From a virus (Duplodnaviria; Heunggongvirae; Uroviricota; Caudoviricetes), in IMG/VR virus record IMGVR_UViG_3300040801_001810, positions 1 through 64,000 of that record: a stretch of 64,000 bases of DNA. One strand, 5' to 3'. This document shows positions 1 through 64,000 of the stretch, one piece after another. Under the pieces are notes generated by a model. The model searched no databases. It was not told the origin of the DNA and saw nothing but the letters and a program-made list of their open reading frames with translations. The translations under genes and the position numbers were made by a program. The stretch's first letter is position 1. Each line of letters opens with the position of its first letter.

Positions 1-23
1 ACGAACCAACAGCCAATTCATTT

Positions 24-188
24 TAGTAGCACTGCTCCAACCATGGAAAGGGTGCCAGAGTTAGCATCTACGGATAGCTACCGAGATAGATAAAGATTCT
101 GCCTAGTTCTTGAAATCCATCAGTATATATGTCAGAGTAGCTGTACGCATATATTAACTGCAAAGCGATGCACCTAGGAGTGCTACTA
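24..188 (+). ncRNA. candidate structured RNA (multi-stem, family unknown)
   Basis: TAGTAGCACT(24-33)/AGTGCTACTA(179-188) closing stem, GGTGC/GCACC inner stem, long hairpins at ~56-101 and ~121-160. Confidence 0.4.
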
Positions 189-194
189 TCTATT

Positions 195-548
195 ATGAAT
201 AAAGTAAATTTAAGATCAGAAAAAGTAAAAACTACAGAATACACATCACGTCCACTAGGGCCAGTAGTTTTATTAGTAGGAATAGTTGATGACTATGGCC
301 TTGATCAATTAAAGCATTATGATAATTTAGCTAATGAAGAAATATCATTACATTGGGGACCTATGGGTATGAGATGTAGAATGAATACTCATAGAAATGC
401 CAGACGATTTACAGCTATGATTAAGAAAAAGTTCTGTCCTAAATTCCCATTAGATTTAAGATCAAATGAATCAGCAATGAAATGGTATAAGACTTTAAAA
501 AGCACATCAGTTAAGTGGGTAGAAGATGGCGATGATGACGACAATTAA
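195..548 (+). CDS. hypothetical protein
   Basis: ORF track 168..548; ATG at 195 (MNKVNLR) downstream of AGGAG is the more likely start. Confidence 0.55.
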   Translation: MNKVNLRSEKVKTTEYTSRPLGPVVLLVGIVDDYGLDQLKHYDNLANEEISLHWGPMGMRCRMNTHRNARRFTAMIKKKFCPKFPLDLRSNESAMKWYKTLKSTSVKWVEDGDDDDN

Positions 549-710
549 TAGCGTAGCATTTGATTGCTTTAGATCAAGTACTATTTATCATACAGAATTC
601 GTAGAAGATATTCCAGTTGATTTTTTTAGTAAATCTCGATATTTTACTAATAAATTCGACTATTTTCATAAAACAATATACGAAGATAATTTTCATTGTT
701 AGGAGATAAA

Positions 711-986
711 ATGAGAGTATTAAATAAAAAAGTGCTTCTATTGCCAATTGAAGTAAAAAATATGACTGCTGGTGGTCTTCACATACCAGAAGCAGCCAAA
801 GAGCGCCCAGTTAAAGGAATTATTAAAGCAGTAGCTGCTGATTGTGAATGTTTATCAGAAGTAACTGATCTAGAAAAAATAGCAATGTATGGTAAATTTT
901 CTGGTACTGAAATAGAACTTGAAGAAGGCGAAGACAAAGTAAAATATATTCTAATTGCTGAAAAAGATTTACTAGGTCTTTTGTAA
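711..986 (+). CDS. groES: co-chaperonin GroES
   Basis: TAGGLHIPEAAKERP mobile loop, YGKFSGTEI, EKDLLG; RBS AGGAG at 701. Confidence 0.92.
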   Translation: MRVLNKKVLLLPIEVKNMTAGGLHIPEAAKERPVKGIIKAVAADCECLSEVTDLEKIAMYGKFSGTEIELEEGEDKVKYILIAEKDLLGLL

Positions 987-1009
987 TATTTACTTATACT
1001 AACATTCAT

Positions 1010-1096
1010 GCGGGTGTAGCCGAATTGGTATAGGCGGTGGTCTTAGAAACCACTGGCCGTAAGGCCGTAGAGGTTCGAGTCCTCTCACCCGCACCA
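1010..1096 (+). tRNA. tRNA-Leu(TAG)
   Basis: GCGGGTG/CACCCGC acceptor, GTGGT-CTTAGAA-ACCAC, long variable arm, GTTCGA, CCA. Confidence 0.95.
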
Positions 1097-1101
1097 TTTA
1101 T

Positions 1102-1125
1102 GGCCAGGTGGTGGAATTGGTAGAC
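1102..1125 (+). pseudogene. 5' fragment of a tRNA-Leu-like gene
   Basis: GGCCAGG-TGGTGGAATTGGTAGAC (acceptor 5' strand plus D arm) ends abruptly; 18 bp identical to 1526-1543. Confidence 0.75.
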
Positions 1126-1152
1126 CTTTTACTTGTGTCTACGTAGTATACT

Positions 1153-1176
1153 ATAGATAACCAAGGGGTTATCTAT
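1153..1176 (+). promoter_or_regulatory. hairpin overlapping the RBS of the HNH gene
   Basis: perfect 10-bp inverted repeat ATAGATAACC-AAGG-GGTTATCTAT ending 1 nt before ATG 1178. Confidence 0.65.
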
Positions 1177-1177
1177 T

Positions 1178-1609
1178 ATGCGAAAGACATCAAGTAAGAA
1201 GGAAAGGATATGTATATCCTGTAATAAACCATTCAATCAAAACTCTAGAAATAAAGAGTGTTCAACCTGTAGATCAAAGAAAAGAAGAAATAAAAGAAAG
1301 CAACTTTTAGTCAATTATAAAGGTGGTAAATGCGAGATATGTAAGTTTGATAAATATCTTGCATCTTTGTGCTTTCATCATATAAACGAAAAAGAAAAAG
1401 AATTTGAAATAGGCGACAGTTGTAGATTTAATTTAGAAAAACTTAAAAAAGAAGTAGATAAGTGTGCACTATTATGTGCAAACTGTCATCAAGCAATACA
1501 CTCAAACGAATTAGAATATGCGGACGTGGTGGAATTGGTAGACACAACAGGTTTAAGCCCTGTTGGGAGTATTCCCGTGGGAGTTCAAGTCTCCCCGTCC
1601 GTACTTTAA
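1178..1609 (+). CDS. HNH endonuclease with N-terminal Zn finger (homing-type)
   Basis: CxxC...CxxC; YKGGKCEIC, LCFHH, LLCANCHQAIH. Confidence 0.85.
   Translation: MRKTSSKKERICISCNKPFNQNSRNKECSTCRSKKRRNKRKQLLVNYKGGKCEICKFDKYLASLCFHHINEKEKEFEIGDSCRFNLEKLKKEVDKCALLCANCHQAIHSNELEYADVVELVDTTGLSPVGSIPVGVQVSPSVL
1520..1603 (+). tRNA. tRNA-Leu(TAA)
   Basis: GCGGACG/CGTCCGT, ACAGG-TTTAAGC-CCTGT, long variable arm, GTTCAAG; no encoded CCA; lies inside the 3' end of the HNH ORF. Confidence 0.9.
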
Positions 1610-1819
1610 TATTATGACTAGAAAATCAAAATTAATAGACTTTAATGAATTTGAAAAACGATTTCCCAAAGTAAAAAAGTCAAAAAAAGAACGTAAAAAA
1701 GAAGCTAAAGAAGCAAAAAGAAGAAAAAGAAACGATATTTGGACAAAAGGCACACGACTGTCTGGAGCAGGATTTTCAAAACAATAATTTAATTATTACT
1801 CTTTTCTCTGTGAAAAAAT

Positions 1820-2365
1820 ATGATAACAACTAGATCAGAATTATTATGCACCCCAGATTTAGACTACGAAACTAGAGTTCAAATAAATAACATTTTAGAT
1901 AGACATAACGTAAAAGAACTTGACAACGTAGTTACAGATTTATTATATTATTTCATGAATGAGTATCATATGGCTCCTAGATTAGACGCTATAGAAGATG
2001 AATTAGAATCGTTATCTAGAAGAATAGATACTAATTATATGAATCTAGTTGATGATGTATCAGATGAAACTACTTCAAGACTAAGAGAACGACTTGAAAT
2101 AACAGAAAAACATATTAAAAATATAGGTGATACTGGTCGTCTTTTAGATGATATGGAAACAATTTATAATAATATAAATAACACTAGAAATTCTATTAAA
2201 TCTTATGTTACTAAACTTCAAGGAATAACAGAAAATTTATTAGAATATATGTCATCAAAGAAAAATTTAAATATTAGAAGAGATAACGATAAAGAGGAAA
2301 TTATTCCTCAAAAAATTATATTAAAACTTAGACAAGCAAATGAAGACTTAGATTGGACAAAATAG
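1820..2365 (+). CDS. hypothetical coiled-coil protein
   Basis: 181-aa ORF, heptad-like helical composition. Confidence 0.6.
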   Translation: MITTRSELLCTPDLDYETRVQINNILDRHNVKELDNVVTDLLYYFMNEYHMAPRLDAIEDELESLSRRIDTNYMNLVDDVSDETTSRLRERLEITEKHIKNIGDTGRLLDDMETIYNNINNTRNSIKSYVTKLQGITENLLEYMSSKKNLNIRRDNDKEEIIPQKIILKLRQANEDLDWTK

Positions 2366-2366
2366 T

Positions 2367-3080
2367 ATGAACTTAAGAAAAGATAAAAGAAGTCTACATG
2401 TCGCAGTGGCATTAGACAAAAGTGGAAGTATGGGTGATATTCAAAAAGCTATGTTAACAGAGCTTAATGAGAATATCCAAGATCTAAGATCAAAGGCAGA
2501 TAAACTAGATATTACATTTAGTATGGTTCAATTTAGTGGACATGATAGTATTACTGTAACACATAAGGCTGTTCCTATTACTGAAGTTAAAGATCTTACT
2601 ATGGATGATTATGTTGTTGAAGGTCTCACAGCTATGTATGACGGCGTTGCAACAGCATTGAATACAGTAAAGAACAATACAGTAGATGAAGAAAATACTA
2701 CTTATATGGCTATTATCATTAGTGATGGTGCCGAGAATAACTCAAAAGAATATGATAGTGAAAAAGTATCTGCAATGATTAAAGAAAGACAAGATAGCAA
2801 AAAATGGACTGTAATTTATCTGGGCGCAGATCATGATCTAACGCAAGTACAGCAAAACCTTGGTCTTAATGCTGGTAATATGGCTTACTTTAATAAGAGC
2901 GATCAGGGAATGCTTCGAATGAGCAGTGCGACTAGATCATCAAGAACTACTTATTTAGATAATTTATCTACTGGAGGAATGGTAGGACAATCAGTTAATT
3001 ATTTCTCTGATGGAAGTGATGCTGGTATTGTAAATCTTTCAGAAGATGATGTAACATCTGATAACAGCCCTATAATATAA
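2367..3080 (+). CDS. von Willebrand factor A (vWA) domain protein
   Basis: MIDAS LDKSGSM, GLTAMYDGV, IIISDGAEN, YLGA. Confidence 0.88.
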   Translation: MNLRKDKRSLHVAVALDKSGSMGDIQKAMLTELNENIQDLRSKADKLDITFSMVQFSGHDSITVTHKAVPITEVKDLTMDDYVVEGLTAMYDGVATALNTVKNNTVDEENTTYMAIIISDGAENNSKEYDSEKVSAMIKERQDSKKWTVIYLGADHDLTQVQQNLGLNAGNMAYFNKSDQGMLRMSSATRSSRTTYLDNLSTGGMVGQSVNYFSDGSDAGIVNLSEDDVTSDNSPII

Positions 3081-3089
3081 GTGAATTAC

Positions 3090-3164
3090 TGCGGGGTGGA
3101 GCAGTCTGGTCAGCTCGCCAGCCTCATAAGCTGGAGGTCGCACGTTCGAATCGTGCCCCCGCAA
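3090..3164 (+). tRNA. tRNA-Met(CAT), initiator-like body
   Basis: TGCGGGGTGGAGCAG...CCCCGCAA, A11:U24 D stem, CTCATAA loop; anticodon stem CCAGC/GCTGG. Confidence 0.88.
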
Positions 3165-3190
3165 TTTAACTTCTTTAAAATCAATAACTT

Positions 3191-3568
3191 ATGCCTATAA
3201 AAGATCCAGAAAAAAGAAAAGAATATGCACGACTTTGGGTAAAGAAAAGAAGAGATGAATTTTTCTCTGATAAACAATGTCTAAAATGTGAATCAAAAGA
3301 GAATTTAGTTTTACATCATAGAGACCCTTCTGAAAAAGAACATCATTGTATTTGGAGTTGGTCAAAGATAAGACGAGATATTGAAATAGCTAAGTGTGAT
3401 GTATTATGTAATGATTGCCATATAGATTATCATGCTGATCTTTTACGAAAAGAAATCATTCATGGAAATTATAATGATTATAAAACCAGAGGATGTCGTT
3501 GTAATAAATGTAGAGAAGCAGTAAGAATATATCAAAAAGAATACAGAACACGAAATATGGCGATGTAG
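3191..3568 (+). CDS. HNH endonuclease
   Basis: CLKC, LHHRD, KCDVLCNDCH, C-terminal HG...GCRCNKC. Confidence 0.85.
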   Translation: MPIKDPEKRKEYARLWVKKRRDEFFSDKQCLKCESKENLVLHHRDPSEKEHHCIWSWSKIRRDIEIAKCDVLCNDCHIDYHADLLRKEIIHGNYNDYKTRGCRCNKCREAVRIYQKEYRTRNMAM

Positions 3569-3635
3569 CCCAGTTGATTAGAGCGTCGGACTCATATTCC
3601 GAAGGTCGTGAGTTTAAGTCTCACCATCGCCACCA
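3559..3635 (+). tRNA. tRNA-Met(CAT), elongator-like
   Basis: GGCGATG/CATCGCC, TCGGA-CTCATAT-TCCGA, CCA. Confidence 0.88.
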
Positions 3636-3657
3636 GAATTATACAAGGAGTATATAA

Positions 3658-3819
3658 ATGCCTAGAAGAGACGGAACAGGACCTGACGGTCAAGGACCAA
3701 GAACAGGTGGAGGAAAAGGAAATTGTCCTCCAAATAAAACAACTAATCAACAAGCACCAGGTCAAGGACCAAGAGACGGAAGAGGTCGTGGACAAGGTAG
3801 AAGATGTAGAGCGTGGTAA
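3658..3819 (+). CDS. DUF5320-like Gly/Arg-rich small protein (53 aa)
   Basis: AAGGAG RBS; MPRRDGTGPDGQGPRTGGGKGNC...RGRGQGRRCRAW; different frame from track ORF 3608..3829. Confidence 0.75.
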   Translation: MPRRDGTGPDGQGPRTGGGKGNCPPNKTTNQQAPGQGPRDGRGRGQGRRCRAW

Positions 3820-3829
3820 TTATCAATAA

Positions 3830-3906
3830 GGGACTGTAGTTCAGATGGTCAGAGCGCCTGTCTGATAAGCAGGAGATCGCTGGTTCAAGTCCAGCCAGTC
3901 CCACCA
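3830..3906 (+). tRNA. tRNA-Ile(GAT)
   Basis: GGGACTG/CAGTCCC, CCTGT-CTGATAA-GCAGG, CCA. Confidence 0.95.
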
Positions 3907-3964
3907 TTTAACGGACCGCACGCTACCCTTCCATGCGGAATATAAATAAAAAGAGTGGGACTTT

Positions 3965-3989
3965 GGACATCTTCGGGTGTCCTTTTTTT
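3965..3989 (+). terminator. intrinsic terminator
   Basis: GGACATC-TTCG-GGTGTCC followed by T7. Confidence 0.88.
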
Positions 3990-4001
3990 ATGGAGAAAAT
4001 A

Positions 4002-4265
4002 ATGTTAACATTTCTAATTATTATACTTATATTAACAGCTATTAATTATATTACTCAAATATGGGTAGCTATTTATTATATTAGTCTTGTTAAAGACTAT
4101 AAAAACGGAGTAGGATACATGTATTCTTCTGTAAGAGAAAAAATGAGTAAGAATGCTCATTGGGCGCAGAATAAACAAAATATTAAGAATCTTATGATTC
4201 CTTGGGGTATTTTAATTATAGGATATAATTTATTAAAACAAGGTGTTAATGGAATATATGAATAA
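4002..4265 (+). CDS. small membrane protein
   Basis: GGAG RBS; two hydrophobic segments; start corrected from 3933. Confidence 0.55.
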   Translation: MLTFLIIILILTAINYITQIWVAIYYISLVKDYKNGVGYMYSSVREKMSKNAHWAQNKQNIKNLMIPWGILIIGYNLLKQGVNGIYE

Positions 4266-4512
4266 ACCAAATTGTTGTAAATGTGTTCATCATAAAACTA
4301 TACCAGGAGATGCTCATTTTAGTTGTGTTAATATTAAAGCTACTGTAGTTGGAAATAAAAGTGGAATTAAAAATGGTTGGTTTAAATGGCCATTTAATTT
4401 TGATCCTATTTGGCTAATATCCTGTGATGGATTTAGTGATAACCCAAAAAAGAAAATTAAATTTAATAAAGAACAATCATCATTAATGACAATAATGTCC
4501 TTATTATCATGA
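4243..4512 (+). CDS. hypothetical Cys-rich phage protein
   Basis: CCKC...PGDAHFSC...GWFKWPFNFDPIWLISCDGF. Confidence 0.6.
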   Translation: MLMEYMNKPNCCKCVHHKTIPGDAHFSCVNIKATVVGNKSGIKNGWFKWPFNFDPIWLISCDGFSDNPKKKIKFNKEQSSLMTIMSLLS

Positions 4513-5005
4513 TCAATTTAAGAAATAATAAAATTGCTCCTGAAGATATATGCACTAATGTATATATGCATATTATTATAGATGATGGATGCTATGGAAA
4601 ATGTATGTATTGTGGCAAACTTAAAGAACATATAGATAGAGATATAGAATCTTTAATAATTAAAGATAGAATTATAGCAAAACGCAAAGGAAGAATTCCG
4701 AAAAAACTACTACAATTACGGAAATAAAATGAGTTATATAATTAGAAAAACTACCGTTAAAGAATATGAAATTAAACAACTTTGTATTAATTTTGTTAAA
4801 GACATTGATAATTATATAAAAATAAGAGAAAAATTCAAAAGAAAGATGACCTCTTGCTTTAACTGTAGAAGACATTTTTCTTCAGAAGAAGATGACGGTA
4901 TATCATTAGCTATTACATCTAAAGGTAACATAGTGTTGTGTAATAAATGTGCTGAAGAGATATATGAACAAAACGACGGATCTGTCGAAATAATAAGGAA
5001 ATAAA

Positions 5006-6160
5006 ATGAAAAAAGAAACATTCGGACCACTATATGCACAAGCATCAACAGGTAAAATTAAAAAGTGGGAAATATTAATTGTAGAAGACGATATTGTTAC
5101 AATGAGCACTATAGCTGGTTACGTTGATGGAAAAGCAACCACTTCAAATCCTAAAGAAATTAAAGGAAAGAATATTGGTAAAGCTAATGAAACTACACCA
5201 TGGGAACAAGCTGTAAGTGAAGCCCAATCAAAAATGACTAAAAAGCAAGATGAGGGTTATGTTGAAAATATAGACGATGTTGGTAAGGAAGAATTAGTAT
5301 TACCAATGTTAGCACATACTTATGCTAAGCGCAAGCATGATATTGAATGGCCAGCATACGTACAACCTAAGTTAAATGGAGTTAGATGTATTGCTCGTAT
5401 GACTGAGGATGATCCTGAATATATATCCAGAAAAGGTAAACAATATACTACACTTGATCATCTAAACAAAGAAGTAGAACAATTAATATGTGAAATTGGA
5501 CACCCATTAGATGGTGAAATTTTTAATCCAGACTGGACATTTCAAGAAATAATAAGAGCTGTTAAAAAAGACAGAGGAGAAAAGACAGATAAACTACAAT
5601 ATTGGATATATGATGTAGTAGATATTAATCATACATTTGAAGAAAGAATTTCTATACTATCAGATGAATTTATATTGAAAAAAGGATATTTTAAACCAGG
5701 AGAATTAATACAAATAGAAAATATAGTATTGGTACAAACAGTATTAGTAAATTCTGAAGAAGAAATGATGCAACTTCATAAAAAATGGATTAATGAAGGA
5801 TTTGAAGGAACTATAGTTAGAAACAAAAAAGGAAAGTATATTCTTAAGAATAGATCTAAGGATCTTCAAAAATATAAAGATTTCCTTGATGATGAATTCC
5901 TAATAGTTGGTGGAGAAGAAGCTACTGGTAACGATGCGGGAACCATAGTATTTACTTGCAGATCAAAAGCACCAATTGGATTATTTGAGGATCCTAAGAC
6001 ATTTAAAGTTAGACCTAAGGGTTCTCGAGAAACAAGAACTAGATGGTTGCAAGATAAAGAAAATATTATTGGTAAGTATTTAACAGTAAGATATCAAGAA
6101 TTAAGCGAAGAAGGAACCCCTATATTTCCTGTAGGCTTAGCAATAAGAGACTATGAATAA
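5006..6160 (+). CDS. lig: ATP-dependent DNA ligase
   Basis: PMLA, QPKLNGVRC (KxNG), LDGEIF, YDV, EGTIVRN, LQKYK, TVRYQELS..P.FP. Confidence 0.93.
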   Translation: MKKETFGPLYAQASTGKIKKWEILIVEDDIVTMSTIAGYVDGKATTSNPKEIKGKNIGKANETTPWEQAVSEAQSKMTKKQDEGYVENIDDVGKEELVLPMLAHTYAKRKHDIEWPAYVQPKLNGVRCIARMTEDDPEYISRKGKQYTTLDHLNKEVEQLICEIGHPLDGEIFNPDWTFQEIIRAVKKDRGEKTDKLQYWIYDVVDINHTFEERISILSDEFILKKGYFKPGELIQIENIVLVQTVLVNSEEEMMQLHKKWINEGFEGTIVRNKKGKYILKNRSKDLQKYKDFLDDEFLIVGGEEATGNDAGTIVFTCRSKAPIGLFEDPKTFKVRPKGSRETRTRWLQDKENIIGKYLTVRYQELSEEGTPIFPVGLAIRDYE

Positions 6161-6497
6161 GCCAACCTTATATGTAAAAGTAGGAAGACGTTATGTTCCT
6201 TGGGGTATATATGATAATGGTATTCCAATACATCAAGGGTTATATATAGTAAAACATAGAAAAAATCATTCATCTATGGAACGGATAGAATTACGAGATG
6301 AAGAAGATCTAATTCCAGAAGATATAATTGATCGTTATGCATTAGAAGAGAAAATATTAGAAATAGTATTAGCACTAGATAAAGAGAAATCGTTTACTTG
6401 GAAAGAAGTAGCAAGAAACATAGCATATAAACTAATACCTGCTGGTAAAAAGAAAAAGAAACAAATAAAATTAAAAATAAGGAACCTCAATGGATAA
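6153..6497 (+). CDS. hypothetical protein
   Basis: ORF overlapping the ligase stop; translationally coupled layout. Confidence 0.55.
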   Translation: MNKPTLYVKVGRRYVPWGIYDNGIPIHQGLYIVKHRKNHSSMERIELRDEEDLIPEDIIDRYALEEKILEIVLALDKEKSFTWKEVARNIAYKLIPAGKKKKKQIKLKIRNLNG

Positions 6498-7144
6498 GAT
6501 TAAATTAGCTACAATTACAAGAGTAACTGAAGATAAAGAATATAAAGAAGTTAGAATGGAAGATCTTAAAAAAAATGATCTATTCATTATGGAAAATGAT
6601 AGTGGAGAATTAACTTCTGTTGATAAAGATGGTCAATTTATTTTAAAAGCCGTTGCTGATGCAGAGATTCCTATATATAAAAATGTAAACTCAATAAAGT
6701 GTGGATATTATGCCTAAAAAATATGAATATGTAGAGCTAGATTTTACAAATGAAGAATTAGTAGAATTAGCTACTTTAGCCCATGAGGAAGATATTACTT
6801 TAAATCAGTTATGTAATAAACTACTAATGAGAGGACTTGGTTCACTTATGAAAAAGAAATATAAAGTTGCTCTTTTATATGAAGCACAACGACTTCAACA
6901 AGTTAATAAATTAGAAGATTTAGGATTAAATCTTTTTGATGATAACTGTTGGGGAGACTATGTTATATTTTATATTGTTCTTGATAAGTTAGGAATCCCA
7001 AAAGACAAAAATTACCCACGAGATGATTATAATAATGTATATTATAATATATGGTCAGAACCAAATAAGATAACTATGGATACCATAGATGAACTAATCA
7101 ATGATTGTATTGAAATTCATATGAATGGAATTGAAGAGGAATAA

Positions 7145-7552
7145 ATGTCACATTATAACAAAATTAAGACACAAATTAAAAATAGAAACAATCTAGTAAA
7201 AGCTCTGTGTAAGATGGGATTTACAGAAGACCAGATTCGTGTATGCGATACAGCAGAACATCTAGAAGGATACGAAGGAAGAAAACGTCCTGAAACAGCT
7301 AATGTTATTATTCCTCGTAAATATGTTGGTGGAGCAGCTAATGATATTGGTTGGAAGCTAGGTGAAGATGGGACCTATGAAGCTATCATATCAGATTATG
7401 ATAAACGTAAGTATAATACTGCTTGGTGTGGTAAGATGGAAACCCATTATGGAATTGAACAGTCAAAAGAGGCTTTTACCATGAATGGTTGGAGTTATTC
7501 AGAACAAGTAACCGAAGAAGGCGAAGTTCAGCTGATTGGAGTAATGTACTAA
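7145..7552 (+). CDS. DUF1257 (Ycf35-like) protein, copy 1
   Basis: MSHYNKIKTQIKN..LVKAL..MGF, DIGW, YEAIISDYD. Confidence 0.8.
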   Translation: MSHYNKIKTQIKNRNNLVKALCKMGFTEDQIRVCDTAEHLEGYEGRKRPETANVIIPRKYVGGAANDIGWKLGEDGTYEAIISDYDKRKYNTAWCGKMETHYGIEQSKEAFTMNGWSYSEQVTEEGEVQLIGVMY

Positions 7553-7752
7553 TGAAAAAGATAACACTTACCTTTAAATGGGACGGAAAGACAGTTGAAA
7601 AAGATGTAGAAGGTTTTGAAGGCGGGGGATGTATTACAGCTACTGACTTTATTAACAAAGCACTTGGTTCAACTGAAGAAGAACAAATGAAGCCATCATA
7701 TTATCTTCCAAATCCAGAAGGATTAGACGTTCAAGCAAAAGTGTATAACTAA
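7552..7752 (+). CDS. DUF2997 protein, copy 1
   Basis: DGK..VEGFEGGGCITAT....ALG....KPSYY; coupled to DUF1257 by TAATG. Confidence 0.78.
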   Translation: MKKITLTFKWDGKTVEKDVEGFEGGGCITATDFINKALGSTEEEQMKPSYYLPNPEGLDVQAKVYN

Positions 7753-7753
7753 G

Positions 7754-8365
7754 ATGAAACGTAATGACAAGTTTTATAGAGAAAAAAAATTAAGGAAAGA
7801 TATTAAAGAGTACGACGAACTTTCTAATAAGAAAAGAAAACCTGAAAAAAGATTTTTAGGGTGGAAGAGAAGAAAGAAAGTTAATAGTGCTGGTAAAAAA
7901 CTTGCAGTTGGCCAAGATCTAGAATTACTTGTTAATACAATTGGAGTTTGGCAAATAAGCGATATTAAAGGAAATTGGCGCTGTCAAGATGAATGGTTTA
8001 AACCAATTTCTCATGAACAGTATAAACAGCTTCCAGCTAATATCCAGTATTTATTAGAATGTGACAGAGAAAAAGAGTATTCTCTTTTACTTTCTAATGA
8101 TAAATCGACCGCAAAATGGTTCATAGCCAGAAGGTATGAAAAGTATCTCTATATAAAAGTTAAAAGAAATATTAGAAAAACTAGATATAGAGGGTGGACA
8201 CTTCAATATGAACCAGATGAAATAAAACTTAGAGATAAACTTTTGGCACAAGCAGCTTGGGTTAAAATTTTCGGTGATTATAATAGTTATTGGGACGAAG
8301 AATATCATAAACGCAAGAAAAAGATATTAGAAAAAGAAATAAATAGAGAATTAGACTTGGAATAA
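7754..8365 (+). CDS. hypothetical basic protein
   Basis: 203-aa ORF, Lys/Arg-rich. Confidence 0.55.
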   Translation: MKRNDKFYREKKLRKDIKEYDELSNKKRKPEKRFLGWKRRKKVNSAGKKLAVGQDLELLVNTIGVWQISDIKGNWRCQDEWFKPISHEQYKQLPANIQYLLECDREKEYSLLLSNDKSTAKWFIARRYEKYLYIKVKRNIRKTRYRGWTLQYEPDEIKLRDKLLAQAAWVKIFGDYNSYWDEEYHKRKKKILEKEINRELDLE

Positions 8366-8367
8366 TC

Positions 8368-8781
8368 ATGACTACATTTAAGATATTAAAAGAACCAGTT
8401 AAACCTGTTAAACGATCAGCTATTAAACGCACTACGTTATATGATGATTTTTATATTAAGGATGTCATTAAGACAATTACTGACAATGACGGAGATATTA
8501 ATACTGCATTTGTATCATGTAGTAAAGATTACGACGATGACATTGAAATAGAATTGACATATCGTCATGGATCAGAAGAAGAATATAATCAACAAATGGC
8601 TGAATATAAATTAAAGCTTGCTGATTATAGAAAATGGAAAAAAGAAAATAAATATCAGATCCAAGAAGAATTAAGAAGAAGAAAATATCTACGAGAGAAG
8701 AGAAAAATAGAAAAATTAGAACGAGAAAAACAGAAATTAATAGAAAAATTAAAGAAGTTAGATAATAAACTTGACTTTTAA
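8368..8781 (+). CDS. hypothetical protein with C-terminal coiled coil
   Basis: 137-aa ORF. Confidence 0.55.
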   Translation: MTTFKILKEPVKPVKRSAIKRTTLYDDFYIKDVIKTITDNDGDINTAFVSCSKDYDDDIEIELTYRHGSEEEYNQQMAEYKLKLADYRKWKKENKYQIQEELRRRKYLREKRKIEKLEREKQKLIEKLKKLDNKLDF

Positions 8782-8799
8782 CTGACATTGACGTATATT
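8771..8799 (+). promoter_or_regulatory. sigma70-type promoter
   Basis: TTGACT-N17-TATATT upstream of tRNA-Asn. Confidence 0.8.
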
Positions 8800-8826
8800 A
8801 TAATTAGTCCTGCCTATTTAATTTAC

Positions 8827-8915
8827 TGGCAGATCGCTCAATCGGCAGAGCACCAGGCTGTTAACCTGACGTGGCGTAAGCCCACCTGGGGGTTCAAGTC
8901 CCTCTCTGCCAGCCA
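8827..8915 (+). tRNA. tRNA-Asn(GTT) with long variable arm
   Basis: TGGCAGA/TCTGCCA, G73, CAGG-CTGTTAA-CCTG, ~18-nt variable region, GTTCAAG, CCA. Confidence 0.88.
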
Positions 8916-8938
8916 ATTATTTTAGAAAGTAAACAACT

Positions 8939-9055
8939 ATGACAGCATTCAAATTATTAATGAGTAAGTGTACAATTCAACACAACTCGAGTATATTTGA
9001 TGGTAATTCTTTTAACGCCGCATCAGGCCATGGAGAAGATAATATCCAAATTTAA
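8939..9055 (+). CDS. putative attenuator leader peptide (38 aa)
   Basis: MTAFKLLMSKCTIQHNSSIFDGNSFNAASGHGEDNIQI*; stop abuts the antiterminator arm; RBS weak (AGAAAG). Confidence 0.6.
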   Translation: MTAFKLLMSKCTIQHNSSIFDGNSFNAASGHGEDNIQI

Positions 9056-9114
9056 CTGTCGAGTTTTACTATATACAAGAAAAGCCCCTCGACAGCAAAT
9101 CGAGAGGCTTTTTT
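9056..9114 (+). promoter_or_regulatory. attenuator: overlapping antiterminator and terminator
   Basis: CTGTCGAG(9056-9063)/CTCGACAG(9088-9095) is mutually exclusive with AAAAGCCCCTCGA/TCGAGAGGCTTTT+T run. Confidence 0.75.
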
Positions 9115-9128
9115 AGTATTAGGACTAA

Positions 9129-9139
9129 GTTCTTTGAAA
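9129..9139 (+). promoter_or_regulatory. boxA-like antitermination site
   Basis: GTTCTTTGAAA between the terminator and the first downstream tRNA. Confidence 0.6.
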
Positions 9140-9162
9140 TTCTAGATAACAAGTACATATTT

Positions 9163-9239
9163 GGGCTGTTAACTCAGTTGGTCAGAGTAGCACACTCATA
9201 ATGTGATCGTCGGGGGTTCAAGTCCCTCACAGCCCACCA
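9163..9239 (+). tRNA. tRNA-Ile2(CAT), probable lysidine-type
   Basis: GGGCTGT/ACAGCCC acceptor resembling the Ile(GAT) acceptor, CTCATAA loop, CCA. Confidence 0.8.
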
Positions 9240-9248
9240 AACTTTAAT

Positions 9249-9321
9249 GGGGTCGTAGCTCAGTTGGGAGAGCGCTTGGCTTGCACCCAGGAGGTCAGGA
9301 GTTCAAACCTCCTCGGCTCCA
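9249..9321 (+). tRNA. tRNA-Ala(TGC)
   Basis: GGGGTCG/CGGCTCC with G3:U70, CTTGCAC loop. Confidence 0.93.
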
Positions 9322-9338
9322 CTATATATAGAGGAATT

Positions 9339-9806
9339 ATGGAAGAAGAAACAAAACCTTTTAGTGAAAAATTAAAAAATAAATATGATCTTCCAGCTAA
9401 ATTAGTTGCTGAAGATTTTATGAATGAAATTGGTTTTGACACTAAAGGTATATTAAATGAACAAAAAGAACAATTTGAAAAATATGATACAGAATATGAT
9501 TTTCTTGGAACTACAGTAACTGCTGAAGCAGAATATAAAGAAGGTTGGACTGATCGTGGACATTGGCAATATAATTTTCCAACTATAGATGTATCATATA
9601 GAAAAAGATATAGTGAAGCACATGTATTTGTAATGTGTAATTTCCATAAAGACACAATAGCAGTAGCTTGGATGAAAGATGTAATTACGTCTGATACTTA
9701 TTGTAAAAAAACAAAACATACAACTTGGGAACGATTTTTTAAATGTAATCCAAAGATATTTACTATATATCTCAAGAAAAATGGAAGATGGAAGAAAATA
9801 AATTAA
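9339..9806 (+). CDS. putative PD-(D/E)XK endonuclease
   Basis: KYD...AEAEYKEGW; start corrected to ATG 9339 after GAGG (track ORF overlaps the tRNA). Confidence 0.55.
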   Translation: MEEETKPFSEKLKNKYDLPAKLVAEDFMNEIGFDTKGILNEQKEQFEKYDTEYDFLGTTVTAEAEYKEGWTDRGHWQYNFPTIDVSYRKRYSEAHVFVMCNFHKDTIAVAWMKDVITSDTYCKKTKHTTWERFFKCNPKIFTIYLKKNGRWKKIN

Positions 9807-9807
9807 T

Positions 9808-9881
9808 GCCGTCGTAGCTGAGGGGTTTAGCGCAGGATTGAAGCTCCTGAGACGTCGGATCGACCCCGACCGTCGGCACCA
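9808..9881 (+). tRNA. tRNA-Phe(GAA)
   Basis: CAGGA-TTGAAGC-TCCTG, CCA; T:T mismatch in acceptor and A54 T-loop. Confidence 0.85.
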
Positions 9882-9885
9882 ATAT

Positions 9886-9957
9886 GGGGCGTTCGTCTAG
9901 TGGTTAGGACAGCTGGTTTTCAGCCAACTAACAGGAGTTCGATTCTCCTACGCCCTA
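9886..9957 (+). tRNA. tRNA-Glu(TTC)
   Basis: GGGGCGT/ACGCCCT, TTTTCAG loop, GTTCGA. Confidence 0.9.
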
Positions 9958-9979
9958 TTTAACATTATATGGGGATAGT

Positions 9980-10618
9980 ATGTGGGGTAAAAGAAATGTT
10001 GTTGTACTAAATAAATATGGTGAATATTGGTCTGAAGTTACAGTACGAAGAGCTATTAATAAGATATTAAATCTTAGAGCAACTATAGTAGCAGAAGATA
10101 AATCACATTTTTTAGGTACAATAGTACGAGAAGATGGTCCATCTATTAAATACATTCCTCTATATCGACCGTTTGTAATTCAATTAAAATACTTTGATTA
10201 TTATAAGTATACAAGCGATATTGTTCCATATAGTGATAGACAAGTATTTATTCGAGACAAAAACATTTGTCAATATTGGCATGACTATACATTAAAATTA
10301 GTTGATGGTAAATTAGTCAAAGAAGAAGCAGAACGACACAAGTATAATGTATCTCTATCAGAAAGAACGATAGATCACGTAATACCTGTATCAAAAGGCG
10401 GAAGAAAAGCAGACTATGAAAATGTAGTTTGTTGTTGCAGATATTGCAATGAAGTTATTAAACGAGACATGACTCCCAAAGAAGCAGGGTTAGTTTTAAT
10501 CAAAAAACCCTGTGCTCCTCATAGAGTAAAAGGAGACATAGCAAGAAATATGTTTATGTATGATCCTGACAAAGATTCACATAAAGCATATATAATATGG
10601 AAAAAAGAATCATTTTAA
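9980..10618 (+). CDS. HNH endonuclease (McrA-like)
   Basis: VVVLN, IRDKNICQY, TIDHVIPVSKGG, NVVCCCRYCN. Confidence 0.88.
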   Translation: MWGKRNVVVLNKYGEYWSEVTVRRAINKILNLRATIVAEDKSHFLGTIVREDGPSIKYIPLYRPFVIQLKYFDYYKYTSDIVPYSDRQVFIRDKNICQYWHDYTLKLVDGKLVKEEAERHKYNVSLSERTIDHVIPVSKGGRKADYENVVCCCRYCNEVIKRDMTPKEAGLVLIKKPCAPHRVKGDIARNMFMYDPDKDSHKAYIIWKKESF

Positions 10619-10696
10619 GCATCGTTAGTGAAGTTGGTCAATCACGTCGGACTGTCAATCCGAAGAACACGGGTTCAAATCCCGTACGATGCGCCA
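10619..10696 (+). tRNA. tRNA-Asp(GTC)
   Basis: GCATCGT/ACGATGC, TCGGA-CTGTCAA-TCCGA, G73, CCA. Confidence 0.92.
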
Positions 10697-10951
10697 TTTT
10701 AAGGAGATAGAATGTCATTTTCAGAAGAACAACTTGAACAATTAGATGATATGTTAGAGCAAACAGTTGTTGCAGCAGAAAAAGCAATTGAGAAAGTAGT
10801 TAATGGTAATTTTCCAAAACATATTGCGCAATTCGATAAAAATCTATACGACGAGTATGTTAAACAAGGATTTGATGAAAATTTTGCATGTATGCTTGTT
10901 CAACGATTTGATACAGCTGGTTTTTTAGGACAGAAAAGAACTTAATTTTAC

Positions 10952-11037
10952 GGAGAGTTAGGATAATTGGTAATCCAGCACATTGCTAATGTGCCGCCCT
11001 TCGGGGCTTACAGGTTCAAGTCCTGTACTCTCCGCCA
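10952..11037 (+). tRNA. tRNA-Ser(GCT)
   Basis: GGAGAGT/ACTCTCC, GCACA-TTGCTAA-TGTGC, long arm, CCA. Confidence 0.93.
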
Positions 11038-11048
11038 TAAGGATTACA

Positions 11049-11381
11049 ATGAAAGACAAATTCAAATTAATAGTTTCATTGGTAGCTATAATCACTATAA
11101 TTGTAATAGGAGTAGGTTTTAGTCAACAAACTCCTCCAAGATTACCAACAGTAATGGCTGAATGTTCTGGAGAAGACGTAGAAGTAACTTTTAACATACC
11201 ATTAGCTGGAGCATTAAAAGTATTAGGATTTAGTGTAGAAAATTCAATTATTAAAGATACAGGAACAGCTGTAATTTATATACCAACAATAGATGTATAT
11301 TATGTTACTAAGCGAGACCAAGAATCAAGAAGATATGATGGAGAAATTTTTTCTTATATTAAATCGGAGTGTTTAAAATGA
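11049..11381 (+). CDS. membrane-anchored hypothetical protein
   Basis: MKDKFKLIVSLVAIITIIVIGVGF signal/anchor; start corrected. Confidence 0.55.
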   Translation: MKDKFKLIVSLVAIITIIVIGVGFSQQTPPRLPTVMAECSGEDVEVTFNIPLAGALKVLGFSVENSIIKDTGTAVIYIPTIDVYYVTKRDQESRRYDGEIFSYIKSECLK

Positions 11382-11638
11382 GTACAGTAGCAATGTTTAC
11401 TTTAACATATGACCAGCTAGAGAACGATTGCAAAATAGCAATGGATGCTACTTTAGAAGCATTAGTAGTTGAAAAAATTCTAGATGAAAAAGTAGCAACA
11501 AATTGGATGAAAGAGCATTCTATTATAATTAGAAAACGTAGTTTCTTTGATAGACTATTTAAACCAGAAAAAGGCAAAAAAGAAGATAGACATTTTACGA
11601 TTGTTAAAAAAGTAGTACCAGAAGAATATTAAAATTAT

Positions 11639-11765
11639 ACGAGGGTAGCTCAGTCGGCGGAGCGACGGTCGAAGACCGTGTCAATGGCCGTTACAGCGTA
11701 CGGGTAACATCTCAGAGACGTTTGAGGTTTGGTCTGCGGAAGTTCAATTCTTCCCCCTCGTGCCA
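11639..11765 (+). ncRNA. 127-nt tRNA-like RNA with non-canonical anticodon arm and large insert
   Basis: ACGAGGG/CCCTCGT acceptor + GCCA, D arm GCTC/GAGC, T arm GGAAG-TTCAATT-CTTCC; middle has ACGGT-CGAAG-ACCGT plus a ~58-nt structured insert. Confidence 0.8.
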
Positions 11766-11771
11766 ATTTAA

Positions 11772-11847
11772 GCGATAGTACATCAATTGGTAGATGGCCA
11801 CGTTGCCAACGTGGAGGTTGCGAGTTCGAGTCTCGCCTATCGCACCA
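11772..11847 (+). tRNA. tRNA-Gly(GCC)
   Basis: GCGATAG/CTATCGC, CCACG-TTGCCAA-CGTGG, A73, CCA. Confidence 0.93.
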
Positions 11848-12658
11848 GGGGCATATATGAAGTATTGTACAATATGTAAGAAATTAAGTAATACTCGGAT
11901 TAAAATCAGTAAATGGTTTTATAATAAATGTATTACTTATGAAAGAGAAGTATGCGCTGGCTGCCAAAGTGAATTATTAATCGATCATATTCCAAAAGAC
12001 ACATCTAAGATTAAAATCCCATGGCAAGAAAAAAGAAGAGCAAAACGATATGAACAAAGAATGTATACAATAAATGAAAGAATGAGTAACGGATGGCCAA
12101 GCTTAGGATAGCAATAATAACTTTATTTATTTTATTTTATAATTGTGTTGGAACAGTTACAGTTTCAGAACTTAGCTTTCTAGAACCATTATATAAAGTA
12201 AAAGAAAATAAGATTATTTCAATAGATACAGTTTATACAAATTATGAAAAACTTTACAAAGTTAAATATAGGAGATAAGTATGCATGAGAAAAAAGGCGA
12301 GCTGGTAATCTGCGGATTCGTTAAGCAATGCAAAATTAAGAAATGTGTACATAAAGAACCACATCAATATTCAGATGCATGTAAGGGTATGTGTAAACAT
12401 ATGGGATATGCAGAATGTAGAGAAATTAGAAAATGAACAAAGTATATCTATCAAGAAAAAATCTAAAGGCACTTCTATCAAAATTAGATAGGAGAGCAAA
12501 AGGCGAAACTACAATGTGTACTATTATCAAAAATGATACAGTACATCCAGTATATCCTCAGACAATGCCTAAAATTGCAGTAATAGCTGTAGAAGATAAG
12601 GAATACTATATAGATAGACCTGCTGGAGAAGTTTATCCATCAGATTGTTAATAATTAA

Positions 12659-12734
12659 GCGGGTGTGACGCAATTGATAGCGTGTCTGATTTCCAATCAG
12701 AATGTTGCAGGTTTGAGTCCTGTCACCCGCACCA
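12659..12734 (+). tRNA. tRNA-Gly(TCC)
   Basis: GCGGGTG/CACCCGC, TCTGA-TTTCCAA-TCAGA, A73, CCA. Confidence 0.9.
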
Positions 12735-12747
12735 TTTAAGGAGAAGT

Positions 12748-13071
12748 ATGCAAGATTCATATACAATATTTAATACAATTAAGAGAACGGGTTATGCATA
12801 CTCTCATTTAGGAAAAGATGATAGAGAATTCAGACCAAAACAAGCATTAAGTAGAAATACATTAGAAGAAGAAGTAATAGATAAAATTAATGCTGTTCAA
12901 AAAATAACAAGAATATTAGCTAATACAACAGAAACACAAAAAATAATTATTTATTATTTAGCTGATGATTTAACTAATGATGAAATAGCAAAAAAAATGA
13001 AAATAAGTCGTAGAATACTTGATAATAATATAAGAACAATAAGAAAAAAAGCTAAAAGATTAAAGAATTAG
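12748..13071 (+). CDS. HTH protein (LuxR / sigma region 4-like)
   Basis: LTNDEIAKKMKISRRILDNNIRTIRKK; start after AAGGAG. Confidence 0.65.
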   Translation: MQDSYTIFNTIKRTGYAYSHLGKDDREFRPKQALSRNTLEEEVIDKINAVQKITRILANTTETQKIIIYYLADDLTNDEIAKKMKISRRILDNNIRTIRKKAKRLKN

Positions 13072-13079
13072 AGGATACC

Positions 13080-13505
13080 ATGACTCAGTTAGAAAAAGCT
13101 ATTACAATCGCTACAATGGCTCATGCAGGGCAACAAGATAAAGAGGGGCAACCTTACATCTTACATCCTTTGCGTGTCATGATGAGTCTCCAAGGAGACG
13201 TATTAAGAACTATAGCTGTTCTTCATGATGTAGTTGAAGATACTATTTTAACTCTTGATGATCTAAAAGATGATTTTGAAGACGTAGTTGTAGAAGCGGT
13301 AGAAGCTATGACTCACCCTAAAAGCGAATCATATGATGATTACCTACAACGAGTATTAGATAATGTACTAGCTAGAACTGTTAAACTGGCTGATTTACGA
13401 GATAATATCAGTCCAGTAAGATTATACAAATTGGATCCAGATACAATAGTAAGATTAACTAAGAAATATACTAAAGCTATTAAATTACTAGAAGGTTGGA
13501 AATGA
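13080..13505 (+). CDS. HD-domain hydrolase, small alarmone hydrolase (SpoT/Mesh1-like)
   Basis: AHAGQQDKEGQPYILHPLRV, LHDVVEDT, VKLADLRDN. Confidence 0.88.
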   Translation: MTQLEKAITIATMAHAGQQDKEGQPYILHPLRVMMSLQGDVLRTIAVLHDVVEDTILTLDDLKDDFEDVVVEAVEAMTHPKSESYDDYLQRVLDNVLARTVKLADLRDNISPVRLYKLDPDTIVRLTKKYTKAIKLLEGWK

Positions 13506-13860
13506 AGGAAGAATACGGATTTTTTGTAGAATATGGAGATGGCTTCTATTCTCAAAGTTATGAAAAGTTGAGTGATGCACGAAATGATGCAAAATCGCAT
13601 TCTACGAAAAAATTGAGAATTTTCCATGGTAAGCTAAAACGTCAAAATGACAATATAATTGATGATAGACAATTATCGCTTGTTCCAAGGTTAGGCGGAT
13701 ATGAGAAAACTAACTCTAAATGAGAAAATCACTTTTAAAGGTATATTAGCCAGATGGCATGTTCCTGATTATATTCTAATAAAACTAGATATGGAACATT
13801 TGATGTTTTGTTGGTATAGACTTACTGGAACAAGTTTAATAAAGTATGGAAAATTTATTG

Positions 13861-13953
13861 GGAGGGTTTGACCCCAGTAGGGCGGGGCCTGGTCTTGAAA
13901 ACCAGTAGGCGGTGAAAGCTGCCATGGGAGTTCGAGTCTCTCACCCTCCACCA
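13861..13953 (+). tRNA. tRNA-Ser(TGA)
   Basis: GGAGGGT/ACCCTCC, CTGGT-CTTGAAA-ACCAG, long arm GGCGG..CTGCC, A73, CCA. Confidence 0.88.
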
Positions 13954-14114
13954 TTTAAGGAGTAAGAAATGAGCACAGAAACAAAGAAATATTTAATTAA
14001 CGCAATGTTACTAATGCTTCTAGGAGCAGTATCTTTCATAGGCGGAATAGTATATCATAATTCTACTATTATTGAAGAGAAAGAAATTCCAATATTAGGT
14101 ATTGGTGCTTAAAT

Positions 14115-14351
14115 ATGGCTACAGTAAAAGAACACATAATTAATAACCAAAAGGTATATTTTGATTTTTACCGAAATGGTATTTTATATTATAAAACAGA
14201 AAAAGGCTTATTATTCGAAGTTCCAACTTCAGAAGCTGGGGATGCTTGTTTTAATAAAGAGGATAAAGCTATATTTTTTATGAGATATATTCGCAAGCAA
14301 TTAGCAGCTAATAAACAAGGTATGGAAGAATCACATATTCCCGCTTTGTAA
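14115..14351 (+). CDS. conserved-looking hypothetical phage protein
   Basis: FDFYRNGILYYKT..G..FEVP..EAG.A.F...DKAIFFMRYIRK. Confidence 0.6.
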   Translation: MATVKEHIINNQKVYFDFYRNGILYYKTEKGLLFEVPTSEAGDACFNKEDKAIFFMRYIRKQLAANKQGMEESHIPAL

Positions 14352-14397
14352 AGCCTACGCACGGGGAAATCGTAAAAATTTTGGTGAAGATTTGAGA
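14350..14397. repeat. dispersed 48-bp intergenic repeat, copy A
   Basis: 41/48 identical (manual ungapped alignment) to 28629-28676. Confidence 0.8.
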
Positions 14398-14429
14398 ATT
14401 TGAACTTTTTTTAGAAAATTGGGATTAAA

Positions 14430-14792
14430 ATGCGAGTTTTTATTTTAGAAGATACAGAAGAAAGAATTAAAAAATTTAAACAAAATCTAATTGGTCATGA
14501 AATTATTGTAACTAAAGATACAAAAGAAGCAATAACTATCTTAGATGCAAATGAACCATTTGATTATATATGTTTAGATCATGATATGGGAGTTACCTTT
14601 GAACAACCAGGAGAAGGTACAGGATTTGAAGTTGCGGAATGGATAGCTAAACATCCAGAAAAGAAACCTAGAAAACTACTTATACATAGCATGAATAATG
14701 TTGGAGCTGCTGCTATGATGAGAGTATTAGGAGACGTAGGTATGAGAGCAACTTATATTCCTTTTCTATGGGACAAAATTCGAGCAAATTAA
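14430..14792 (+). CDS. cyclic-phosphate-processing receiver-domain protein
   Basis: ILED, CLDHDMG, GTGFEVAEWI, IHSMNNVGA. Confidence 0.78.
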   Translation: MRVFILEDTEERIKKFKQNLIGHEIIVTKDTKEAITILDANEPFDYICLDHDMGVTFEQPGEGTGFEVAEWIAKHPEKKPRKLLIHSMNNVGAAAMMRVLGDVGMRATYIPFLWDKIRAN

Positions 14793-14795
14793 CAT

Positions 14796-14872
14796 GGTGG
14801 CAGTAGCTCAGTTGGTAGAGCAGTAGATTGTGGTTCTACGGGTCAGGAGTTCAAACCTCCTCTGTCACACCA
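14796..14872 (+). tRNA. tRNA-His(GTG)
   Basis: G-1 + GTGGCAG/CTGTCAC, GTAGA-TTGTGGT-TCTAC, A73, CCA. Confidence 0.92.
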
Positions 14873-15285
14873 CCTAATTTGGATTACTATGAAACCAGTA
14901 TTAGTTAGAACTAGTAGTGTATACTTTGCTGAGAAACATAAAGATATACTCAAAGAAGAACTAGCTATAAATGAGCTGGTTAGTAAACTTAAATATATTC
15001 AGCAATCTAAAGTTCAGCAGCTCGCTAACGTAATCGGTCAGCTTAGAGACAAGAGGCACAGGTTGAGAAAAGTGAGACTTAGATAATGGAAGAATTCGAT
15101 AAACTATATAAAGATTGGTTCTTAGATGGAAATCTAACCATTAATGATAAACATTATGGTCAAGTTATGTGGAATTACAAAGAAATGTTAAAGCATTTAA
15201 CTGGAACTGAAAATATATGCGAAGTAGATATAGAAGAAGAACCAATACCTCAAAAGGTATCTAAATTAAATATACGGAGAGACTA

Positions 15286-16428
15286 ATGAGAAAACTAGCA
15301 TCAATTAGAACAGTAGGAGATATAAGACCTATTCCAGATGCTGATGCTATAGAAGTAGCAATAGTAGATGGTTGGGAATGTGTTGTTAAGAAAAATGAAT
15401 TTAGTATTGGTGATAAATGCGTATACATTGAAATTGATAGTATTGTACCACCAAAACCCGAATTTGAATTCTTAGAAAAACGCAGATATAGAGTAAGAAC
15501 TATTAAATTACGTAAACAAGTATCTCAAGGACTAGCATTACCTTTAAGTGCTGTTGGTATTAAAGATAATTATCCTGTAGGAAAAGATGTTACTGAGGAA
15601 CTAGGTGTAGTTAAATATGATCCTCAAGCTCAAAAAGAAAAGAACATGCGTGAAGCTGAGCTTCAAAAGAAAAGCAAGATGTTTAAGTGGCTAATGAGAT
15701 TCGGTTGGTTTAGAAAGCTACAAAAAGGTAAGCGTAAGAATTGGCCTTATTGGATAGCTAAAACTGATGAAGAACGAATTCAAAACATGCCTTCTGTCTT
15801 ACGATATCATGCAGATACTATTTGTTATGCTACAGAGAAAGTAGATGGTAGTAGCGCTAGCTATTCTCTTAAACTTATTGGTAAGTTTCTTTGGTTTAAG
15901 GATATTATTTTTACTGTATGTAGTCGTAATATGTGGCTACAACGTAAGAGACAGAAGTTTACTACGCAAAGCTATAGCTTTGATAGTAATAACTATTGGA
16001 ATATAGCTAAGAAATATGATCTTGAACGTAAGCTACGAGCTATGGGTAAAGAATTAGTTATTCAAGGCGAACTATTGGCAGATGGAGTTCAAAAGAATAA
16101 GTACTTAGTTAAGCCAGGAGATGTTAAGTTTAGAGTATATAATATCTATGATGTTAAAGAAGACACTTGGCTTGGTCTGAATGGTATCAGAACATATTGT
16201 AAAGCACTTGATCTTACTATGGTTCCTATTGTATGGACTGGTAGACTTAAAGAACTTGGAACTACTGTAGCAGAAGTAGTTGAAAAAGCTAAGGGTAAAT
16301 CTGAACTAAATCCTAAGGTTCACAGAGAAGGTATTGTAATTAGACAACTCTTATCTGAAAAAGGTAAGAGAGGTATGAGTTTTAAAGCTATTAACCCTGA
16401 CTTCCTACTTAAATATGAATCAGAATGA
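15286..16428 (+). CDS. RNA ligase, DRB0094/Rnl5 family
   Basis: MRKLASI..PIPDADAIE..VDGWECVVKK, KTDEERIQN, TEKVDGSS, CSRN, QGEL, REGIV, SFKAINPDFLLK. Confidence 0.92.
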   Translation: MRKLASIRTVGDIRPIPDADAIEVAIVDGWECVVKKNEFSIGDKCVYIEIDSIVPPKPEFEFLEKRRYRVRTIKLRKQVSQGLALPLSAVGIKDNYPVGKDVTEELGVVKYDPQAQKEKNMREAELQKKSKMFKWLMRFGWFRKLQKGKRKNWPYWIAKTDEERIQNMPSVLRYHADTICYATEKVDGSSASYSLKLIGKFLWFKDIIFTVCSRNMWLQRKRQKFTTQSYSFDSNNYWNIAKKYDLERKLRAMGKELVIQGELLADGVQKNKYLVKPGDVKFRVYNIYDVKEDTWLGLNGIRTYCKALDLTMVPIVWTGRLKELGTTVAEVVEKAKGKSELNPKVHREGIVIRQLLSEKGKRGMSFKAINPDFLLKYESE

Positions 16429-16685
16429 TATACCTAATCCATACAAAGTAATACAAGCTAGAGATACAACTCACGGATACTGTAAAAAGTGCTGTGGGTT
16501 TTATGCTATGTTTGATAATCTATGTGCCGATTGTTATCTAGAAGAGAATGTTCAAAAATATTTAGACAGTCTTAAAGAAAGAAGTCTAATGATTAGAGCA
16601 AATGGACTATCAAAAAAGAAAAAAGAAAATATTAATAAGAGATTAACCAAAGGGTGGGTTAAGTTTAATCTAAGAACATTCACCA

Positions 16686-16714
16686 TTGACTAATCTTAAA
16701 CAAAATATTATATT
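16686..16714 (+). promoter_or_regulatory. sigma70-type promoter
   Basis: TTGACT-N17-TATATT. Confidence 0.8.
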
Positions 16715-16720
16715 TATAGT

Positions 16721-16823
16721 GAACTTTACAACAGTTCGCTTGCCCGTGTAGGGACGCTAAAATAGTTGTGTTATCCTCCCACATAGCAGAGAAGTAGTAG
16801 AAATATTACTTCTCTGCTTTTTT
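16721..16823 (+). ncRNA. candidate ~100-nt sRNA
   Basis: bounded by its own promoter and a strong terminator; no ATG-started ORF; several hairpins and a CCTCC loop. Confidence 0.6.
16785..16823 (+). terminator. intrinsic terminator
   Basis: AGCAGAGAAGTAGTA-GAAA-TATTACTTCTCTGCT followed by a T run. Confidence 0.9.
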
Positions 16824-16867
16824 AATTTAGGTACCATATTTGGTACTGTTAGTACCGCATCTTGCGA

Positions 16868-16896
16868 TTGATTTTACACCTTAAATACACTATATT
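16868..16896 (+). promoter_or_regulatory. sigma70-type promoter (probable leaderless mRNA)
   Basis: TTGATT-N17-TATATT ending 6 nt before ATG 16903; no SD. Confidence 0.6.
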
Positions 16897-16902
16897 ATTA
16901 TT

Positions 16903-17319
16903 ATGATTGAAGTACACATTAGAGATAAAAATAAGTTAATTGGAATGATTTATCCTGGAAAAACTTTTTTAAGAGGAAGAACAGGACATAGTGCATTCTT
17001 TTATAATCCAATTGAATATCTACAGGCTGCGCTTGGCTTATGTATTGGAGGAAAGATAGTAGACTACTGTAGATTCAATGACTTAGACCCCAAGATATTC
17101 CAGAGTATAATAGTTAATACTAAAGATGACGTTCATACTATTACTATTCAACACCCAGAATCTCTAGAAGAAGAACATTTTGATAGACTTAAAAGGGAGT
17201 TAGTTAATTGTACTATAGCGAAACAATTAACTACTCCAATAGAAATAGCATGGACTCTTAATGATATTCCATTAGAAGAACTTATTAAAGAAGAAAAAGG
17301 TGGATGTTGTGGCTCTTAA
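16903..17319 (+). CDS. OsmC/Ohr-like protein
   Basis: NPIEYLQAALGLCIG and second Cys NCTIAKQL. Confidence 0.65.
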   Translation: MIEVHIRDKNKLIGMIYPGKTFLRGRTGHSAFFYNPIEYLQAALGLCIGGKIVDYCRFNDLDPKIFQSIIVNTKDDVHTITIQHPESLEEEHFDRLKRELVNCTIAKQLTTPIEIAWTLNDIPLEELIKEEKGGCCGS

Positions 17320-17623
17320 TTTAAGACGAGGCGTTATTCAAGAACGCATAAAAGAACATAAGTTAGAAGTTGCTGCTAAAGTTGAGGACTTAACTGATTT
17401 TAATAATCTTAAAGTATGTATTACAGGAACAATTCCTGGTCGTACTAGAACTCAAGCCCAGAATCAATTAAAGAAACAATATCCATTTGTTACTTTTTCT
17501 AATTCAATTACTAAATCAGTTAATATTTTAGTTACAGGGTTTGGTACAGGTCAAACAAAATTTACTATGGCTAATAGATATGGTATTAAAATCGTTGACT
17601 GGAGTAAGGTATGGACAAAGTAA
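17300..17623 (+). CDS. BRCT-domain protein
   Basis: VCITGT...R..A....SITKSVNILVTG..GQTK...A...GIKIV. Confidence 0.8.
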   Translation: MDVVALNLRRGVIQERIKEHKLEVAAKVEDLTDFNNLKVCITGTIPGRTRTQAQNQLKKQYPFVTFSNSITKSVNILVTGFGTGQTKFTMANRYGIKIVDWSKVWTK

Positions 17624-17839
17624 TTAAGGGACCTTGGCCTGAAGAAAATCATTTACAACAACATCAAAAAATGTTTGACAACCTAGTTACTTTATTATCA
17701 GACTGTGAAGATGTGGTTAAAGATAATCTTCCTAAAGATCCAAATAATAATACTGATTGGTCTGGCATATCAGTAGCATATATTTTACAATATGCTATGA
17801 TTAATACTCAGAAACTTACTCATACACACGAGGTACAAG

Positions 17840-18481
17840 ATGTCACAAGTATGGACACCAAAGAAGTTCCTATTTGACTTAGACGAAACACTATATGTTG
17901 GCGATTTAATATTTATTGCATCCTGTATGTTGACGAGAGAAAAATTAATTGATAGAATATATACAGGAAAAGATGTTACAAAATTTCCTGACATGGATGG
18001 TGTTCCTGATATAGTTAGAGAAAAAACTATTGAATTATTTTCTGATCCAATATACGGAGCAGTAGAAAAGACACCAATAGCTGGTGCGTTTAATATGCTT
18101 GAAGTATTATCTATGCGTAATAATCACATAGGTGTATTAACTGCTCGCCCACAATGTATTAGAAAAGCTACTGAGTTTGCATTATGGAGAGATTTTCCTC
18201 ATATTAATATAGAAATCTTGTTTGCAAATACAAGTAATACAGGATGCAAAAGTGTATCTAAAACAAAATTGCTTAAACAATTTAATCCTGATTATTATTT
18301 TGATGATCACTTTGAATATTGTAAAGAGGCAAAGAAGACATGTCCTAATTGTAATGTATTTATGATTTCAAATTCACATACAAGATGGAACCAGGAGATT
18401 TCTTCACTTTCATTAGATACTATTAAAAAAATAAAAAGTATAAATGACTTTGATATGAGAGGGTTTTTATATGGGGTATAA
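17840..18481 (+). CDS. HAD-family phosphatase / nucleotidase
   Basis: FDLDETL, LTAR, K, YFDDH. Confidence 0.8.
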   Translation: MSQVWTPKKFLFDLDETLYVGDLIFIASCMLTREKLIDRIYTGKDVTKFPDMDGVPDIVREKTIELFSDPIYGAVEKTPIAGAFNMLEVLSMRNNHIGVLTARPQCIRKATEFALWRDFPHINIEILFANTSNTGCKSVSKTKLLKQFNPDYYFDDHFEYCKEAKKTCPNCNVFMISNSHTRWNQEISSLSLDTIKKIKSINDFDMRGFLYGV

Positions 18482-19019
18482 AAGTAGAAATCATTATGCT
18501 CAAGGCGAGAGCGTAACACAGGAACAATGGGATAGTATCTTTAAAAAGGAGCCTGACGGTGGGAGTTCAGTTAAGACAAGAGACAGCATCGAAGGAATTA
18601 GTAATAGTAAAACAAATGACGGAGAGAATAAAGAGAGTCAATCAGAGGAAGAATCTGGAAGCAGAAATAACACACGATAATACTATAATGTGTGAAGCAT
18701 TGTCCGAATCATTACAACAAATAGCTACTAAACTAAATACCGAATTGTGTTGTATAGTATCAGATGGAAGCGTTAAGATTCAGACCAGATATTCAATTAA
18801 AGATAAACGCTCCAAAGTATTAACACATATATGTCAGGAAACATCTTATCCATATATTCATAAATGGTTTAGTACAGAAGATACGTACAAACAAAAGATA
18901 AGAGAAGTAGAAAAGGATATAAGAAGATTAAATTTAGTACTCAACAACTCTCATGTAAATTTAATATCTTCTTCAGGAAAAGTACAAGTCAAAATTGAAA
19001 CAAGGAATAGGTATTTCTA

Positions 19020-19400
19020 ATGGTAGACAATCCAAGAGCACATACAGATAAAGATAATCAAACACAAGGCGCACCATATAAACCAAGTGATCAACATATT
19101 AGAGCAAATTTTGGTACAGTTAAAGATGAAAAACAAACAGCACTTGATGTTCAAATTGGCGGAGGACATTATAAAGACTTTGCAATACAGCCTATTGAAT
19201 TTACTATGAAGAACAGTCTTAATTTCTGTCAAGGAAATATAATTAAGTATGTGTGTAGATATAATCATAAGAATGGTATTGAGGATTTGAAAAAAGCTAA
19301 ACATTATATAGACCTTCTAATTCAATTGGAGTACCAAGATGAGAATAAAAGGGAGAGTTCCGTCCAAGAAAACAGCCACTTATATCAAAAGGATGATTAG
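19020..19400 (+). CDS. DUF3310 (T7 gp1.7-like nucleotide kinase) protein
   Basis: QIGGGHYK..IQPIEF..FCQGNIIKYVCRY..KNGIEDLKKA. Confidence 0.85.
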   Translation: MVDNPRAHTDKDNQTQGAPYKPSDQHIRANFGTVKDEKQTALDVQIGGGHYKDFAIQPIEFTMKNSLNFCQGNIIKYVCRYNHKNGIEDLKKAKHYIDLLIQLEYQDENKRESSVQENSHLYQKDD

Positions 19401-19920
19401 TAGCGGAAAGTGGAACTGTAATAGTAAACTGCCTTCAATACTAAGCATAGCAGAAACATTAGGTGTGTCATACCAAACAGTAAGAAATGTAGTTAGAGTA
19501 TTTGAAAAAGAAGGAATGATTGAGAACTTTGGATCAATTGGATTCTTTGTAACACCAAAAGAAGTATTAGAAATAAAAGCAGTTAGTAAGAATAGATATT
19601 ACTCGCAGTTATTGAAAGCAAATTTGAATGCATATGATATGATAGTTGGAGAAGCAAAACAAATAAGAAATTGGATTATTAGCTATGATAAACATAGCGA
19701 AAGTATTAACTGTTTAAATATCGTATCAAATTCTGCAATACAGTGTACTATGAATGAACTAAATTCTATTCGAACAGATCTAATTAGATTAGAAAATATC
19801 ATTGGAACAAAGGGAGCAGAGTTTGCTTCTTTAAATAAAAGATATAAAAGACAACAAGAACTAATACCCATAGCTAAGATAGTCTTTAACTTTGAAAGGG
19901 AACTAGGAATAAATGTCTGA
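19339..19920 (+). CDS. GntR-type winged-HTH protein
   Basis: KLPS...IAETLGVSYQTVR......EKEGMI...G.G.FV. Confidence 0.8.
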   Translation: MRIKGRVPSKKTATYIKRMISSGKWNCNSKLPSILSIAETLGVSYQTVRNVVRVFEKEGMIENFGSIGFFVTPKEVLEIKAVSKNRYYSQLLKANLNAYDMIVGEAKQIRNWIISYDKHSESINCLNIVSNSAIQCTMNELNSIRTDLIRLENIIGTKGAEFASLNKRYKRQQELIPIAKIVFNFERELGINV

Positions 19921-20279
19921 CAATCTAATTTACTCTGATGTGCGCTGTGAAAAATCTATACTTAGAATTAAAGAAGAACTTGGTATGGATATTCTACCGA
20001 GAATATCAAAAGAATCATGGACAGTAAATGATGCAATGAGTGTAATAACTATTCCTAATTTGAAATTAGCAGTAATTAATACCATTGATGAAATATCTGT
20101 CATGGAAATGGCTCTACTTCATTTCATGTGTAAACCTATTTTAGTAACAGCCAAGTCTATAGTTAACTATCCTGTGCTTGAGAAGAAGGTAGTAGACTTT
20201 GTTGATGTTAATTGTAATTTAAATGATGTTGATAATAATTTTGTTTCGTGGTATAAAAAAAGATATTTGGAGGCAATTA

Positions 20280-22310
20280 ATGGATAGTAAATTTTCACCA
20301 TCTGTAAGCGATGCTTTACTCCATGCTGCAAATAATGGACTAGAGAATCTCTATACAGAAGATTCGTTAAAAATTCTATCTGATATAATTGATACCAAGA
20401 AAAAGATATCAGTACCAAAACGAATTAAAAAAGAAGTACAACTTAGATATGATGATCTTAAGCATCAGCTGCCTAATGGGCACATTTATACTAATGTACA
20501 AGAAATATTAAAGCACATCAGAGCAACCATTAAGGTTATTAATACTGACTCAGTAACATACTCTCCTCTATTATTTGCCTTCAAAGAATTTGATGCATGT
20601 AAACCAATGAAGTTTCGAAACGGGAACATCATTACTGGTAGAGAACAAGAAGTAGATACTACAATGCTAACGCTTTGTAAGAAAAATAAAAGAGGAGTTA
20701 TTCTTGTTGGTGAGCCAGGTGTAGGTAAGACAGCTATCGTACAAGCAATTAACTCTCGACTAATAGAGCGAACAGTACCGAGACAATTGATAGGTGCAGA
20801 AATATTAAATGTTGATCTACCATACATTTTCTCTAAGTATAAAGATGATCCCCTAGGAGTTATCATTGGAATTCTTGAACGAGCTAGTATATATGATAAG
20901 GCAATACTTTTTATTGATGAGGTACATCAGCTATTAGGTCAACGTATGAATGATGTAATGAAACCTTATCTAACAGAGAAAATTAGATTCATTGGTAGTA
21001 CTACACTTAATGAGTATCATACAATCATTACTGATGATACTGCGCTTGAGAGAAGATTTACTTTAGTTAATGTTGATGAGCCTAACATAACTAAGACAAC
21101 AAATATGATTCTAGGAACTAAAAGTGTCTTTGAAGAACATCATAAGTGTGTTGTTCCAGTTGATGTATGTAAATACTTAGTTGAAACTGGAAGTAGATTT
21201 CGTGGGAACAGAAAGAATCCTGATAAATCATTAGACTTATTAGACATTGCTTGCTCTATAATGTACGAGAATGAAATCGTTTCTGTTCACAATACTCCAG
21301 AGAAAAAAGAAGACTTCCTATTAAATATTGATTCAGAAAGACAAAAGATTGAATCACTAAAGACTGTAACAAATGATAGAGTTCTTACAAAGGACTACAT
21401 TGATATGGCTATCTCTAATGTAACTGGTATTAGCTACGGAGAAATAACTAATAGTCTTGAGTATAATGAAGTTAAGAAGGCTATGAATGATGAAGTATTT
21501 AATCAAGAGAAAGCTGTCTCTTCGCTTGCAAATGTTATTAATATATTTAAACACATTAAGAGCGACAGAGAACACCCAGTATCAATTCTTTTGTTAGTTG
21601 GACCAGCAGGAGTAGGAAAGAAAACTGCTTCTCAGTTGCTAGCTAAGAATTTATTTGGAAAGAAAGATTACTTTATAGACTTCGATATGAGTTCGTATAA
21701 AGAAAGCTTTACACTAAGTGAGTTGAAAGGTTCGCCCCCAGGCTATGTGGGTTACGGTAAGTCTGGTGTGCTAATTAAATCTATAAGGAATAATCCACAA
21801 TCAGTAGTTTATTTTAGAGGAATAGATAAAGCACACGAATCAATTAAACAATATCTAATAGATGGCTGTAGAAGTGGAAAGCTTACAGACACAGCAGAAA
21901 GGACAGCTAAACTTAATAACTCAATTATAATATTCTCAGTTACTTTATCAGATAAAGACTACGAAGAATTTTTGAGTGGAAAAGCAAATAGAACTATGGG
22001 TTTTTCTAAGCAAGGAACAGAAGATAGTACAAGTGTTCTTCAGAAAAATTCATTAGAAGAATTACTAGGCAAAGATCTAGTAAACTCATGTGATGAGATT
22101 ATAATTTTTGATAGCTTATCACAAGATACTCTAAAGAAAATATATGATTTAAGAGTAGAAGAATTTATTAACATGTATAGTAATGTGGATATTGATCGAA
22201 AGAAGCTGAAGAAAACCATCTTAGATGATTCTAAGAATGGTCATGATGTTATATCAAAAATAACATCAGAAGTTCCTAAACAAGTATTTAAACAACTTTC
22301 AAAGAAATGA
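20280..22310 (+). CDS. ClpA/ClpB-like AAA+ ATPase
   Basis: GRE, GEPGVGKT, LFIDEVH, GSTT..EY, DTALERRF, PDKSLDLLD, GSPPGYVGY; second NBD degenerate. Confidence 0.9.
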   Translation: MDSKFSPSVSDALLHAANNGLENLYTEDSLKILSDIIDTKKKISVPKRIKKEVQLRYDDLKHQLPNGHIYTNVQEILKHIRATIKVINTDSVTYSPLLFAFKEFDACKPMKFRNGNIITGREQEVDTTMLTLCKKNKRGVILVGEPGVGKTAIVQAINSRLIERTVPRQLIGAEILNVDLPYIFSKYKDDPLGVIIGILERASIYDKAILFIDEVHQLLGQRMNDVMKPYLTEKIRFIGSTTLNEYHTIITDDTALERRFTLVNVDEPNITKTTNMILGTKSVFEEHHKCVVPVDVCKYLVETGSRFRGNRKNPDKSLDLLDIACSIMYENEIVSVHNTPEKKEDFLLNIDSERQKIESLKTVTNDRVLTKDYIDMAISNVTGISYGEITNSLEYNEVKKAMNDEVFNQEKAVSSLANVINIFKHIKSDREHPVSILLLVGPAGVGKKTASQLLAKNLFGKKDYFIDFDMSSYKESFTLSELKGSPPGYVGYGKSGVLIKSIRNNPQSVVYFRGIDKAHESIKQYLIDGCRSGKLTDTAERTAKLNNSIIIFSVTLSDKDYEEFLSGKANRTMGFSKQGTEDSTSVLQKNSLEELLGKDLVNSCDEIIIFDSLSQDTLKKIYDLRVEEFINMYSNVDIDRKKLKKTILDDSKNGHDVISKITSEVPKQVFKQLSKK

Positions 22311-22550
22311 GATTAACTATGAGAACAACTTCAATTTTCCCAAATAGAATTGCTTCTATGATCAAGTCAGGATACAATCGTGGATGGAATTCAGAAATGA
22401 TTGCAGACCATATTAATAGTAGTAGAACAGCAAAGAATCTTAAAGTTAAAGTTACTACAAGATCAATTGCTGCAAAGATTGCTAATTACTCTAGAGATAG
22501 AGGTTAATTAGCTTAATCGATATCCACAACTATATTTAAAGGAGATACAA

Positions 22551-22949
22551 ATGAAATTGATTGAACTGCTACACGCAGAGGTAACAACTTTTTATGGTAC
22601 TAATGATGTACTTAAGGAGTTTGAGACAGAAAAAGGAACAGTAATGACATTTACTGTTAAGACAAAGGTTAATGATAGAACAGAAAAAAGTCCGCTAGTA
22701 TGGGATACTTGTAAGTACTTTGCTGATAGCTCAGAAAAAGTAGATCAAATTAGGGGAGCTATTAAGCTTGGTAACATTCTCGACATCAAGGGTAATCATG
22801 ATGTGAGAAGTTATGAAGATAAAGAGGGTAATAAAAAGTACAGTAACTCAGTTAATGTGAAATATATTAACCCAATTACCGATAACGATCAGCAACCAAG
22901 TCAGCCAGAAGCAACCCCAGCAGTAGCGGATGATGACCTTCCCTTCTAA
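22551..22949 (+). CDS. ssb: single-stranded DNA-binding protein
   Basis: OB-fold pattern (RSYEDKEG..KY), acidic tail DDDLPF. Confidence 0.85.
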   Translation: MKLIELLHAEVTTFYGTNDVLKEFETEKGTVMTFTVKTKVNDRTEKSPLVWDTCKYFADSSEKVDQIRGAIKLGNILDIKGNHDVRSYEDKEGNKKYSNSVNVKYINPITDNDQQPSQPEATPAVADDDLPF

Positions 22950-23364
22950 GGAGTAATAATGTTTGTAACGGATGATGATAAAAAAATAAAATGGTATTGG
23001 CTTGACAGAAAAATGCATGAAGTAGCAGTTAACTTTGAAGGCGAAGATTTAGACCTTAGAGGAATACATGAGTCATGCATTAAGTTAGTTCAAGACAAAT
23101 CAGAATTATGTAAAAAGATATATTATCTAGGCATAAGTCTTTCTGGTACTGATGAAGGTGGGTGGGGATTCCTACTTGGCTGGTTAATGAGAAGCATTAA
23201 AAAAGATCAGAACTGGGAAATTCAACATGATGAGATAGCTGTATCCGAAGATGAAGTTACAGAACACCTAGCCGATATCATGGAGAAGACTGCTAAAATG
23301 CTAAGAGAAAAAACAGGAGACAATAGATCGCTTGGTGGCGTAACTCCTACGATGGGTGGGCACA

Positions 23365-24189
23365 ATGGTACAGACCTGTTCAAATAAAGTCATCTCGTTA
23401 CATTTACAGAGGTGTGATGGGGATTGCCCTCATGCCTCTGTTTGTTATCTAATGAATAGAGAAATAGCTACTGATGATGACTTAAGTGATTGGGCAATGG
23501 TATGGCAAAGCATCGTTGGTTCAGGACATACTGTTCATGAATCTATTTGTTCAGCTGGAGTTCATACATATCATTTGTTTGAATTAGTAAAGAACAAAAA
23601 TTATAATATCACTTTATCTGGGAATTATATAACTGATGATTGGTTATTTAATGAACTAAAAAAAGTAAAAGATCAAGTACAGATTAGTATATATAGTTCA
23701 CCACAGATGCTTAGATTTAAAGAATGGCAAAAACTATTTTTAATTAAAGATGAACATACATACAATTGGTTTAAAGGTTGGTTAGGTGAAGATACAGGAC
23801 AACTTCACTTTCTATTAGATCAAAACTGGTTAACTACAGATACATTAAAAGAAATCATCCCGCTTTTTAACTCTAAAGCAAGCGTCGGACAGTCCATTGA
23901 TAGTTGTCTAACAAGTTGGTTAGTCAATGGTAGATGTCCATATTCGGATGGAAAATATATTGACATTAACTTTGACGGTACCGTTAGAACGTGTCCTTAT
24001 GCAGATAAAGGGGTCTTACCAAAGAGAGGTGGGAGTTTGAATACTCTGTTTGGCTTAAAGATGTTACCAAGGACTTGTATTTACACGGAACTATTTGGAG
24101 AAACAAACAATGGAAGAATTAACAATACCTGTTTACAAAATTACATTACCAATAACAGGAGCCGAAGCAGTTGTGAATGTTTCGGGTGA
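23365..24189 (+). CDS. divergent radical-SAM/SPASM-like protein
   Basis: N-terminal CDGDCPHASVCY; C-terminal CPY..INFDGTVRTCPY. Confidence 0.4.
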   Translation: MVQTCSNKVISLHLQRCDGDCPHASVCYLMNREIATDDDLSDWAMVWQSIVGSGHTVHESICSAGVHTYHLFELVKNKNYNITLSGNYITDDWLFNELKKVKDQVQISIYSSPQMLRFKEWQKLFLIKDEHTYNWFKGWLGEDTGQLHFLLDQNWLTTDTLKEIIPLFNSKASVGQSIDSCLTSWLVNGRCPYSDGKYIDINFDGTVRTCPYADKGVLPKRGGSLNTLFGLKMLPRTCIYTELFGETNNGRINNTCLQNYITNNRSRSSCECFG

Positions 24190-24955
24190 TTGGCATTATG
24201 GAGCACGAGGAGTTAGTAAAGAAAAGATTATTTCTGCTCTTAATGGTGTAGCTACTACACATAAAGGAAATGTATTTAGAATACTAACAGGGGATTTGAC
24301 AGAAAATGCACTACAATCATCAGTAGGACATAACTATGACATAGCAATACCAGATCCATGTGATCAAAAAAAAGATGTCATGGATATATTAGAGCAAACT
24401 AATAAAGTATTGTATGGTGAATCAGTTTGGAATAAATTAAAGTTATCTAAGAAAGTAATAAATTCTAGATGTATTGCTGTTGAAGGTAACCATGAGATGA
24501 GAACAAGAAAGTTAACGGGACAATGGCTAGGTGAAGAGATGTGCAAGCCAGGAAAAGTTAACTGGATAGGACTAAGTGGACTTATTCATCTTACAATAGT
24601 TAATAAGAGACTTAAAATGAGTAAGACCTATAAGTTATTTGTATCACATAGACCAAGTAAAACAAATGCTACTTCATTAGAATCTATATCAAGAGCATTT
24701 AAAACTAAACAAAGTTCATTACCTGGTGTAGATGCATTAATATTTGGTCATTTTCATAAGAGATTTATCTCAGCTAATGGATACTTTGATACGACAGAAA
24801 ATAGATTTAAGAAGGTACTATATATAATTAACCCATCCCCTCTTGCAGGAATGGAATATGCAGAAGAGGCAGGATATCCTCCTCTAGAAGTAGGTTATTC
24901 AGTTAACATCTATTTACCATTAGATAAAAATCAACAACCATATGGAATAGTTTAG
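24110..24955 (+). CDS. calcineurin-like metallophosphoesterase
   Basis: GDWHYG, GDLTEN, GNHE, GHFH. Confidence 0.85.
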   Translation: MEELTIPVYKITLPITGAEAVVNVSGDWHYGARGVSKEKIISALNGVATTHKGNVFRILTGDLTENALQSSVGHNYDIAIPDPCDQKKDVMDILEQTNKVLYGESVWNKLKLSKKVINSRCIAVEGNHEMRTRKLTGQWLGEEMCKPGKVNWIGLSGLIHLTIVNKRLKMSKTYKLFVSHRPSKTNATSLESISRAFKTKQSSLPGVDALIFGHFHKRFISANGYFDTTENRFKKVLYIINPSPLAGMEYAEEAGYPPLEVGYSVNIYLPLDKNQQPYGIV

Positions 24956-24963
24956 GAGGATGA

Positions 24964-26727
24964 ATGGCTAAGTCATCAGAAAAAGAGTCTACCAATACTA
25001 CAACTTTTAAAGAGTTGTATGATAGAATCGATTGTGATACTGGAATTATCTTTGTTGATACTCCAGAAGAAACAAGATTGATTAGAGAAGTATTCCGTAG
25101 ATACAAAGATGGATCAGTACAATTCTGGTCTATAGGACAAGGGCTACATGAAATTGAAAAAAGAAAAGTAGTAATTGATAGATTCTATCCTTACAAGTTC
25201 CAAAGCGATAAGGCCAGAACTGGTAAGTCTGGAAACATGGACACAAGACATACACCAATCAATCTGTTCTCAGTTATAGAAGAAGATTGTAGATCAAAGA
25301 TTAAACCAAATGAGGATCCAGATAAGAAACACATTTATGTGCTAAGAGATCTAGATAAGTTCTTGAAGGATCCAATGATTATCAGACGATTAAAAGATCT
25401 GATTTATCTTTGTGGTACTACTTGTTCAACTATCATTGTTACTGGTAATGGTATTAATGTACCAGATGATATTGAAAAGGACGCAGTGTTCCTTAAGCTA
25501 AAGTATCCAACAAGACAAGAAGCGCTAGTTATCATTAAAGATCTAAGAGAAAAAATTGAAGAACATAATAAGATTTGTGTTCCAGATAATAAGATAGATG
25601 CTTCCTTTGATGATGATAGTATTGCTGGTGCTTGTATGGGTCTTACCGAGGATCAAATTATTAATGTATTACAGTATACAATGAGTGTTGACAATTGTAT
25701 TGACGTTAATAAGATCATCGATGAAAAGAAAGCTATTATTAACAAGTCAGATATCCTAGAGTACTGGCCCTGTAATGATACACTAGATAGTATTGGTGGA
25801 TTTGGTGCAATTAAGAAATGGTTCGACGTTAAAAAGTCAGTAATCAAGAATCTAGAAAACGCAGAGCATTTCAAAGCTGATCCTCCAAAGGGAATTATGC
25901 TACTAGGTGTACAGGGTAGTGGTAAGACTGCTATTGCTAAAGCATTAGCCCAGTCCTGGGAAGTTGGATTGATTAAGCTTGATATCGGTAAGGTATTTGC
26001 TGGTCTAGTTGGTGAATCAGAAAAAAGAATGAGACAAGCACTAGCTCAAATCGATGCAGCTGGTGGTGTTATTATTATTGATGAGCTAGATAAGGGTCTA
26101 TCAGGAGCAGGAAGCTCAGATAAGACTGATGGTGGTACTACTAACCGTGTTATTGGTACCTTGCTTACATGGCTATCAGAGAAGCACCCTGGTGTATTCC
26201 TTGTAGCTACTGCTAATGATATTACTGCTCTTAGAAGAAATCATCCTGAACTTCTACGTAAGGGAAGATTTGATGAAATTTGGTTCTCAGATGTTCCTAC
26301 TCAAGAAGAACGAGAAGAAATCTTTAAGATTCATCTTAAGAAAAGAGGTAGGAATCCTGACAGAATTGATTGTAAGAAACTAGCAGAGTATAAATATAAT
26401 GATAGTGGTACTGAGTATGATATTACTGGTGCTGAAATCGAGTGTTCAATTAATGATGCCATACAAGAAAAATTCTCTCAAGGCGGAGGAAAGAAACTTG
26501 TTATAGATAGTAAAGATGATATTGTTACACAAGATATCCTTGATCAGCTTAAGGTGACTAAGCCAATCACTAAGATTGCTAAGGAAACTATATCAGCAAT
26601 GAGAAAATGGTCTAATGATAATGCACGTAACGTATCAACTATCTTAGAAGATAATAAGAAAACTAAAGCCACTAAAGGCGGAAGTAAATTAAAAATTAGG
26701 GCTTCAGCAGATGAGGTGACTTTATAA
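24964..26727 (+). CDS. Ycf46/SpoVK-like AAA+ ATPase
   Basis: T.EE.R N-domain, IGGF..IK.W, PKGIMLLGVQGSGKT, GLVGESE, IDELDKG, TAND, PELLRKGRFDEIWF. Confidence 0.9.
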   Translation: MAKSSEKESTNTTTFKELYDRIDCDTGIIFVDTPEETRLIREVFRRYKDGSVQFWSIGQGLHEIEKRKVVIDRFYPYKFQSDKARTGKSGNMDTRHTPINLFSVIEEDCRSKIKPNEDPDKKHIYVLRDLDKFLKDPMIIRRLKDLIYLCGTTCSTIIVTGNGINVPDDIEKDAVFLKLKYPTRQEALVIIKDLREKIEEHNKICVPDNKIDASFDDDSIAGACMGLTEDQIINVLQYTMSVDNCIDVNKIIDEKKAIINKSDILEYWPCNDTLDSIGGFGAIKKWFDVKKSVIKNLENAEHFKADPPKGIMLLGVQGSGKTAIAKALAQSWEVGLIKLDIGKVFAGLVGESEKRMRQALAQIDAAGGVIIIDELDKGLSGAGSSDKTDGGTTNRVIGTLLTWLSEKHPGVFLVATANDITALRRNHPELLRKGRFDEIWFSDVPTQEEREEIFKIHLKKRGRNPDRIDCKKLAEYKYNDSGTEYDITGAEIECSINDAIQEKFSQGGGKKLVIDSKDDIVTQDILDQLKVTKPITKIAKETISAMRKWSNDNARNVSTILEDNKKTKATKGGSKLKIRASADEVTL

Positions 26728-27602
26728 TGATATGTATATACCATAATGATATGGATGGAAAGTGTGCCGCTGCTATAGTGCGGCACGCTAATAAAACTAA
26801 AGATATAACTTTTATTAATACTAATTATAATAGACCTTTTCCTTGGAAAGAAATAGAAGGACAAGATGTAGTTATGGTAGACTTTACTGTACAACCATAT
26901 ACTGATATGATTCTATTAAATACTAAAGCTAAAAGTTTAATTTGGATTGATCATCATAAAACAGCAATCGAAGCAGTTGAAAAACTACCAGTAACAATAG
27001 ATGGTCTTAGAAGAATAAACAATGGTGCTGGTTGTGAACTGACTTGGGAATGGTATTACAAAGATGTAGAACCACCTCTTGCTGTTGAGTACATTGGTGA
27101 TTATGATACATGGAAGTTTGCATTTGGAGATAAAACTAAGAGATTTCAAAGCGGAACATATGTAAGAGATATGGATCCAGATGAAAAAATATGGAATTAT
27201 TTATTAAATGAAGGTAGAAAATGTGATCATGTTATAGATGAGATCATTAAAGACGGCATTACCATTGAAAAATATAATGCAAATACGTGGAAATCTCGAA
27301 TGAAAAATGGTATATTTGAGATAGAATTAGATGGACATATAGGATTAGCTTGTAATTACTGGGGAGCAGGATCTAATTTATTTCAATCAATCGAAAACCT
27401 TTATGATAAGTATGATTTTACTTGTGTATTTAGCTGGAATGGAAAGGTGTGGACTTCTTCCTTATACACAGAAAGAAAAGATATTGATGTATCTAAAATA
27501 GCAACAAAACTTGGTGGAGGTGGTCACGCAGGAGCAGCTGGCTTTGTATGCGAAGTGCTTCCATTTAAAAGGAGAGAAAATGAGTCACAAGACAGAAATT
27601 AA
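26727..27602 (+). CDS. DHH/DHHA1 phosphoesterase
   Basis: YHNDMDG, VDF, IDHHKT, DYDTW, GGGGHAGAAGF. Confidence 0.9.
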   Translation: MICIYHNDMDGKCAAAIVRHANKTKDITFINTNYNRPFPWKEIEGQDVVMVDFTVQPYTDMILLNTKAKSLIWIDHHKTAIEAVEKLPVTIDGLRRINNGAGCELTWEWYYKDVEPPLAVEYIGDYDTWKFAFGDKTKRFQSGTYVRDMDPDEKIWNYLLNEGRKCDHVIDEIIKDGITIEKYNANTWKSRMKNGIFEIELDGHIGLACNYWGAGSNLFQSIENLYDKYDFTCVFSWNGKVWTSSLYTERKDIDVSKIATKLGGGGHAGAAGFVCEVLPFKRRENESQDRN

Positions 27603-28035
27603 AACAGAACTTAACAACAAAAATTATTTATTAAAGGCATTAGATAAGCTTGGATTTACTTATGAGGTAGCTAAGGATAATTCTAAACTTAAAACAAAGA
27701 GCCAGTATGAAGGGGACATTGAAGTAGATATACTAATAACAGGTAATGTTAGTGGAGTTACCTCTAGATATGGTTATGGTAGCGGATATCAATCTGATGT
27801 TGGCTTTGTTCAACAAGAAGATGGCACATTTACAGCAGTAGGGGACTTCTATAACATGGTAGATAAAGATGGGAAACATGTTTCAATGGAAGGACTTAAA
27901 TGTAATGTAACTACTTACTCTAAAGAAGTAGAAGTCAATGAAAGACTTCAAGCATTCATGTTTCAAATGGAAGAAAATACTAGAAAAGAAGACAGTAAAG
28001 AACTATCATTTACAATGCAAAGGTGGGTATCATAA
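27580..28035 (+). CDS. DUF1257 (Ycf35-like) protein, copy 2
   Basis: MSHKTEIKTEL....LLKALDKLGF, DVGF, DGTFTAVGDFY. Confidence 0.8.
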   Translation: MSHKTEIKTELNNKNYLLKALDKLGFTYEVAKDNSKLKTKSQYEGDIEVDILITGNVSGVTSRYGYGSGYQSDVGFVQQEDGTFTAVGDFYNMVDKDGKHVSMEGLKCNVTTYSKEVEVNERLQAFMFQMEENTRKEDSKELSFTMQRWVS

Positions 28036-28235
28036 TGCCATATCAAAAAGTACATGTAACAATCAATAAGAAAACTGGAAAGATGACTATTGAAGGTGAT
28101 GGTTTTATTGGTAATCAATGTGATGTCTTAGAACAAGTTGAGCACCAACTTGGAACAGTAACTCACACAGAAGATAAACCAGAAAGACACCAGTATGTTC
28201 AACCAGATTATGTTCCTAATACATTAGGTAGATAA
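28035..28235 (+). CDS. DUF2997 protein, copy 2
   Basis: VTINKKTGKMTIEGDGFIGNQC....LG......KPE. Confidence 0.75.
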   Translation: MPYQKVHVTINKKTGKMTIEGDGFIGNQCDVLEQVEHQLGTVTHTEDKPERHQYVQPDYVPNTLGR

Positions 28236-28628
28236 ATGTCTTTAGCTGCAATTGAAAACTTAATTAGACATAATCATTATAAATTAGAGGGGACTAAAAT
28301 TGTCCCCTGTTCTTTAAATGAATGGTCTAAGTTTCTTAGTAGTAATAATAGATCGTTAGGTAATGATTCTGACCACGGAATTACTGTATCAACAGTATTT
28401 CTAGGATTAGATCATAATTTTTCTAAAGAAGGACCACCAATATTATTTGAATCTATGTCGTTCGGTGCAGACGAAGAAGATTGTGAGCGATATGACACCT
28501 ATCAAAATGCAATGATAGGACATAGAATTTTATGTGCTAAATATAATATTGTTCCTAAGATAGTAGTTGATAAGATTACAACTACAGTTAAAGTTTACCG
28601 TCCAACTAAATTAATACTTAGAAGATAA
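28236..28628 (+). CDS. conserved-looking hypothetical phage protein
   Basis: VSTVFLGLDH..P.LFESM.FG...RY.T..A..GH. Confidence 0.65.
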   Translation: MSLAAIENLIRHNHYKLEGTKIVPCSLNEWSKFLSSNNRSLGNDSDHGITVSTVFLGLDHNFSKEGPPILFESMSFGADEEDCERYDTYQNAMIGHRILCAKYNIVPKIVVDKITTTVKVYRPTKLILRR

Positions 28629-28676
28629 AAAGCTTACGCACGGAGAAATTGAAAAAATTTTGGTGGCGATTTAAGA
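28629..28676. repeat. dispersed 48-bp intergenic repeat, copy B
   Basis: AAAGCTTACGCACGGAGAAATTGAAAAAATTTTGGTGGCGATTTAAGA, matches copy A. Confidence 0.8.
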
Positions 28677-28697
28677 TTCAATAAGGAAACCCAAAAA

Positions 28698-29306
28698 ATG
28701 TTGCATGAAATAGTATCTGATTTTATTGTCAAAGGCAATACAATTATTACAGGACCAACTGGTAATGGTATTACTTCTTTAACATTGCATCTAATGAATT
28801 GCTTACTAAAAGATGACATAAATATTTTATATTATAACTCTACACAAGAGATACAAAAAGATTTTGTTAAGAAATTTTATCCTAGAGTATATTCAGACGT
28901 TTTATTTTATCAAGGAGATTTGTATACTCTAACTAATTATCTAGAATTTATTAATTATGATATTGATTATTTAATAATAGATCCTGGCGATAGTATTATG
29001 GTTAATAAGAAATTAATACCATTGCTTGTATCTATATTTCATGAAAAGAAAAAACTAATAGTTACGTCACAGATTAGACAGGATCCTACTCAAGGAGGAC
29101 AAGTTTATAGTCCAATTGAAAAACTTAATAATACTTATAATGGAACTCTTTTCAAGTATAGTTTATGGATTAGAGATGTAACTCAGGAAACAAATATATT
29201 TAAGGAAAGATACGTAGATATATTTGATAAGATTAGAGTTGGTAATAAATATATCAGAAGATATATTGCAAAGTTTAATGAACGAGAGGGAAACATAGTA
29301 TCATGA
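28698..29306 (+). CDS. degenerate RecA/RadB-like P-loop protein
   Basis: ITGPTGNGIT (Walker A Lys lost), LIID, VTSQIR. Confidence 0.55.
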   Translation: MLHEIVSDFIVKGNTIITGPTGNGITSLTLHLMNCLLKDDINILYYNSTQEIQKDFVKKFYPRVYSDVLFYQGDLYTLTNYLEFINYDIDYLIIDPGDSIMVNKKLIPLLVSIFHEKKKLIVTSQIRQDPTQGGQVYSPIEKLNNTYNGTLFKYSLWIRDVTQETNIFKERYVDIFDKIRVGNKYIRRYIAKFNEREGNIVS

Positions 29307-30826
29307 CAAGAGTATACCAATCAGGAAATATGCCTGCTCACGTTGCTGCTTTTGCTCAACAATTATCTGGAGCTTTTAGTGGATTAAAAGAAACAGAATT
29401 TTGGGAAGCATCAAGTATAGATGAGTTCGAAAAAAAAGCATCAGAGATAGGATATGAAATTTGTCCTTCAGCAGATATGTCAACTGGTAGATCATATCTA
29501 GTTGGATTTGATGTAGCAGATTCAGAACTTGTGCTAGCTGACGGCACTAGTTATGCTCAATTAAAAATGTATTTTATTGAGGTAACCTCGAGTGAGTTAA
29601 ATGCCTGGACCAATAAAATTAAAGAGCATAGAGATTTACAACAAGAAGATTACTTCTTAAGAACAAAAGGTGGAATCAAACATGATTAATGATGGATTCT
29701 CAATAACAGTGGATGAAGAAAAAGAAATGAAGAACTTTAAGAAGACTTCAGCCTATGGATCATATTTAAAATCAATAGCATCTTCTCCTACGTTCTCAGT
29801 TCTAATGAATGAACACATAAATGATATCGATATAACAGACGATATACAGAAGCTGGTTATCAATGGAAAAAATCCAGACACTCAAACAGCTAAAGCTCTC
29901 AATGATGTATTTAAAAGATCCATATCACGGATGGCAATTGGAATAGTAGCTGATACTTTTATATTAAAAGAACTAGAAGAAATTAAAATAGAAGAAGTAA
30001 TTGGTGGATTGAAGGAAGACTCTGCTGTAACTTATTTACTAGGATTAGCAGATAAAAAGTACTATGATCAAGCTGCTAAGCTAGTCAAAGAAGGTAAGCT
30101 AGAAGAAAATAGCATTGCTGTTAGAGGGTTACTTGCTTATATGAAGAACGCAGGAGTAGCTAAAAATGAGGAAAAAGAATTGTTATTAAGAGCAAATAAG
30201 AAAACAACCATGCCGCAAGTTCCTCAGATAAATACTAAAAAAGATACAATGAAAGTAGACTTTGATAGTAACCATATTGAACTATAGGGAACAAAATGGA
30301 AATTAAAATCAGTGACAAAAATTTAGGGGAGTGTGTTATAACTCCATTTAAAAAGATTGGAAAAGATGAAGAATATATCATCAAGTCATTGGCTGTCTTA
30401 CAAATATTAACAATGAATTCTGAAGAAGATAAAGAAAAGTTTAAAGAATTTGTAAGTATTTTAAAAGAAACTTCACAACGAATAGAAGATTTGTACTCAG
30501 AGGAAATAGAATCTAATGAATTCACAGCAAACGAACAATTCTAACTTAACTATAAATTCTAAACACTTCAGTGATAGAATAGATACTGATATAATTCAGC
30601 TGACCAAGACAATTATGTTAGAATATGGACTAGAATTAGAAGAAGCTAAGTCTATGGCTCGAAAGAAGATACAGAAAAAGCTGAATAGTATTATGACTAG
30701 CATTGAGTCCCAAGGAATTACTGATCTTATTTATAATACAAAAGAAATAATTAAAACTGGACGAGGAGTATTAGAAAAAACATATGCCAAATCAGTTTAC
30801 GAATTACTTAAGACTATGGAGCTACT

Positions 30827-31354
30827 ATGAGAATAAATGATTGGGAAGAACTAGAAGATTTAACTAAGCAATTATTATCTTCTGACTCACCAAAGAAGCC
30901 AGCAAATAGTGGTGGAACAAAAAAAGAAGAAGATGTAATAAGTAAGAATATAGTAGCTCAATGTAAATATACTGACTCAAAAAATATGTCAATATTAAAC
31001 AAGGATTTACAACGACTATTAGAAGCATGTAAACTCCAAGAAAAACTACCTTTATTTGTAACAAGTAATGGTGGAGATACTATTGTTTCTATTCCTTTAA
31101 ATGATAATACAATTGATATTCTAAATAAATTAATTCTAGTGATGTGTGGATGTAATGGAATACAACAAGCAACAGATACACTAGATAAAATACATGATAT
31201 TCATACATGGGAAGCAGTTAGAAGATTAACTAATTCTTCTTTATGTAAGATTAAATCTGTATATGATGAAGCAAAAACTACACATACAAAGTGTGAAGCA
31301 AAACTTAGTAGATTATATGATGATCTTACTATGTATAATCTATTTGATAACTAG
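30827..31354 (+). CDS. PD-(D/E)XK nuclease / resolvase-like
   Basis: W.ELE, NSGG..EED, AQCKYT, KLPLFV. Confidence 0.55.
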   Translation: MRINDWEELEDLTKQLLSSDSPKKPANSGGTKKEEDVISKNIVAQCKYTDSKNMSILNKDLQRLLEACKLQEKLPLFVTSNGGDTIVSIPLNDNTIDILNKLILVMCGCNGIQQATDTLDKIHDIHTWEAVRRLTNSSLCKIKSVYDEAKTTHTKCEAKLSRLYDDLTMYNLFDN

Positions 31355-31362
31355 GAGATAAT

Positions 31363-32502
31363 ATGCCACTTAGTGCAGAAAAAAGAAAACAAATTAAGAA
31401 GCTAAAGGATAAGTTTATTAAAGATAATAAGCTTGATCCAGAAACTATTAAGATGGGATTCTTAAATGAGGATCCAACCATTGGAGTTATAGATAGACTC
31501 CCAACAGGAATCATAGCATTTGATGTAGTTACTAATGGGGGATTTGCCAAGGGTAAGATCAACCAGATATTTGGTGGTGAGTCGGCTGGTAAGTCTACCT
31601 TATTCCAAAGAGCAATGGGTAACTGGCAACAGGCTAATCCTGATTACTTTACTGCTTACCTGCCTAGTGAAAAGAGCTTTGATAGAGAGTGGGCAATCGC
31701 TAATGGATGTGATCCTGATATGTTATGGATCTTTGAAGCACTTAATGCTGAGATGAACCTAGACTTTTGTATGAAGTGTGCACTACCTGAAAATGGTGTT
31801 GATTGTTTAATCATTGATACTCTACAAGCACTTGCTTCAGTTAAGGAAGTATATAAAAAATCAGGTGGAAAAATAACTAAGACAGAGAAATCAGTAGAAT
31901 CAGATAGTATGGCCCTCCTTCCAAGATTATATTCTCAGTTCCTTCGTATGTATACTTCTCGAAGTGTTGATAATCTTACACTAATTCTAGCATCTCAGGT
32001 ACGTACTGACTTGGCTCCTATGGCTAATGGTGCTAAGCGTGCCACTGGAGGTAATGCTATTGGTCACTATAATGTACTGAGTGTTAAGATGACTCGTACA
32101 GGTAAGACTGATTGGCCTACTTCTGAGATTCCACCTAATTCATATCCAGGTAAGTTTGTAATAGATAAGTCTAAACTTAAAGATAGATATAAAGGTAATG
32201 AACTACCATTCTATTTCTATAAAGGATCCTTTGATCACAATTTTAATGTAGTAGCTCTAGCCAAGAAGCTCGAGATCTTTGATGGTAAGAAGTATATAAT
32301 GTCTACTGGTGAAGAAATTACTTCTCGAGGATTTAATGATTTCTTTGATAACAAAGCAACACCTGAAGTTATAGCAGATATGGAAGCAAGATTAATGCCT
32401 ACATATACTGAACTAGTAATGGGCTATGCCCCTAAAGTAATAACCGAAGATATAGAGGATGCCGATGGCGAAATTGAATCTGAGGGACAACTCGAAGAAT
32501 AG
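31363..32502 (+). CDS. recA: RecA/UvsX recombinase
   Basis: PTGIIAFD..GG..GK, GGESAGKST, IIDT, SQVR, ATGGNA. Confidence 0.9.
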   Translation: MPLSAEKRKQIKKLKDKFIKDNKLDPETIKMGFLNEDPTIGVIDRLPTGIIAFDVVTNGGFAKGKINQIFGGESAGKSTLFQRAMGNWQQANPDYFTAYLPSEKSFDREWAIANGCDPDMLWIFEALNAEMNLDFCMKCALPENGVDCLIIDTLQALASVKEVYKKSGGKITKTEKSVESDSMALLPRLYSQFLRMYTSRSVDNLTLILASQVRTDLAPMANGAKRATGGNAIGHYNVLSVKMTRTGKTDWPTSEIPPNSYPGKFVIDKSKLKDRYKGNELPFYFYKGSFDHNFNVVALAKKLEIFDGKKYIMSTGEEITSRGFNDFFDNKATPEVIADMEARLMPTYTELVMGYAPKVITEDIEDADGEIESEGQLEE

Positions 32503-32813
32503 TATTAAAGAACAAGTTGAAAAATTTGTATATAAACAGGTACAGGAAGCTTGGATGCCTCCTGTTCCTTTTATATTAGGTAAGTCATACATAATTAGAA
32601 CTATTAATATGTGTGATATAGGAACAGTGATAAGAGTAGTTGGTAATTTTATTGAGCTAGACGATGATGCTGTATGGGTAGCTAATGCTGGCAGCTGGAA
32701 AGCATTACTAGAAAATAAATTAGACACCAGCACTATATTTAAATTCAGACACATTACTGGTGTGAATACATCATCTATTGTGGATTATACTGAATGGAAA
32801 TGGGCTATACCTG

Positions 32814-33080
32814 ATGGAGTATAAAGATTACTTAGGAAGAAATATTATTCCAAAACAAAATTGCTTATATATTAGGAAAACTCCTAGTAGATATTCTGCC
32901 AGTATAGAGTTAAGGAAAGCATATATAGTTGAGCTAACTCCTAAGATGGTTAAGATATGTTATAAATTTAAGAAGAAACATAAGATTACTAATGTAGCTT
33001 CCAATAGTTTAATACTTTTAAATGATAAAGACTTTCCAGATATAATGGAAGAATATATGAGGGAGAGTAATGGCGCATAA
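32814..33080 (+). CDS. SH3/KOW-like small protein, paralog 1
   Basis: KDYLGRNI...CLY...IVELTPKMVKI. Confidence 0.6.
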   Translation: MEYKDYLGRNIIPKQNCLYIRKTPSRYSASIELRKAYIVELTPKMVKICYKFKKKHKITNVASNSLILLNDKDFPDIMEEYMRESNGA

Positions 33081-33309
33081 AGATGTATTCGGTAGAGAAT
33101 TAAAAGTTGGACAAAAATGTTTATATGTTAATCATGTAAGACATCATGCAGGTATCTATCCAACAACAATAAAAGGATTTACTCCAAAATCAGTTAAAAT
33201 AATTCATAAACGATGGTCATGGAAAGAAAATAATATAACAATAGTAACTCCTAGCAGTTTAATAGTACTATCAGAGGAAGGTATTAATTGGGATGCAGTT
33301 AACGGATGA
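33070..33309 (+). CDS. SH3/KOW-like small protein, paralog 2
   Basis: KDVFGREL...CLY...IKGFTPKSVKI. Confidence 0.6.
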   Translation: MAHKDVFGRELKVGQKCLYVNHVRHHAGIYPTTIKGFTPKSVKIIHKRWSWKENNITIVTPSSLIVLSEEGINWDAVNG

Positions 33310-34975
33310 ACAACAAATAATACTAGATAATTCTGGTAAGAATATGTACATAAGTGCAGCGCCTGGTAGTGGCAAGTCTACTATGTTAGGAAACATAACA
33401 GAGAAATTACTTAAGGATCCAAATAACTATGTATTATTAGTAACTTTTACTAACAAAGCAGCTAAGTCTATTGTTAGTAAGTGTGCAAGTGTTGATCAAG
33501 AAAGAATTTTAGGGGGTACCTTCCATGGCTTAGCTAACTTATTAGCTAAGAAGAATAAAATCTTTTGGAATATATGTGATGAAGGTAAGAAAAGATTAAT
33601 TATTAAAAAGATATTTGACTGTAAGAAAGATAAAGAAAAGTTTACAGCTATACTAGATGAAATCTCTGTAGCCAAGTCTAAATATCCAATGTTAACTTCT
33701 TCTAATCTTTCTAAATACAATTGTGAATTAAATAAATATAACCTAGTTGACTTTGATGACATGATATTTCAATTTATAAATACATGTTCACAATTTAATT
33801 TTAATCTTCCTCCTATTACACATATCCTTGTTGATGAGCTTCAAGACACCTCCGCTCCGCAACTTGAAATGCTAAAAGCCTTGCACACTAAACTACAGTG
33901 CAATATGATTGGAGTAGCTGATGATGACCAAAGTATCTATGCGTGGAGAGGCGCTCGTCCTGAAAATGTTAAAGATTTTATTAAGCATTTTGCTTGTCCC
34001 ATATATAATATGGGTTACAATTTCCGAAGTTACACTAGGATTGTGGAAACTTCTAAGACGCTTATTGAGAATAATAAGAAGAGAATTCCTAAGGTCATAC
34101 GAGCCTTCCAGAAAGACACAGGATCAGTAAGAGAAGTACAGTTAAAAGATCACTTTGATGAAATAGGCTATATGGTAAGTAAGTGCCGACAATTATATAA
34201 TAAAGATATCACAATCCTTTATCGTAACAGGACTTATAAGAATCACTTAGAGTTTGAACTTAAGAAAGCACGCTTAGACTACTGTGTTAACGATGCCTTA
34301 GACCTAGTTGATAGATCAGCAATCAAAGTTATGTTCAGTGCCATGAAGATAGGTGCTATGATGGGAGATCTATATGATTTGGAATATGCTGCTAAGGGTC
34401 TGAAGGGCTTGGGTGCTACAACTGTTAAGTCAATTGCTTCGCAAGTAACCAAAGAAAATACAGTATCAAAAATATTATTAGATAAATTTAAGGACTTTAA
34501 ATCTGCTAGGCGATTCATATCAATACTAGATATACATAGATGGTACGATAAATATAAAAATAGTTCACTCGATATGTATGCTAGAGAAATAGAGAAGCAT
34601 TTCATACAGTCATTTGATTATCAAGATGACATGAGAAGTTTTATTCTAGATATTACTGCTGAGTATAAGACATGCGGATCTGATATAATAGATCTCTGTA
34701 ATGACCTAGGATTAAGTGGAAAAGAAGAACATGCTGATGAGGGAGCTAGAATAGAACTGTCCACAGTACATGGTTACAAAGGCTTAGAAAGAGATATAGT
34801 GATGATGCCTTGGTGTAGTATGTATCTTGAAGCAAAACCTGGTAAAGTTATAGAACTAGAAGACGAACGAAGATTATTCTATGTAGCTGCTACAAGAGCT
34901 AAAGAACAATTACTAATGACGTATTCTGGCAAAATGCCACGATTCATAAGAGAGATGAAAGTATATGGCAATTAA
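33293..34975 (+). CDS. UvrD/PcrA-like SF1 helicase
   Basis: AAPGSGKS, TFTNKAA, GTFH, VDELQDT, DDDQSIYAWRGA, NFRS, STVHGYKGLE, ERRLFYVAATRAK. Confidence 0.93.
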   Translation: MQLTDEQQIILDNSGKNMYISAAPGSGKSTMLGNITEKLLKDPNNYVLLVTFTNKAAKSIVSKCASVDQERILGGTFHGLANLLAKKNKIFWNICDEGKKRLIIKKIFDCKKDKEKFTAILDEISVAKSKYPMLTSSNLSKYNCELNKYNLVDFDDMIFQFINTCSQFNFNLPPITHILVDELQDTSAPQLEMLKALHTKLQCNMIGVADDDQSIYAWRGARPENVKDFIKHFACPIYNMGYNFRSYTRIVETSKTLIENNKKRIPKVIRAFQKDTGSVREVQLKDHFDEIGYMVSKCRQLYNKDITILYRNRTYKNHLEFELKKARLDYCVNDALDLVDRSAIKVMFSAMKIGAMMGDLYDLEYAAKGLKGLGATTVKSIASQVTKENTVSKILLDKFKDFKSARRFISILDIHRWYDKYKNSSLDMYAREIEKHFIQSFDYQDDMRSFILDITAEYKTCGSDIIDLCNDLGLSGKEEHADEGARIELSTVHGYKGLERDIVMMPWCSMYLEAKPGKVIELEDERRLFYVAATRAKEQLLMTYSGKMPRFIREMKVYGN

Positions 34976-35781
34976 TCTAAGAAAAACAGACACTAAAACA
35001 GACTTAGAACTTTATAAAGAATTCGCTACTATTCATAAAGAAGAAGTAGAAAAAATAGTTAATTCAGTAGGAATAAAAAATGTAGACTTCGCCCAAGGTA
35101 ATTTATGTGATGAATCATTACGATTTTCTTTATTAATAAAAAAAAGACTTGAGATTATATTAGAACGAGAGATATCTTTTGAAGAGATGGGTCCATTAAT
35201 TAATATAATGGATGGTGTAGTCAAACACCAATGTATGACTAAAAAAATAGACTATGGTACTATAAACTATAGAAGAAGAGTAGAACTCTTTATAGAAATA
35301 TGGAAATTAAATGAATTAGAAGGGTATACAAATGAATTCATCTACTACGCTAGAGAAATCGATAGAGAAGCAGTCGAAAGAAGAGAAAAAGAAAGGAAAG
35401 CAAGAGAGAAACCGACTTCGACGGAATCAATGGAATTTTTGGATGATAAAACTTACCACGTATAAATGGTATATATTAGATACATTAAGAATATTCTTTT
35501 GGAATTGGAGATAACATGAGTAATTATATGACCGAAAATCAGGAGCTAATAACTCATGATAAGGTAGATGAATGGCTACTTAATGGACTAAGGAGAAGAT
35601 TTGTTAAGGTGTGTGAAGAAGGATTAGTTAATATAAATTTCTGTGATATAACTCCTGGAGATTTAATCATGTGTTTTGACGGAGACGAACTTATAGAACA
35701 TGAAAAGGGTTGTAAAGAATTTGAGGCAACTAGCTACCCGTATACATATAATGGACTATTATTAATCGAGGTACTTCCAAA

Positions 35782-36396
35782 ATGGTAGATTTATTTTCTG
35801 TTGGCAAGACACCACTAGAGCGATATCTAGATTTAAAAGAAGAGCTAGTTGTAGCAGCTAATAGGGATGGATCTAAAATTAAAAGTAATAAGGTAAAAAT
35901 ATATATAGGGGACCATGATACAGAAGGAAATCCACTAAATATAAACAACAATATTTTAATTGTATCTGAACCTTACTTTACAAAACCATTTGAAACTTCT
36001 GATGATAAAAAACTTTATAAACTTTTGTCTGAATTTGATATAACAAATTTCTTTTATACTTATTACTTTTGGTACAAAAAAAATACAAACGTATCCCTTA
36101 AAGATATAAAACAAAATGGACATTGGATAAAAAGACTAGTAGATATACTAGAGCCTAAGTTAATAATATGTATGGGAGAGAAGGCTCAGTTCTCCTTTCT
36201 TAAGAAGAAAGCTATGCTAAGAGACTACCATGGCAAACAGATAGGGGAGATAGATGAGATACCAATATACACCACATATCCAATTAGTTATTATGTAGAA
36301 CGATCTGAGTTTGAAGACAGATCATTTAAAAATTTTATTAAGACTAAAGATTGGACATCAATCCAAGCTAAATATAAGGAGCTAATCAATGATTAG
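35782..36396 (+). CDS. uracil-DNA-glycosylase-like protein (family 4-like, divergent)
   Basis: ILIVSEP, LEPKLIICMGEKA, HGK, TTYP. Confidence 0.55.
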   Translation: MVDLFSVGKTPLERYLDLKEELVVAANRDGSKIKSNKVKIYIGDHDTEGNPLNINNNILIVSEPYFTKPFETSDDKKLYKLLSEFDITNFFYTYYFWYKKNTNVSLKDIKQNGHWIKRLVDILEPKLIICMGEKAQFSFLKKKAMLRDYHGKQIGEIDEIPIYTTYPISYYVERSEFEDRSFKNFIKTKDWTSIQAKYKELIND

Positions 36397-36613
36397 ATTT
36401 GAAGATTATACGTGTCCAGAATGCGGCCACACAAAATCAGATGTAGTGGTAGATAAATCAGTAATAGATGATCAACGACCAACATGTTCAATGTGTAATA
36501 CTAAAATGGAAAAAATGATTGGTGGACTATCAATCAAAACCAATTCAAGAACAGAACGATCATATCCTACACACCTACTTGGAGGTGGTGAACGTGCAAG
36601 ATTCGATAGATAA
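36389..36613 (+). CDS. FmdB-like zinc-ribbon protein
   Basis: DYTCPECG...PTCSMC..MEKMI. Confidence 0.7.
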   Translation: MIRFEDYTCPECGHTKSDVVVDKSVIDDQRPTCSMCNTKMEKMIGGLSIKTNSRTERSYPTHLLGGGERARFDR

Positions 36614-37769
36614 ACTTTCTATTTATGGTACGCCAGAAAAAGATCTTTTATTTGATTTCCTATGTAAAGTAGTAAACAATATGAGTTCTGCTAGTATAGA
36701 AGTAAGAAAAGTAATTAAATTATCTCCAAAGTTTAAGATAAGAAGATTTAATACTATTGAAAATCCTTATGATTGGGTAAGATATCATACAGCTGATAAT
36801 GTATTCAGAGATATGAGAAAAGTATTAGATGAAGACACAGAAATACGGCGCTTTGACTTTGTAATAAGTAAAGGTATAATCACAACAGATGAAAAAAATT
36901 GCAGAGGAAAAGTAGAGTGTAATGTTCTTGGATGGAAAGTATTCGTCCCTCAAACAGCTAGACATAGCGTTAAAGAAAAAGAATACTTTGAGATAACTCA
37001 TGATTCCTTTAACCATTATAATACAGAGAATGTAGTACAGTTATGACATGTATAAATAGAATACATTCAATTGGATGCGTTACACCAATAATATATAATA
37101 AGAAAAATAAAGAAAGCTTCCAAGAGATAATATATACATCACAACATCAGCTTGATTATGACGGTATAATGTTAAGAAAGAATTTCTTAGTACCACATGA
37201 TAATGCTAGATTTGCTGGAACCAATACTTATATAAATCCAGCAAAGTTATTAAATGTATCAGTTGGAAAATCTCTAATAATGGCATACGGGTTAGTTATT
37301 AACCCATATCATACTAAAGTTTTACCATTAGATATGGATGGGGTACAGTATTCAACAGTAAAGAAAACAGCAGAACGATTACTTAGTAATAATATGTGGG
37401 GAGTATATATTGATCAAATAGATATTGTAGATAGTTCGATTGGAAAAAACAACTATCACATATATATTTTGTTTAATGATTGGGTTAATGTCATTAGAAT
37501 GATAAAACTTATCCCTTTATTATGTACAGGATACAAACGATTTATAGCTGTGCGAGAAGAAATTGTAATAAGAACTTCACAGAAATTCTTTTTTGATAAA
37601 AGACGTAAAGAACAACCTGCACCAAAATATCTAGATATATATGAAAAAGAAGGAAATTCGATAAGGCAGTATTCAAACTTTAACTTTCCTGGAGGAGAGT
37701 TAAAAGATACGATAACTTTAAATACTAAAGATGAAGCACCAGAACCTAAAAAAAGGATATGTCTAAGAC

Positions 37770-38159
37770 ATGGCTAAAACAACAGCATCAAGAAAAGCTA
37801 AAGGTAGAAGACTACAGAATCATGTAGTTAAAGTATTACTAGAAAAGTTTCCAATGCTAACAGAATCAGATGTTAGAAGCACACCAATGGGATGCACAGG
37901 AGAAGACGTATGGTTAAGTGAAGCAGCCAGAGTAACATTTCCTTATGCAGTTGAAGCAAAGAACACAGAAAGATTAAATATTTGGGCAGCTTTGAAGCAA
38001 GCAGAAACAGAAAGAAAAGGAACTCCACTAGTAGTATTCTCAAAGAATCATGCAAAAATATATTGCGCAATGGAGTTTGATCATTTCATGGACTTAATAG
38101 AAGAACTAGAAGAACTAAGATTAAATAAAGACTTGGAGGAAATAAATGCAGAAAGTTAA
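37770..38159 (+). CDS. Holliday-junction resolvase-like PD-(D/E)XK nuclease
   Basis: SRKAKGRRLQ, STPMG..GEDV, VEAKNTE, QA, PLVVF. Confidence 0.8.
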   Translation: MAKTTASRKAKGRRLQNHVVKVLLEKFPMLTESDVRSTPMGCTGEDVWLSEAARVTFPYAVEAKNTERLNIWAALKQAETERKGTPLVVFSKNHAKIYCAMEFDHFMDLIEELEELRLNKDLEEINAES

Positions 38160-38718
38160 AGTAATAGGTTGTGGTGGAATTGGATCCTATTTTGCACAAC
38201 ATATAGAAAGACTTATTGACCTTAAACAGATTTCAGATATGAAATTCACATTCTATGATGACGACATAGTAGAACTAAAGAACATACTTTATCAGAATTT
38301 TGAGACAAGCGATATTGATTCTAATAAGACAGATGCATTGGCTACCAAGTTTTTTAATATAAATTTTGATACCAAGAGATTAGACCTTGAGGATCTTAAA
38401 GAAAGCGATTTAATAATTCTCTGTGCAGATAATAATAAAATTAGAAAAGAAGCTTGGGAAGCATGGACTAAATATAATATTAAATTTATTGACTCAAGAG
38501 CAAATGGAAGAGCAATTGGTATCTTTTCCAGCGACACTGAAAATTATATTAAAACAATTAGTGATAGCGACAAGCCATCTTCATGCCAGAATCCATTTCA
38601 AATAGCTAAGAAAGAAATTGAATATGGTAATGTAGTTATAGCGTCAGCCTTAGCACAAGTTGTATTAAATTACAGTAGATCAAAAAGGTTACCACCAGAC
38701 TTTATGATTAACCTATAG
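38146..38718 (+). CDS. ThiF/E1-like adenylyltransferase
   Basis: VIGCGGIGS, YDDDIVELKN..YQNF, NKTDAL, CADN..IR, IDSR, SSCQ. Confidence 0.88.
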   Translation: MQKVKVIGCGGIGSYFAQHIERLIDLKQISDMKFTFYDDDIVELKNILYQNFETSDIDSNKTDALATKFFNINFDTKRLDLEDLKESDLIILCADNNKIRKEAWEAWTKYNIKFIDSRANGRAIGIFSSDTENYIKTISDSDKPSSCQNPFQIAKKEIEYGNVVIASALAQVVLNYSRSKRLPPDFMINL

Positions 38719-38729
38719 GAATAAGAATA

Positions 38730-48504: not shown

Positions 48505-49516
48505 TTCCAGAGTCAGCCATACACTTAGTTCTAAATGAACAATAGTCACATTTAAAGTCTCCGCATGGCTCCCCTTTCTTAGCTTTATTATATGCTATCT
48601 TAGACATTCTACCAATTTTAAATTCTCTATCTATATCTTCCATGTTATAGACCATCTTGTAATCACATGGTGGTAACAAGGAGTTTAAAGAGAAATCATA
48701 TACAGAATCAAACTTAGAAAAGATATCATGTATATTTATTCTAATGTCTGCCATTCTCGCTTGATCAGAAGTAGCTTGTTCAGACTTAGCAAGAAGTTCG
48801 TCATAGGATTCTACATTCTTAAGTTCTAAAGTATATAACTCATTGCCATTAGAATCAATAGCAGTAATTATTGGCCAACCATCTTCATCTAAATCAACTT
48901 TATACCAGAAAGTAGAATTGTCGCTTCTATTAACATAAAGAAGATATACATCGTCAATCTCAGATTTTTTACCTTCATCAATGTTGGTAAAGTAGTACTT
49001 ATAAAGCATTGCTTGCATTAAATTATTAGCAGCAGGAAGAGGAAGAGTCCTCTTATCGCCCATAGTCTTTGGTGCTTTCCATGCACTAACAGACTTAATT
49101 TCAATGCCTTGCTTTCGTCCATTGGATTTGATTACACAATCCATACGACCAGAGACAGCAACTTTATTCTTAGTACTTGGCATGACAAAATTAATAGGAA
49201 CTTGTTCTGATTCAAATATACCAAAGTCTTTAAACTTTTTGATATAATAGTTTTCATACATGTTTCCTGCATCACAAATACTTTTACCTTTAGGACTCAT
49301 TGGTTCTGTTGGTGCAATACCAATGATCTTATAGAACATTGATCGTTTACACTCACCAACTGGGAAAGATCCTAGTTGAACCATAGCTTCTGATGGCCAA
49401 GCAATATTTTGAATTCTTGTTCTAGGCTCACCATTAGATTCTTTGGTAACTTTAGAATCAAATTTTGAAATAGTACTAATAAAATTAGACTGTTTCCTGA
49501 TGTTTAATGTACTCAT
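48491..49516 (-). CDS. Cas4-like PD-(D/E)XK exonuclease
   Basis: WPSE...C.R.MFY, SGRMD, EIKS, Q..LY, C-terminal C...CDYC.....C; AAGGAG RBS. Confidence 0.8.
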   Translation of the reverse strand: MSTLNIRKQSNFISTISKFDSKVTKESNGEPRTRIQNIAWPSEAMVQLGSFPVGECKRSMFYKIIGIAPTEPMSPKGKSICDAGNMYENYYIKKFKDFGIFESEQVPINFVMPSTKNKVAVSGRMDCVIKSNGRKQGIEIKSVSAWKAPKTMGDKRTLPLPAANNLMQAMLYKYYFTNIDEGKKSEIDDVYLLYVNRSDNSTFWYKVDLDEDGWPIITAIDSNGNELYTLELKNVESYDELLAKSEQATSDQARMADIRINIHDIFSKFDSVYDFSLNSLLPPCDYKMVYNMEDIDREFKIGRMSKIAYNKAKKGEPCGDFKCDYCSFRTKCMADSGIMLT

Positions 49517-49539
49517 AATTACTCCTTTTTATTTACTAT

Positions 49540-49568
49540 AATATAGTTTATTTTTAGAGGATTGTCAA
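49540..49568 (-). promoter_or_regulatory. sigma70-type promoter for the Cas4-like gene
   Basis: TTGACA-N17-TATATT on the minus strand. Confidence 0.8.
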
Positions 49569-49604
49569 GTCTATATAAGGTAGTATAGTGCTCATATCTT
49601 GTGC

Positions 49605-49633
49605 TTGACTTTGACTGTAGATTGTAGTATATT
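49605..49633 (+). promoter_or_regulatory. sigma70-type promoter for the Sak/primase unit
   Basis: TTGACT-N17-TATATT. Confidence 0.8.
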
Positions 49634-49663
49634 ATATACAGATAATTAACAAAGGAGGCCATA

Positions 49664-50458
49664 ATGGCTATAGATTTATCAGAATTAAAGAAAGAAATAA
49701 ACTACAAATATAAGCCCCAATCAATTAAGTTTGGGAAGGCTATAATGGTAGCTTATATCGATGCAAGAGATGCTCAAGACCTACTAGACGAAGTTGTAGG
49801 ACCAGAAAATTGGCAAACAGATTATAGTGTAATCAATGGTAATCTATTTTGTAGAGTAGGAATAAATGAGATTGGTGTAGTAGCTAGAAGACAAGGCGAA
49901 ATAGCTTCAAATGAAAGATGGATCTGGAAAACGGATTGTGGTACAGAATCCAATCAAGAAAAAGAAAAAGGCGAAAGCTCAGATGCATTTAAGAGAGCTT
50001 GCGTTCAATGGGGTATTGGTCGATTCCTATATAGATTAGGAGTAGTCGAATTACCTACGAAGAAACATACTAATGGTAAAGAATATCCAGCTACAAAAGA
50101 TGGAAAAATACTATGGTCAAATGATGCTATATCTGATTATATTAGATCAATAAAAGGTAAGAGTGTTAATGCTCCAAAAGCACCAGTATCTGCACCAGTA
50201 AAACCAACACCTAAAAAATATGCCAAAGCGGAAACATCACCAAAGTATAATAAAGTTCAATATAGTGATGAAGTTATAAAGAAGGTTACGAGTCTAGAAC
50301 ACGAGGGTCTTAAAGGTAAGGAGTGTTTAAATGCTCATTTAGCAGCATATAATACTGCATCCAAGACAGAATATAAAATGATATCAGAACTTAATACTGA
50401 TGAAAAACTTCTAGGATTAATAACCTTTATAGAAAATTTAGTACCAAAAGGTATCTAA
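49664..50458 (+). CDS. Rad52/Sak-family single-strand annealing protein
   Basis: AYIDAR...LDEVVGPENW, WIWKTDCG, EKG..SDAFKRACVQWGIGRFLY. Confidence 0.9.
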   Translation: MAIDLSELKKEINYKYKPQSIKFGKAIMVAYIDARDAQDLLDEVVGPENWQTDYSVINGNLFCRVGINEIGVVARRQGEIASNERWIWKTDCGTESNQEKEKGESSDAFKRACVQWGIGRFLYRLGVVELPTKKHTNGKEYPATKDGKILWSNDAISDYIRSIKGKSVNAPKAPVSAPVKPTPKKYAKAETSPKYNKVQYSDEVIKKVTSLEHEGLKGKECLNAHLAAYNTASKTEYKMISELNTDEKLLGLITFIENLVPKGI

Positions 50459-50483
50459 AAGATCTCTGAACTATGCCAAGAAG

Positions 50484-50510
50484 GGGTCAGTTGCGTCAAC
50501 AGCTGACCCT
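50484..50510 (+). other. hairpin upstream of primase-helicase (terminator-like, weak U tract)
   Basis: GGGTCAGTTG-CGTCAA-CAGCTGACCC. Confidence 0.5.
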
Positions 50511-50528
50511 TAATTTTAGGAGAATTAG

Positions 50529-52952
50529 ATGGAAAATGATTTTGACCAGATTACCCAAGTATCAAATGAGTTAAGACCAAAACTACGTGAGTATCTAGAA
50601 CAACAAGGTGTTCAAGTTAGTAACGATGGCTTCATTAGCTGCTTACGTCCAGACCATGCTGATAGAAATCCAAGCTGTTCAATAGGTGGAAAGTTTGGAG
50701 AAGAAGTATTTCATTGTTTTTCATGTGGAGCAGCAGGAAATATATTTAATGCAGTTCATTATCTTGAGGGAAAGCCATTAACAGGAGTAGGGTTCTATGA
50801 AGAAACCTTACCATATTTATGTGCTAAGTTTAATATACCATATGAACCAATTCAAATTAGTAATGAAGCTAGAGATAAATACCAAAAAAGATGCGCAGTA
50901 AAAGATTCAATGAATGTATGTCATTCAATGTCATTTAAAGGAATAGAATTAAATACAGACCATAAAGCTATTAAACATCTTTTAGATAGAGGAATAACCG
51001 AAGCAAGTATTAAGAAGTTTAAGATAGGATGTATTAGTAGTCACAGCGATTATGTAAAGAAGATGACATCAACAGGATATGAAGATGTTGATTGGCTAAG
51101 TAGGGCAGACTTAGCTAATAAAGGTATATTCAATCCACACGCTATCATATTACCAATCCTAGATGATAAGAAAAGACCAGTTGGATTTGTAAGCAGAACA
51201 ACTAAAATGCAACCTAATGATAAGGGGCATTCAAAGTATGTAAACTCAATCAACTCAGATATATATCATAAGAGCGAGATTCTATTTAACTTTCATACAT
51301 ATGATCCCAAGAATGGACCATTATGGATAGTAGAAGGTTATCTAGATGCTATATACTTAGATCAATGTGGACTTAAGAATGTTTGTGCTATAGGAGCAAC
51401 CGCATTAACAGAATCACACGTAGATCTATTAATGAGATCAGGTGTTAAGCATATTAACTTCTGTTATGATGGTGATGACGGCGGTAGAGCAGGAACCAAA
51501 CTTGCCATAGAAAGAACTTCTGTTTATCAAGTATTCAAATCTATTAAGATAATTGAATTGCCTGAAGATAGTGATCCAGATAGTTATGTAAGAGAAAATG
51601 GATTACAGGCTCTATTAGATCTAGGATCACCAGAAGTAGCTCTATCTCCATTCGCTTGGACATTGAAGCATTCTACTTTCCAAGATGATCCAATTGTAAT
51701 TGTAGAACAAGCTATTCCTACAATTGCAAGTGAAGAAAGTAATATTAAAAGACTTAAGATGATCAAAGAACTGTCTAAGATAACAGGAATTGGTCAAGAA
51801 GATATACGAAAAGACGTAGATGCAATAGTAAATAAAGATTCAAGTATATTCTTAGATGAGCTAACTGATATTAACAAGTATGTCCAGGTAGCTCTATCAA
51901 GAAAGAAAATTAAAGATACAAAGAATATTATTGGAGAAGCATTAATAAAGATACAGAATCTCGAAAGAAAATTCAATAATAGAATTGATAATAGAATTAC
52001 ATACGATGAAAAGATAGACAATCTTTGGGAGAAATTAGAGAACGGATTATATAAATATGGTTTAGTTACACCAAAATTTAAGAAGTTCGAAGAAATATTT
52101 GATGGTTTACCTTACAACACATGTATGACTCTAATAGGAGGAAGACCTGGAGCAGGTAAAACAACATGGGCAACAGCATTAGCTATAGATGTTGTAGAAG
52201 AAAATCCAGACACAGCTGTGTTTTATATGTCTATTGATGATACAACAGAATTAATGACTATGAAAATGCTAGCCGCACGAACAGGATTTTCAACATCAAA
52301 GATTAAAAGAATGCAATCGTTAAGCGTAGATGAACGACAAGTAATTAGAGATGCTCGATCATGGTTAAATAATTTAAAGAAAAGATTTGTCATGGTAGAT
52401 GCGGGAGAAGGAACAACACCAGAAGTAATGGAAGCGCACATCGAATGGTTCTTAAGAGAGTATCACGATAAGAAAAAGATATTCCTATTAGATAATTTTC
52501 ATAAATTAAAGGTACCAACAGCTAATCAAAAGAGCGATGCTATATCTCAGCTATCTGAAAAGATAAAAGAATTAACTAGACTGTATGATATACACATAAT
52601 GATGACTGTAGAATTAAGAAAGATGGGGGAAAATAGCTCTAGACCAACACCATCTGATCTAAAAGATTCAGTTCAATTAGAGTATGATGCAGACGTAATT
52701 ATCATGGCTCACAATGATAAGCAAGTAAATCAAGACACAACAATAGTTTGGGAAGGAATGTATGGAGATGAAGGTATAAAGACTATGCCTTTCATAGAAG
52801 TCACAGTTCATAAAAATAAGATGACTGGTAAAACAGGCGGACTAGCATACAAACTTAACTCATACAATCTTCAAATAGAGGAAGACAGTTACTCAACTAT
52901 TAAAACCTTAAAAAGCAAAAATGCAAAATCAACATTCACAATAGGGAAATAA
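50529..52952 (+). CDS. DnaG primase - DnaB helicase fusion
   Basis: Zn finger C..H.D..PS..HCFSC, KYVNS, VEGYLD, YDGDDGG, DPD; GRPGAGKT, LDNFH, SDLKDS..LEYDAD, KNK. Confidence 0.93.
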   Translation: MENDFDQITQVSNELRPKLREYLEQQGVQVSNDGFISCLRPDHADRNPSCSIGGKFGEEVFHCFSCGAAGNIFNAVHYLEGKPLTGVGFYEETLPYLCAKFNIPYEPIQISNEARDKYQKRCAVKDSMNVCHSMSFKGIELNTDHKAIKHLLDRGITEASIKKFKIGCISSHSDYVKKMTSTGYEDVDWLSRADLANKGIFNPHAIILPILDDKKRPVGFVSRTTKMQPNDKGHSKYVNSINSDIYHKSEILFNFHTYDPKNGPLWIVEGYLDAIYLDQCGLKNVCAIGATALTESHVDLLMRSGVKHINFCYDGDDGGRAGTKLAIERTSVYQVFKSIKIIELPEDSDPDSYVRENGLQALLDLGSPEVALSPFAWTLKHSTFQDDPIVIVEQAIPTIASEESNIKRLKMIKELSKITGIGQEDIRKDVDAIVNKDSSIFLDELTDINKYVQVALSRKKIKDTKNIIGEALIKIQNLERKFNNRIDNRITYDEKIDNLWEKLENGLYKYGLVTPKFKKFEEIFDGLPYNTCMTLIGGRPGAGKTTWATALAIDVVEENPDTAVFYMSIDDTTELMTMKMLAARTGFSTSKIKRMQSLSVDERQVIRDARSWLNNLKKRFVMVDAGEGTTPEVMEAHIEWFLREYHDKKKIFLLDNFHKLKVPTANQKSDAISQLSEKIKELTRLYDIHIMMTVELRKMGENSSRPTPSDLKDSVQLEYDADVIIMAHNDKQVNQDTTIVWEGMYGDEGIKTMPFIEVTVHKNKMTGKTGGLAYKLNSYNLQIEEDSYSTIKTLKSKNAKSTFTIGK

Positions 52953-52953
52953 A

Positions 52954-54192
52954 ATGTTTGTAATATATGACAAAGAAAAACAACGAATTCCAATTAAAGT
53001 GTGGCTAGATGATATTAGTCACCTAGAACCAGGATGTTTAGAACAGGCAACTAACCTCTCTAACCTACCCTTTGCTACTAATCATATCTCACTTATGCCT
53101 GATACACATCAAGGTTATGGTATGCCTATCGGGGGTATACTTGCTACGGAAGGAGTTGTAGTTCCTAATGCAGTTGGTGTTGATATCGGATGCGGCATGG
53201 GATTTTTATTAACTAATATTAAATATGAAGATATCAAAGATGTTAAAACTAAAGATAACCAAGACTTAATATGGGCTATCTTAGGAAACATTAAACGAAA
53301 TGTTCCAGTAGGATTTAATCACCATAAAGAACCGCAAGTTTGGTCTGGGTTTGATAGTCCACCAGCTTATTATAATGGGAAAACATTAGAAATAATTGAT
53401 CAACAGTTAACAAAAGCTACATATCAACTAGGTACTCTAGGTGGAGGAAACCACTTTGTAGATTTACAAGTAGATAAGGATGGTTATCTAGCCATTATGA
53501 TTCATAGTGGAAGTAGAAATTTTGGTAAACAAATATGTGATTATTATAACCGTAAAGCTCAAGTATTGAATGAAAGATGGAAAACACTCGTACCTAAATC
53601 AAGTGACCTAGCTTTCTTACCAATTGAAGATGATCTTGGTAAAGAATATATGGACGCAATGAACTATGCTCTTGAATTTGCTAAGCAAAATCGACATTTA
53701 ATTATGGAACGATCTAAAAATGTAGTTCTAAATATGATTCAAAAGTATGCAGGTATTTCCAAAGTAAAAATAACCCAAGAAGTGAATATACATCATAACT
53801 ATGCAGCATGGGAGAATCATTATGGAAAGAACGTCATTATTCACAGGAAGGGCGCAACGCTTGCCCGCTCTAATGGCCTTGGTATTATACCTGGTTCTAT
53901 GGGTACCGCTTCTCATATTGTTAGGGGTCGTGGAAATGATGAAAGCTTTAACTCGTGTAGTCATGGTGCTGGTAGATGCATGGGGAGAAGAGCGGCAACA
54001 AGAAAGTACACAGTCCAAGAAGTTATAGAAGATATAGCTAAGCGTGGGGTTCAAGTTATGAAAGATAACAAGAATGATATAGCAGAAGAATGCCCCTGGT
54101 CTTATAAAGATATAGGAACTGTCATGGATAACCAAAAGGATTTGGTTGATATAGTTAATACACTTACACCTATAGGAGTACTAATAGCATGA
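52954..54192 (+). CDS. rtcB: RtcB RNA ligase
   Basis: MPDTHQGYGMPIG, VGVDIGCG, GTLGGGNHF, HSGSR, HHNY, HRKGA, PGSMG, SCSHGAGR, YKDI. Confidence 0.96.
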   Translation: MFVIYDKEKQRIPIKVWLDDISHLEPGCLEQATNLSNLPFATNHISLMPDTHQGYGMPIGGILATEGVVVPNAVGVDIGCGMGFLLTNIKYEDIKDVKTKDNQDLIWAILGNIKRNVPVGFNHHKEPQVWSGFDSPPAYYNGKTLEIIDQQLTKATYQLGTLGGGNHFVDLQVDKDGYLAIMIHSGSRNFGKQICDYYNRKAQVLNERWKTLVPKSSDLAFLPIEDDLGKEYMDAMNYALEFAKQNRHLIMERSKNVVLNMIQKYAGISKVKITQEVNIHHNYAAWENHYGKNVIIHRKGATLARSNGLGIIPGSMGTASHIVRGRGNDESFNSCSHGAGRCMGRRAATRKYTVQEVIEDIAKRGVQVMKDNKNDIAEECPWSYKDIGTVMDNQKDLVDIVNTLTPIGVLIA

Positions 54193-54764
54193 TTTGGTTT
54201 ACATCAGATACACACTTTGGTCACAAAAACATTATTAAATATTGTAATCGACCATTTGAAAATGTAGAAGAAATGGACCAGACTATAATTAAAAACTGGA
54301 ATAGTGTTGTAAAAGATAATGATTTAGTATATCATCTAGGTGATTTTATGAGTTGGGCTGGAAATTCTTCTACTATTGAAAGAAGATACAGACAATATAG
54401 ACATGCTCTTAAAGGCAAAATTTTTCTTATAGAAGGTAATCATGATTATAAAATTGGTTCTCCTTTTTCATATGCTCTAGAAGGAAAATGTCCTTTAATG
54501 ACTCTTAGATATCAAGGTAGAAAAATAATACTATGTCACTATGCTATGAAAGTATGGGATGCTTCACACTTTGATAGCTGGCATTTATTTGGTCATAGTC
54601 ATGGGACATTAGACGCAGTAGGAAAGAGTTGGGATGTTGGAGTTGACTCTAATGAGTTTACTCCAATAAGTTTTAATGATCTAGGAGCTATTATGAATAA
54701 CCAATGTCATAATGAAAATTGGGTAGAAAGGCTACCTGGATATAAAAATGTCAAGTCCAATTAA
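54189..54764 (+). CDS. calcineurin-like metallophosphoesterase
   Basis: FTSDTHFGH, HLGDF, GNHD, LCHY, GHSH, DVGVD. Confidence 0.9.
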   Translation: MIWFTSDTHFGHKNIIKYCNRPFENVEEMDQTIIKNWNSVVKDNDLVYHLGDFMSWAGNSSTIERRYRQYRHALKGKIFLIEGNHDYKIGSPFSYALEGKCPLMTLRYQGRKIILCHYAMKVWDASHFDSWHLFGHSHGTLDAVGKSWDVGVDSNEFTPISFNDLGAIMNNQCHNENWVERLPGYKNVKSN

Positions 54765-55413
54765 CTGCGAGACATTTTGCAATAGACTTACTAAGTGTTC
54801 TTACTATAAAGAAAAGAATTCCTATGTAAGAAATATCAGATTATTATTTACTAGGATTCTTAAACGATATTCAAAGGATCCTAGTGAATCCTTCCTAAAA
54901 ATATTCTCGGAAGAGTTTAGTAAGAGAAGTTACACTGGGCATAACCAAATATATACAGACGATAAGATGACATTTAAGGACTACTGCTTAAAGTGTGCCT
55001 GTCATATGGCAGAATTTCTCCAGAGAGAACCAGTATCTAGATATCAGATTTTTTATTTCTATCAACAGATTAAGGGAAGTATAGATGCAGAGATTACAAA
55101 AAAGAATCTAAGTATATGTTTTTCTTTTAAAAATGCATTTGATACTGAAAAAGAGCTTGACTTTTATAGTCTTAATAATTATATTTATAATAAGGTTCAC
55201 AAGACCACTAACGACTGTCTTGTAATGAGTGTTCCGACGGACTCTTACTTCTTAGTTAAATATGGGGAAACAGACTATACTATGAGGAGGGGATTTATTA
55301 CCTCTAATATAAAAAACAAGTCAAGACGACAGGGACCTTATTGTATTACCTGTCAGAATGATTGTAAACCTTTATTTATTAATGGGTTAGACCGACTGGA
55401 AGGCTTATTATGA
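54748..55413 (+). CDS. hypothetical protein (possible degenerate Cas4-like fold)
   Basis: N-terminal Cys and C-terminal GPYCITCQNDC; no clear catalytic motif. Confidence 0.4.
   Translation: MSSPINCETFCNRLTKCSYYKEKNSYVRNIRLLFTRILKRYSKDPSESFLKIFSEEFSKRSYTGHNQIYTDDKMTFKDYCLKCACHMAEFLQREPVSRYQIFYFYQQIKGSIDAEITKKNLSICFSFKNAFDTEKELDFYSLNNYIYNKVHKTTNDCLVMSVPTDSYFLVKYGETDYTMRRGFITSNIKNKSRRQGPYCITCQNDCKPLFINGLDRLEGLL
55157..55185 (+). promoter_or_regulatory. intragenic sigma70-type promoter
   Basis: TTGACT-N17-TATATT, same consensus as the intergenic copies. Confidence 0.6.
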
Positions 55414-55839
55414 TAGACATTGTAACAAAAAGCGGAAAAAGAATTGGAAGAATATCAGACAGCTTGGACCAAGACGATACTTTAGTTATCGATGGTAAAG
55501 AAGTAAAATTATCTGATGTGTACGCCGATGATAAAATAAGAATGGCTTTTAACGATCAAGTAAAAGAGCTAAGAGATGACACACAATCAGAAGACTCTGA
55601 TTCCTGATGAAGTTCAAGACATTGCTTACAAGAAATTTTGCAAATTACCATTAAAACATAAGCTTATTGTTTATGCCAGATTAGTACATGGCAATTCATT
55701 TAAAGCACAGAATAATGATTTATTCGATCTTAACAGAAGAATAGTTAGTCGTATATTCAGAATATATATCGAATCATTGCGTGATGCTGTTAAAAAGGCA
55801 CCAAAATAATATTGGTGCCTTTAATTATTGGAGACTAAA

Positions 55840-57318
55840 ATGCGGAAGAAAAGAATTTTATTTATATCAGATAGTGTTAAAAGAAAAACTGGATACGCTA
55901 CTGTAGCAAAGAACTTAATAGAACAGCTTTGCAAAGAAGATAAGTATGACATAGCACAACTGGGTCTTGCGGATGTTCCAGCACCTGTTAGATTAAATAT
56001 TGATTATTACTCACAGATAAAAGATCACTCCAAATGTTGTAAGAGAGATCCTATTTTAGAGTATAGAGCAAAAGGAAATCCTGAGATAAAAATTCTCGAT
56101 ATGCCTAAAGAAGGAGAAAAAGACTTAAAGTTATCTGCTAACCAGAAGTTTTGTGTTAAAGGACATAATCTACAACAGGATCATTATGCATATGATTCAG
56201 TATATTTTGTAACTAGACACTTCAAACCAGATATTATTGTACCTATTAATGACCTTTGGGGATTGTATAATATTAACCATCTTAGAAATAGAAAGTGTTA
56301 TAAGTTCATTCCATACTTAGCAATCGACAGCGAGTGTCTATTCCCAATGCTAAATCCTCCAGAGGGACGTCCTGGGCTACCACCAATTGATACTATACAA
56401 AGTGTTGGAGCAACTAATAAGACTATTGTATTTACGGAGTGGGCTAAAGAGGTTATCCAGAAGACATGTCGAGTTGCTACTGGTGGAAAAGAATTAAGTA
56501 ACATAGACGTCATTCCTCATGGAGTGGATATTTCTAAGTGGAAACCACTAAGTCCAGAAGAGAGAAAAGCAGCAAGAAAGAAATACTTTGGTATAGAAGA
56601 CGATACGTTCCTAGTTGGTAGTGTAGCTAGAAACCAGCCTAGAAAAAGACTGGACGCTATCTTCATGACACTAAGAGCATTCATAGATAAGTATGAAAAA
56701 CCAAATAGAAAGATTAAATGTTACTTTCATTGTTCCCTAGAAGATAATCTAGGTTGGGATCTTGGTTGGATGGGTGCTTACTATAATGTACATGATAGAT
56801 GTATATATGATAAGAATCTAAAACCTGGAGTAGGCCCAGATGATGAACAACTAAATGAAGTTATCAATTGCTTTGATGCTCATCTTAGTTTAACAAACTC
56901 TGAAGGATGGCACCTGCCTGCACTAGAGACAGCAGCTGCTGGAATACCTAATGTTATCACTAAGTACTCTGCTCATGCTGATTGGGGCAAAGATGCTCAT
57001 CTTTTCTGCAAAGTAGCTGGCTGGTATCATGAGCCAAGAACTGGATTCATCAAAGCAGTTGCTGATACCGATCATGCAGCAAAACAATTAAGTTTACTAT
57101 ATAATAGTAAGAAGATGTGTGAAGAGTATTCTAAGCGTGGTATTAAACTAGGTAAGAAACTTCAATGGAAAAATATTGCCAAAGAATGGATCACCTTATT
57201 TGATGAAACTGATATATCCGATCTAGAAGAAGGTAGATATGAGAAGGATGACCCAACAGTTAGTCTAGCTCAGAATGCTAATAGTATGGCACTCAAACAT
57301 TTCCCAGGAGATGAATAA
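55840..57318 (+). CDS. glycosyltransferase family 4 (GT-B)
   Basis: ILFISD..TGYA, IPHGVD, VARNQPRKRLD, EGWHLPALETAAAGIP. Confidence 0.9.
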   Translation: MRKKRILFISDSVKRKTGYATVAKNLIEQLCKEDKYDIAQLGLADVPAPVRLNIDYYSQIKDHSKCCKRDPILEYRAKGNPEIKILDMPKEGEKDLKLSANQKFCVKGHNLQQDHYAYDSVYFVTRHFKPDIIVPINDLWGLYNINHLRNRKCYKFIPYLAIDSECLFPMLNPPEGRPGLPPIDTIQSVGATNKTIVFTEWAKEVIQKTCRVATGGKELSNIDVIPHGVDISKWKPLSPEERKAARKKYFGIEDDTFLVGSVARNQPRKRLDAIFMTLRAFIDKYEKPNRKIKCYFHCSLEDNLGWDLGWMGAYYNVHDRCIYDKNLKPGVGPDDEQLNEVINCFDAHLSLTNSEGWHLPALETAAAGIPNVITKYSAHADWGKDAHLFCKVAGWYHEPRTGFIKAVADTDHAAKQLSLLYNSKKMCEEYSKRGIKLGKKLQWKNIAKEWITLFDETDISDLEEGRYEKDDPTVSLAQNANSMALKHFPGDE

Positions 57319-58217
57319 TGAACATAATACTAGTAGCAGACTTTTTACTAGAAGATATGGTCAGAGGAGCACAGTTAACTGATGAAGCTATGCTCCTTCA
57401 TCTTGGCCTAGAAGCAACACAAAGAATAAGATCAAAAGATCTAACTGCAATAGATAATAATACTTTTTATATTCTAAGTAGTTTCTTCCAACTATCTGAT
57501 GCATCTAAGTTTGCTCTTCAACAGTATGGTAACTATATAATCTTTGAACATGACCATGGTTATGTGCCATCTAGAAATCCGTTCATGATTTATACTGCTA
57601 AGGGAGAGGTTATAATCAATACTGATGGAAAGGTTTCAAAAGAATATCAGATCCATAGAGAACTATATAAGAAAGCCAAAGCAGTTATATGCCTAACTAA
57701 GTGGCATGAAGATCAGCTCAGTCAAAATCTAGAAGGTACTTTTGACAACATAGGCGGAGCAAGCTGGACAATACAATCATTAGATGATATAGATAGCATA
57801 AGAGAATCAGCTAATAAGAAATATGAATATTGTTTCTTTAATGATAATACAATGCTTACCTTACCTAATGGTCAACAATACAATCAAGGCGAAAATATTA
57901 AAAATAAGAAGGGTGCTTTAGACTACTGTATAGCTAATAAATTAAAATATAAATTGCTTCCTAGAATCAATAATAATAAAAAATTTCTTTCTATTATGTG
58001 TAGTTTTAAAGGGTTCATATTCTTCCCTATTATACCTGAAACCTGTTCTCGTATACTTACCGAAGCTAAAATGCTTGGCCTTGAAGTCATAACTAATTCT
58101 AATAGCGGAGCCTATCATGAATCTTGGTTTGATCTTAACGGACAAGAACTAACTGATCACTTTAGAAACACAGTTATACCACAATCAATAGAAATATTCA
58201 GAAAGTATTTACCATGA
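57318..58217 (+). CDS. GT-B glycosyltransferase-like protein
   Basis: GAQL, FEHD, KKG, FIFFP..PETCSR..EAKMLG. Confidence 0.7.
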   Translation: MNIILVADFLLEDMVRGAQLTDEAMLLHLGLEATQRIRSKDLTAIDNNTFYILSSFFQLSDASKFALQQYGNYIIFEHDHGYVPSRNPFMIYTAKGEVIINTDGKVSKEYQIHRELYKKAKAVICLTKWHEDQLSQNLEGTFDNIGGASWTIQSLDDIDSIRESANKKYEYCFFNDNTMLTLPNGQQYNQGENIKNKKGALDYCIANKLKYKLLPRINNNKKFLSIMCSFKGFIFFPIIPETCSRILTEAKMLGLEVITNSNSGAYHESWFDLNGQELTDHFRNTVIPQSIEIFRKYLP

Positions 58218-58504
58218 AACACCTAAAACAACATAATGTTAACCTATACCTAGCTTGTGAAGAAATGAGCTTATCAAAACCAGAACAACATATATACTTA
58301 TGTTTACTTGCATCATCTAATGAAAATAATGAAGATAATGTAGCAGAAATAGACTATCGTACATTAGCTCGTTACTCTCGAGTATCAGAGAGTACAACTA
58401 AAAAAGCAATTAAAAGTCTTAAAGAAAAGAAGATAATAACAGTATCTAAAGGCTGTAGAAAACCTAACAGCTATAGAATTGAACATATACCAAAAGGCAT
58501 ATAA
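58214..58504 (+). CDS. winged-HTH protein
   Basis: IYLCL...YRTLARYSRVSESTTKKAIKSLKEKKII...PNSY. Confidence 0.75.
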   Translation: MKHLKQHNVNLYLACEEMSLSKPEQHIYLCLLASSNENNEDNVAEIDYRTLARYSRVSESTTKKAIKSLKEKKIITVSKGCRKPNSYRIEHIPKGI

Positions 58505-59447
58505 AGTGAACGTAATAGCTATCGTAACTCACGGAAGACCAGAACTATTAAAGATACACTGCGAACAGTTACTAAAGAATCCTGAGCTAGGAGATTATCT
58601 AGTTCACTTCTTTCCAGACTATGGATTTCATCCAGATGTAATGAAAGTTATTAAATGGTTTAGGTCAGAGCATAAGAATATCAAGATTACTATGAGATCA
58701 GAAGCTGATAGTAAGAAGTCTCCACTACCTGCCTTTTACAATATCTTCGATGCTTATCGTATCTGTGCTGAAGAAGCTGATGAATATGTTCTTCCTGCTG
58801 AAGAAGATATTGTTCCTACTAATGACTACTTACGATATCACAGAAAAGTATATGATAACTTTTTATCTAAATATGATAAAATATTTTGCGCTACTACTAA
58901 ACGTAGACAGCTAAATGAACAAATTGGTAATCCTGAATTACTAATAGGAGATATGCAAATATGTCAACCTACTATTGTGACATGCAAGGTGATAAAGACA
59001 ATCCTTATTCCTTTAATGGCTTCCAAGAACTTTTGGACTCCGTGGATATTCAATCAGGAGATGTATTCTACATATCGACATCCCCCTCAACATCACACGC
59101 ATCACGACGGCCAGTTAGAAAGAATAGCAGAAACGAACGGAATGTTCAGTCTGAAGCCAGACCAAGCAAGAAGCGCTCATATAGGCGTAGGTGGCCAGCA
59201 CTTCGATGGTAAGGTAGAAGGAAGAACATTAGAAGAAAAGGTAGAATATATGAAGTCTATAATGCATAATGGAGACGCACTAAGAGAAGCCTCTGATAAT
59301 CCTAAGGACATGTGTTCAGTTAAATTTGACAGTGACCCATGGAAAGAATTATATTTAGATATAGATAGAAATAAAGTCATAACCCAGTCAGCTGACTTTG
59401 ATCCTGAAAATAAATTTAAGGAGTACATACAATCATGCCAACATTAA
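58479..59447 (+). CDS. GT-A fold glycosyltransferase-like protein
   Basis: HGRPELL, FFPD, EEDIV..DYL, RSAHIG. Confidence 0.65.
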   Translation: MNIYQKAYKVNVIAIVTHGRPELLKIHCEQLLKNPELGDYLVHFFPDYGFHPDVMKVIKWFRSEHKNIKITMRSEADSKKSPLPAFYNIFDAYRICAEEADEYVLPAEEDIVPTNDYLRYHRKVYDNFLSKYDKIFCATTKRRQLNEQIGNPELLIGDMQICQPTIVTCKVIKTILIPLMASKNFWTPWIFNQEMYSTYRHPPQHHTHHDGQLERIAETNGMFSLKPDQARSAHIGVGGQHFDGKVEGRTLEEKVEYMKSIMHNGDALREASDNPKDMCSVKFDSDPWKELYLDIDRNKVITQSADFDPENKFKEYIQSCQH

Positions 59448-59666
59448 AAGATGTAGCAGTAATACCAGAACAAAACAGAGACCAATTTAGAAAGTATCTA
59501 CAGATGTTATCTGCGTCAGAACCAGGCGTATCAATAACATTTTCTGTAGAATTATTTAGAAATGGACACAGAAGATTTGATTATACAGCGATATGTGATA
59601 CGCAAGAGATAGCGGTTAAAATTCAACAAAAAATTCGAGATGGAGAACTCGCTCATGGAGGTTGAT

Positions 59667-60140
59667 ATGAAATATAAGTTAGTAAAACTTACACCAAAGC
59701 ACGATCAGTTAGTAATTAACTTAGTTAAATCCACAATGGGAAAAGAAGTAGGAGAACATTGTGTACAAGCATTTGAAGACGTAAGTGCTTGTGATAAAAG
59801 ATCCCTTTGGGGAGCATTTAATGAAGGATACGAACTAGTAGGATGTTGTGGTATATACGACGGCTTCTATGATAAGAAGAAATGTTACATTAGTTGGTTC
59901 TCAGTAGATGAAAAGCTTCAAAGATCTGGTCTTGGCACTCAGATGATGGATCATATAACTAAGCTGGCTTTGGACGAAGGATTTAATTGGATGTATGTTG
60001 AAACATACGACAATGAACAATTTAGAAAAGCTAATAACTTCTATCGTAAATGCGGCTTCAGTAACGCAGGTTCAATACTAGGATATCTAGAAGATGGAAG
60101 TGACGCAATGTACTATCGTAAGAGGATTAGAGATGTCTAA
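59667..60140 (+). CDS. GNAT acetyltransferase
   Basis: WFSVDEKLQRSGLGT, VET, A..FYRKCGF. Confidence 0.88.
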   Translation: MKYKLVKLTPKHDQLVINLVKSTMGKEVGEHCVQAFEDVSACDKRSLWGAFNEGYELVGCCGIYDGFYDKKKCYISWFSVDEKLQRSGLGTQMMDHITKLALDEGFNWMYVETYDNEQFRKANNFYRKCGFSNAGSILGYLEDGSDAMYYRKRIRDV

Positions 60141-60951
60141 GAACATTATAGCTGGTCCATGGCTCGGAGAGTTTGGTTGGGAACTTATGAGATGGCAAGG
60201 CGTGTTCCGTAAACTAGCTTACGATGGCTGGAATGTTTATATGATAGCCAGAGATGGACATCAAGAACTCTATAAAGACTACGTTAAAGAGTTCATCCCA
60301 GCAGAGAGTTTGGGATTTAATACTAAAGGCGAGACCGATGGTTGGAGAATTAATAATGAAGTTCCCTCCCTTACGATGGATCAGAAAAACGCTATTTGCT
60401 CTAGTGCTAAGTATGTATCTGCGGCTGTCTGTATGCAGATGTCGAAACAAGAATTTATAAAGTATGGTGAAGATTCTTTTTGTCTAAGATACCCAATTAT
60501 AATACATGCTAGAGCAACACAAAAAGGCGGAACAGATATTAGGAATTGGCCTAGAGAAAAATGGGAAGAACTAGTAGCTAGATTAGTAAAAATAGGAACC
60601 TTTCCAATAGCATGTATTGGATCTAAAGAAGGAGCTATGTGTTTTGATAATTGTATAGACAAACGTGGCGAAAATCTAATAAACACAGTTGATATATTAC
60701 AATGTTGTAACCTAGTTATTGGACCTTCATCGGGACCAATGCATTTAGCTAGTTTATGTGGTACTCCTCACCTGGTGTGGACAGATGACAAGTTCTGGGG
60801 CAGTTGTAACGGCACTAATAGACAAAGATATGAAACAAATTGGAACCCTTTAGGTACAAAAACTATAATATTAGATGAAGATAACTGGCAACCATCAGTA
60901 GATACAGTAGAAAAAGCAATCAAGGATTTTTTTAATGGACAAGATAAATAA
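60133..60951 (+). CDS. GT9 (heptosyltransferase-like) glycosyltransferase
   Basis: GEFGWEL, RNWP..KWEEL, IGPSSGPMHLASLCGTP. Confidence 0.8.
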   Translation: MSKNIIAGPWLGEFGWELMRWQGVFRKLAYDGWNVYMIARDGHQELYKDYVKEFIPAESLGFNTKGETDGWRINNEVPSLTMDQKNAICSSAKYVSAAVCMQMSKQEFIKYGEDSFCLRYPIIIHARATQKGGTDIRNWPREKWEELVARLVKIGTFPIACIGSKEGAMCFDNCIDKRGENLINTVDILQCCNLVIGPSSGPMHLASLCGTPHLVWTDDKFWGSCNGTNRQRYETNWNPLGTKTIILDEDNWQPSVDTVEKAIKDFFNGQDK

Positions 60952-61636
60952 CATACTAGACAACCTACGAGAAGGTGTACCGCAAGCACTTGCCAGATTT
61001 AATGATGGCGAGGCTCAAGCTATAGTTCAACCTGATTGCACAGTAGCTAGAGGAGACCAGTACGTATCACCAGGACTATCAAATGCATTACACGAAGCTA
61101 TACAGTATGAACAAGAAAACTATTGGATAGGTCTACCATGTGATGTATGTGCAACTGAAAAATGGTATCACAAAATTAAGCATCTTGTAAGACCAGATTA
61201 TGAGTATCTAACTAAAGCTGTAGTAACTACCAATCGTAATTGGAAATTATTTACTGAAGAACTCCCAAAAATACTCAAAAATAAACCAGTACATTGGGTC
61301 GGATCAAAAGAACAACAATTAAATAAACTACCATTCAAAGTATATAACCATATTCATACTAACAGTCAAAATGCTTGGGAACAATACAAAGATATAATAT
61401 CTTGGGCAACAGATATATATCCAACAAGAGATGACAACGACGTTCACTATCTAGGTGAAGGAGAAATAGTAATTTTAGCTTGTGGTCCTCTATCTAGAGT
61501 ATTAGTAAGACATTGGTTTGAGAAAAGACCGAATTGTACTTTCCTAGATGTAGGAAGCGCTTTTGATCCATGGACCAGAAATGTATGGCATAATTGTCAC
61601 AAAGGAACCTTAGGCCCTTGTAAAGGATGTAACTAA
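60935..61636 (+). CDS. GT-D fold (DUF1792-like) protein
   Basis: ARFNDGE, LACGP, FLDVGSAFDP. Confidence 0.7.
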   Translation: MDKINNILDNLREGVPQALARFNDGEAQAIVQPDCTVARGDQYVSPGLSNALHEAIQYEQENYWIGLPCDVCATEKWYHKIKHLVRPDYEYLTKAVVTTNRNWKLFTEELPKILKNKPVHWVGSKEQQLNKLPFKVYNHIHTNSQNAWEQYKDIISWATDIYPTRDDNDVHYLGEGEIVILACGPLSRVLVRHWFEKRPNCTFLDVGSAFDPWTRNVWHNCHKGTLGPCKGCN

Positions 61637-62616
61637 TGATACAATATTCACACCCAAACTTCACAGTAGATGAATCCTTAAAGAATTGGTTAGGAGATAT
61701 TCTAGATGGTGGTTGGGTTAGCATTGGAACATATACAAATCAGTTAGAAGAAACAGTAGCAGATAGATTCAAAGTAAAGCATGTAATAGCTTGTGCTAAT
61801 GCAACGACAGGATTAATTATTGCACTTAAGGCAGCAGGTATAACTAATCTTAAAATAGAAGTACCAGCATTTACCTGGCCAAGTACAATTTATGCATTAG
61901 TTTGTAATGGAAATACACCAATATATACAGATATAAAAAAAGATACTTGGACTATAGATACAACTACACAAAGATATGTACTACCTGTAGATACATTTGG
62001 AGCATCAGCTGGGAAATATGCTAATGCTGTCTATGATGCTGCCCATGCATGGGATGTGCCTGATCTAGGACATAGGGGAATTGCAGAAGTACTATCATTA
62101 TCTTTTACTAAGGTGGTTACAGCTACAGAAGGCGGGCTTATCTTAACAAATGATGATGAAGTAGCAGAAACATGTAGAGAACTAAGAAGACTGTCAGGAA
62201 GACTAGAAGAAGTAAATGCATTTATTGCGCTGAGATCGATTGATTACTGGGATACTGAAGCCAAGGAGCATAGACAATATCTTGTTAATAGCTATAAAAA
62301 GGCATTTGATTTTAACTTTAGTGTGCAAGAAGGAAATATAAATAACAGCGTATTTAGTATTGTATTACCTACTCCAGCCATGAGAGACAAAATACTAAAA
62401 GAACTAAGTTTAAAACAAATAGAAACAAAAATATATTATGAGCCTCTTATTGATGGTTTAGAAACAACTGACTATATCTATTCACAAAGCATAGCTCTTC
62501 CATTAAATAGATTCATTACAGACGAACAAATCAAAGAGATAGCAGACATAGCAAATATGGCAGTTAAAGGCTGTCCAGGAAAAGATTATCTAAATAGATA
62601 CATTGGGAGAATATAA
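61636..62616 (+). CDS. DegT/DnrJ/EryC1/StrS sugar aminotransferase
   Basis: NATTGL, PAFTWPST, VDTFG, YDAAHA, SLSFTK..TEGG, IALP. Confidence 0.92.
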   Translation: MIQYSHPNFTVDESLKNWLGDILDGGWVSIGTYTNQLEETVADRFKVKHVIACANATTGLIIALKAAGITNLKIEVPAFTWPSTIYALVCNGNTPIYTDIKKDTWTIDTTTQRYVLPVDTFGASAGKYANAVYDAAHAWDVPDLGHRGIAEVLSLSFTKVVTATEGGLILTNDDEVAETCRELRRLSGRLEEVNAFIALRSIDYWDTEAKEHRQYLVNSYKKAFDFNFSVQEGNINNSVFSIVLPTPAMRDKILKELSLKQIETKIYYEPLIDGLETTDYIYSQSIALPLNRFITDEQIKEIADIANMAVKGCPGKDYLNRYIGRI

Positions 62617-63842
62617 TGAATGTAGTATATGTACAACCTTACTACCATAATATATGGGAAGCTTTAGGTATAGGATACATAGAATCTTATTGTAGAAAAC
62701 ATTATAAAGGATATTTAGAAACCTCATTCTATCAAGGATACTTTGATAACGATGATCGTATAGTAAATGCCTGTACGCACGCAAATATAGTTGCTTTCTC
62801 GTGCACATCAACTGCAATAGCTCCAGCTAAGAAGCTAACTGAGAGAATAAAAAAGATTAATCCTAATGTTAAAATAGTTGTAGGCGGATGGCATGTAACA
62901 GCAACTAAGCAAAAACCTGAATGGGCTGACCAAATAGTTATTGGTGAAGGAGAGAAAGCTTTTCTAAGAATACTAGAAGGGGAAGAAGCCCCTATAGTAT
63001 TAGGAGAAAAGTTACCTTTCTCAGAACTTCCTCATCCAGATAGATGCACTATAAAAAACTCTAGAACAGTAGATCTATGTGAAAAGATGATTGGTAAGAG
63101 AGTATTAAGTCTTCAATCAAATAGAGGATGCCCAATGAATTGTGCTTACTGCTCTGAAGTATGTATGACTGGTAAATTAAATAAAGCAACTAATCCTATT
63201 AGAAGCAGAGACCCTAAAGATGTTTGTGACGAATTAGAATCTCTAATCAAGATAGAGGATATAGATCAATTTAAATTTGTAGATGCTACATTTGATATAT
63301 CAGAAGAATATGTAGAAGCCTTTTGCAATGAGAAAATTAGTAGAGGAATTACTATAGAATGGGAATGCCTAGTTCATGCTGCATTTGCTACAGAAAAGAT
63401 GATGGCAAAATTAGCTGAAGCTAATTGTGTTCAGATTAATGTTGGTTGTGAAAGTGGAAGTCCTAAGGTTTTAAAACAAATACGAAAAGGCGTAACAATA
63501 GATAAAGTTAAACAAGTATTTGAGTGGGCAAAAAAGTATAATATAGGTAGACGAGCATTCTTTATCTTAGGTATGCCAGATGAAACCGAAGAAGATATTA
63601 GGATGACAGAAACTTTAGCAGATCAGCTAGATGCAGACGTAGTTGGTTTCACTATATTATGTCCTTATCCAGGCAGCGATTTCTATGATCCAATCAGACA
63701 CAAATACATTAGCTGGGATAAGACAGATGAATATGGTAATGACTTCTGGAAATCAAATCATCTAGAGAACTGGGAGCTACATAAATGGCAAGAATATCTT
63801 ACTAAGAAATACGAAAATAAACTATGCGAGAGGCAGAAATGA
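62616..63842 (+). CDS. B12-binding radical SAM enzyme
   Basis: LGIGYI, VGGWHVT, GEGE, SNRGCPMNCAYC, GCESGS, FILGMPDET, PYPGS. Confidence 0.93.
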   Translation: MNVVYVQPYYHNIWEALGIGYIESYCRKHYKGYLETSFYQGYFDNDDRIVNACTHANIVAFSCTSTAIAPAKKLTERIKKINPNVKIVVGGWHVTATKQKPEWADQIVIGEGEKAFLRILEGEEAPIVLGEKLPFSELPHPDRCTIKNSRTVDLCEKMIGKRVLSLQSNRGCPMNCAYCSEVCMTGKLNKATNPIRSRDPKDVCDELESLIKIEDIDQFKFVDATFDISEEYVEAFCNEKISRGITIEWECLVHAAFATEKMMAKLAEANCVQINVGCESGSPKVLKQIRKGVTIDKVKQVFEWAKKYNIGRRAFFILGMPDETEEDIRMTETLADQLDADVVGFTILCPYPGSDFYDPIRHKYISWDKTDEYGNDFWKSNHLENWELHKWQEYLTKKYENKLCERQK

Positions 63843-64000
63843 AAATAGCAATAGAAATTTCAGGACAACTAAGATCCTATAAAAAAACATATAAAATATT
63901 TAAAGAAAAATTTATGAATAAAGATACTGATATATTTATTCATACATGGAATAATAAAGGAATATCAACAAAAGATAGAAAGTATGTAGAAAATACTTGT
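63839..64000 (+). CDS. partial glycosyltransferase-like protein (truncated by window end)
   Basis: MKIAIEISGQLR...DIFIHTW. Confidence 0.55.
   Translation, partial: MKIAIEISGQLRSYKKTYKIFKEKFMNKDTDIFIHTWNNKGISTKDRKYVENTC

What the first reader, a model, noticed from the sequence alone, without database searches (positions are those of the whole stretch)
8771..16693. Leader-peptide attenuator gating a phage tRNA / RNA-repair / alarmone-hydrolase unit
Seen: promoter (8771) > tRNA-Asn > 38-codon ORF (8939-9055) whose stop directly abuts CTGTCGAG. That arm can pair with CTCGACAG inside a terminator hairpin (9080-9114). A boxA-like GTTCTTTGAAA follows, then ten tRNAs (Ile2, Ala, Phe, Glu, Asp, Ser-GCT, Gly-GCC, Gly-TCC, Ser-TGA, His), an HD/SpoT-like hydrolase, a cyclic-phosphate receiver domain and an Rnl5 ligase; I saw no terminator before 16785. 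Leader codons 17-34 (TCG AGT ATA TTT GAT GGT AAT TCT TTT AAC GCC GCA TCA GGC CAT GGA GAA GAT) use only amino acids of tRNAs in this transcript and contain a cognate codon for each of the ten downstream tRNAs; Lys and Leu are absent there despite the AT-rich genome. Established: trp/his-type attenuation and rrn boxA antitermination. Inference: a ribosome reaching the leader stop masks the antiterminator (OFF), while stalling on depleted or cleaved host tRNAs allows read-through (ON). That would be a multi-codon sensor deploying replacement tRNAs and repair enzymes when host defence attacks translation.
Basis: partly seen in the sequence, partly recalled or inferred. Interest (0 to 1): 0.92.

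Follow-up and report, generated by a model that had tools for sequence, protein, structure and literature searches.

The report
Codon-matched attenuators gating phage tRNA operons
A 230-kb uncultured phage places a tiny translated "checklist" gene and a switchable transcription stop in front of each of two tRNA/RNA-repair operons; each checklist is written in the codons read by the tRNAs behind it, so the phage probably transcribes each set only when those codons are decoded slowly, a use of classical attenuation that I could not find published for tRNA genes.

Summary
Codons 15-35 of the 38-codon ORF (8939-9055) use only codons or amino acids served by tRNA-Asn and the ten downstream tRNAs, and they cover all eleven. 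This is the longest such run in all six frames of the 230-kb genome.

A second unit of the same design lies outside the window at genome 214.4 kb: promoter, tRNA-Thr, a 21-codon ORF, a terminator and a boxA-like motif. Its run TYTCKWYRVVKR matches exactly the seven tRNAs of that operon.

Eight distinct units were collected (two here, six in metagenomic relatives). All have:
- a Shine-Dalgarno sequence and an ORF;
- three alternative helices (start region:stop region, stop region:terminator 5' arm, terminator);
- some compensatory changes between units;
- a conserved amino-acid composition with a varying residue order.

Three relatives leave no room for a promoter after the terminator. The matched run ends where a ribosome would start to cover the antiterminator arm.

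The link to host defence remains speculative. This scan has already noted the same design in at least 85 other genomes. I found no paper describing it.

The parts
8771..8799 (+). sigma-70-type promoter of operon 1 (TTGACT-17-TATATT)
   Evidence: It is one of about 12 sites of the family TTGACT-N17-TATATTATA in the genome, and none lies inside the operon.
8827..8915 (+). tRNA-Asn(GTT), 89 nt with a long variable arm, transcribed ahead of the leader
   Evidence: The variable-arm hairpin shows a compensatory change in relative L030.
8928..8946 (+). region 1: weak Shine-Dalgarno sequence (AGAAAG, 8924-8929) and start codon; pairs with region 2
   Evidence: MFE fold. Duplex energy -12.8 to -13.1 kcal/mol.
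8939..9055 (+). leader ORF, 38 codons + TAA (MTAFKLLMSKCTIQHNSSIFDGNSFNAASGHGEDNIQI)
   Evidence: It is invariant in the 97%-identical relative L030, while the flanks carry 19 changes.
8981..9043 (+). regulatory run: 21 codons served only by tRNA-Asn and the ten downstream tRNAs, covering all eleven
   Evidence: Longest such run in six frames of the 230-kb genome.
9055..9071 (+). region 2 (core CTGTCGAG, 9056-9063): pairs either with region 1 or with the terminator 5' arm
   Evidence: 0 of 1000 shuffles reach both helices. It is covered by a ribosome whose A site is at codon 36 or later.
9080..9114 (+). intrinsic terminator (regions 3 and 4); CTCGACAG at 9088-9095 is the partner of region 2
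   Evidence: hairpin -17 kcal/mol, followed by a U tract.
9129..9140 (+). boxA-like motif GTTCTTTGAAAT
   Evidence: 2 of the 3 + strand copies in the genome sit directly after the two attenuators; it matches the rrn leader/spacer motif TGTTCTTTGAAAAC of Bacilli and Mollicutes.
9163..9322 (+). tRNA(CAT), probably Ile2, and tRNA-Ala(TGC)
9808..9958 (+). tRNA-Phe(GAA) and tRNA-Glu(TTC)
10619..11037 (+). tRNA-Asp(GTC), a 77-aa ORF and tRNA-Ser(GCT)
11772..11847 (+). tRNA-Gly(GCC)
12659..12734 (+). tRNA-Gly(TCC)
13080..13505 (+). small HD_4 (RelA/SpoT-type) hydrolase
   Evidence: Pfam HD_4, phrog_990, and PDB 7smg (p)ppApp hydrolase at E 1e-27.
13861..13953 (+). tRNA-Ser(TGA)
14430..14792 (+). cREC_REC (cyclic-phosphate processing receiver) domain protein
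   Evidence: Pfam PF20274, E 4e-16.
14797..14872 (+). tRNA-His(GTG), the last tRNA of the operon
15286..16428 (+). Rnl5-type RNA ligase (N-terminal OB domain + nucleotidyltransferase)
   Evidence: Pfam PF21189 + PF09414; Naegleria RNA ligase 5cot at E 3e-38.
16785..16824 (+). next strong intrinsic terminator, the likely end of operon 1

Best explanation
These are ribosome-mediated (leader-peptide) transcription attenuators that control tRNA operons.

Proposed sequence of events:
1. A strong host-type promoter transcribes one tRNA (Asn here; Thr in the second unit at genome 214.4 kb) and then a short ORF preceded by a Shine-Dalgarno sequence.
2. The sequence at and just after the ORF's stop codon (region 2) can pair with the 5' arm of an intrinsic terminator 22-35 nt downstream. 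This is the antiterminator.
3. If the pioneer ribosome decodes the ORF quickly, it is sitting on the last codons or the stop when the terminator emerges. It covers region 2, the terminator forms, and transcription ends.
4. If the ribosome is held up anywhere in the run of codons read by the operon's own tRNAs, region 2 is free and pairs with the terminator arm. RNA polymerase then reads on into the tRNA genes and the RNA-repair and tRNA-maturation genes between them.

The circuit is therefore a negative feedback on decoding capacity for a defined set of codons: 11 tRNAs in operon 1 and 7 in operon 2.

A third helix joins the SD/start codon to region 2. It probably closes the leader to further ribosomes after the decision, or acts as an anti-antiterminator when nothing is translated.

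The boxA-like motif behind the terminator probably recruits host Nus factors, so that polymerases that read through stay processive across the long, largely untranslated array.

What is shown: the anatomy, the statistics of the codon match, conservation and some compensatory changes, and the footprint geometry. What is inferred: translation of the ORF, the direction of the switch, and boxA function.
For: 1. Codon match. The unit 1 run of 21 codons covers all 11 tRNAs and is the longest in the genome. The unit 2 run TYTCKWYRVVKR covers exactly Thr, Tyr, Cys, Lys, Trp, Arg and Val. These are the seven tRNAs from tRNA-Thr to the next strong terminator; Gln and Pro, just upstream, are not included. 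It is the longest run for that set genome-wide.

2. Recurrence in relatives.
- Unit 2 has five further diverged versions in contigs found through RlaP at 51-67% identity. Their leaders are MFTLTHTCKWYRVVKRVYLLG, MFTSRYTCKWYRIVKRLNLLG, MMFTITTTTKRCKWYVVRYINT, MITTTYYKRCKWYVVRRITT and MRTPKYKYCWRTVKTT.
- Unit 1 has one diverged version in L158/L242. Its run NSSDSFSASSSAFAGHEGD covers all 10 tRNAs of that contig.
- Composition is kept while residue order is not. In-set codon enrichment ranges from P 8e-4 to 2e-7 in the five leaders read in frame.
- L032 has an AGG codon together with a tRNA-Arg(CCT), and an AAG codon together with a tRNA-Lys(CTT).

3. Helices.
- All 8 units have helices 1:2, 2:3 and 3:4 with duplex energies of -12 to -20 kcal/mol. 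In each unit, 0 of 1000 shuffles of region 2 reach both alternative helices.
- Compensatory changes include GUUCAC/GUGAAC to GAUCAC/GUGAUC, GGGGU/ACCCC to GAGGUGA/UCACCUC, CUGUCGAG/CUCGACAG to GUCAGGAA/UUCCUGAC, and terminator GGCAACC/GGUUGCC to GGCUACC/GGUAGCC.
- RNAalifold recovers the start:stop helix and the terminator with 3 compensatory pairs.
- The 2:3 helix is 83% paired, against 33-64% in slid controls.

4. Geometry. Before the terminator's 3' arm is transcribed, region 2 pairs with the terminator 5' arm for every ribosome position up to 3-5 codons before the stop. After that the pairing is lost. The matched run ends within 2 codons of this boundary in 7 of 8 units. With a ribosome at the stop, the terminator is the MFE structure in all 6 units folded this way.

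5. No bypass. In L031, L032 and L156 the T tract is 13-15 nt from the next ATG. No member of the phage's strong promoter family lies inside either operon.

6. Conservation. There are no changes across 8882-9182 in a relative that has 19 changes in the flanking 350 nt.
Against: - There is no expression, ribosome-profiling or term-seq evidence. No RNA run holding the sequence was listed.
- The Shine-Dalgarno sequence of unit 1 is weak.
- The 21-codon run depends on two assumptions: that the CAT tRNA is Ile2, and that tRNA-Ala(UGC) reads GCC. GTC in unit 2 likewise needs four-way reading by tRNA-Val(UAC).
- The tRNA sets and the leaders do not co-vary perfectly. L028 lacks tRNA-Tyr but keeps two Tyr codons. 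L026 lacks tRNA-Val but keeps one Val codon. The L031 contig shows only Trp, Lys and Val.
- Covariation rests on few independent events (two clades per family).
- In equilibrium folds, the untranslated leader prefers the antiterminator before the 3' arm emerges. The behaviour without translation therefore depends on kinetics that I cannot compute.
- In unit 1 and L032 the terminator remains the MFE of the full-length RNA even with a stalled ribosome. Read-through must then be kinetic, as in the trp leader.
- AT-rich DNA gives many weak promoter-like matches, so internal promoters cannot be excluded.
Confidence: 0.8

Rival explanations
1. The sensor and switch are the same, but their biological role is a damage response. 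Host anticodon nucleases or other tRNA-depleting defences stall the leader ribosome. That induces replacement tRNAs together with the repair set: RlaP, the CCA-adding enzyme, a phosphoesterase, the Rnl5 ligase, the cREC protein and the (p)ppApp-hydrolase-like HD enzyme. It refines the best explanation rather than excluding it.
For: - Both operons interleave tRNAs with RNA-repair or tRNA-maturation genes.
- The matched sets include tRNAs that, from my own knowledge and not tested here, are classic nuclease targets: Lys, Tyr, His, Asn, Asp and Arg.
Against: - Nothing in the sequence distinguishes damage from simple demand.
- No defence or counter-defence context was examined.
- The sets also include tRNAs not known to me as nuclease targets.
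- The repair genes may be co-transcribed only because they sit among the tRNAs.
Confidence: 0.3
2. The terminators are ordinary ends of short promoter-tRNA transcription units. On this view the small ORFs are untranslated spacer or parts of a stable small RNA, and the downstream genes are expressed from other promoters. Such promoters could be the TTGAAA/TTGACA-N16-18-CATATT matches that overlap the boxA-like motif.
For: - The start:stop helix and the terminator give a compact, stable fold (z = -4.5).
- Promoter-like matches lie after both terminators.
- From my own knowledge, T4 has stable RNAs of unknown function in its tRNA cluster.
Against: - It does not explain why the two ORFs carry the genome's longest runs of exactly the codons of the tRNAs behind them.
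- It does not explain the conserved Shine-Dalgarno sequence and open frame across indels, or composition-only conservation of the peptides.
- The putative -10 element would place the transcription start inside tRNA(CAT) in unit 1 and beyond the ATG in L025 and L026.
- L031, L032 and L156 have no room for any promoter.
Confidence: 0.07
3. The ORFs encode functional micropeptides, and the codon match is a by-product of peptide function. Alternatively, the leader acts through translation or stability of the downstream message rather than through termination.
For: - The close clade keeps the unit 2 peptide at 81-90% identity.
- The start:stop helix would also control translation of the leader itself.
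Against: - Between clades the residue order is scrambled while the composition is kept.
- No homologues of the 38-aa peptide were found among 1.8 billion representative proteins, apart from one low-complexity hit.
- tRNA output cannot be controlled by translation.
- An intrinsic terminator with a competing helix is present in all 8 units.
Confidence: 0.05

Closest known systems
Multivalent leader-peptide attenuators of enterobacterial amino-acid operons (thrL, ilvL/ivbL, hisL, trpL, pheL) and of pheST
   Same: - A short ORF with a Shine-Dalgarno sequence sits in the leader.
- A run of regulatory codons reports the supply of charged cognate tRNA.
- An intrinsic terminator competes with an antiterminator whose 5' strand lies at the end of the ORF.
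- A third helix competes with the antiterminator.
- The energies resemble the trp leader, with the terminator more stable than the antiterminator, so the decision is kinetic.
   Different: - The regulated products are tRNA genes (with RNA-repair genes), not biosynthetic enzymes or a synthetase.
- The checklist covers 7-11 different tRNAs (7-9 amino acids), not 1-3 amino acids.
- The protector helix involves the SD/start codon, not the regulatory codons.
- A tRNA gene usually lies between the promoter and the leader.
- The units are phage-encoded.
- No Rfam leader family matches.
rrn-type boxA (NusB/NusE-dependent) processive antitermination
   Same: A 12-nt motif (GTTCTTTGAAAT, or TGCTCTTTGACAT in unit 2) lies near the start of a long, largely untranslated RNA operon. 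It matches the motif found in rrn leaders and spacers of Bacilli and Mollicutes.
   Different: - It is placed after an attenuator rather than directly after the promoter.
- It is absent from three of the eight units, and it lies after tRNA-Ala in L158.
- Binding of Nus factors is untested.
- The host is unknown.
T-box riboswitches
   Same: They adjust transcription read-through according to the state of a specific tRNA pool, by means of a terminator/antiterminator choice.
   Different: T-boxes bind uncharged tRNA directly, need no translation, read one tRNA, and control synthetase and amino-acid genes. No T-box match was found, and the units here have an ORF with a Shine-Dalgarno sequence instead of a specifier loop.
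Codon-matched leader attenuators before phage tRNA clusters, noted earlier by this scan in other genomes (e1-5402871, e1-5408211, e1-5355741, e1-3411523 and others)
   Same: The design is the same: mini-ORF written in the codons of the downstream tRNAs, then a terminator, in large uncultured phages.
   Different: - This is a different phage lineage; no sequence match to earlier windows was found.
- Here the operons also carry RNA-repair enzymes and a boxA-like element.
- The earlier notes are unchecked AI notes, not independent evidence.

Membership tests
Ribosome-mediated (leader-peptide) transcription attenuator | A short ORF with a ribosome-binding site lies in the transcribed leader upstream of the regulated genes | tested here: met
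   The ORF is present in all 8 units. AGGA-type Shine-Dalgarno sequences lie 6-10 nt upstream in 7 of them; unit 1 has the weaker AGAAAG. The frame stays open across indels, and the stop always lies at the 5' edge of region 2.
Ribosome-mediated (leader-peptide) transcription attenuator | Regulatory codons are enriched and matched to what the operon supplies | tested here: met
   The two ORFs hold the longest matched runs in the genome (21 codons covering 11 tRNAs; 12 codons covering 7 tRNAs). In-set enrichment is P 8e-4 to 2e-7 in the five leaders read in frame. The L158 run of 19 codons covers all 10 tRNAs of that contig.
Ribosome-mediated (leader-peptide) transcription attenuator | An intrinsic terminator lies between the leader ORF and the regulated genes | tested here: met
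   Hairpins of -12 to -19 kcal/mol followed by a U tract start 22-35 nt after the stop.
Ribosome-mediated (leader-peptide) transcription attenuator | An antiterminator helix is mutually exclusive with the terminator, and its 5' strand can be covered by a ribosome at the end of the ORF | tested here: met
   The 2:3 duplexes are -13 to -20 kcal/mol. In each unit, 0 of 1000 shuffles of region 2 reach both alternative helices. They are 83% paired on the alignment, with one G-C to A-U compensatory pair. The pairing is lost when the A site is within 3-5 codons of the stop.
Ribosome-mediated (leader-peptide) transcription attenuator | A protector (1:2) helix overlaps the regulatory codons | tested here: not met
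   A 1:2 helix exists in all 8 units and shows compensatory changes. However, its 5' strand is the SD/start-codon region, not the regulatory codons.
Ribosome-mediated (leader-peptide) transcription attenuator | Read-through responds to the ribosome's position or to the supply of charged tRNA | not testable with these tools
   Only geometry and thermodynamics are available. No RNA run holding the sequence was listed.
Ribosome-mediated (leader-peptide) transcription attenuator | The regulated genes are amino-acid biosynthesis or aminoacyl-tRNA synthetase genes (all described cases known to me) | tested here: not met
   The downstream genes are tRNAs, HNH endonucleases and RNA-repair or tRNA-maturation enzymes.
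rrn-type boxA antitermination site | Sequence match to the boxA consensus | tested here: met
   GTTCTTTGAAAT compared with TGTTCTTTGAAAAC. I found the latter 80-110 nt upstream of 16S rRNA in 6 of 10 checked loci, and in the 16S-23S spacer in two (one locus has both), so 7 of the 10 hold it in an rrn operon: Bacillus, Neobacillus, Paenibacillus and Mycoplasmopsis. That this motif is the boxA of those operons rests on its position and on my memory of the literature. No paper was retrieved.
rrn-type boxA antitermination site | Non-random placement, conserved near the start of a long untranslated operon | tested here: met
   Two of the three + strand copies in the genome lie 2-14 nt after the attenuator T tracts, against 0.5 copies expected. 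The motif is kept in L025, L026, L028 and L158 and is absent in L031, L032 and L156.
rrn-type boxA antitermination site | Binds NusB/NusE and makes RNA polymerase resistant to termination | not testable with these tools
   No test was possible, and the host is unknown.
T-box riboswitch | Conserved T-box sequence and specifier loop; no need for translation | tested here: not met
   Rfam reports no T-box or any leader family in 1-18000 at E <= 1.

The most novel reading that the evidence does not exclude
The two attenuators are the sensing arm of a phage tRNA-damage response. Cleavage or depletion of specific host tRNAs by defence nucleases would stall the checklist ribosome. That switches on, in one transcript, replacement tRNAs plus a complete repair kit (RlaP, CCA-adding enzyme, phosphoesterase, Rnl5 ligase, cREC protein, (p)ppApp-hydrolase-like enzyme). 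A boxA element would then lock the polymerase into a termination-resistant state. More broadly, codon-checklist attenuation would be the general way large phages meter their own tRNA supply.
Probability: 0.3. Interest if true: 0.92.

Novelty: new variant of a known kind. Interest (0 to 1): 0.85.

Why it matters
How phages time and dose their own tRNAs is largely unknown, and tRNA genes are usually treated as constitutive passengers.

A leader-peptide attenuator whose codon checklist mirrors the tRNA set behind it would mean the phage measures decoding capacity directly and tops it up on demand. That extends a classical mechanism (trp/his/thr/ilv attenuation) to a new class of target: the tRNAs themselves, along with tRNA repair enzymes.

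The finding gives a simple, testable readout, namely read-through at two defined terminators. It could be used to ask whether phage tRNAs serve codon-usage matching, replacement after host tRNA degradation, or escape from anticodon nucleases.

The checklist also offers a computational way to predict which tRNAs form one regulatory unit in uncultured phages.

The design recurs here in two operons and in seven metagenomic relatives. According to this scan's earlier notes it also occurs in many other giant phages, so it is probably widespread.

Tried and rejected
Searches that found nothing useful:
- Close relatives in cultured phages: none. Only tRNA-level blastn hits were found; the RNA ligase reaches at most 37% identity and polB about 23%.
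- IMG/VR searches with the two ORFs flanking the leader, with polB and with RlaP found nothing.
- The 155-aa ORF after tRNA-Ala has no homologue other than itself.
- A pattern from the tRNA-Asn variable arm found nothing.
- The 38-aa leader peptide gave only one low-complexity hit among 1.8 billion representatives. It was too short for the search for related loci.
- PHROGs and Pfam give nothing for the leader.
- Rfam found only tRNAs, plus a sub-threshold terminator-like match to RefA9.

Expression:
- No RNA holder was listed.
- The two metatranscriptome runs of the likely source sample gave only tRNA-like contigs from other organisms on this stretch.
- Nothing can therefore be said about expression.

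Records I could not search or that lacked the unit:
- The ENA and Logan records behind L025, L026 and L028 could not be searched as wholes.
- The other tRNA clusters of the genome (Leu/Leu/Met/Met/Ile and Gln/Pro/Pro) show no comparable leader.
- The relatives L033, L034, L155 and L157 have no leader at the RlaP position.

Readings rejected:
- The post-terminator motif as a -35 element. The transcription start would fall inside tRNA(CAT) in unit 1, or after the ATG in L025 and L026.
- An opposite-sign model, in which translation causes read-through. The terminator stem starts 22-35 nt after the stop, beyond a terminating ribosome's footprint.

Other:
- Literature searches for boxA with the Bacillus-type sequence found nothing usable.

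Full report
**Context**

The window is the first 64 kb of a 230,193-bp IMG/VR virus record with direct terminal repeats and 33.6% G+C. The record carries 27 tRNA genes covering all 20 amino acids, plus tmRNA-like genes. Most of them lie in one region that runs from 210 kb across the record's ends to 15 kb.

The phage has no close cultured relative: its polB is about 23% identical and its RNA ligase at most 37% identical to anything in the phage collection. Sequencing-run look-up points to a microbial mat as the likely source.

**Check of the observation**

- Promoter: TTGACT-17-TATATT at 8771. It belongs to a family of about 12 near-identical sites, TTGACT-N17-TATATTATA, and none lies inside the operon.
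- tRNAs: tRNA-Asn at 8827-8915 and the ten downstream tRNAs.
- Leader: the 38-codon ORF at 8939-9055, whose TAA abuts CTGTCGAG. That arm is complementary to CTCGACAG inside the terminator at 9080-9114.
- Post-terminator motif: GTTCTTTGAAAT at 9129.
- Proteins: Pfam confirms the HD_4, cREC_REC and RNA-ligase proteins. The closest solved relatives are a (p)ppApp hydrolase (7smg, E 1e-27) and the Naegleria Rnl5 ligase (5cot, E 3e-38).
- Operon end: the next strong + strand terminator is at 16785.

**Is the codon match more than chance?**

I defined the codons served by tRNA-Asn and the ten downstream tRNAs and listed all maximal runs of such codons in the six frames of the whole genome (460,382 codon positions; 37.8% of codons are in the set).

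The leader holds a run of 21 codons (15-35, 8981-9043). It is the longest in the genome; the next are 17 and 14. It is the only run that covers all eleven tRNAs.

Two assumptions matter. If the CAT tRNA at 9163 is not Ile2, the run is 16 codons, the second longest in the genome. If tRNA-Ala(UGC) does not read GCC, it splits into 12 + 8. At the amino-acid level the result stands.

**A second unit predicted by the hypothesis**

The same statistic for the other large tRNA cluster pointed to genome position 214,549, just after tRNA-Thr. The sequence there has the same layout (L024 coordinate = genome minus 210,000):
- promoter TTGACA-17-TATATT;
- tRNA-Thr;
- a Shine-Dalgarno sequence (AAGGA);
- a 21-codon ORF, MFTLTYTCKWYRVVKRLYLLG;
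- a terminator;
- the motif TGCTCTTTGACAT.

The run TYTCKWYRVVKR uses Thr, Tyr, Cys, Lys, Trp, Arg and Val. These are exactly tRNA-Thr and the six tRNAs that follow, up to the next strong terminator. Gln and Pro, which lie just upstream, are not included. It is the longest run for that set in the genome.

This operon also carries RlaP, a metallophosphoesterase, a CCA-adding enzyme and a cytidylyltransferase. The other tRNA clusters have no such leader.

**Relatives**

Through RlaP homologues and their contigs I found the unit 2 leader in one identical copy (L025) and five diverged versions. The percentages are RlaP identity to ours.

| Locus | RlaP identity | Leader peptide |
|---|---|---|
| L028 | 61% | MFTLTHTCKWYRVVKRVYLLG |
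| L026 | 67% | MFTSRYTCKWYRIVKRLNLLG |
| L032 | 51% | MMFTITTTTKRCKWYVVRYINT |
| L031 | 52% | MITTTYYKRCKWYVVRRITT |
| L156 | 51% | MRTPKYKYCWRTVKTT |

Through the HD hydrolase I found a diverged unit 1 in L158 (identical in L242). Its leader is MTVDTLSKTENMRINKLNSSDSFSASSSAFAGHEGDIVYT, and the 19-codon run NSS...GD covers all ten tRNAs of that contig.

A 97%-identical relative (L030) has 19 changes in the flanks and none between 8882 and 9182.

Between clades the order of residues is scrambled, but the composition, the Shine-Dalgarno sequence, the open frame and the position of the stop are kept. In-set enrichment is P 8e-4 to 2e-7 in the five leaders read in frame.

L032, which has tRNA-Arg(CCT) and tRNA-Lys(CTT), has AGG and AAG codons in its leader.

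The match is not perfect everywhere. L028 lacks tRNA-Tyr but keeps two Tyr codons. L026 lacks tRNA-Val but keeps one Val codon. The L031 contig shows only three of the tRNAs.

**RNA structure**

In all eight units three helices compete:
- region 1 (SD/start codon) with region 2 (at and just after the stop);
- region 2 with the 5' arm of the terminator;
- the terminator itself.

Duplex energies are -12 to -20 kcal/mol. In each unit, none of 1000 shuffles of region 2 reaches both alternative helices.

Sequences differ between units while pairing is kept:
- GUUCAC/GUGAAC against GAUCAC/GUGAUC;
- GGGGU/ACCCC against GAGGUGA/UCACCUC;
- a 13-bp AGGUGAUCUUAUA/UAUAAGGUCACCU helix in L031;
- CUGUCGAG/CUCGACAG (unit 1) against GUCAGGAA/UUCCUGAC (L158);
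- terminator GGCAACC/GGUUGCC against GGCUACC/GGUAGCC.

RNAalifold on six unit 2 leaders recovers the start:stop helix and the terminator with three compensatory pairs. The antiterminator is 83% paired on that alignment, against 33-64% in slid controls, with one G-C to A-U pair. The number of independent events is small.

**How it most likely works**

I folded each leader as it exists before the terminator's 3' arm is transcribed, with a ribosome footprint placed at every codon in turn.

Region 2 pairs with the terminator 5' arm (10-19 expected base pairs) for every A-site position up to 3-5 codons before the stop. After that the pairing collapses. The matched run ends within two codons of that boundary in seven of the eight units. 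In unit 1 the run ends at codon 35 and the pairing is lost from codon 36.

With a ribosome at the stop, the terminator is the minimum-energy structure in all six units folded this way. The terminator stem starts 22-35 nt after the stop, beyond the footprint, so a terminating ribosome cannot block it directly.

The arrangement therefore fits: fast decoding gives termination, and a stall at any checklist codon gives read-through.

In L031, L032 and L156 the T tract is 13-15 nt from the next start codon. There, downstream expression must pass through the terminator.

The start:stop helix sequesters the Shine-Dalgarno sequence. I take it as a device to close the leader after the decision, or as an anti-antiterminator when nothing is translated. 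Equilibrium folds do not settle which.

**The boxA-like motif**

G[CT]TCTTTGA[ACT]A occurs three times on the + strand of the genome (0.5 expected). Two of these sit directly behind the two attenuator terminators. The motif is kept in L025, L026 and L028, lies after tRNA-Ala in L158, and is absent in L031, L032 and L156.

As a -35 element it fails, because the transcription start would fall inside tRNA(CAT) in unit 1 or after the ATG in L025 and L026.

The 14-mer TGTTCTTTGAAAAC, recalled from memory as the Bacillus rrn boxA, was searched in species genomes. In seven of ten loci checked with Rfam it lies in an rrn operon: 80-110 nt upstream of 16S rRNA in six of them and in the 16S-23S spacer in two, one locus having both. 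These are Bacillus, Neobacillus, Paenibacillus and Mycoplasmopsis.

The motif is thus a good match to a Bacillota-type rrn boxA. Its function here and the host remain inferred.

**Comparison with what is known**

The mechanism class is classical ribosome-mediated attenuation, closest to the multivalent thr and ilv leaders. Four things differ:
- the target is tRNA genes and RNA-repair enzymes;
- the checklist is much wider (7-11 tRNAs);
- the protector helix uses the start region rather than the regulatory codons;
- the units sit in a phage genome.

No Rfam leader or T-box family matches. Four full-text searches found no paper describing leader-peptide control of tRNA genes.

This scan's own notes list the same design in at least 85 other genomes, with follow-ups reaching the same reading. 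Those are unchecked notes on other DNA. I did not test them, and no sequence similarity links them to this phage.

**Verdict**

The defence-response extension is plausible and untested.

I rate this a new variant of a known kind. Confidence in the attenuator reading is about 0.8.

Noticed in passing
window 8827-8915; L030:4778-4866; L158:657-731; L026:8738-8818; L028:1170-1253: tRNA-Asn(GTT) has a long (type II-like) variable arm ending in a GNRA loop. The 97% relative shows a compensatory G>T / C>A change in that arm, with the loop going from GTAA to GCAA, so the arm is maintained. The more distant relative L158 has an ordinary 75-nt tRNA-Asn. tRNA-Thr is likewise long (81-84 nt) in L026 and L028 but 77 nt here.
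   Followed up: partly
window 11639-11765: A 127-nt tRNA-like element with an intact acceptor stem and CCA, a 5-nt 'anticodon' loop and a large insert in the variable region lies inside operon 1. Neither ARAGORN nor Rfam calls it.
   Followed up: no
L158:990-1062: Between the attenuator terminator and tRNA-Ala, where this phage has tRNA(CAT), the relative carries an uncalled tRNA-like sequence. It has an intact acceptor stem, an odd T loop (TGTAAGT) and the anticodon-loop sequence ACTGAGA.
   Followed up: no
window 16686-16824: A promoter of the strong family (TTGACT-17-TATATT) lies inside the end of ORF 16415-16693. About 70 nt further on comes the strong terminator at 16785-16818. This is a candidate small RNA of about 100 nt at the end of operon 1.
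   Followed up: no
window 1102-1604; L032:3979-4793: Here a 5' fragment of tRNA-Leu (1102-1125) precedes an HNH-type ORF and the intact tRNA-Leu(TAA). In L032 a tRNA-Thr gene is split by about 740 nt that carry another tRNA-Thr and HNH genes. These look like homing-endonuclease footprints in tRNA genes.
   Followed up: no
L025:618-974; L026:8888-9532; L030:5217-5687: HNH endonuclease genes are inserted at different places right at the borders of the attenuator units in relatives: after the boxA-like motif (L025), between tRNA-Thr and the leader (L026), and between tRNA(CAT) and tRNA-Ala on the opposite strand (L030). The leader and terminator themselves stay intact.
   Followed up: partly
L011:11919-11990 (also L012-L016, L018): In an unrelated IMG/VR phage group, a 23-codon ORF (MNSRPNSSNYQIAQWGDYGVGVA) followed by a terminator lies about 1.5 kb upstream of a 12-tRNA cluster (Gly, Asn, His, Trp, Tyr, Arg, Glu, Gln, Ala, Pro, Ser, Ser). 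Eighteen of its 22 codons are in the set. This may be another unit of the same design.
   Followed up: no
genome 227355-228087 (L024:17355-18087); L028:7693-8067: ARAGORN calls tmRNA-like genes, with tag ...FYPLAKAA, at the end of the tRNA region in this phage and in a relative.
   Followed up: no
L158:4249-4324 and L242:8768-8843: The relative has tRNA-Gly with anticodon ACC where this phage has GCC. An A34 Gly tRNA is unusual in bacteria and phages.
   Followed up: no
window 12740-13071: A small protein with a weak sigma-70 region 4 / HTH match (ECF sigma, E 3e-4) is encoded inside operon 1, just upstream of the HD hydrolase.
   Followed up: no

Follow-up and report, generated by a model that had tools for sequence, protein, structure and literature searches.

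The 127-nt segment at positions 11639..11765 (+ strand) of the window, by which we mean the whole 64,000-nucleotide stretch of phage DNA that was analysed, very probably encodes a real structured RNA that does not decode. The best explanation of the observations as a whole is that this is a conserved, selectively maintained RNA working by tRNA mimicry, a reading to which we assign a probability of roughly 0.55. With its 64 kb, the window forms the beginning of a complete phage genome, an IMG/VR record of 230,193 bp with direct terminal repeats and a G+C content of ~32%, and among public sequencing runs the best DNA match to the stretch is a microbial-mat metagenome. ARAGORN identified 28 tRNAs genome-wide, covering all 20 amino acids, and a tRNA array with interleaved small ORFs at ~1-15 kb of the window. 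The tRNA-like RNA sits within this phage tRNA operon, 6 nt before a tRNA-Gly(GCC) gene (11772..11847, + strand), which is a neighbour and lies outside the element. No promoter-like or terminator-like site was found directly beside the RNA, the nearest being a weak 9/12 promoter-like match within ORF1 (described below), and the RNA is therefore probably carried on the same transcript as the tRNA operon. Among public runs recorded as RNA, none was listed as containing the stretch. Two metatranscriptome contigs (X3 and X4) reach the tRNA-Gly region only, and at <90% identity; they derive from other organisms.

Default ARAGORN makes no call for 11639-11765, and Rfam returned no match to these positions, either at gathering thresholds or with E values up to 10. 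Such genes are probably under-counted, since tRNA finders and Rfam miss this element. Phage tRNA arrays are usually seen as codon supplements or as spares against tRNA-cutting defences; a conserved tRNA shape that does not decode would imply that some large-phage "tRNA genes" act by shape alone.

Structure of the tRNA-like gene

The ends of the RNA are those of an ordinary tRNA. The 5' strand of the acceptor stem, ACGAGGG (11639..11645, + strand), begins with the pair A1-U72 and pairs perfectly over 7 bp with CCCTCGT (11755-11761), which is followed by the discriminator G73 (11762) and an encoded CCA (11763-11765) on the same strand; all of these are identical in the single homolog that we recovered. 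The D arm, GCTC-AGTCGGCG-GAGC (11648..11663, + strand), has an 8-nt loop containing G18 G19, and the T arm, GGAAG / TTCAATT / CTTCC (11738..11754, + strand), has the loop TTCGAAT in the homolog. Both copies possess the nucleotides responsible for tertiary interactions (U8, A14, G15/C48, G18 G19 and T54-T55-C56-A58). The anticodon position is occupied by the hairpin ACGGT-CGAAG-ACCGT (11665..11679, + strand), which consists of 5 bp and a 5-nt loop and possesses neither U33 nor a 7-nt loop; if the C and G of the loop CGAAG pair as well, a GAA triloop results. Compared with canonical tRNA (RF00005), the acceptor stem, discriminator and CCA agree, as do the D and T arms with their tertiary nucleotides, whereas the canonical anticodon arm, with its 7-nt loop on a 5-bp stem, U33 and purine 37, is lacking in both copies. 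An earlier, sequence-only reading of this DNA had described the 7-bp acceptor with G-CCA, the D and T arms and the 5-nt 'anticodon' loop, and each of these was found where that reading had placed it.

Opening the last pair of the anticodon-position hairpin would give a loop of 7 nt, in which position 33 is a C in both copies. No 7-nt loop with U33 that is common to both copies can be formed from either hairpin of the insert described next, or by any excision. A normal anticodon cannot be presented by either known copy, and reading of codons is almost certainly beyond this RNA.

The variable region is expanded to a domain of 58 nt (11680..11737, + strand), which is ~70% identical to that of the homolog (69.5%) with its structure kept. 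Hairpin 1 (11690..11708, + strand) is formed by GTTAC and GTAAC around the loop AGCGTACGG, which contains the palindrome CGTACG. Hairpin 2, (AT)CTCAGA-GACG-TTTGAG(GT) (11709..11728, + strand), extends over at most 8 bp, with the loop GACG in the window copy; its conserved core is 5-6 bp, and the loop of this core starts with GAGA in both copies. When the insert is folded alone, the minimum-energy structure of either copy is a three-way junction, with a candidate closing helix between GGCC (11686..11689, + strand) and GGTC (11731-11734). This helix is weak: the window copy has 4 bp, one of them G-U, and the homolog has 3 bp (AGC/GCT), shifted by 2 nt and out of register. Of the ~58-nt insert proposed in the sequence-only reading, in which one helix closes two hairpins, the two hairpins are solid, being kept via compensatory changes in the homolog, and the three-way junction is plausible only. 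We also considered a long-hairpin fold of positions 60-99, which is the minimum-energy fold of the window copy; it was rejected, as it leaves a compensatory change at 56/66 unexplained and loses one pair in the homolog. The whole RNA has a folding z score of -2.0, with 3/200 shuffled sequences folding as well. A hand-adjusted alignment of the two copies yields a cloverleaf plus the two hairpins in RNAalifold. The arrangement does not correspond to a class II tRNA, in which one variable-arm hairpin begins at position 44/45 of a Leu, Ser, Tyr or Sec tRNA, as the 58 nt contain two hairpins after 6 unpaired nucleotides, on a body of tRNA-Trp type.

The acceptor of bacterial tRNA-Trp is marked by the A1-U72 pair together with G73, which are determinants for TrpRS, and among the 28 tRNAs of the phage this combination is found in tRNA-Trp only. 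When the D arm joined to the 5' strand of the anticodon-position hairpin served as a pattern, seven tRNAs were retrieved from GTDB genomes, namely four tRNA-Trp(CCA), two tRNA-Asn and one tRNA-Met. In tRNA-Trp of Rhodospirillales the corresponding segment reads GAGC-G-ACGGT-CTCCAAA-ACCGT, where the stem of the window element recurs around a normal loop. The phage's own tRNA-Trp (genome positions 217692-217774) has a GCGGT/ACCGT stem and shares A1-U72 and G73 with the element, and its enlarged variable arm, GCC-GAGA-GGC followed by TTT, recalls hairpin 2, in which the loop starts with GAGA and GGTTT follows. Relative to tRNA-Trp, the CUCCAAA loop is replaced by CGAAG in the window copy and CCGAA in the homolog, hence the CCA anticodon is absent, and the variable region has grown to 58 nt. 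The acceptor and T stem sequences differ from those of bacterial and phage tRNA-Trp, and the acceptor stem also resembles that of bacterial tRNA-Ile(GAU). The most fitting description of the element is a body of tRNA-Trp type whose loop has collapsed and whose variable region has expanded, an assignment that draws on few characters.

Conservation in an accessory cassette

The RNA gene is the last part of a 728-bp cassette (11040..11767, + strand) that also encodes two small proteins, ORF1 and ORF2. A contig from one sequencing run (X2), representing a relative that is ~85-90% identical, aligns on either side of the cassette and links position 11039 with 11768 via eight different letters, so that its tRNA-Ser(GCT) lies directly before tRNA-Gly(GCC); since such a relative does without the cassette, we consider the cassette accessory. 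That a close relative manages without the element counts against the explanation favoured here. ORF1 (11049..11381, + strand; 110 aa) has an N-terminal membrane helix and no relatives that we could find. ORF2 (11378..11632, + strand; 84 aa) ends 6 nt before the RNA and belongs to phrog_31803, a family of small phage proteins of ~80 aa annotated as of unknown function, with 82 remote representatives. No tRNA-like RNA was found alongside the gene in 7/7 contexts of remote ORF2 relatives, so the cassette offers no functional hint. Neither ORF1 nor ORF2 has a Pfam match, and hence neither shows a recognisable transferase domain, and an AlphaFold2 model of ORF2 (pLDDT 75) has no fold match in the PDB.

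The homolog was reached via the only close relative of ORF2 (71% amino acid identity) among 5.8 billion proteins. It is a 128-nt tRNA-like gene on a Logan contig of 1,334 nt (L031:437-564), on which the order of parts is the same as in the window: the tail of ORF1, ORF2, the tRNA-like gene and tRNA-Gly(GCC). Model R1 scores the homolog at 151 bits and the window copy at 153 bits, the latter being the single copy in the 230-kb genome. The hunt for homologs suggested by the sequence-only reading thus gave one, with two compensatory hairpin changes, and the accompanying Rfam search gave none.

Other searches did not add a third copy. In blastn searches of INPHARED phages the matches were to tRNA-Gly only, and four DNA-pattern scans of IMG/VR returned chance coding matches or nothing relevant. 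A scan of JGI metagenomes with the 5' 19-mer recovered bacterial tRNA-Ile(GAU) and two coding matches only. Scans of IMG/VR anchored on proteins (ORF2, P0002 and DUF7873) revealed no copy, word-based protein searches with ORF1 and P0002 found only the queries themselves, and 22 loci around Rnl homologs contained only ordinary tRNAs when examined with blastn, nhmmer and model R1. The 'introns' reported by ARAGORN in L013-L018 proved to be two adjacent tRNAs fused by the program.

The tRNA body, that is the acceptor stem and the D and T arms, is identical to that of the homolog at 51/54 positions (94%). The background identity between the two loci is considerably lower, at 61-78% for third codon positions of ORF1, ORF2 and P0002 and 69% for the adjoining tRNA-Gly, and at such rates the probability of at least 51/54 identical positions is 6e-5 to 1e-3. 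The anticodon-position hairpin of the homolog, GCGGT-CCGAA-GCCGT, again has 5 bp and a loop of 5 nt, despite two compensating indels. In hairpin 1 the loop, AGCGTACG(G/T), hardly varies, 8/9 positions being conserved, including CGTACG.

The window copy and its homolog differ at 10 of the 41 ungapped nucleotides that cover the two insert hairpins, yet 11/11 pairs can still form. The changes in pairs comprise two double changes from C-G to U-A and two one-sided changes; hairpin 1 carries one C-G to U-A compensatory change, and hairpin 2 carries another together with a U-G to C-G change. If 10 changes are placed at random, all pairs are held with P ~0.004, and with P ~0.0009 when at least two double changes are also demanded. 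In a MAFFT alignment, 95.7% of the cells are paired, as compared with 41-56% for slid partners, and there are two compensatory pairs as compared with none; the shuffle control for this pairing count (112/500) is powerless with two rows. Because two copies are known (the window copy and L031), the covariation amounts to one pairwise comparison only. Within that comparison of two sequences, purifying and structural selection is shown to act on both the tRNA body and the insert hairpins.

Possible roles of the RNA

The sequence-only reading had proposed a non-decoding tRNA mimic, and this proposal stands: the homolog keeps the relevant features, and no excision yields a conserved anticodon arm. 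Under tRNA mimicry, the RNA would be excised and finished like a tRNA, by RNase P and 3' trimming and with its encoded CCA, and would fold into an L shape. The mimic would then occupy a factor that recognises the tRNA shape or tRNA-Trp, binding it without being a productive substrate, and the two-hairpin domain may provide a second binding surface, possibly a surface for dimerisation. The most plausible target would be a tRNA-directed defence or stress nuclease of the host, or a modifying toxin. That the element is in this sense a mimic or decoy of a tRNA-binding factor we regard as a real possibility, at odds clearly below even. As context that we count in support of mimicry, the phage carries an Rnl-type RNA ligase (15286-16428) after the tRNA array, an RtcB RNA ligase (52954-54192) and an HD_4 hydrolase-type protein (13080-13505, Pfam).

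A role against anticodon nucleases, as had been suggested before, is possible on the present analysis. RelA and T-box sensing both require anticodon pairing; since the element has none to offer, the further suggestion of a decoy for RelA or T-box sensors is unlikely to hold. Mimicry of this kind has precedents in the literature: in Salmonella, tRNA-Trp is among the tRNAs that a nuclease cleaves behind position 36, and the tRNA-like part of YrlA has been proposed to act against anticodon nucleases (Hughes et al. 2020, PMC7790460). Phage tRNAs are described as thought to counter tRNA-targeting defences by van den Berg et al. (2023, PMC10264068). A specific version of mimicry, which we offer tentatively and consider rather unlikely, is that an uncleavable look-alike of tRNA-Trp, carried on a small exchangeable cassette, jams a tRNA-Trp-attacking or tRNA-Trp-sensing enzyme of the host, such as an anticodon nuclease or an acceptor-end toxin; the extra domain, with CGUACG in its 9-nt loop, might then serve as a second contact or in the pairing of two molecules. 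If true, such a jamming look-alike would be a new class of RNA-based anti-defence factor. It is not obvious that a stoichiometric decoy would be effective against a catalytic nuclease. More generally, if a host factor directed at tRNA-Trp is blocked or titrated by the element, we would be dealing with a natural RNA inhibitor, which would also offer a handle for finding that factor. An antisense role for the hairpin 1 loop was considered separately and dropped, as no complementary CGTACGC site was found on the + strand of the phage genome.

Several other readings have to be weighed against mimicry. It is improbable, in our view, that the RNA is a Y-RNA-like partner of a Ro60/Rsr-type protein built on a tRNA scaffold, in which the body would serve processing and stability and a host Ro60 would dock onto the hairpin GGUC(C)GAAG. 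In YrlA, the likely Ro60-contact motif is GNCGAAN0-1G, which is akin to the vertebrate GGUCCGA (Chen et al. 2014, PMC4201824). The window hairpin, with GUCGAAG, fits the former and the homolog, with GGUCCGAAG, the latter, but the motif also occurs in 7.7% of shuffled 127-mers of equal composition, and in the element it occupies a hairpin loop away from the 5' end, in the strand opposite the one that carries it in YrlA. The phage does encode RtcB, and a separate, sub-threshold YrlA-like permuted RNA is present at genome positions 199623-199755 (34 bits against RF02553); however, that RNA accompanies DUF7873 and not Ro60, and Pfam searches of the proteins neighbouring it for a divergent Ro60 found nothing, while the ESM Atlas provided no usable match for a 664-aa neighbour. 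A TROVE/Ro60 domain (PF05731) was not found in the complete 230-kb genome with E values up to 1, in a search in which positive controls were found. The element itself is unpermuted, ends in an acceptor stem with CCA, and has no match to RF02553 or Y RNA models. A 'GU-CGAA' hairpin common to the element and the YrlA-like RNA was discarded as a chance likeness, as the motif is absent in DUF7873-linked RNAs of five other phages.

A decayed tRNA-Trp pseudogene, carried as a functionless passenger of the cassette, is decidedly improbable. The anticodon loop has been destroyed, only two copies are known and the close relative lacks the tRNA-like RNA, all of which would be expected of such a relic. 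Decay does not account for a body conserved at 94% against a background of ~61-78%, for compensatory changes that keep both hairpins, for retention of the same 5-bp/5-nt hairpin despite two indels, or for a nearly invariant loop in hairpin 1. The earlier argument that intact pairing speaks against decay is strengthened by the second copy, which keeps the short loop, the body and the hairpins under constraint.

Very doubtful, too, is a tRNA that does not decode but is nevertheless aminoacylated, for example by TrpRS or SerRS via the acceptor stem or the long arm, and that donates its amino acid to a non-ribosomal reaction. The intact acceptor stem, G73 and the encoded CCA would permit charging. 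SerRS reads the long variable arm and G73, not the anticodon, and the element does possess a large arm at the variable position, but a 58-nt double hairpin after 6 unpaired nucleotides is unlike the arm of class II tRNAs. TrpRS is strongly dependent on the CCA anticodon, and the Pfam searches of ORF1 and ORF2 mentioned above recognised no transferase domain that might use the amino acid.

Finally, it is extremely improbable that the gene encodes a pre-tRNA from which the insert is removed and the ends religated by the phage RtcB or Rnl, both of which it has, to give a decoding tRNA: ARAGORN -i does call a tRNA-Leu(CAG) with a 42-nt intron, and its putative loop, CUCAGAG in the window and CUUAGAG in the homolog, is centred on a leucine anticodon in both, but the stem required is mismatched in the window copy (GACGG/ACGTT) and cannot form in the homolog (GGCGG against ATTTA), where the model fails, so that on the sequences of the two copies excising the insert does not leave an ordinary tRNA. 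At 'position 34' the C of the window copy has become T in the homolog, and since hairpin 2 shows a matching G-to-A change in its opposite strand, this represents base-pair covariation. Moreover, 42-58 nt is far below the size of a group I intron, the proposed splice points lie outside any bulge-helix-bulge motif, a 7-nt loop containing U33 cannot be obtained for both copies by cutting elsewhere, and the phage tRNAs already cover all 20 amino acids. The intron and pseudogene readings are both rejected because the short loop is kept, excision fails in the homolog and the stems covary.

Relation to known RNAs

RNAs with a tRNA-like shape that do not decode (YrlA) are already known, as are oversized tRNA genes of megaphages (PMC6784885). 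The combination seen here of normal tRNA ends, a collapsed anticodon loop, a double-hairpin variable domain and a Trp-type body was not found in Rfam or in the literature searched, and is a natural example of a tRNA scaffold bearing a foreign folded module.

Like YrlA, the element is non-decoding, has a faithful tRNA-like core of D, T and acceptor elements, occurs in phages and contains a GNCGAA-type motif. Unlike the element, YrlA is circularly permuted, has a sealed acceptor, has its two ends in the Ro60-binding stem and is encoded with Ro60/Rsr, while the element has a two-hairpin domain and normal tRNA ends with CCA. The analogy with bacterial Y RNAs drawn in the sequence-only reading is therefore a loose one, which extends to the mimic-like core but not to the permutation, the Ro60 gene or a match to RF02553.

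The tRNA genes of Lak megaphages carry 'enigmatic introns' (Devoto et al. 2019, PMC6784885). They resemble the element in being oversized tRNA-like genes of large phages that bacterial finders cannot classify, with conserved inserts that are present or absent between relatives. The resemblance is not one of sequence, as blastn revealed no similarity between the Lak tRNA genes and the element, and while an anticodon can be assigned to the Lak genes after removal of the insert, no such excision creates an anticodon loop in both copies of the element.

The tRNA region of T4 encodes RNAC and RNAD, two small RNAs described as having no known role (PMC3014915; PMC9697503). The parallel with T4 that had been drawn for the element stands only as regards location, among phage tRNA genes; the two T4 RNAs are set beside the element by description only. 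A further likeness is to the phage tRNAs that evade tRNA-targeting defences (PMC10264068): in both cases the anticodon loop is remodelled, and the phage is rich in genes for tRNAs and RNA repair. Those tRNAs still decode, whereas the element has dispensed with the anticodon loop that decoding would need.

The tRNA array and the genes around it

The homologous contig L031, a Logan contig that carries the one homolog found of the tRNA-like element, has an additional 62-aa ORF (L031:659-847) between tRNA-Gly and the homolog of P0002, a protein gene flanking the element, and this ORF is absent from the window. The two tRNA-Gly genes share just 69% identity, and compensatory changes between them are numerous, so that the array is a mosaic. 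Within the array of the window, an HNH endonuclease gene (9980-10618) has tRNA-Glu on one side and tRNA-Asp on the other. An RNA ligase of the Rnl type (15286-16428; PHA02142 OB domain), RtcB (52954-54192) and an HD_4 protein resembling RelA/SpoT hydrolases (13080-13505) together constitute a tRNA repair/detoxification tool-kit about the array.

Unusual tRNA genes in the phage genome

ARAGORN reported a 93-nt 'tRNA-?(Arg|Pyl)' on the plus strand near the right end of the genome, outside the window (genome 229881-229973). Its anticodon loop is 6 nt long (GTCTAA), its D stem has 3 bp and its variable arm 9 bp, and A1-U72, A73 and CCA are present. This gene may represent a tRNA of unusual type or one resembling a suppressor. 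Enlarged variable arms were found in tRNA-Asn(GTT) (window 8827-8915; 4-bp stem, 7-nt loop) and tRNA-Trp(CCA) (genome 217692-217774; GCC-GAGA-GGC), both of isotypes that are class I as a rule, and variable-arm expansion seems to be a tendency of this phage's tRNAs.

A YrlA-like RNA next to DUF7873

Outside the window, the plus strand encodes a circularly permuted tRNA-like RNA (genome 199623-199755, corresponding to L026:1501-1633 and L066:7624-7756 in two loci covering this region), in which T arm, sealed acceptor and D arm follow one another in permuted order. It scores 34 bits with the Rfam YrlA model, below the cut-off of 69 bits, and a DUF7873 gene (L066:6649-7422) lies close upstream. 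Phages of Rhizobium, Klebsiella, Gordonia and Arthrobacter show the same arrangement, in which DUF7873 is followed by a YrlA-like RNA scoring 31-38 bits, again below the cut-off, and a Vibrio phage has a similar module, seen as a weak beta-tmRNA match. All of these modules are set in tRNA arrays, and in none of these phages, including the present one, was Ro60 found beside the DUF7873-linked RNA.

Oversized tRNA-like genes on other contigs

An IMG/VR contig with an Rnl homolog encodes a 106-nt tRNA-like gene (L011:11874-11979), for which ARAGORN -i places a 33-nt insert within the anticodon loop. In Vibrio phage K481 (OZ196440.1), a 126-nt gene annotated as 'tRNA' (L070:59-184), close to a DUF7873 gene, reaches 37 bits with the Rfam tRNA model. 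Its anticodon arm looks normal, and its variable region, ~55 nt long, folds as two hairpins. The gene is alike in design to the element of the window in its giant structured variable region, but the two are unrelated in sequence.
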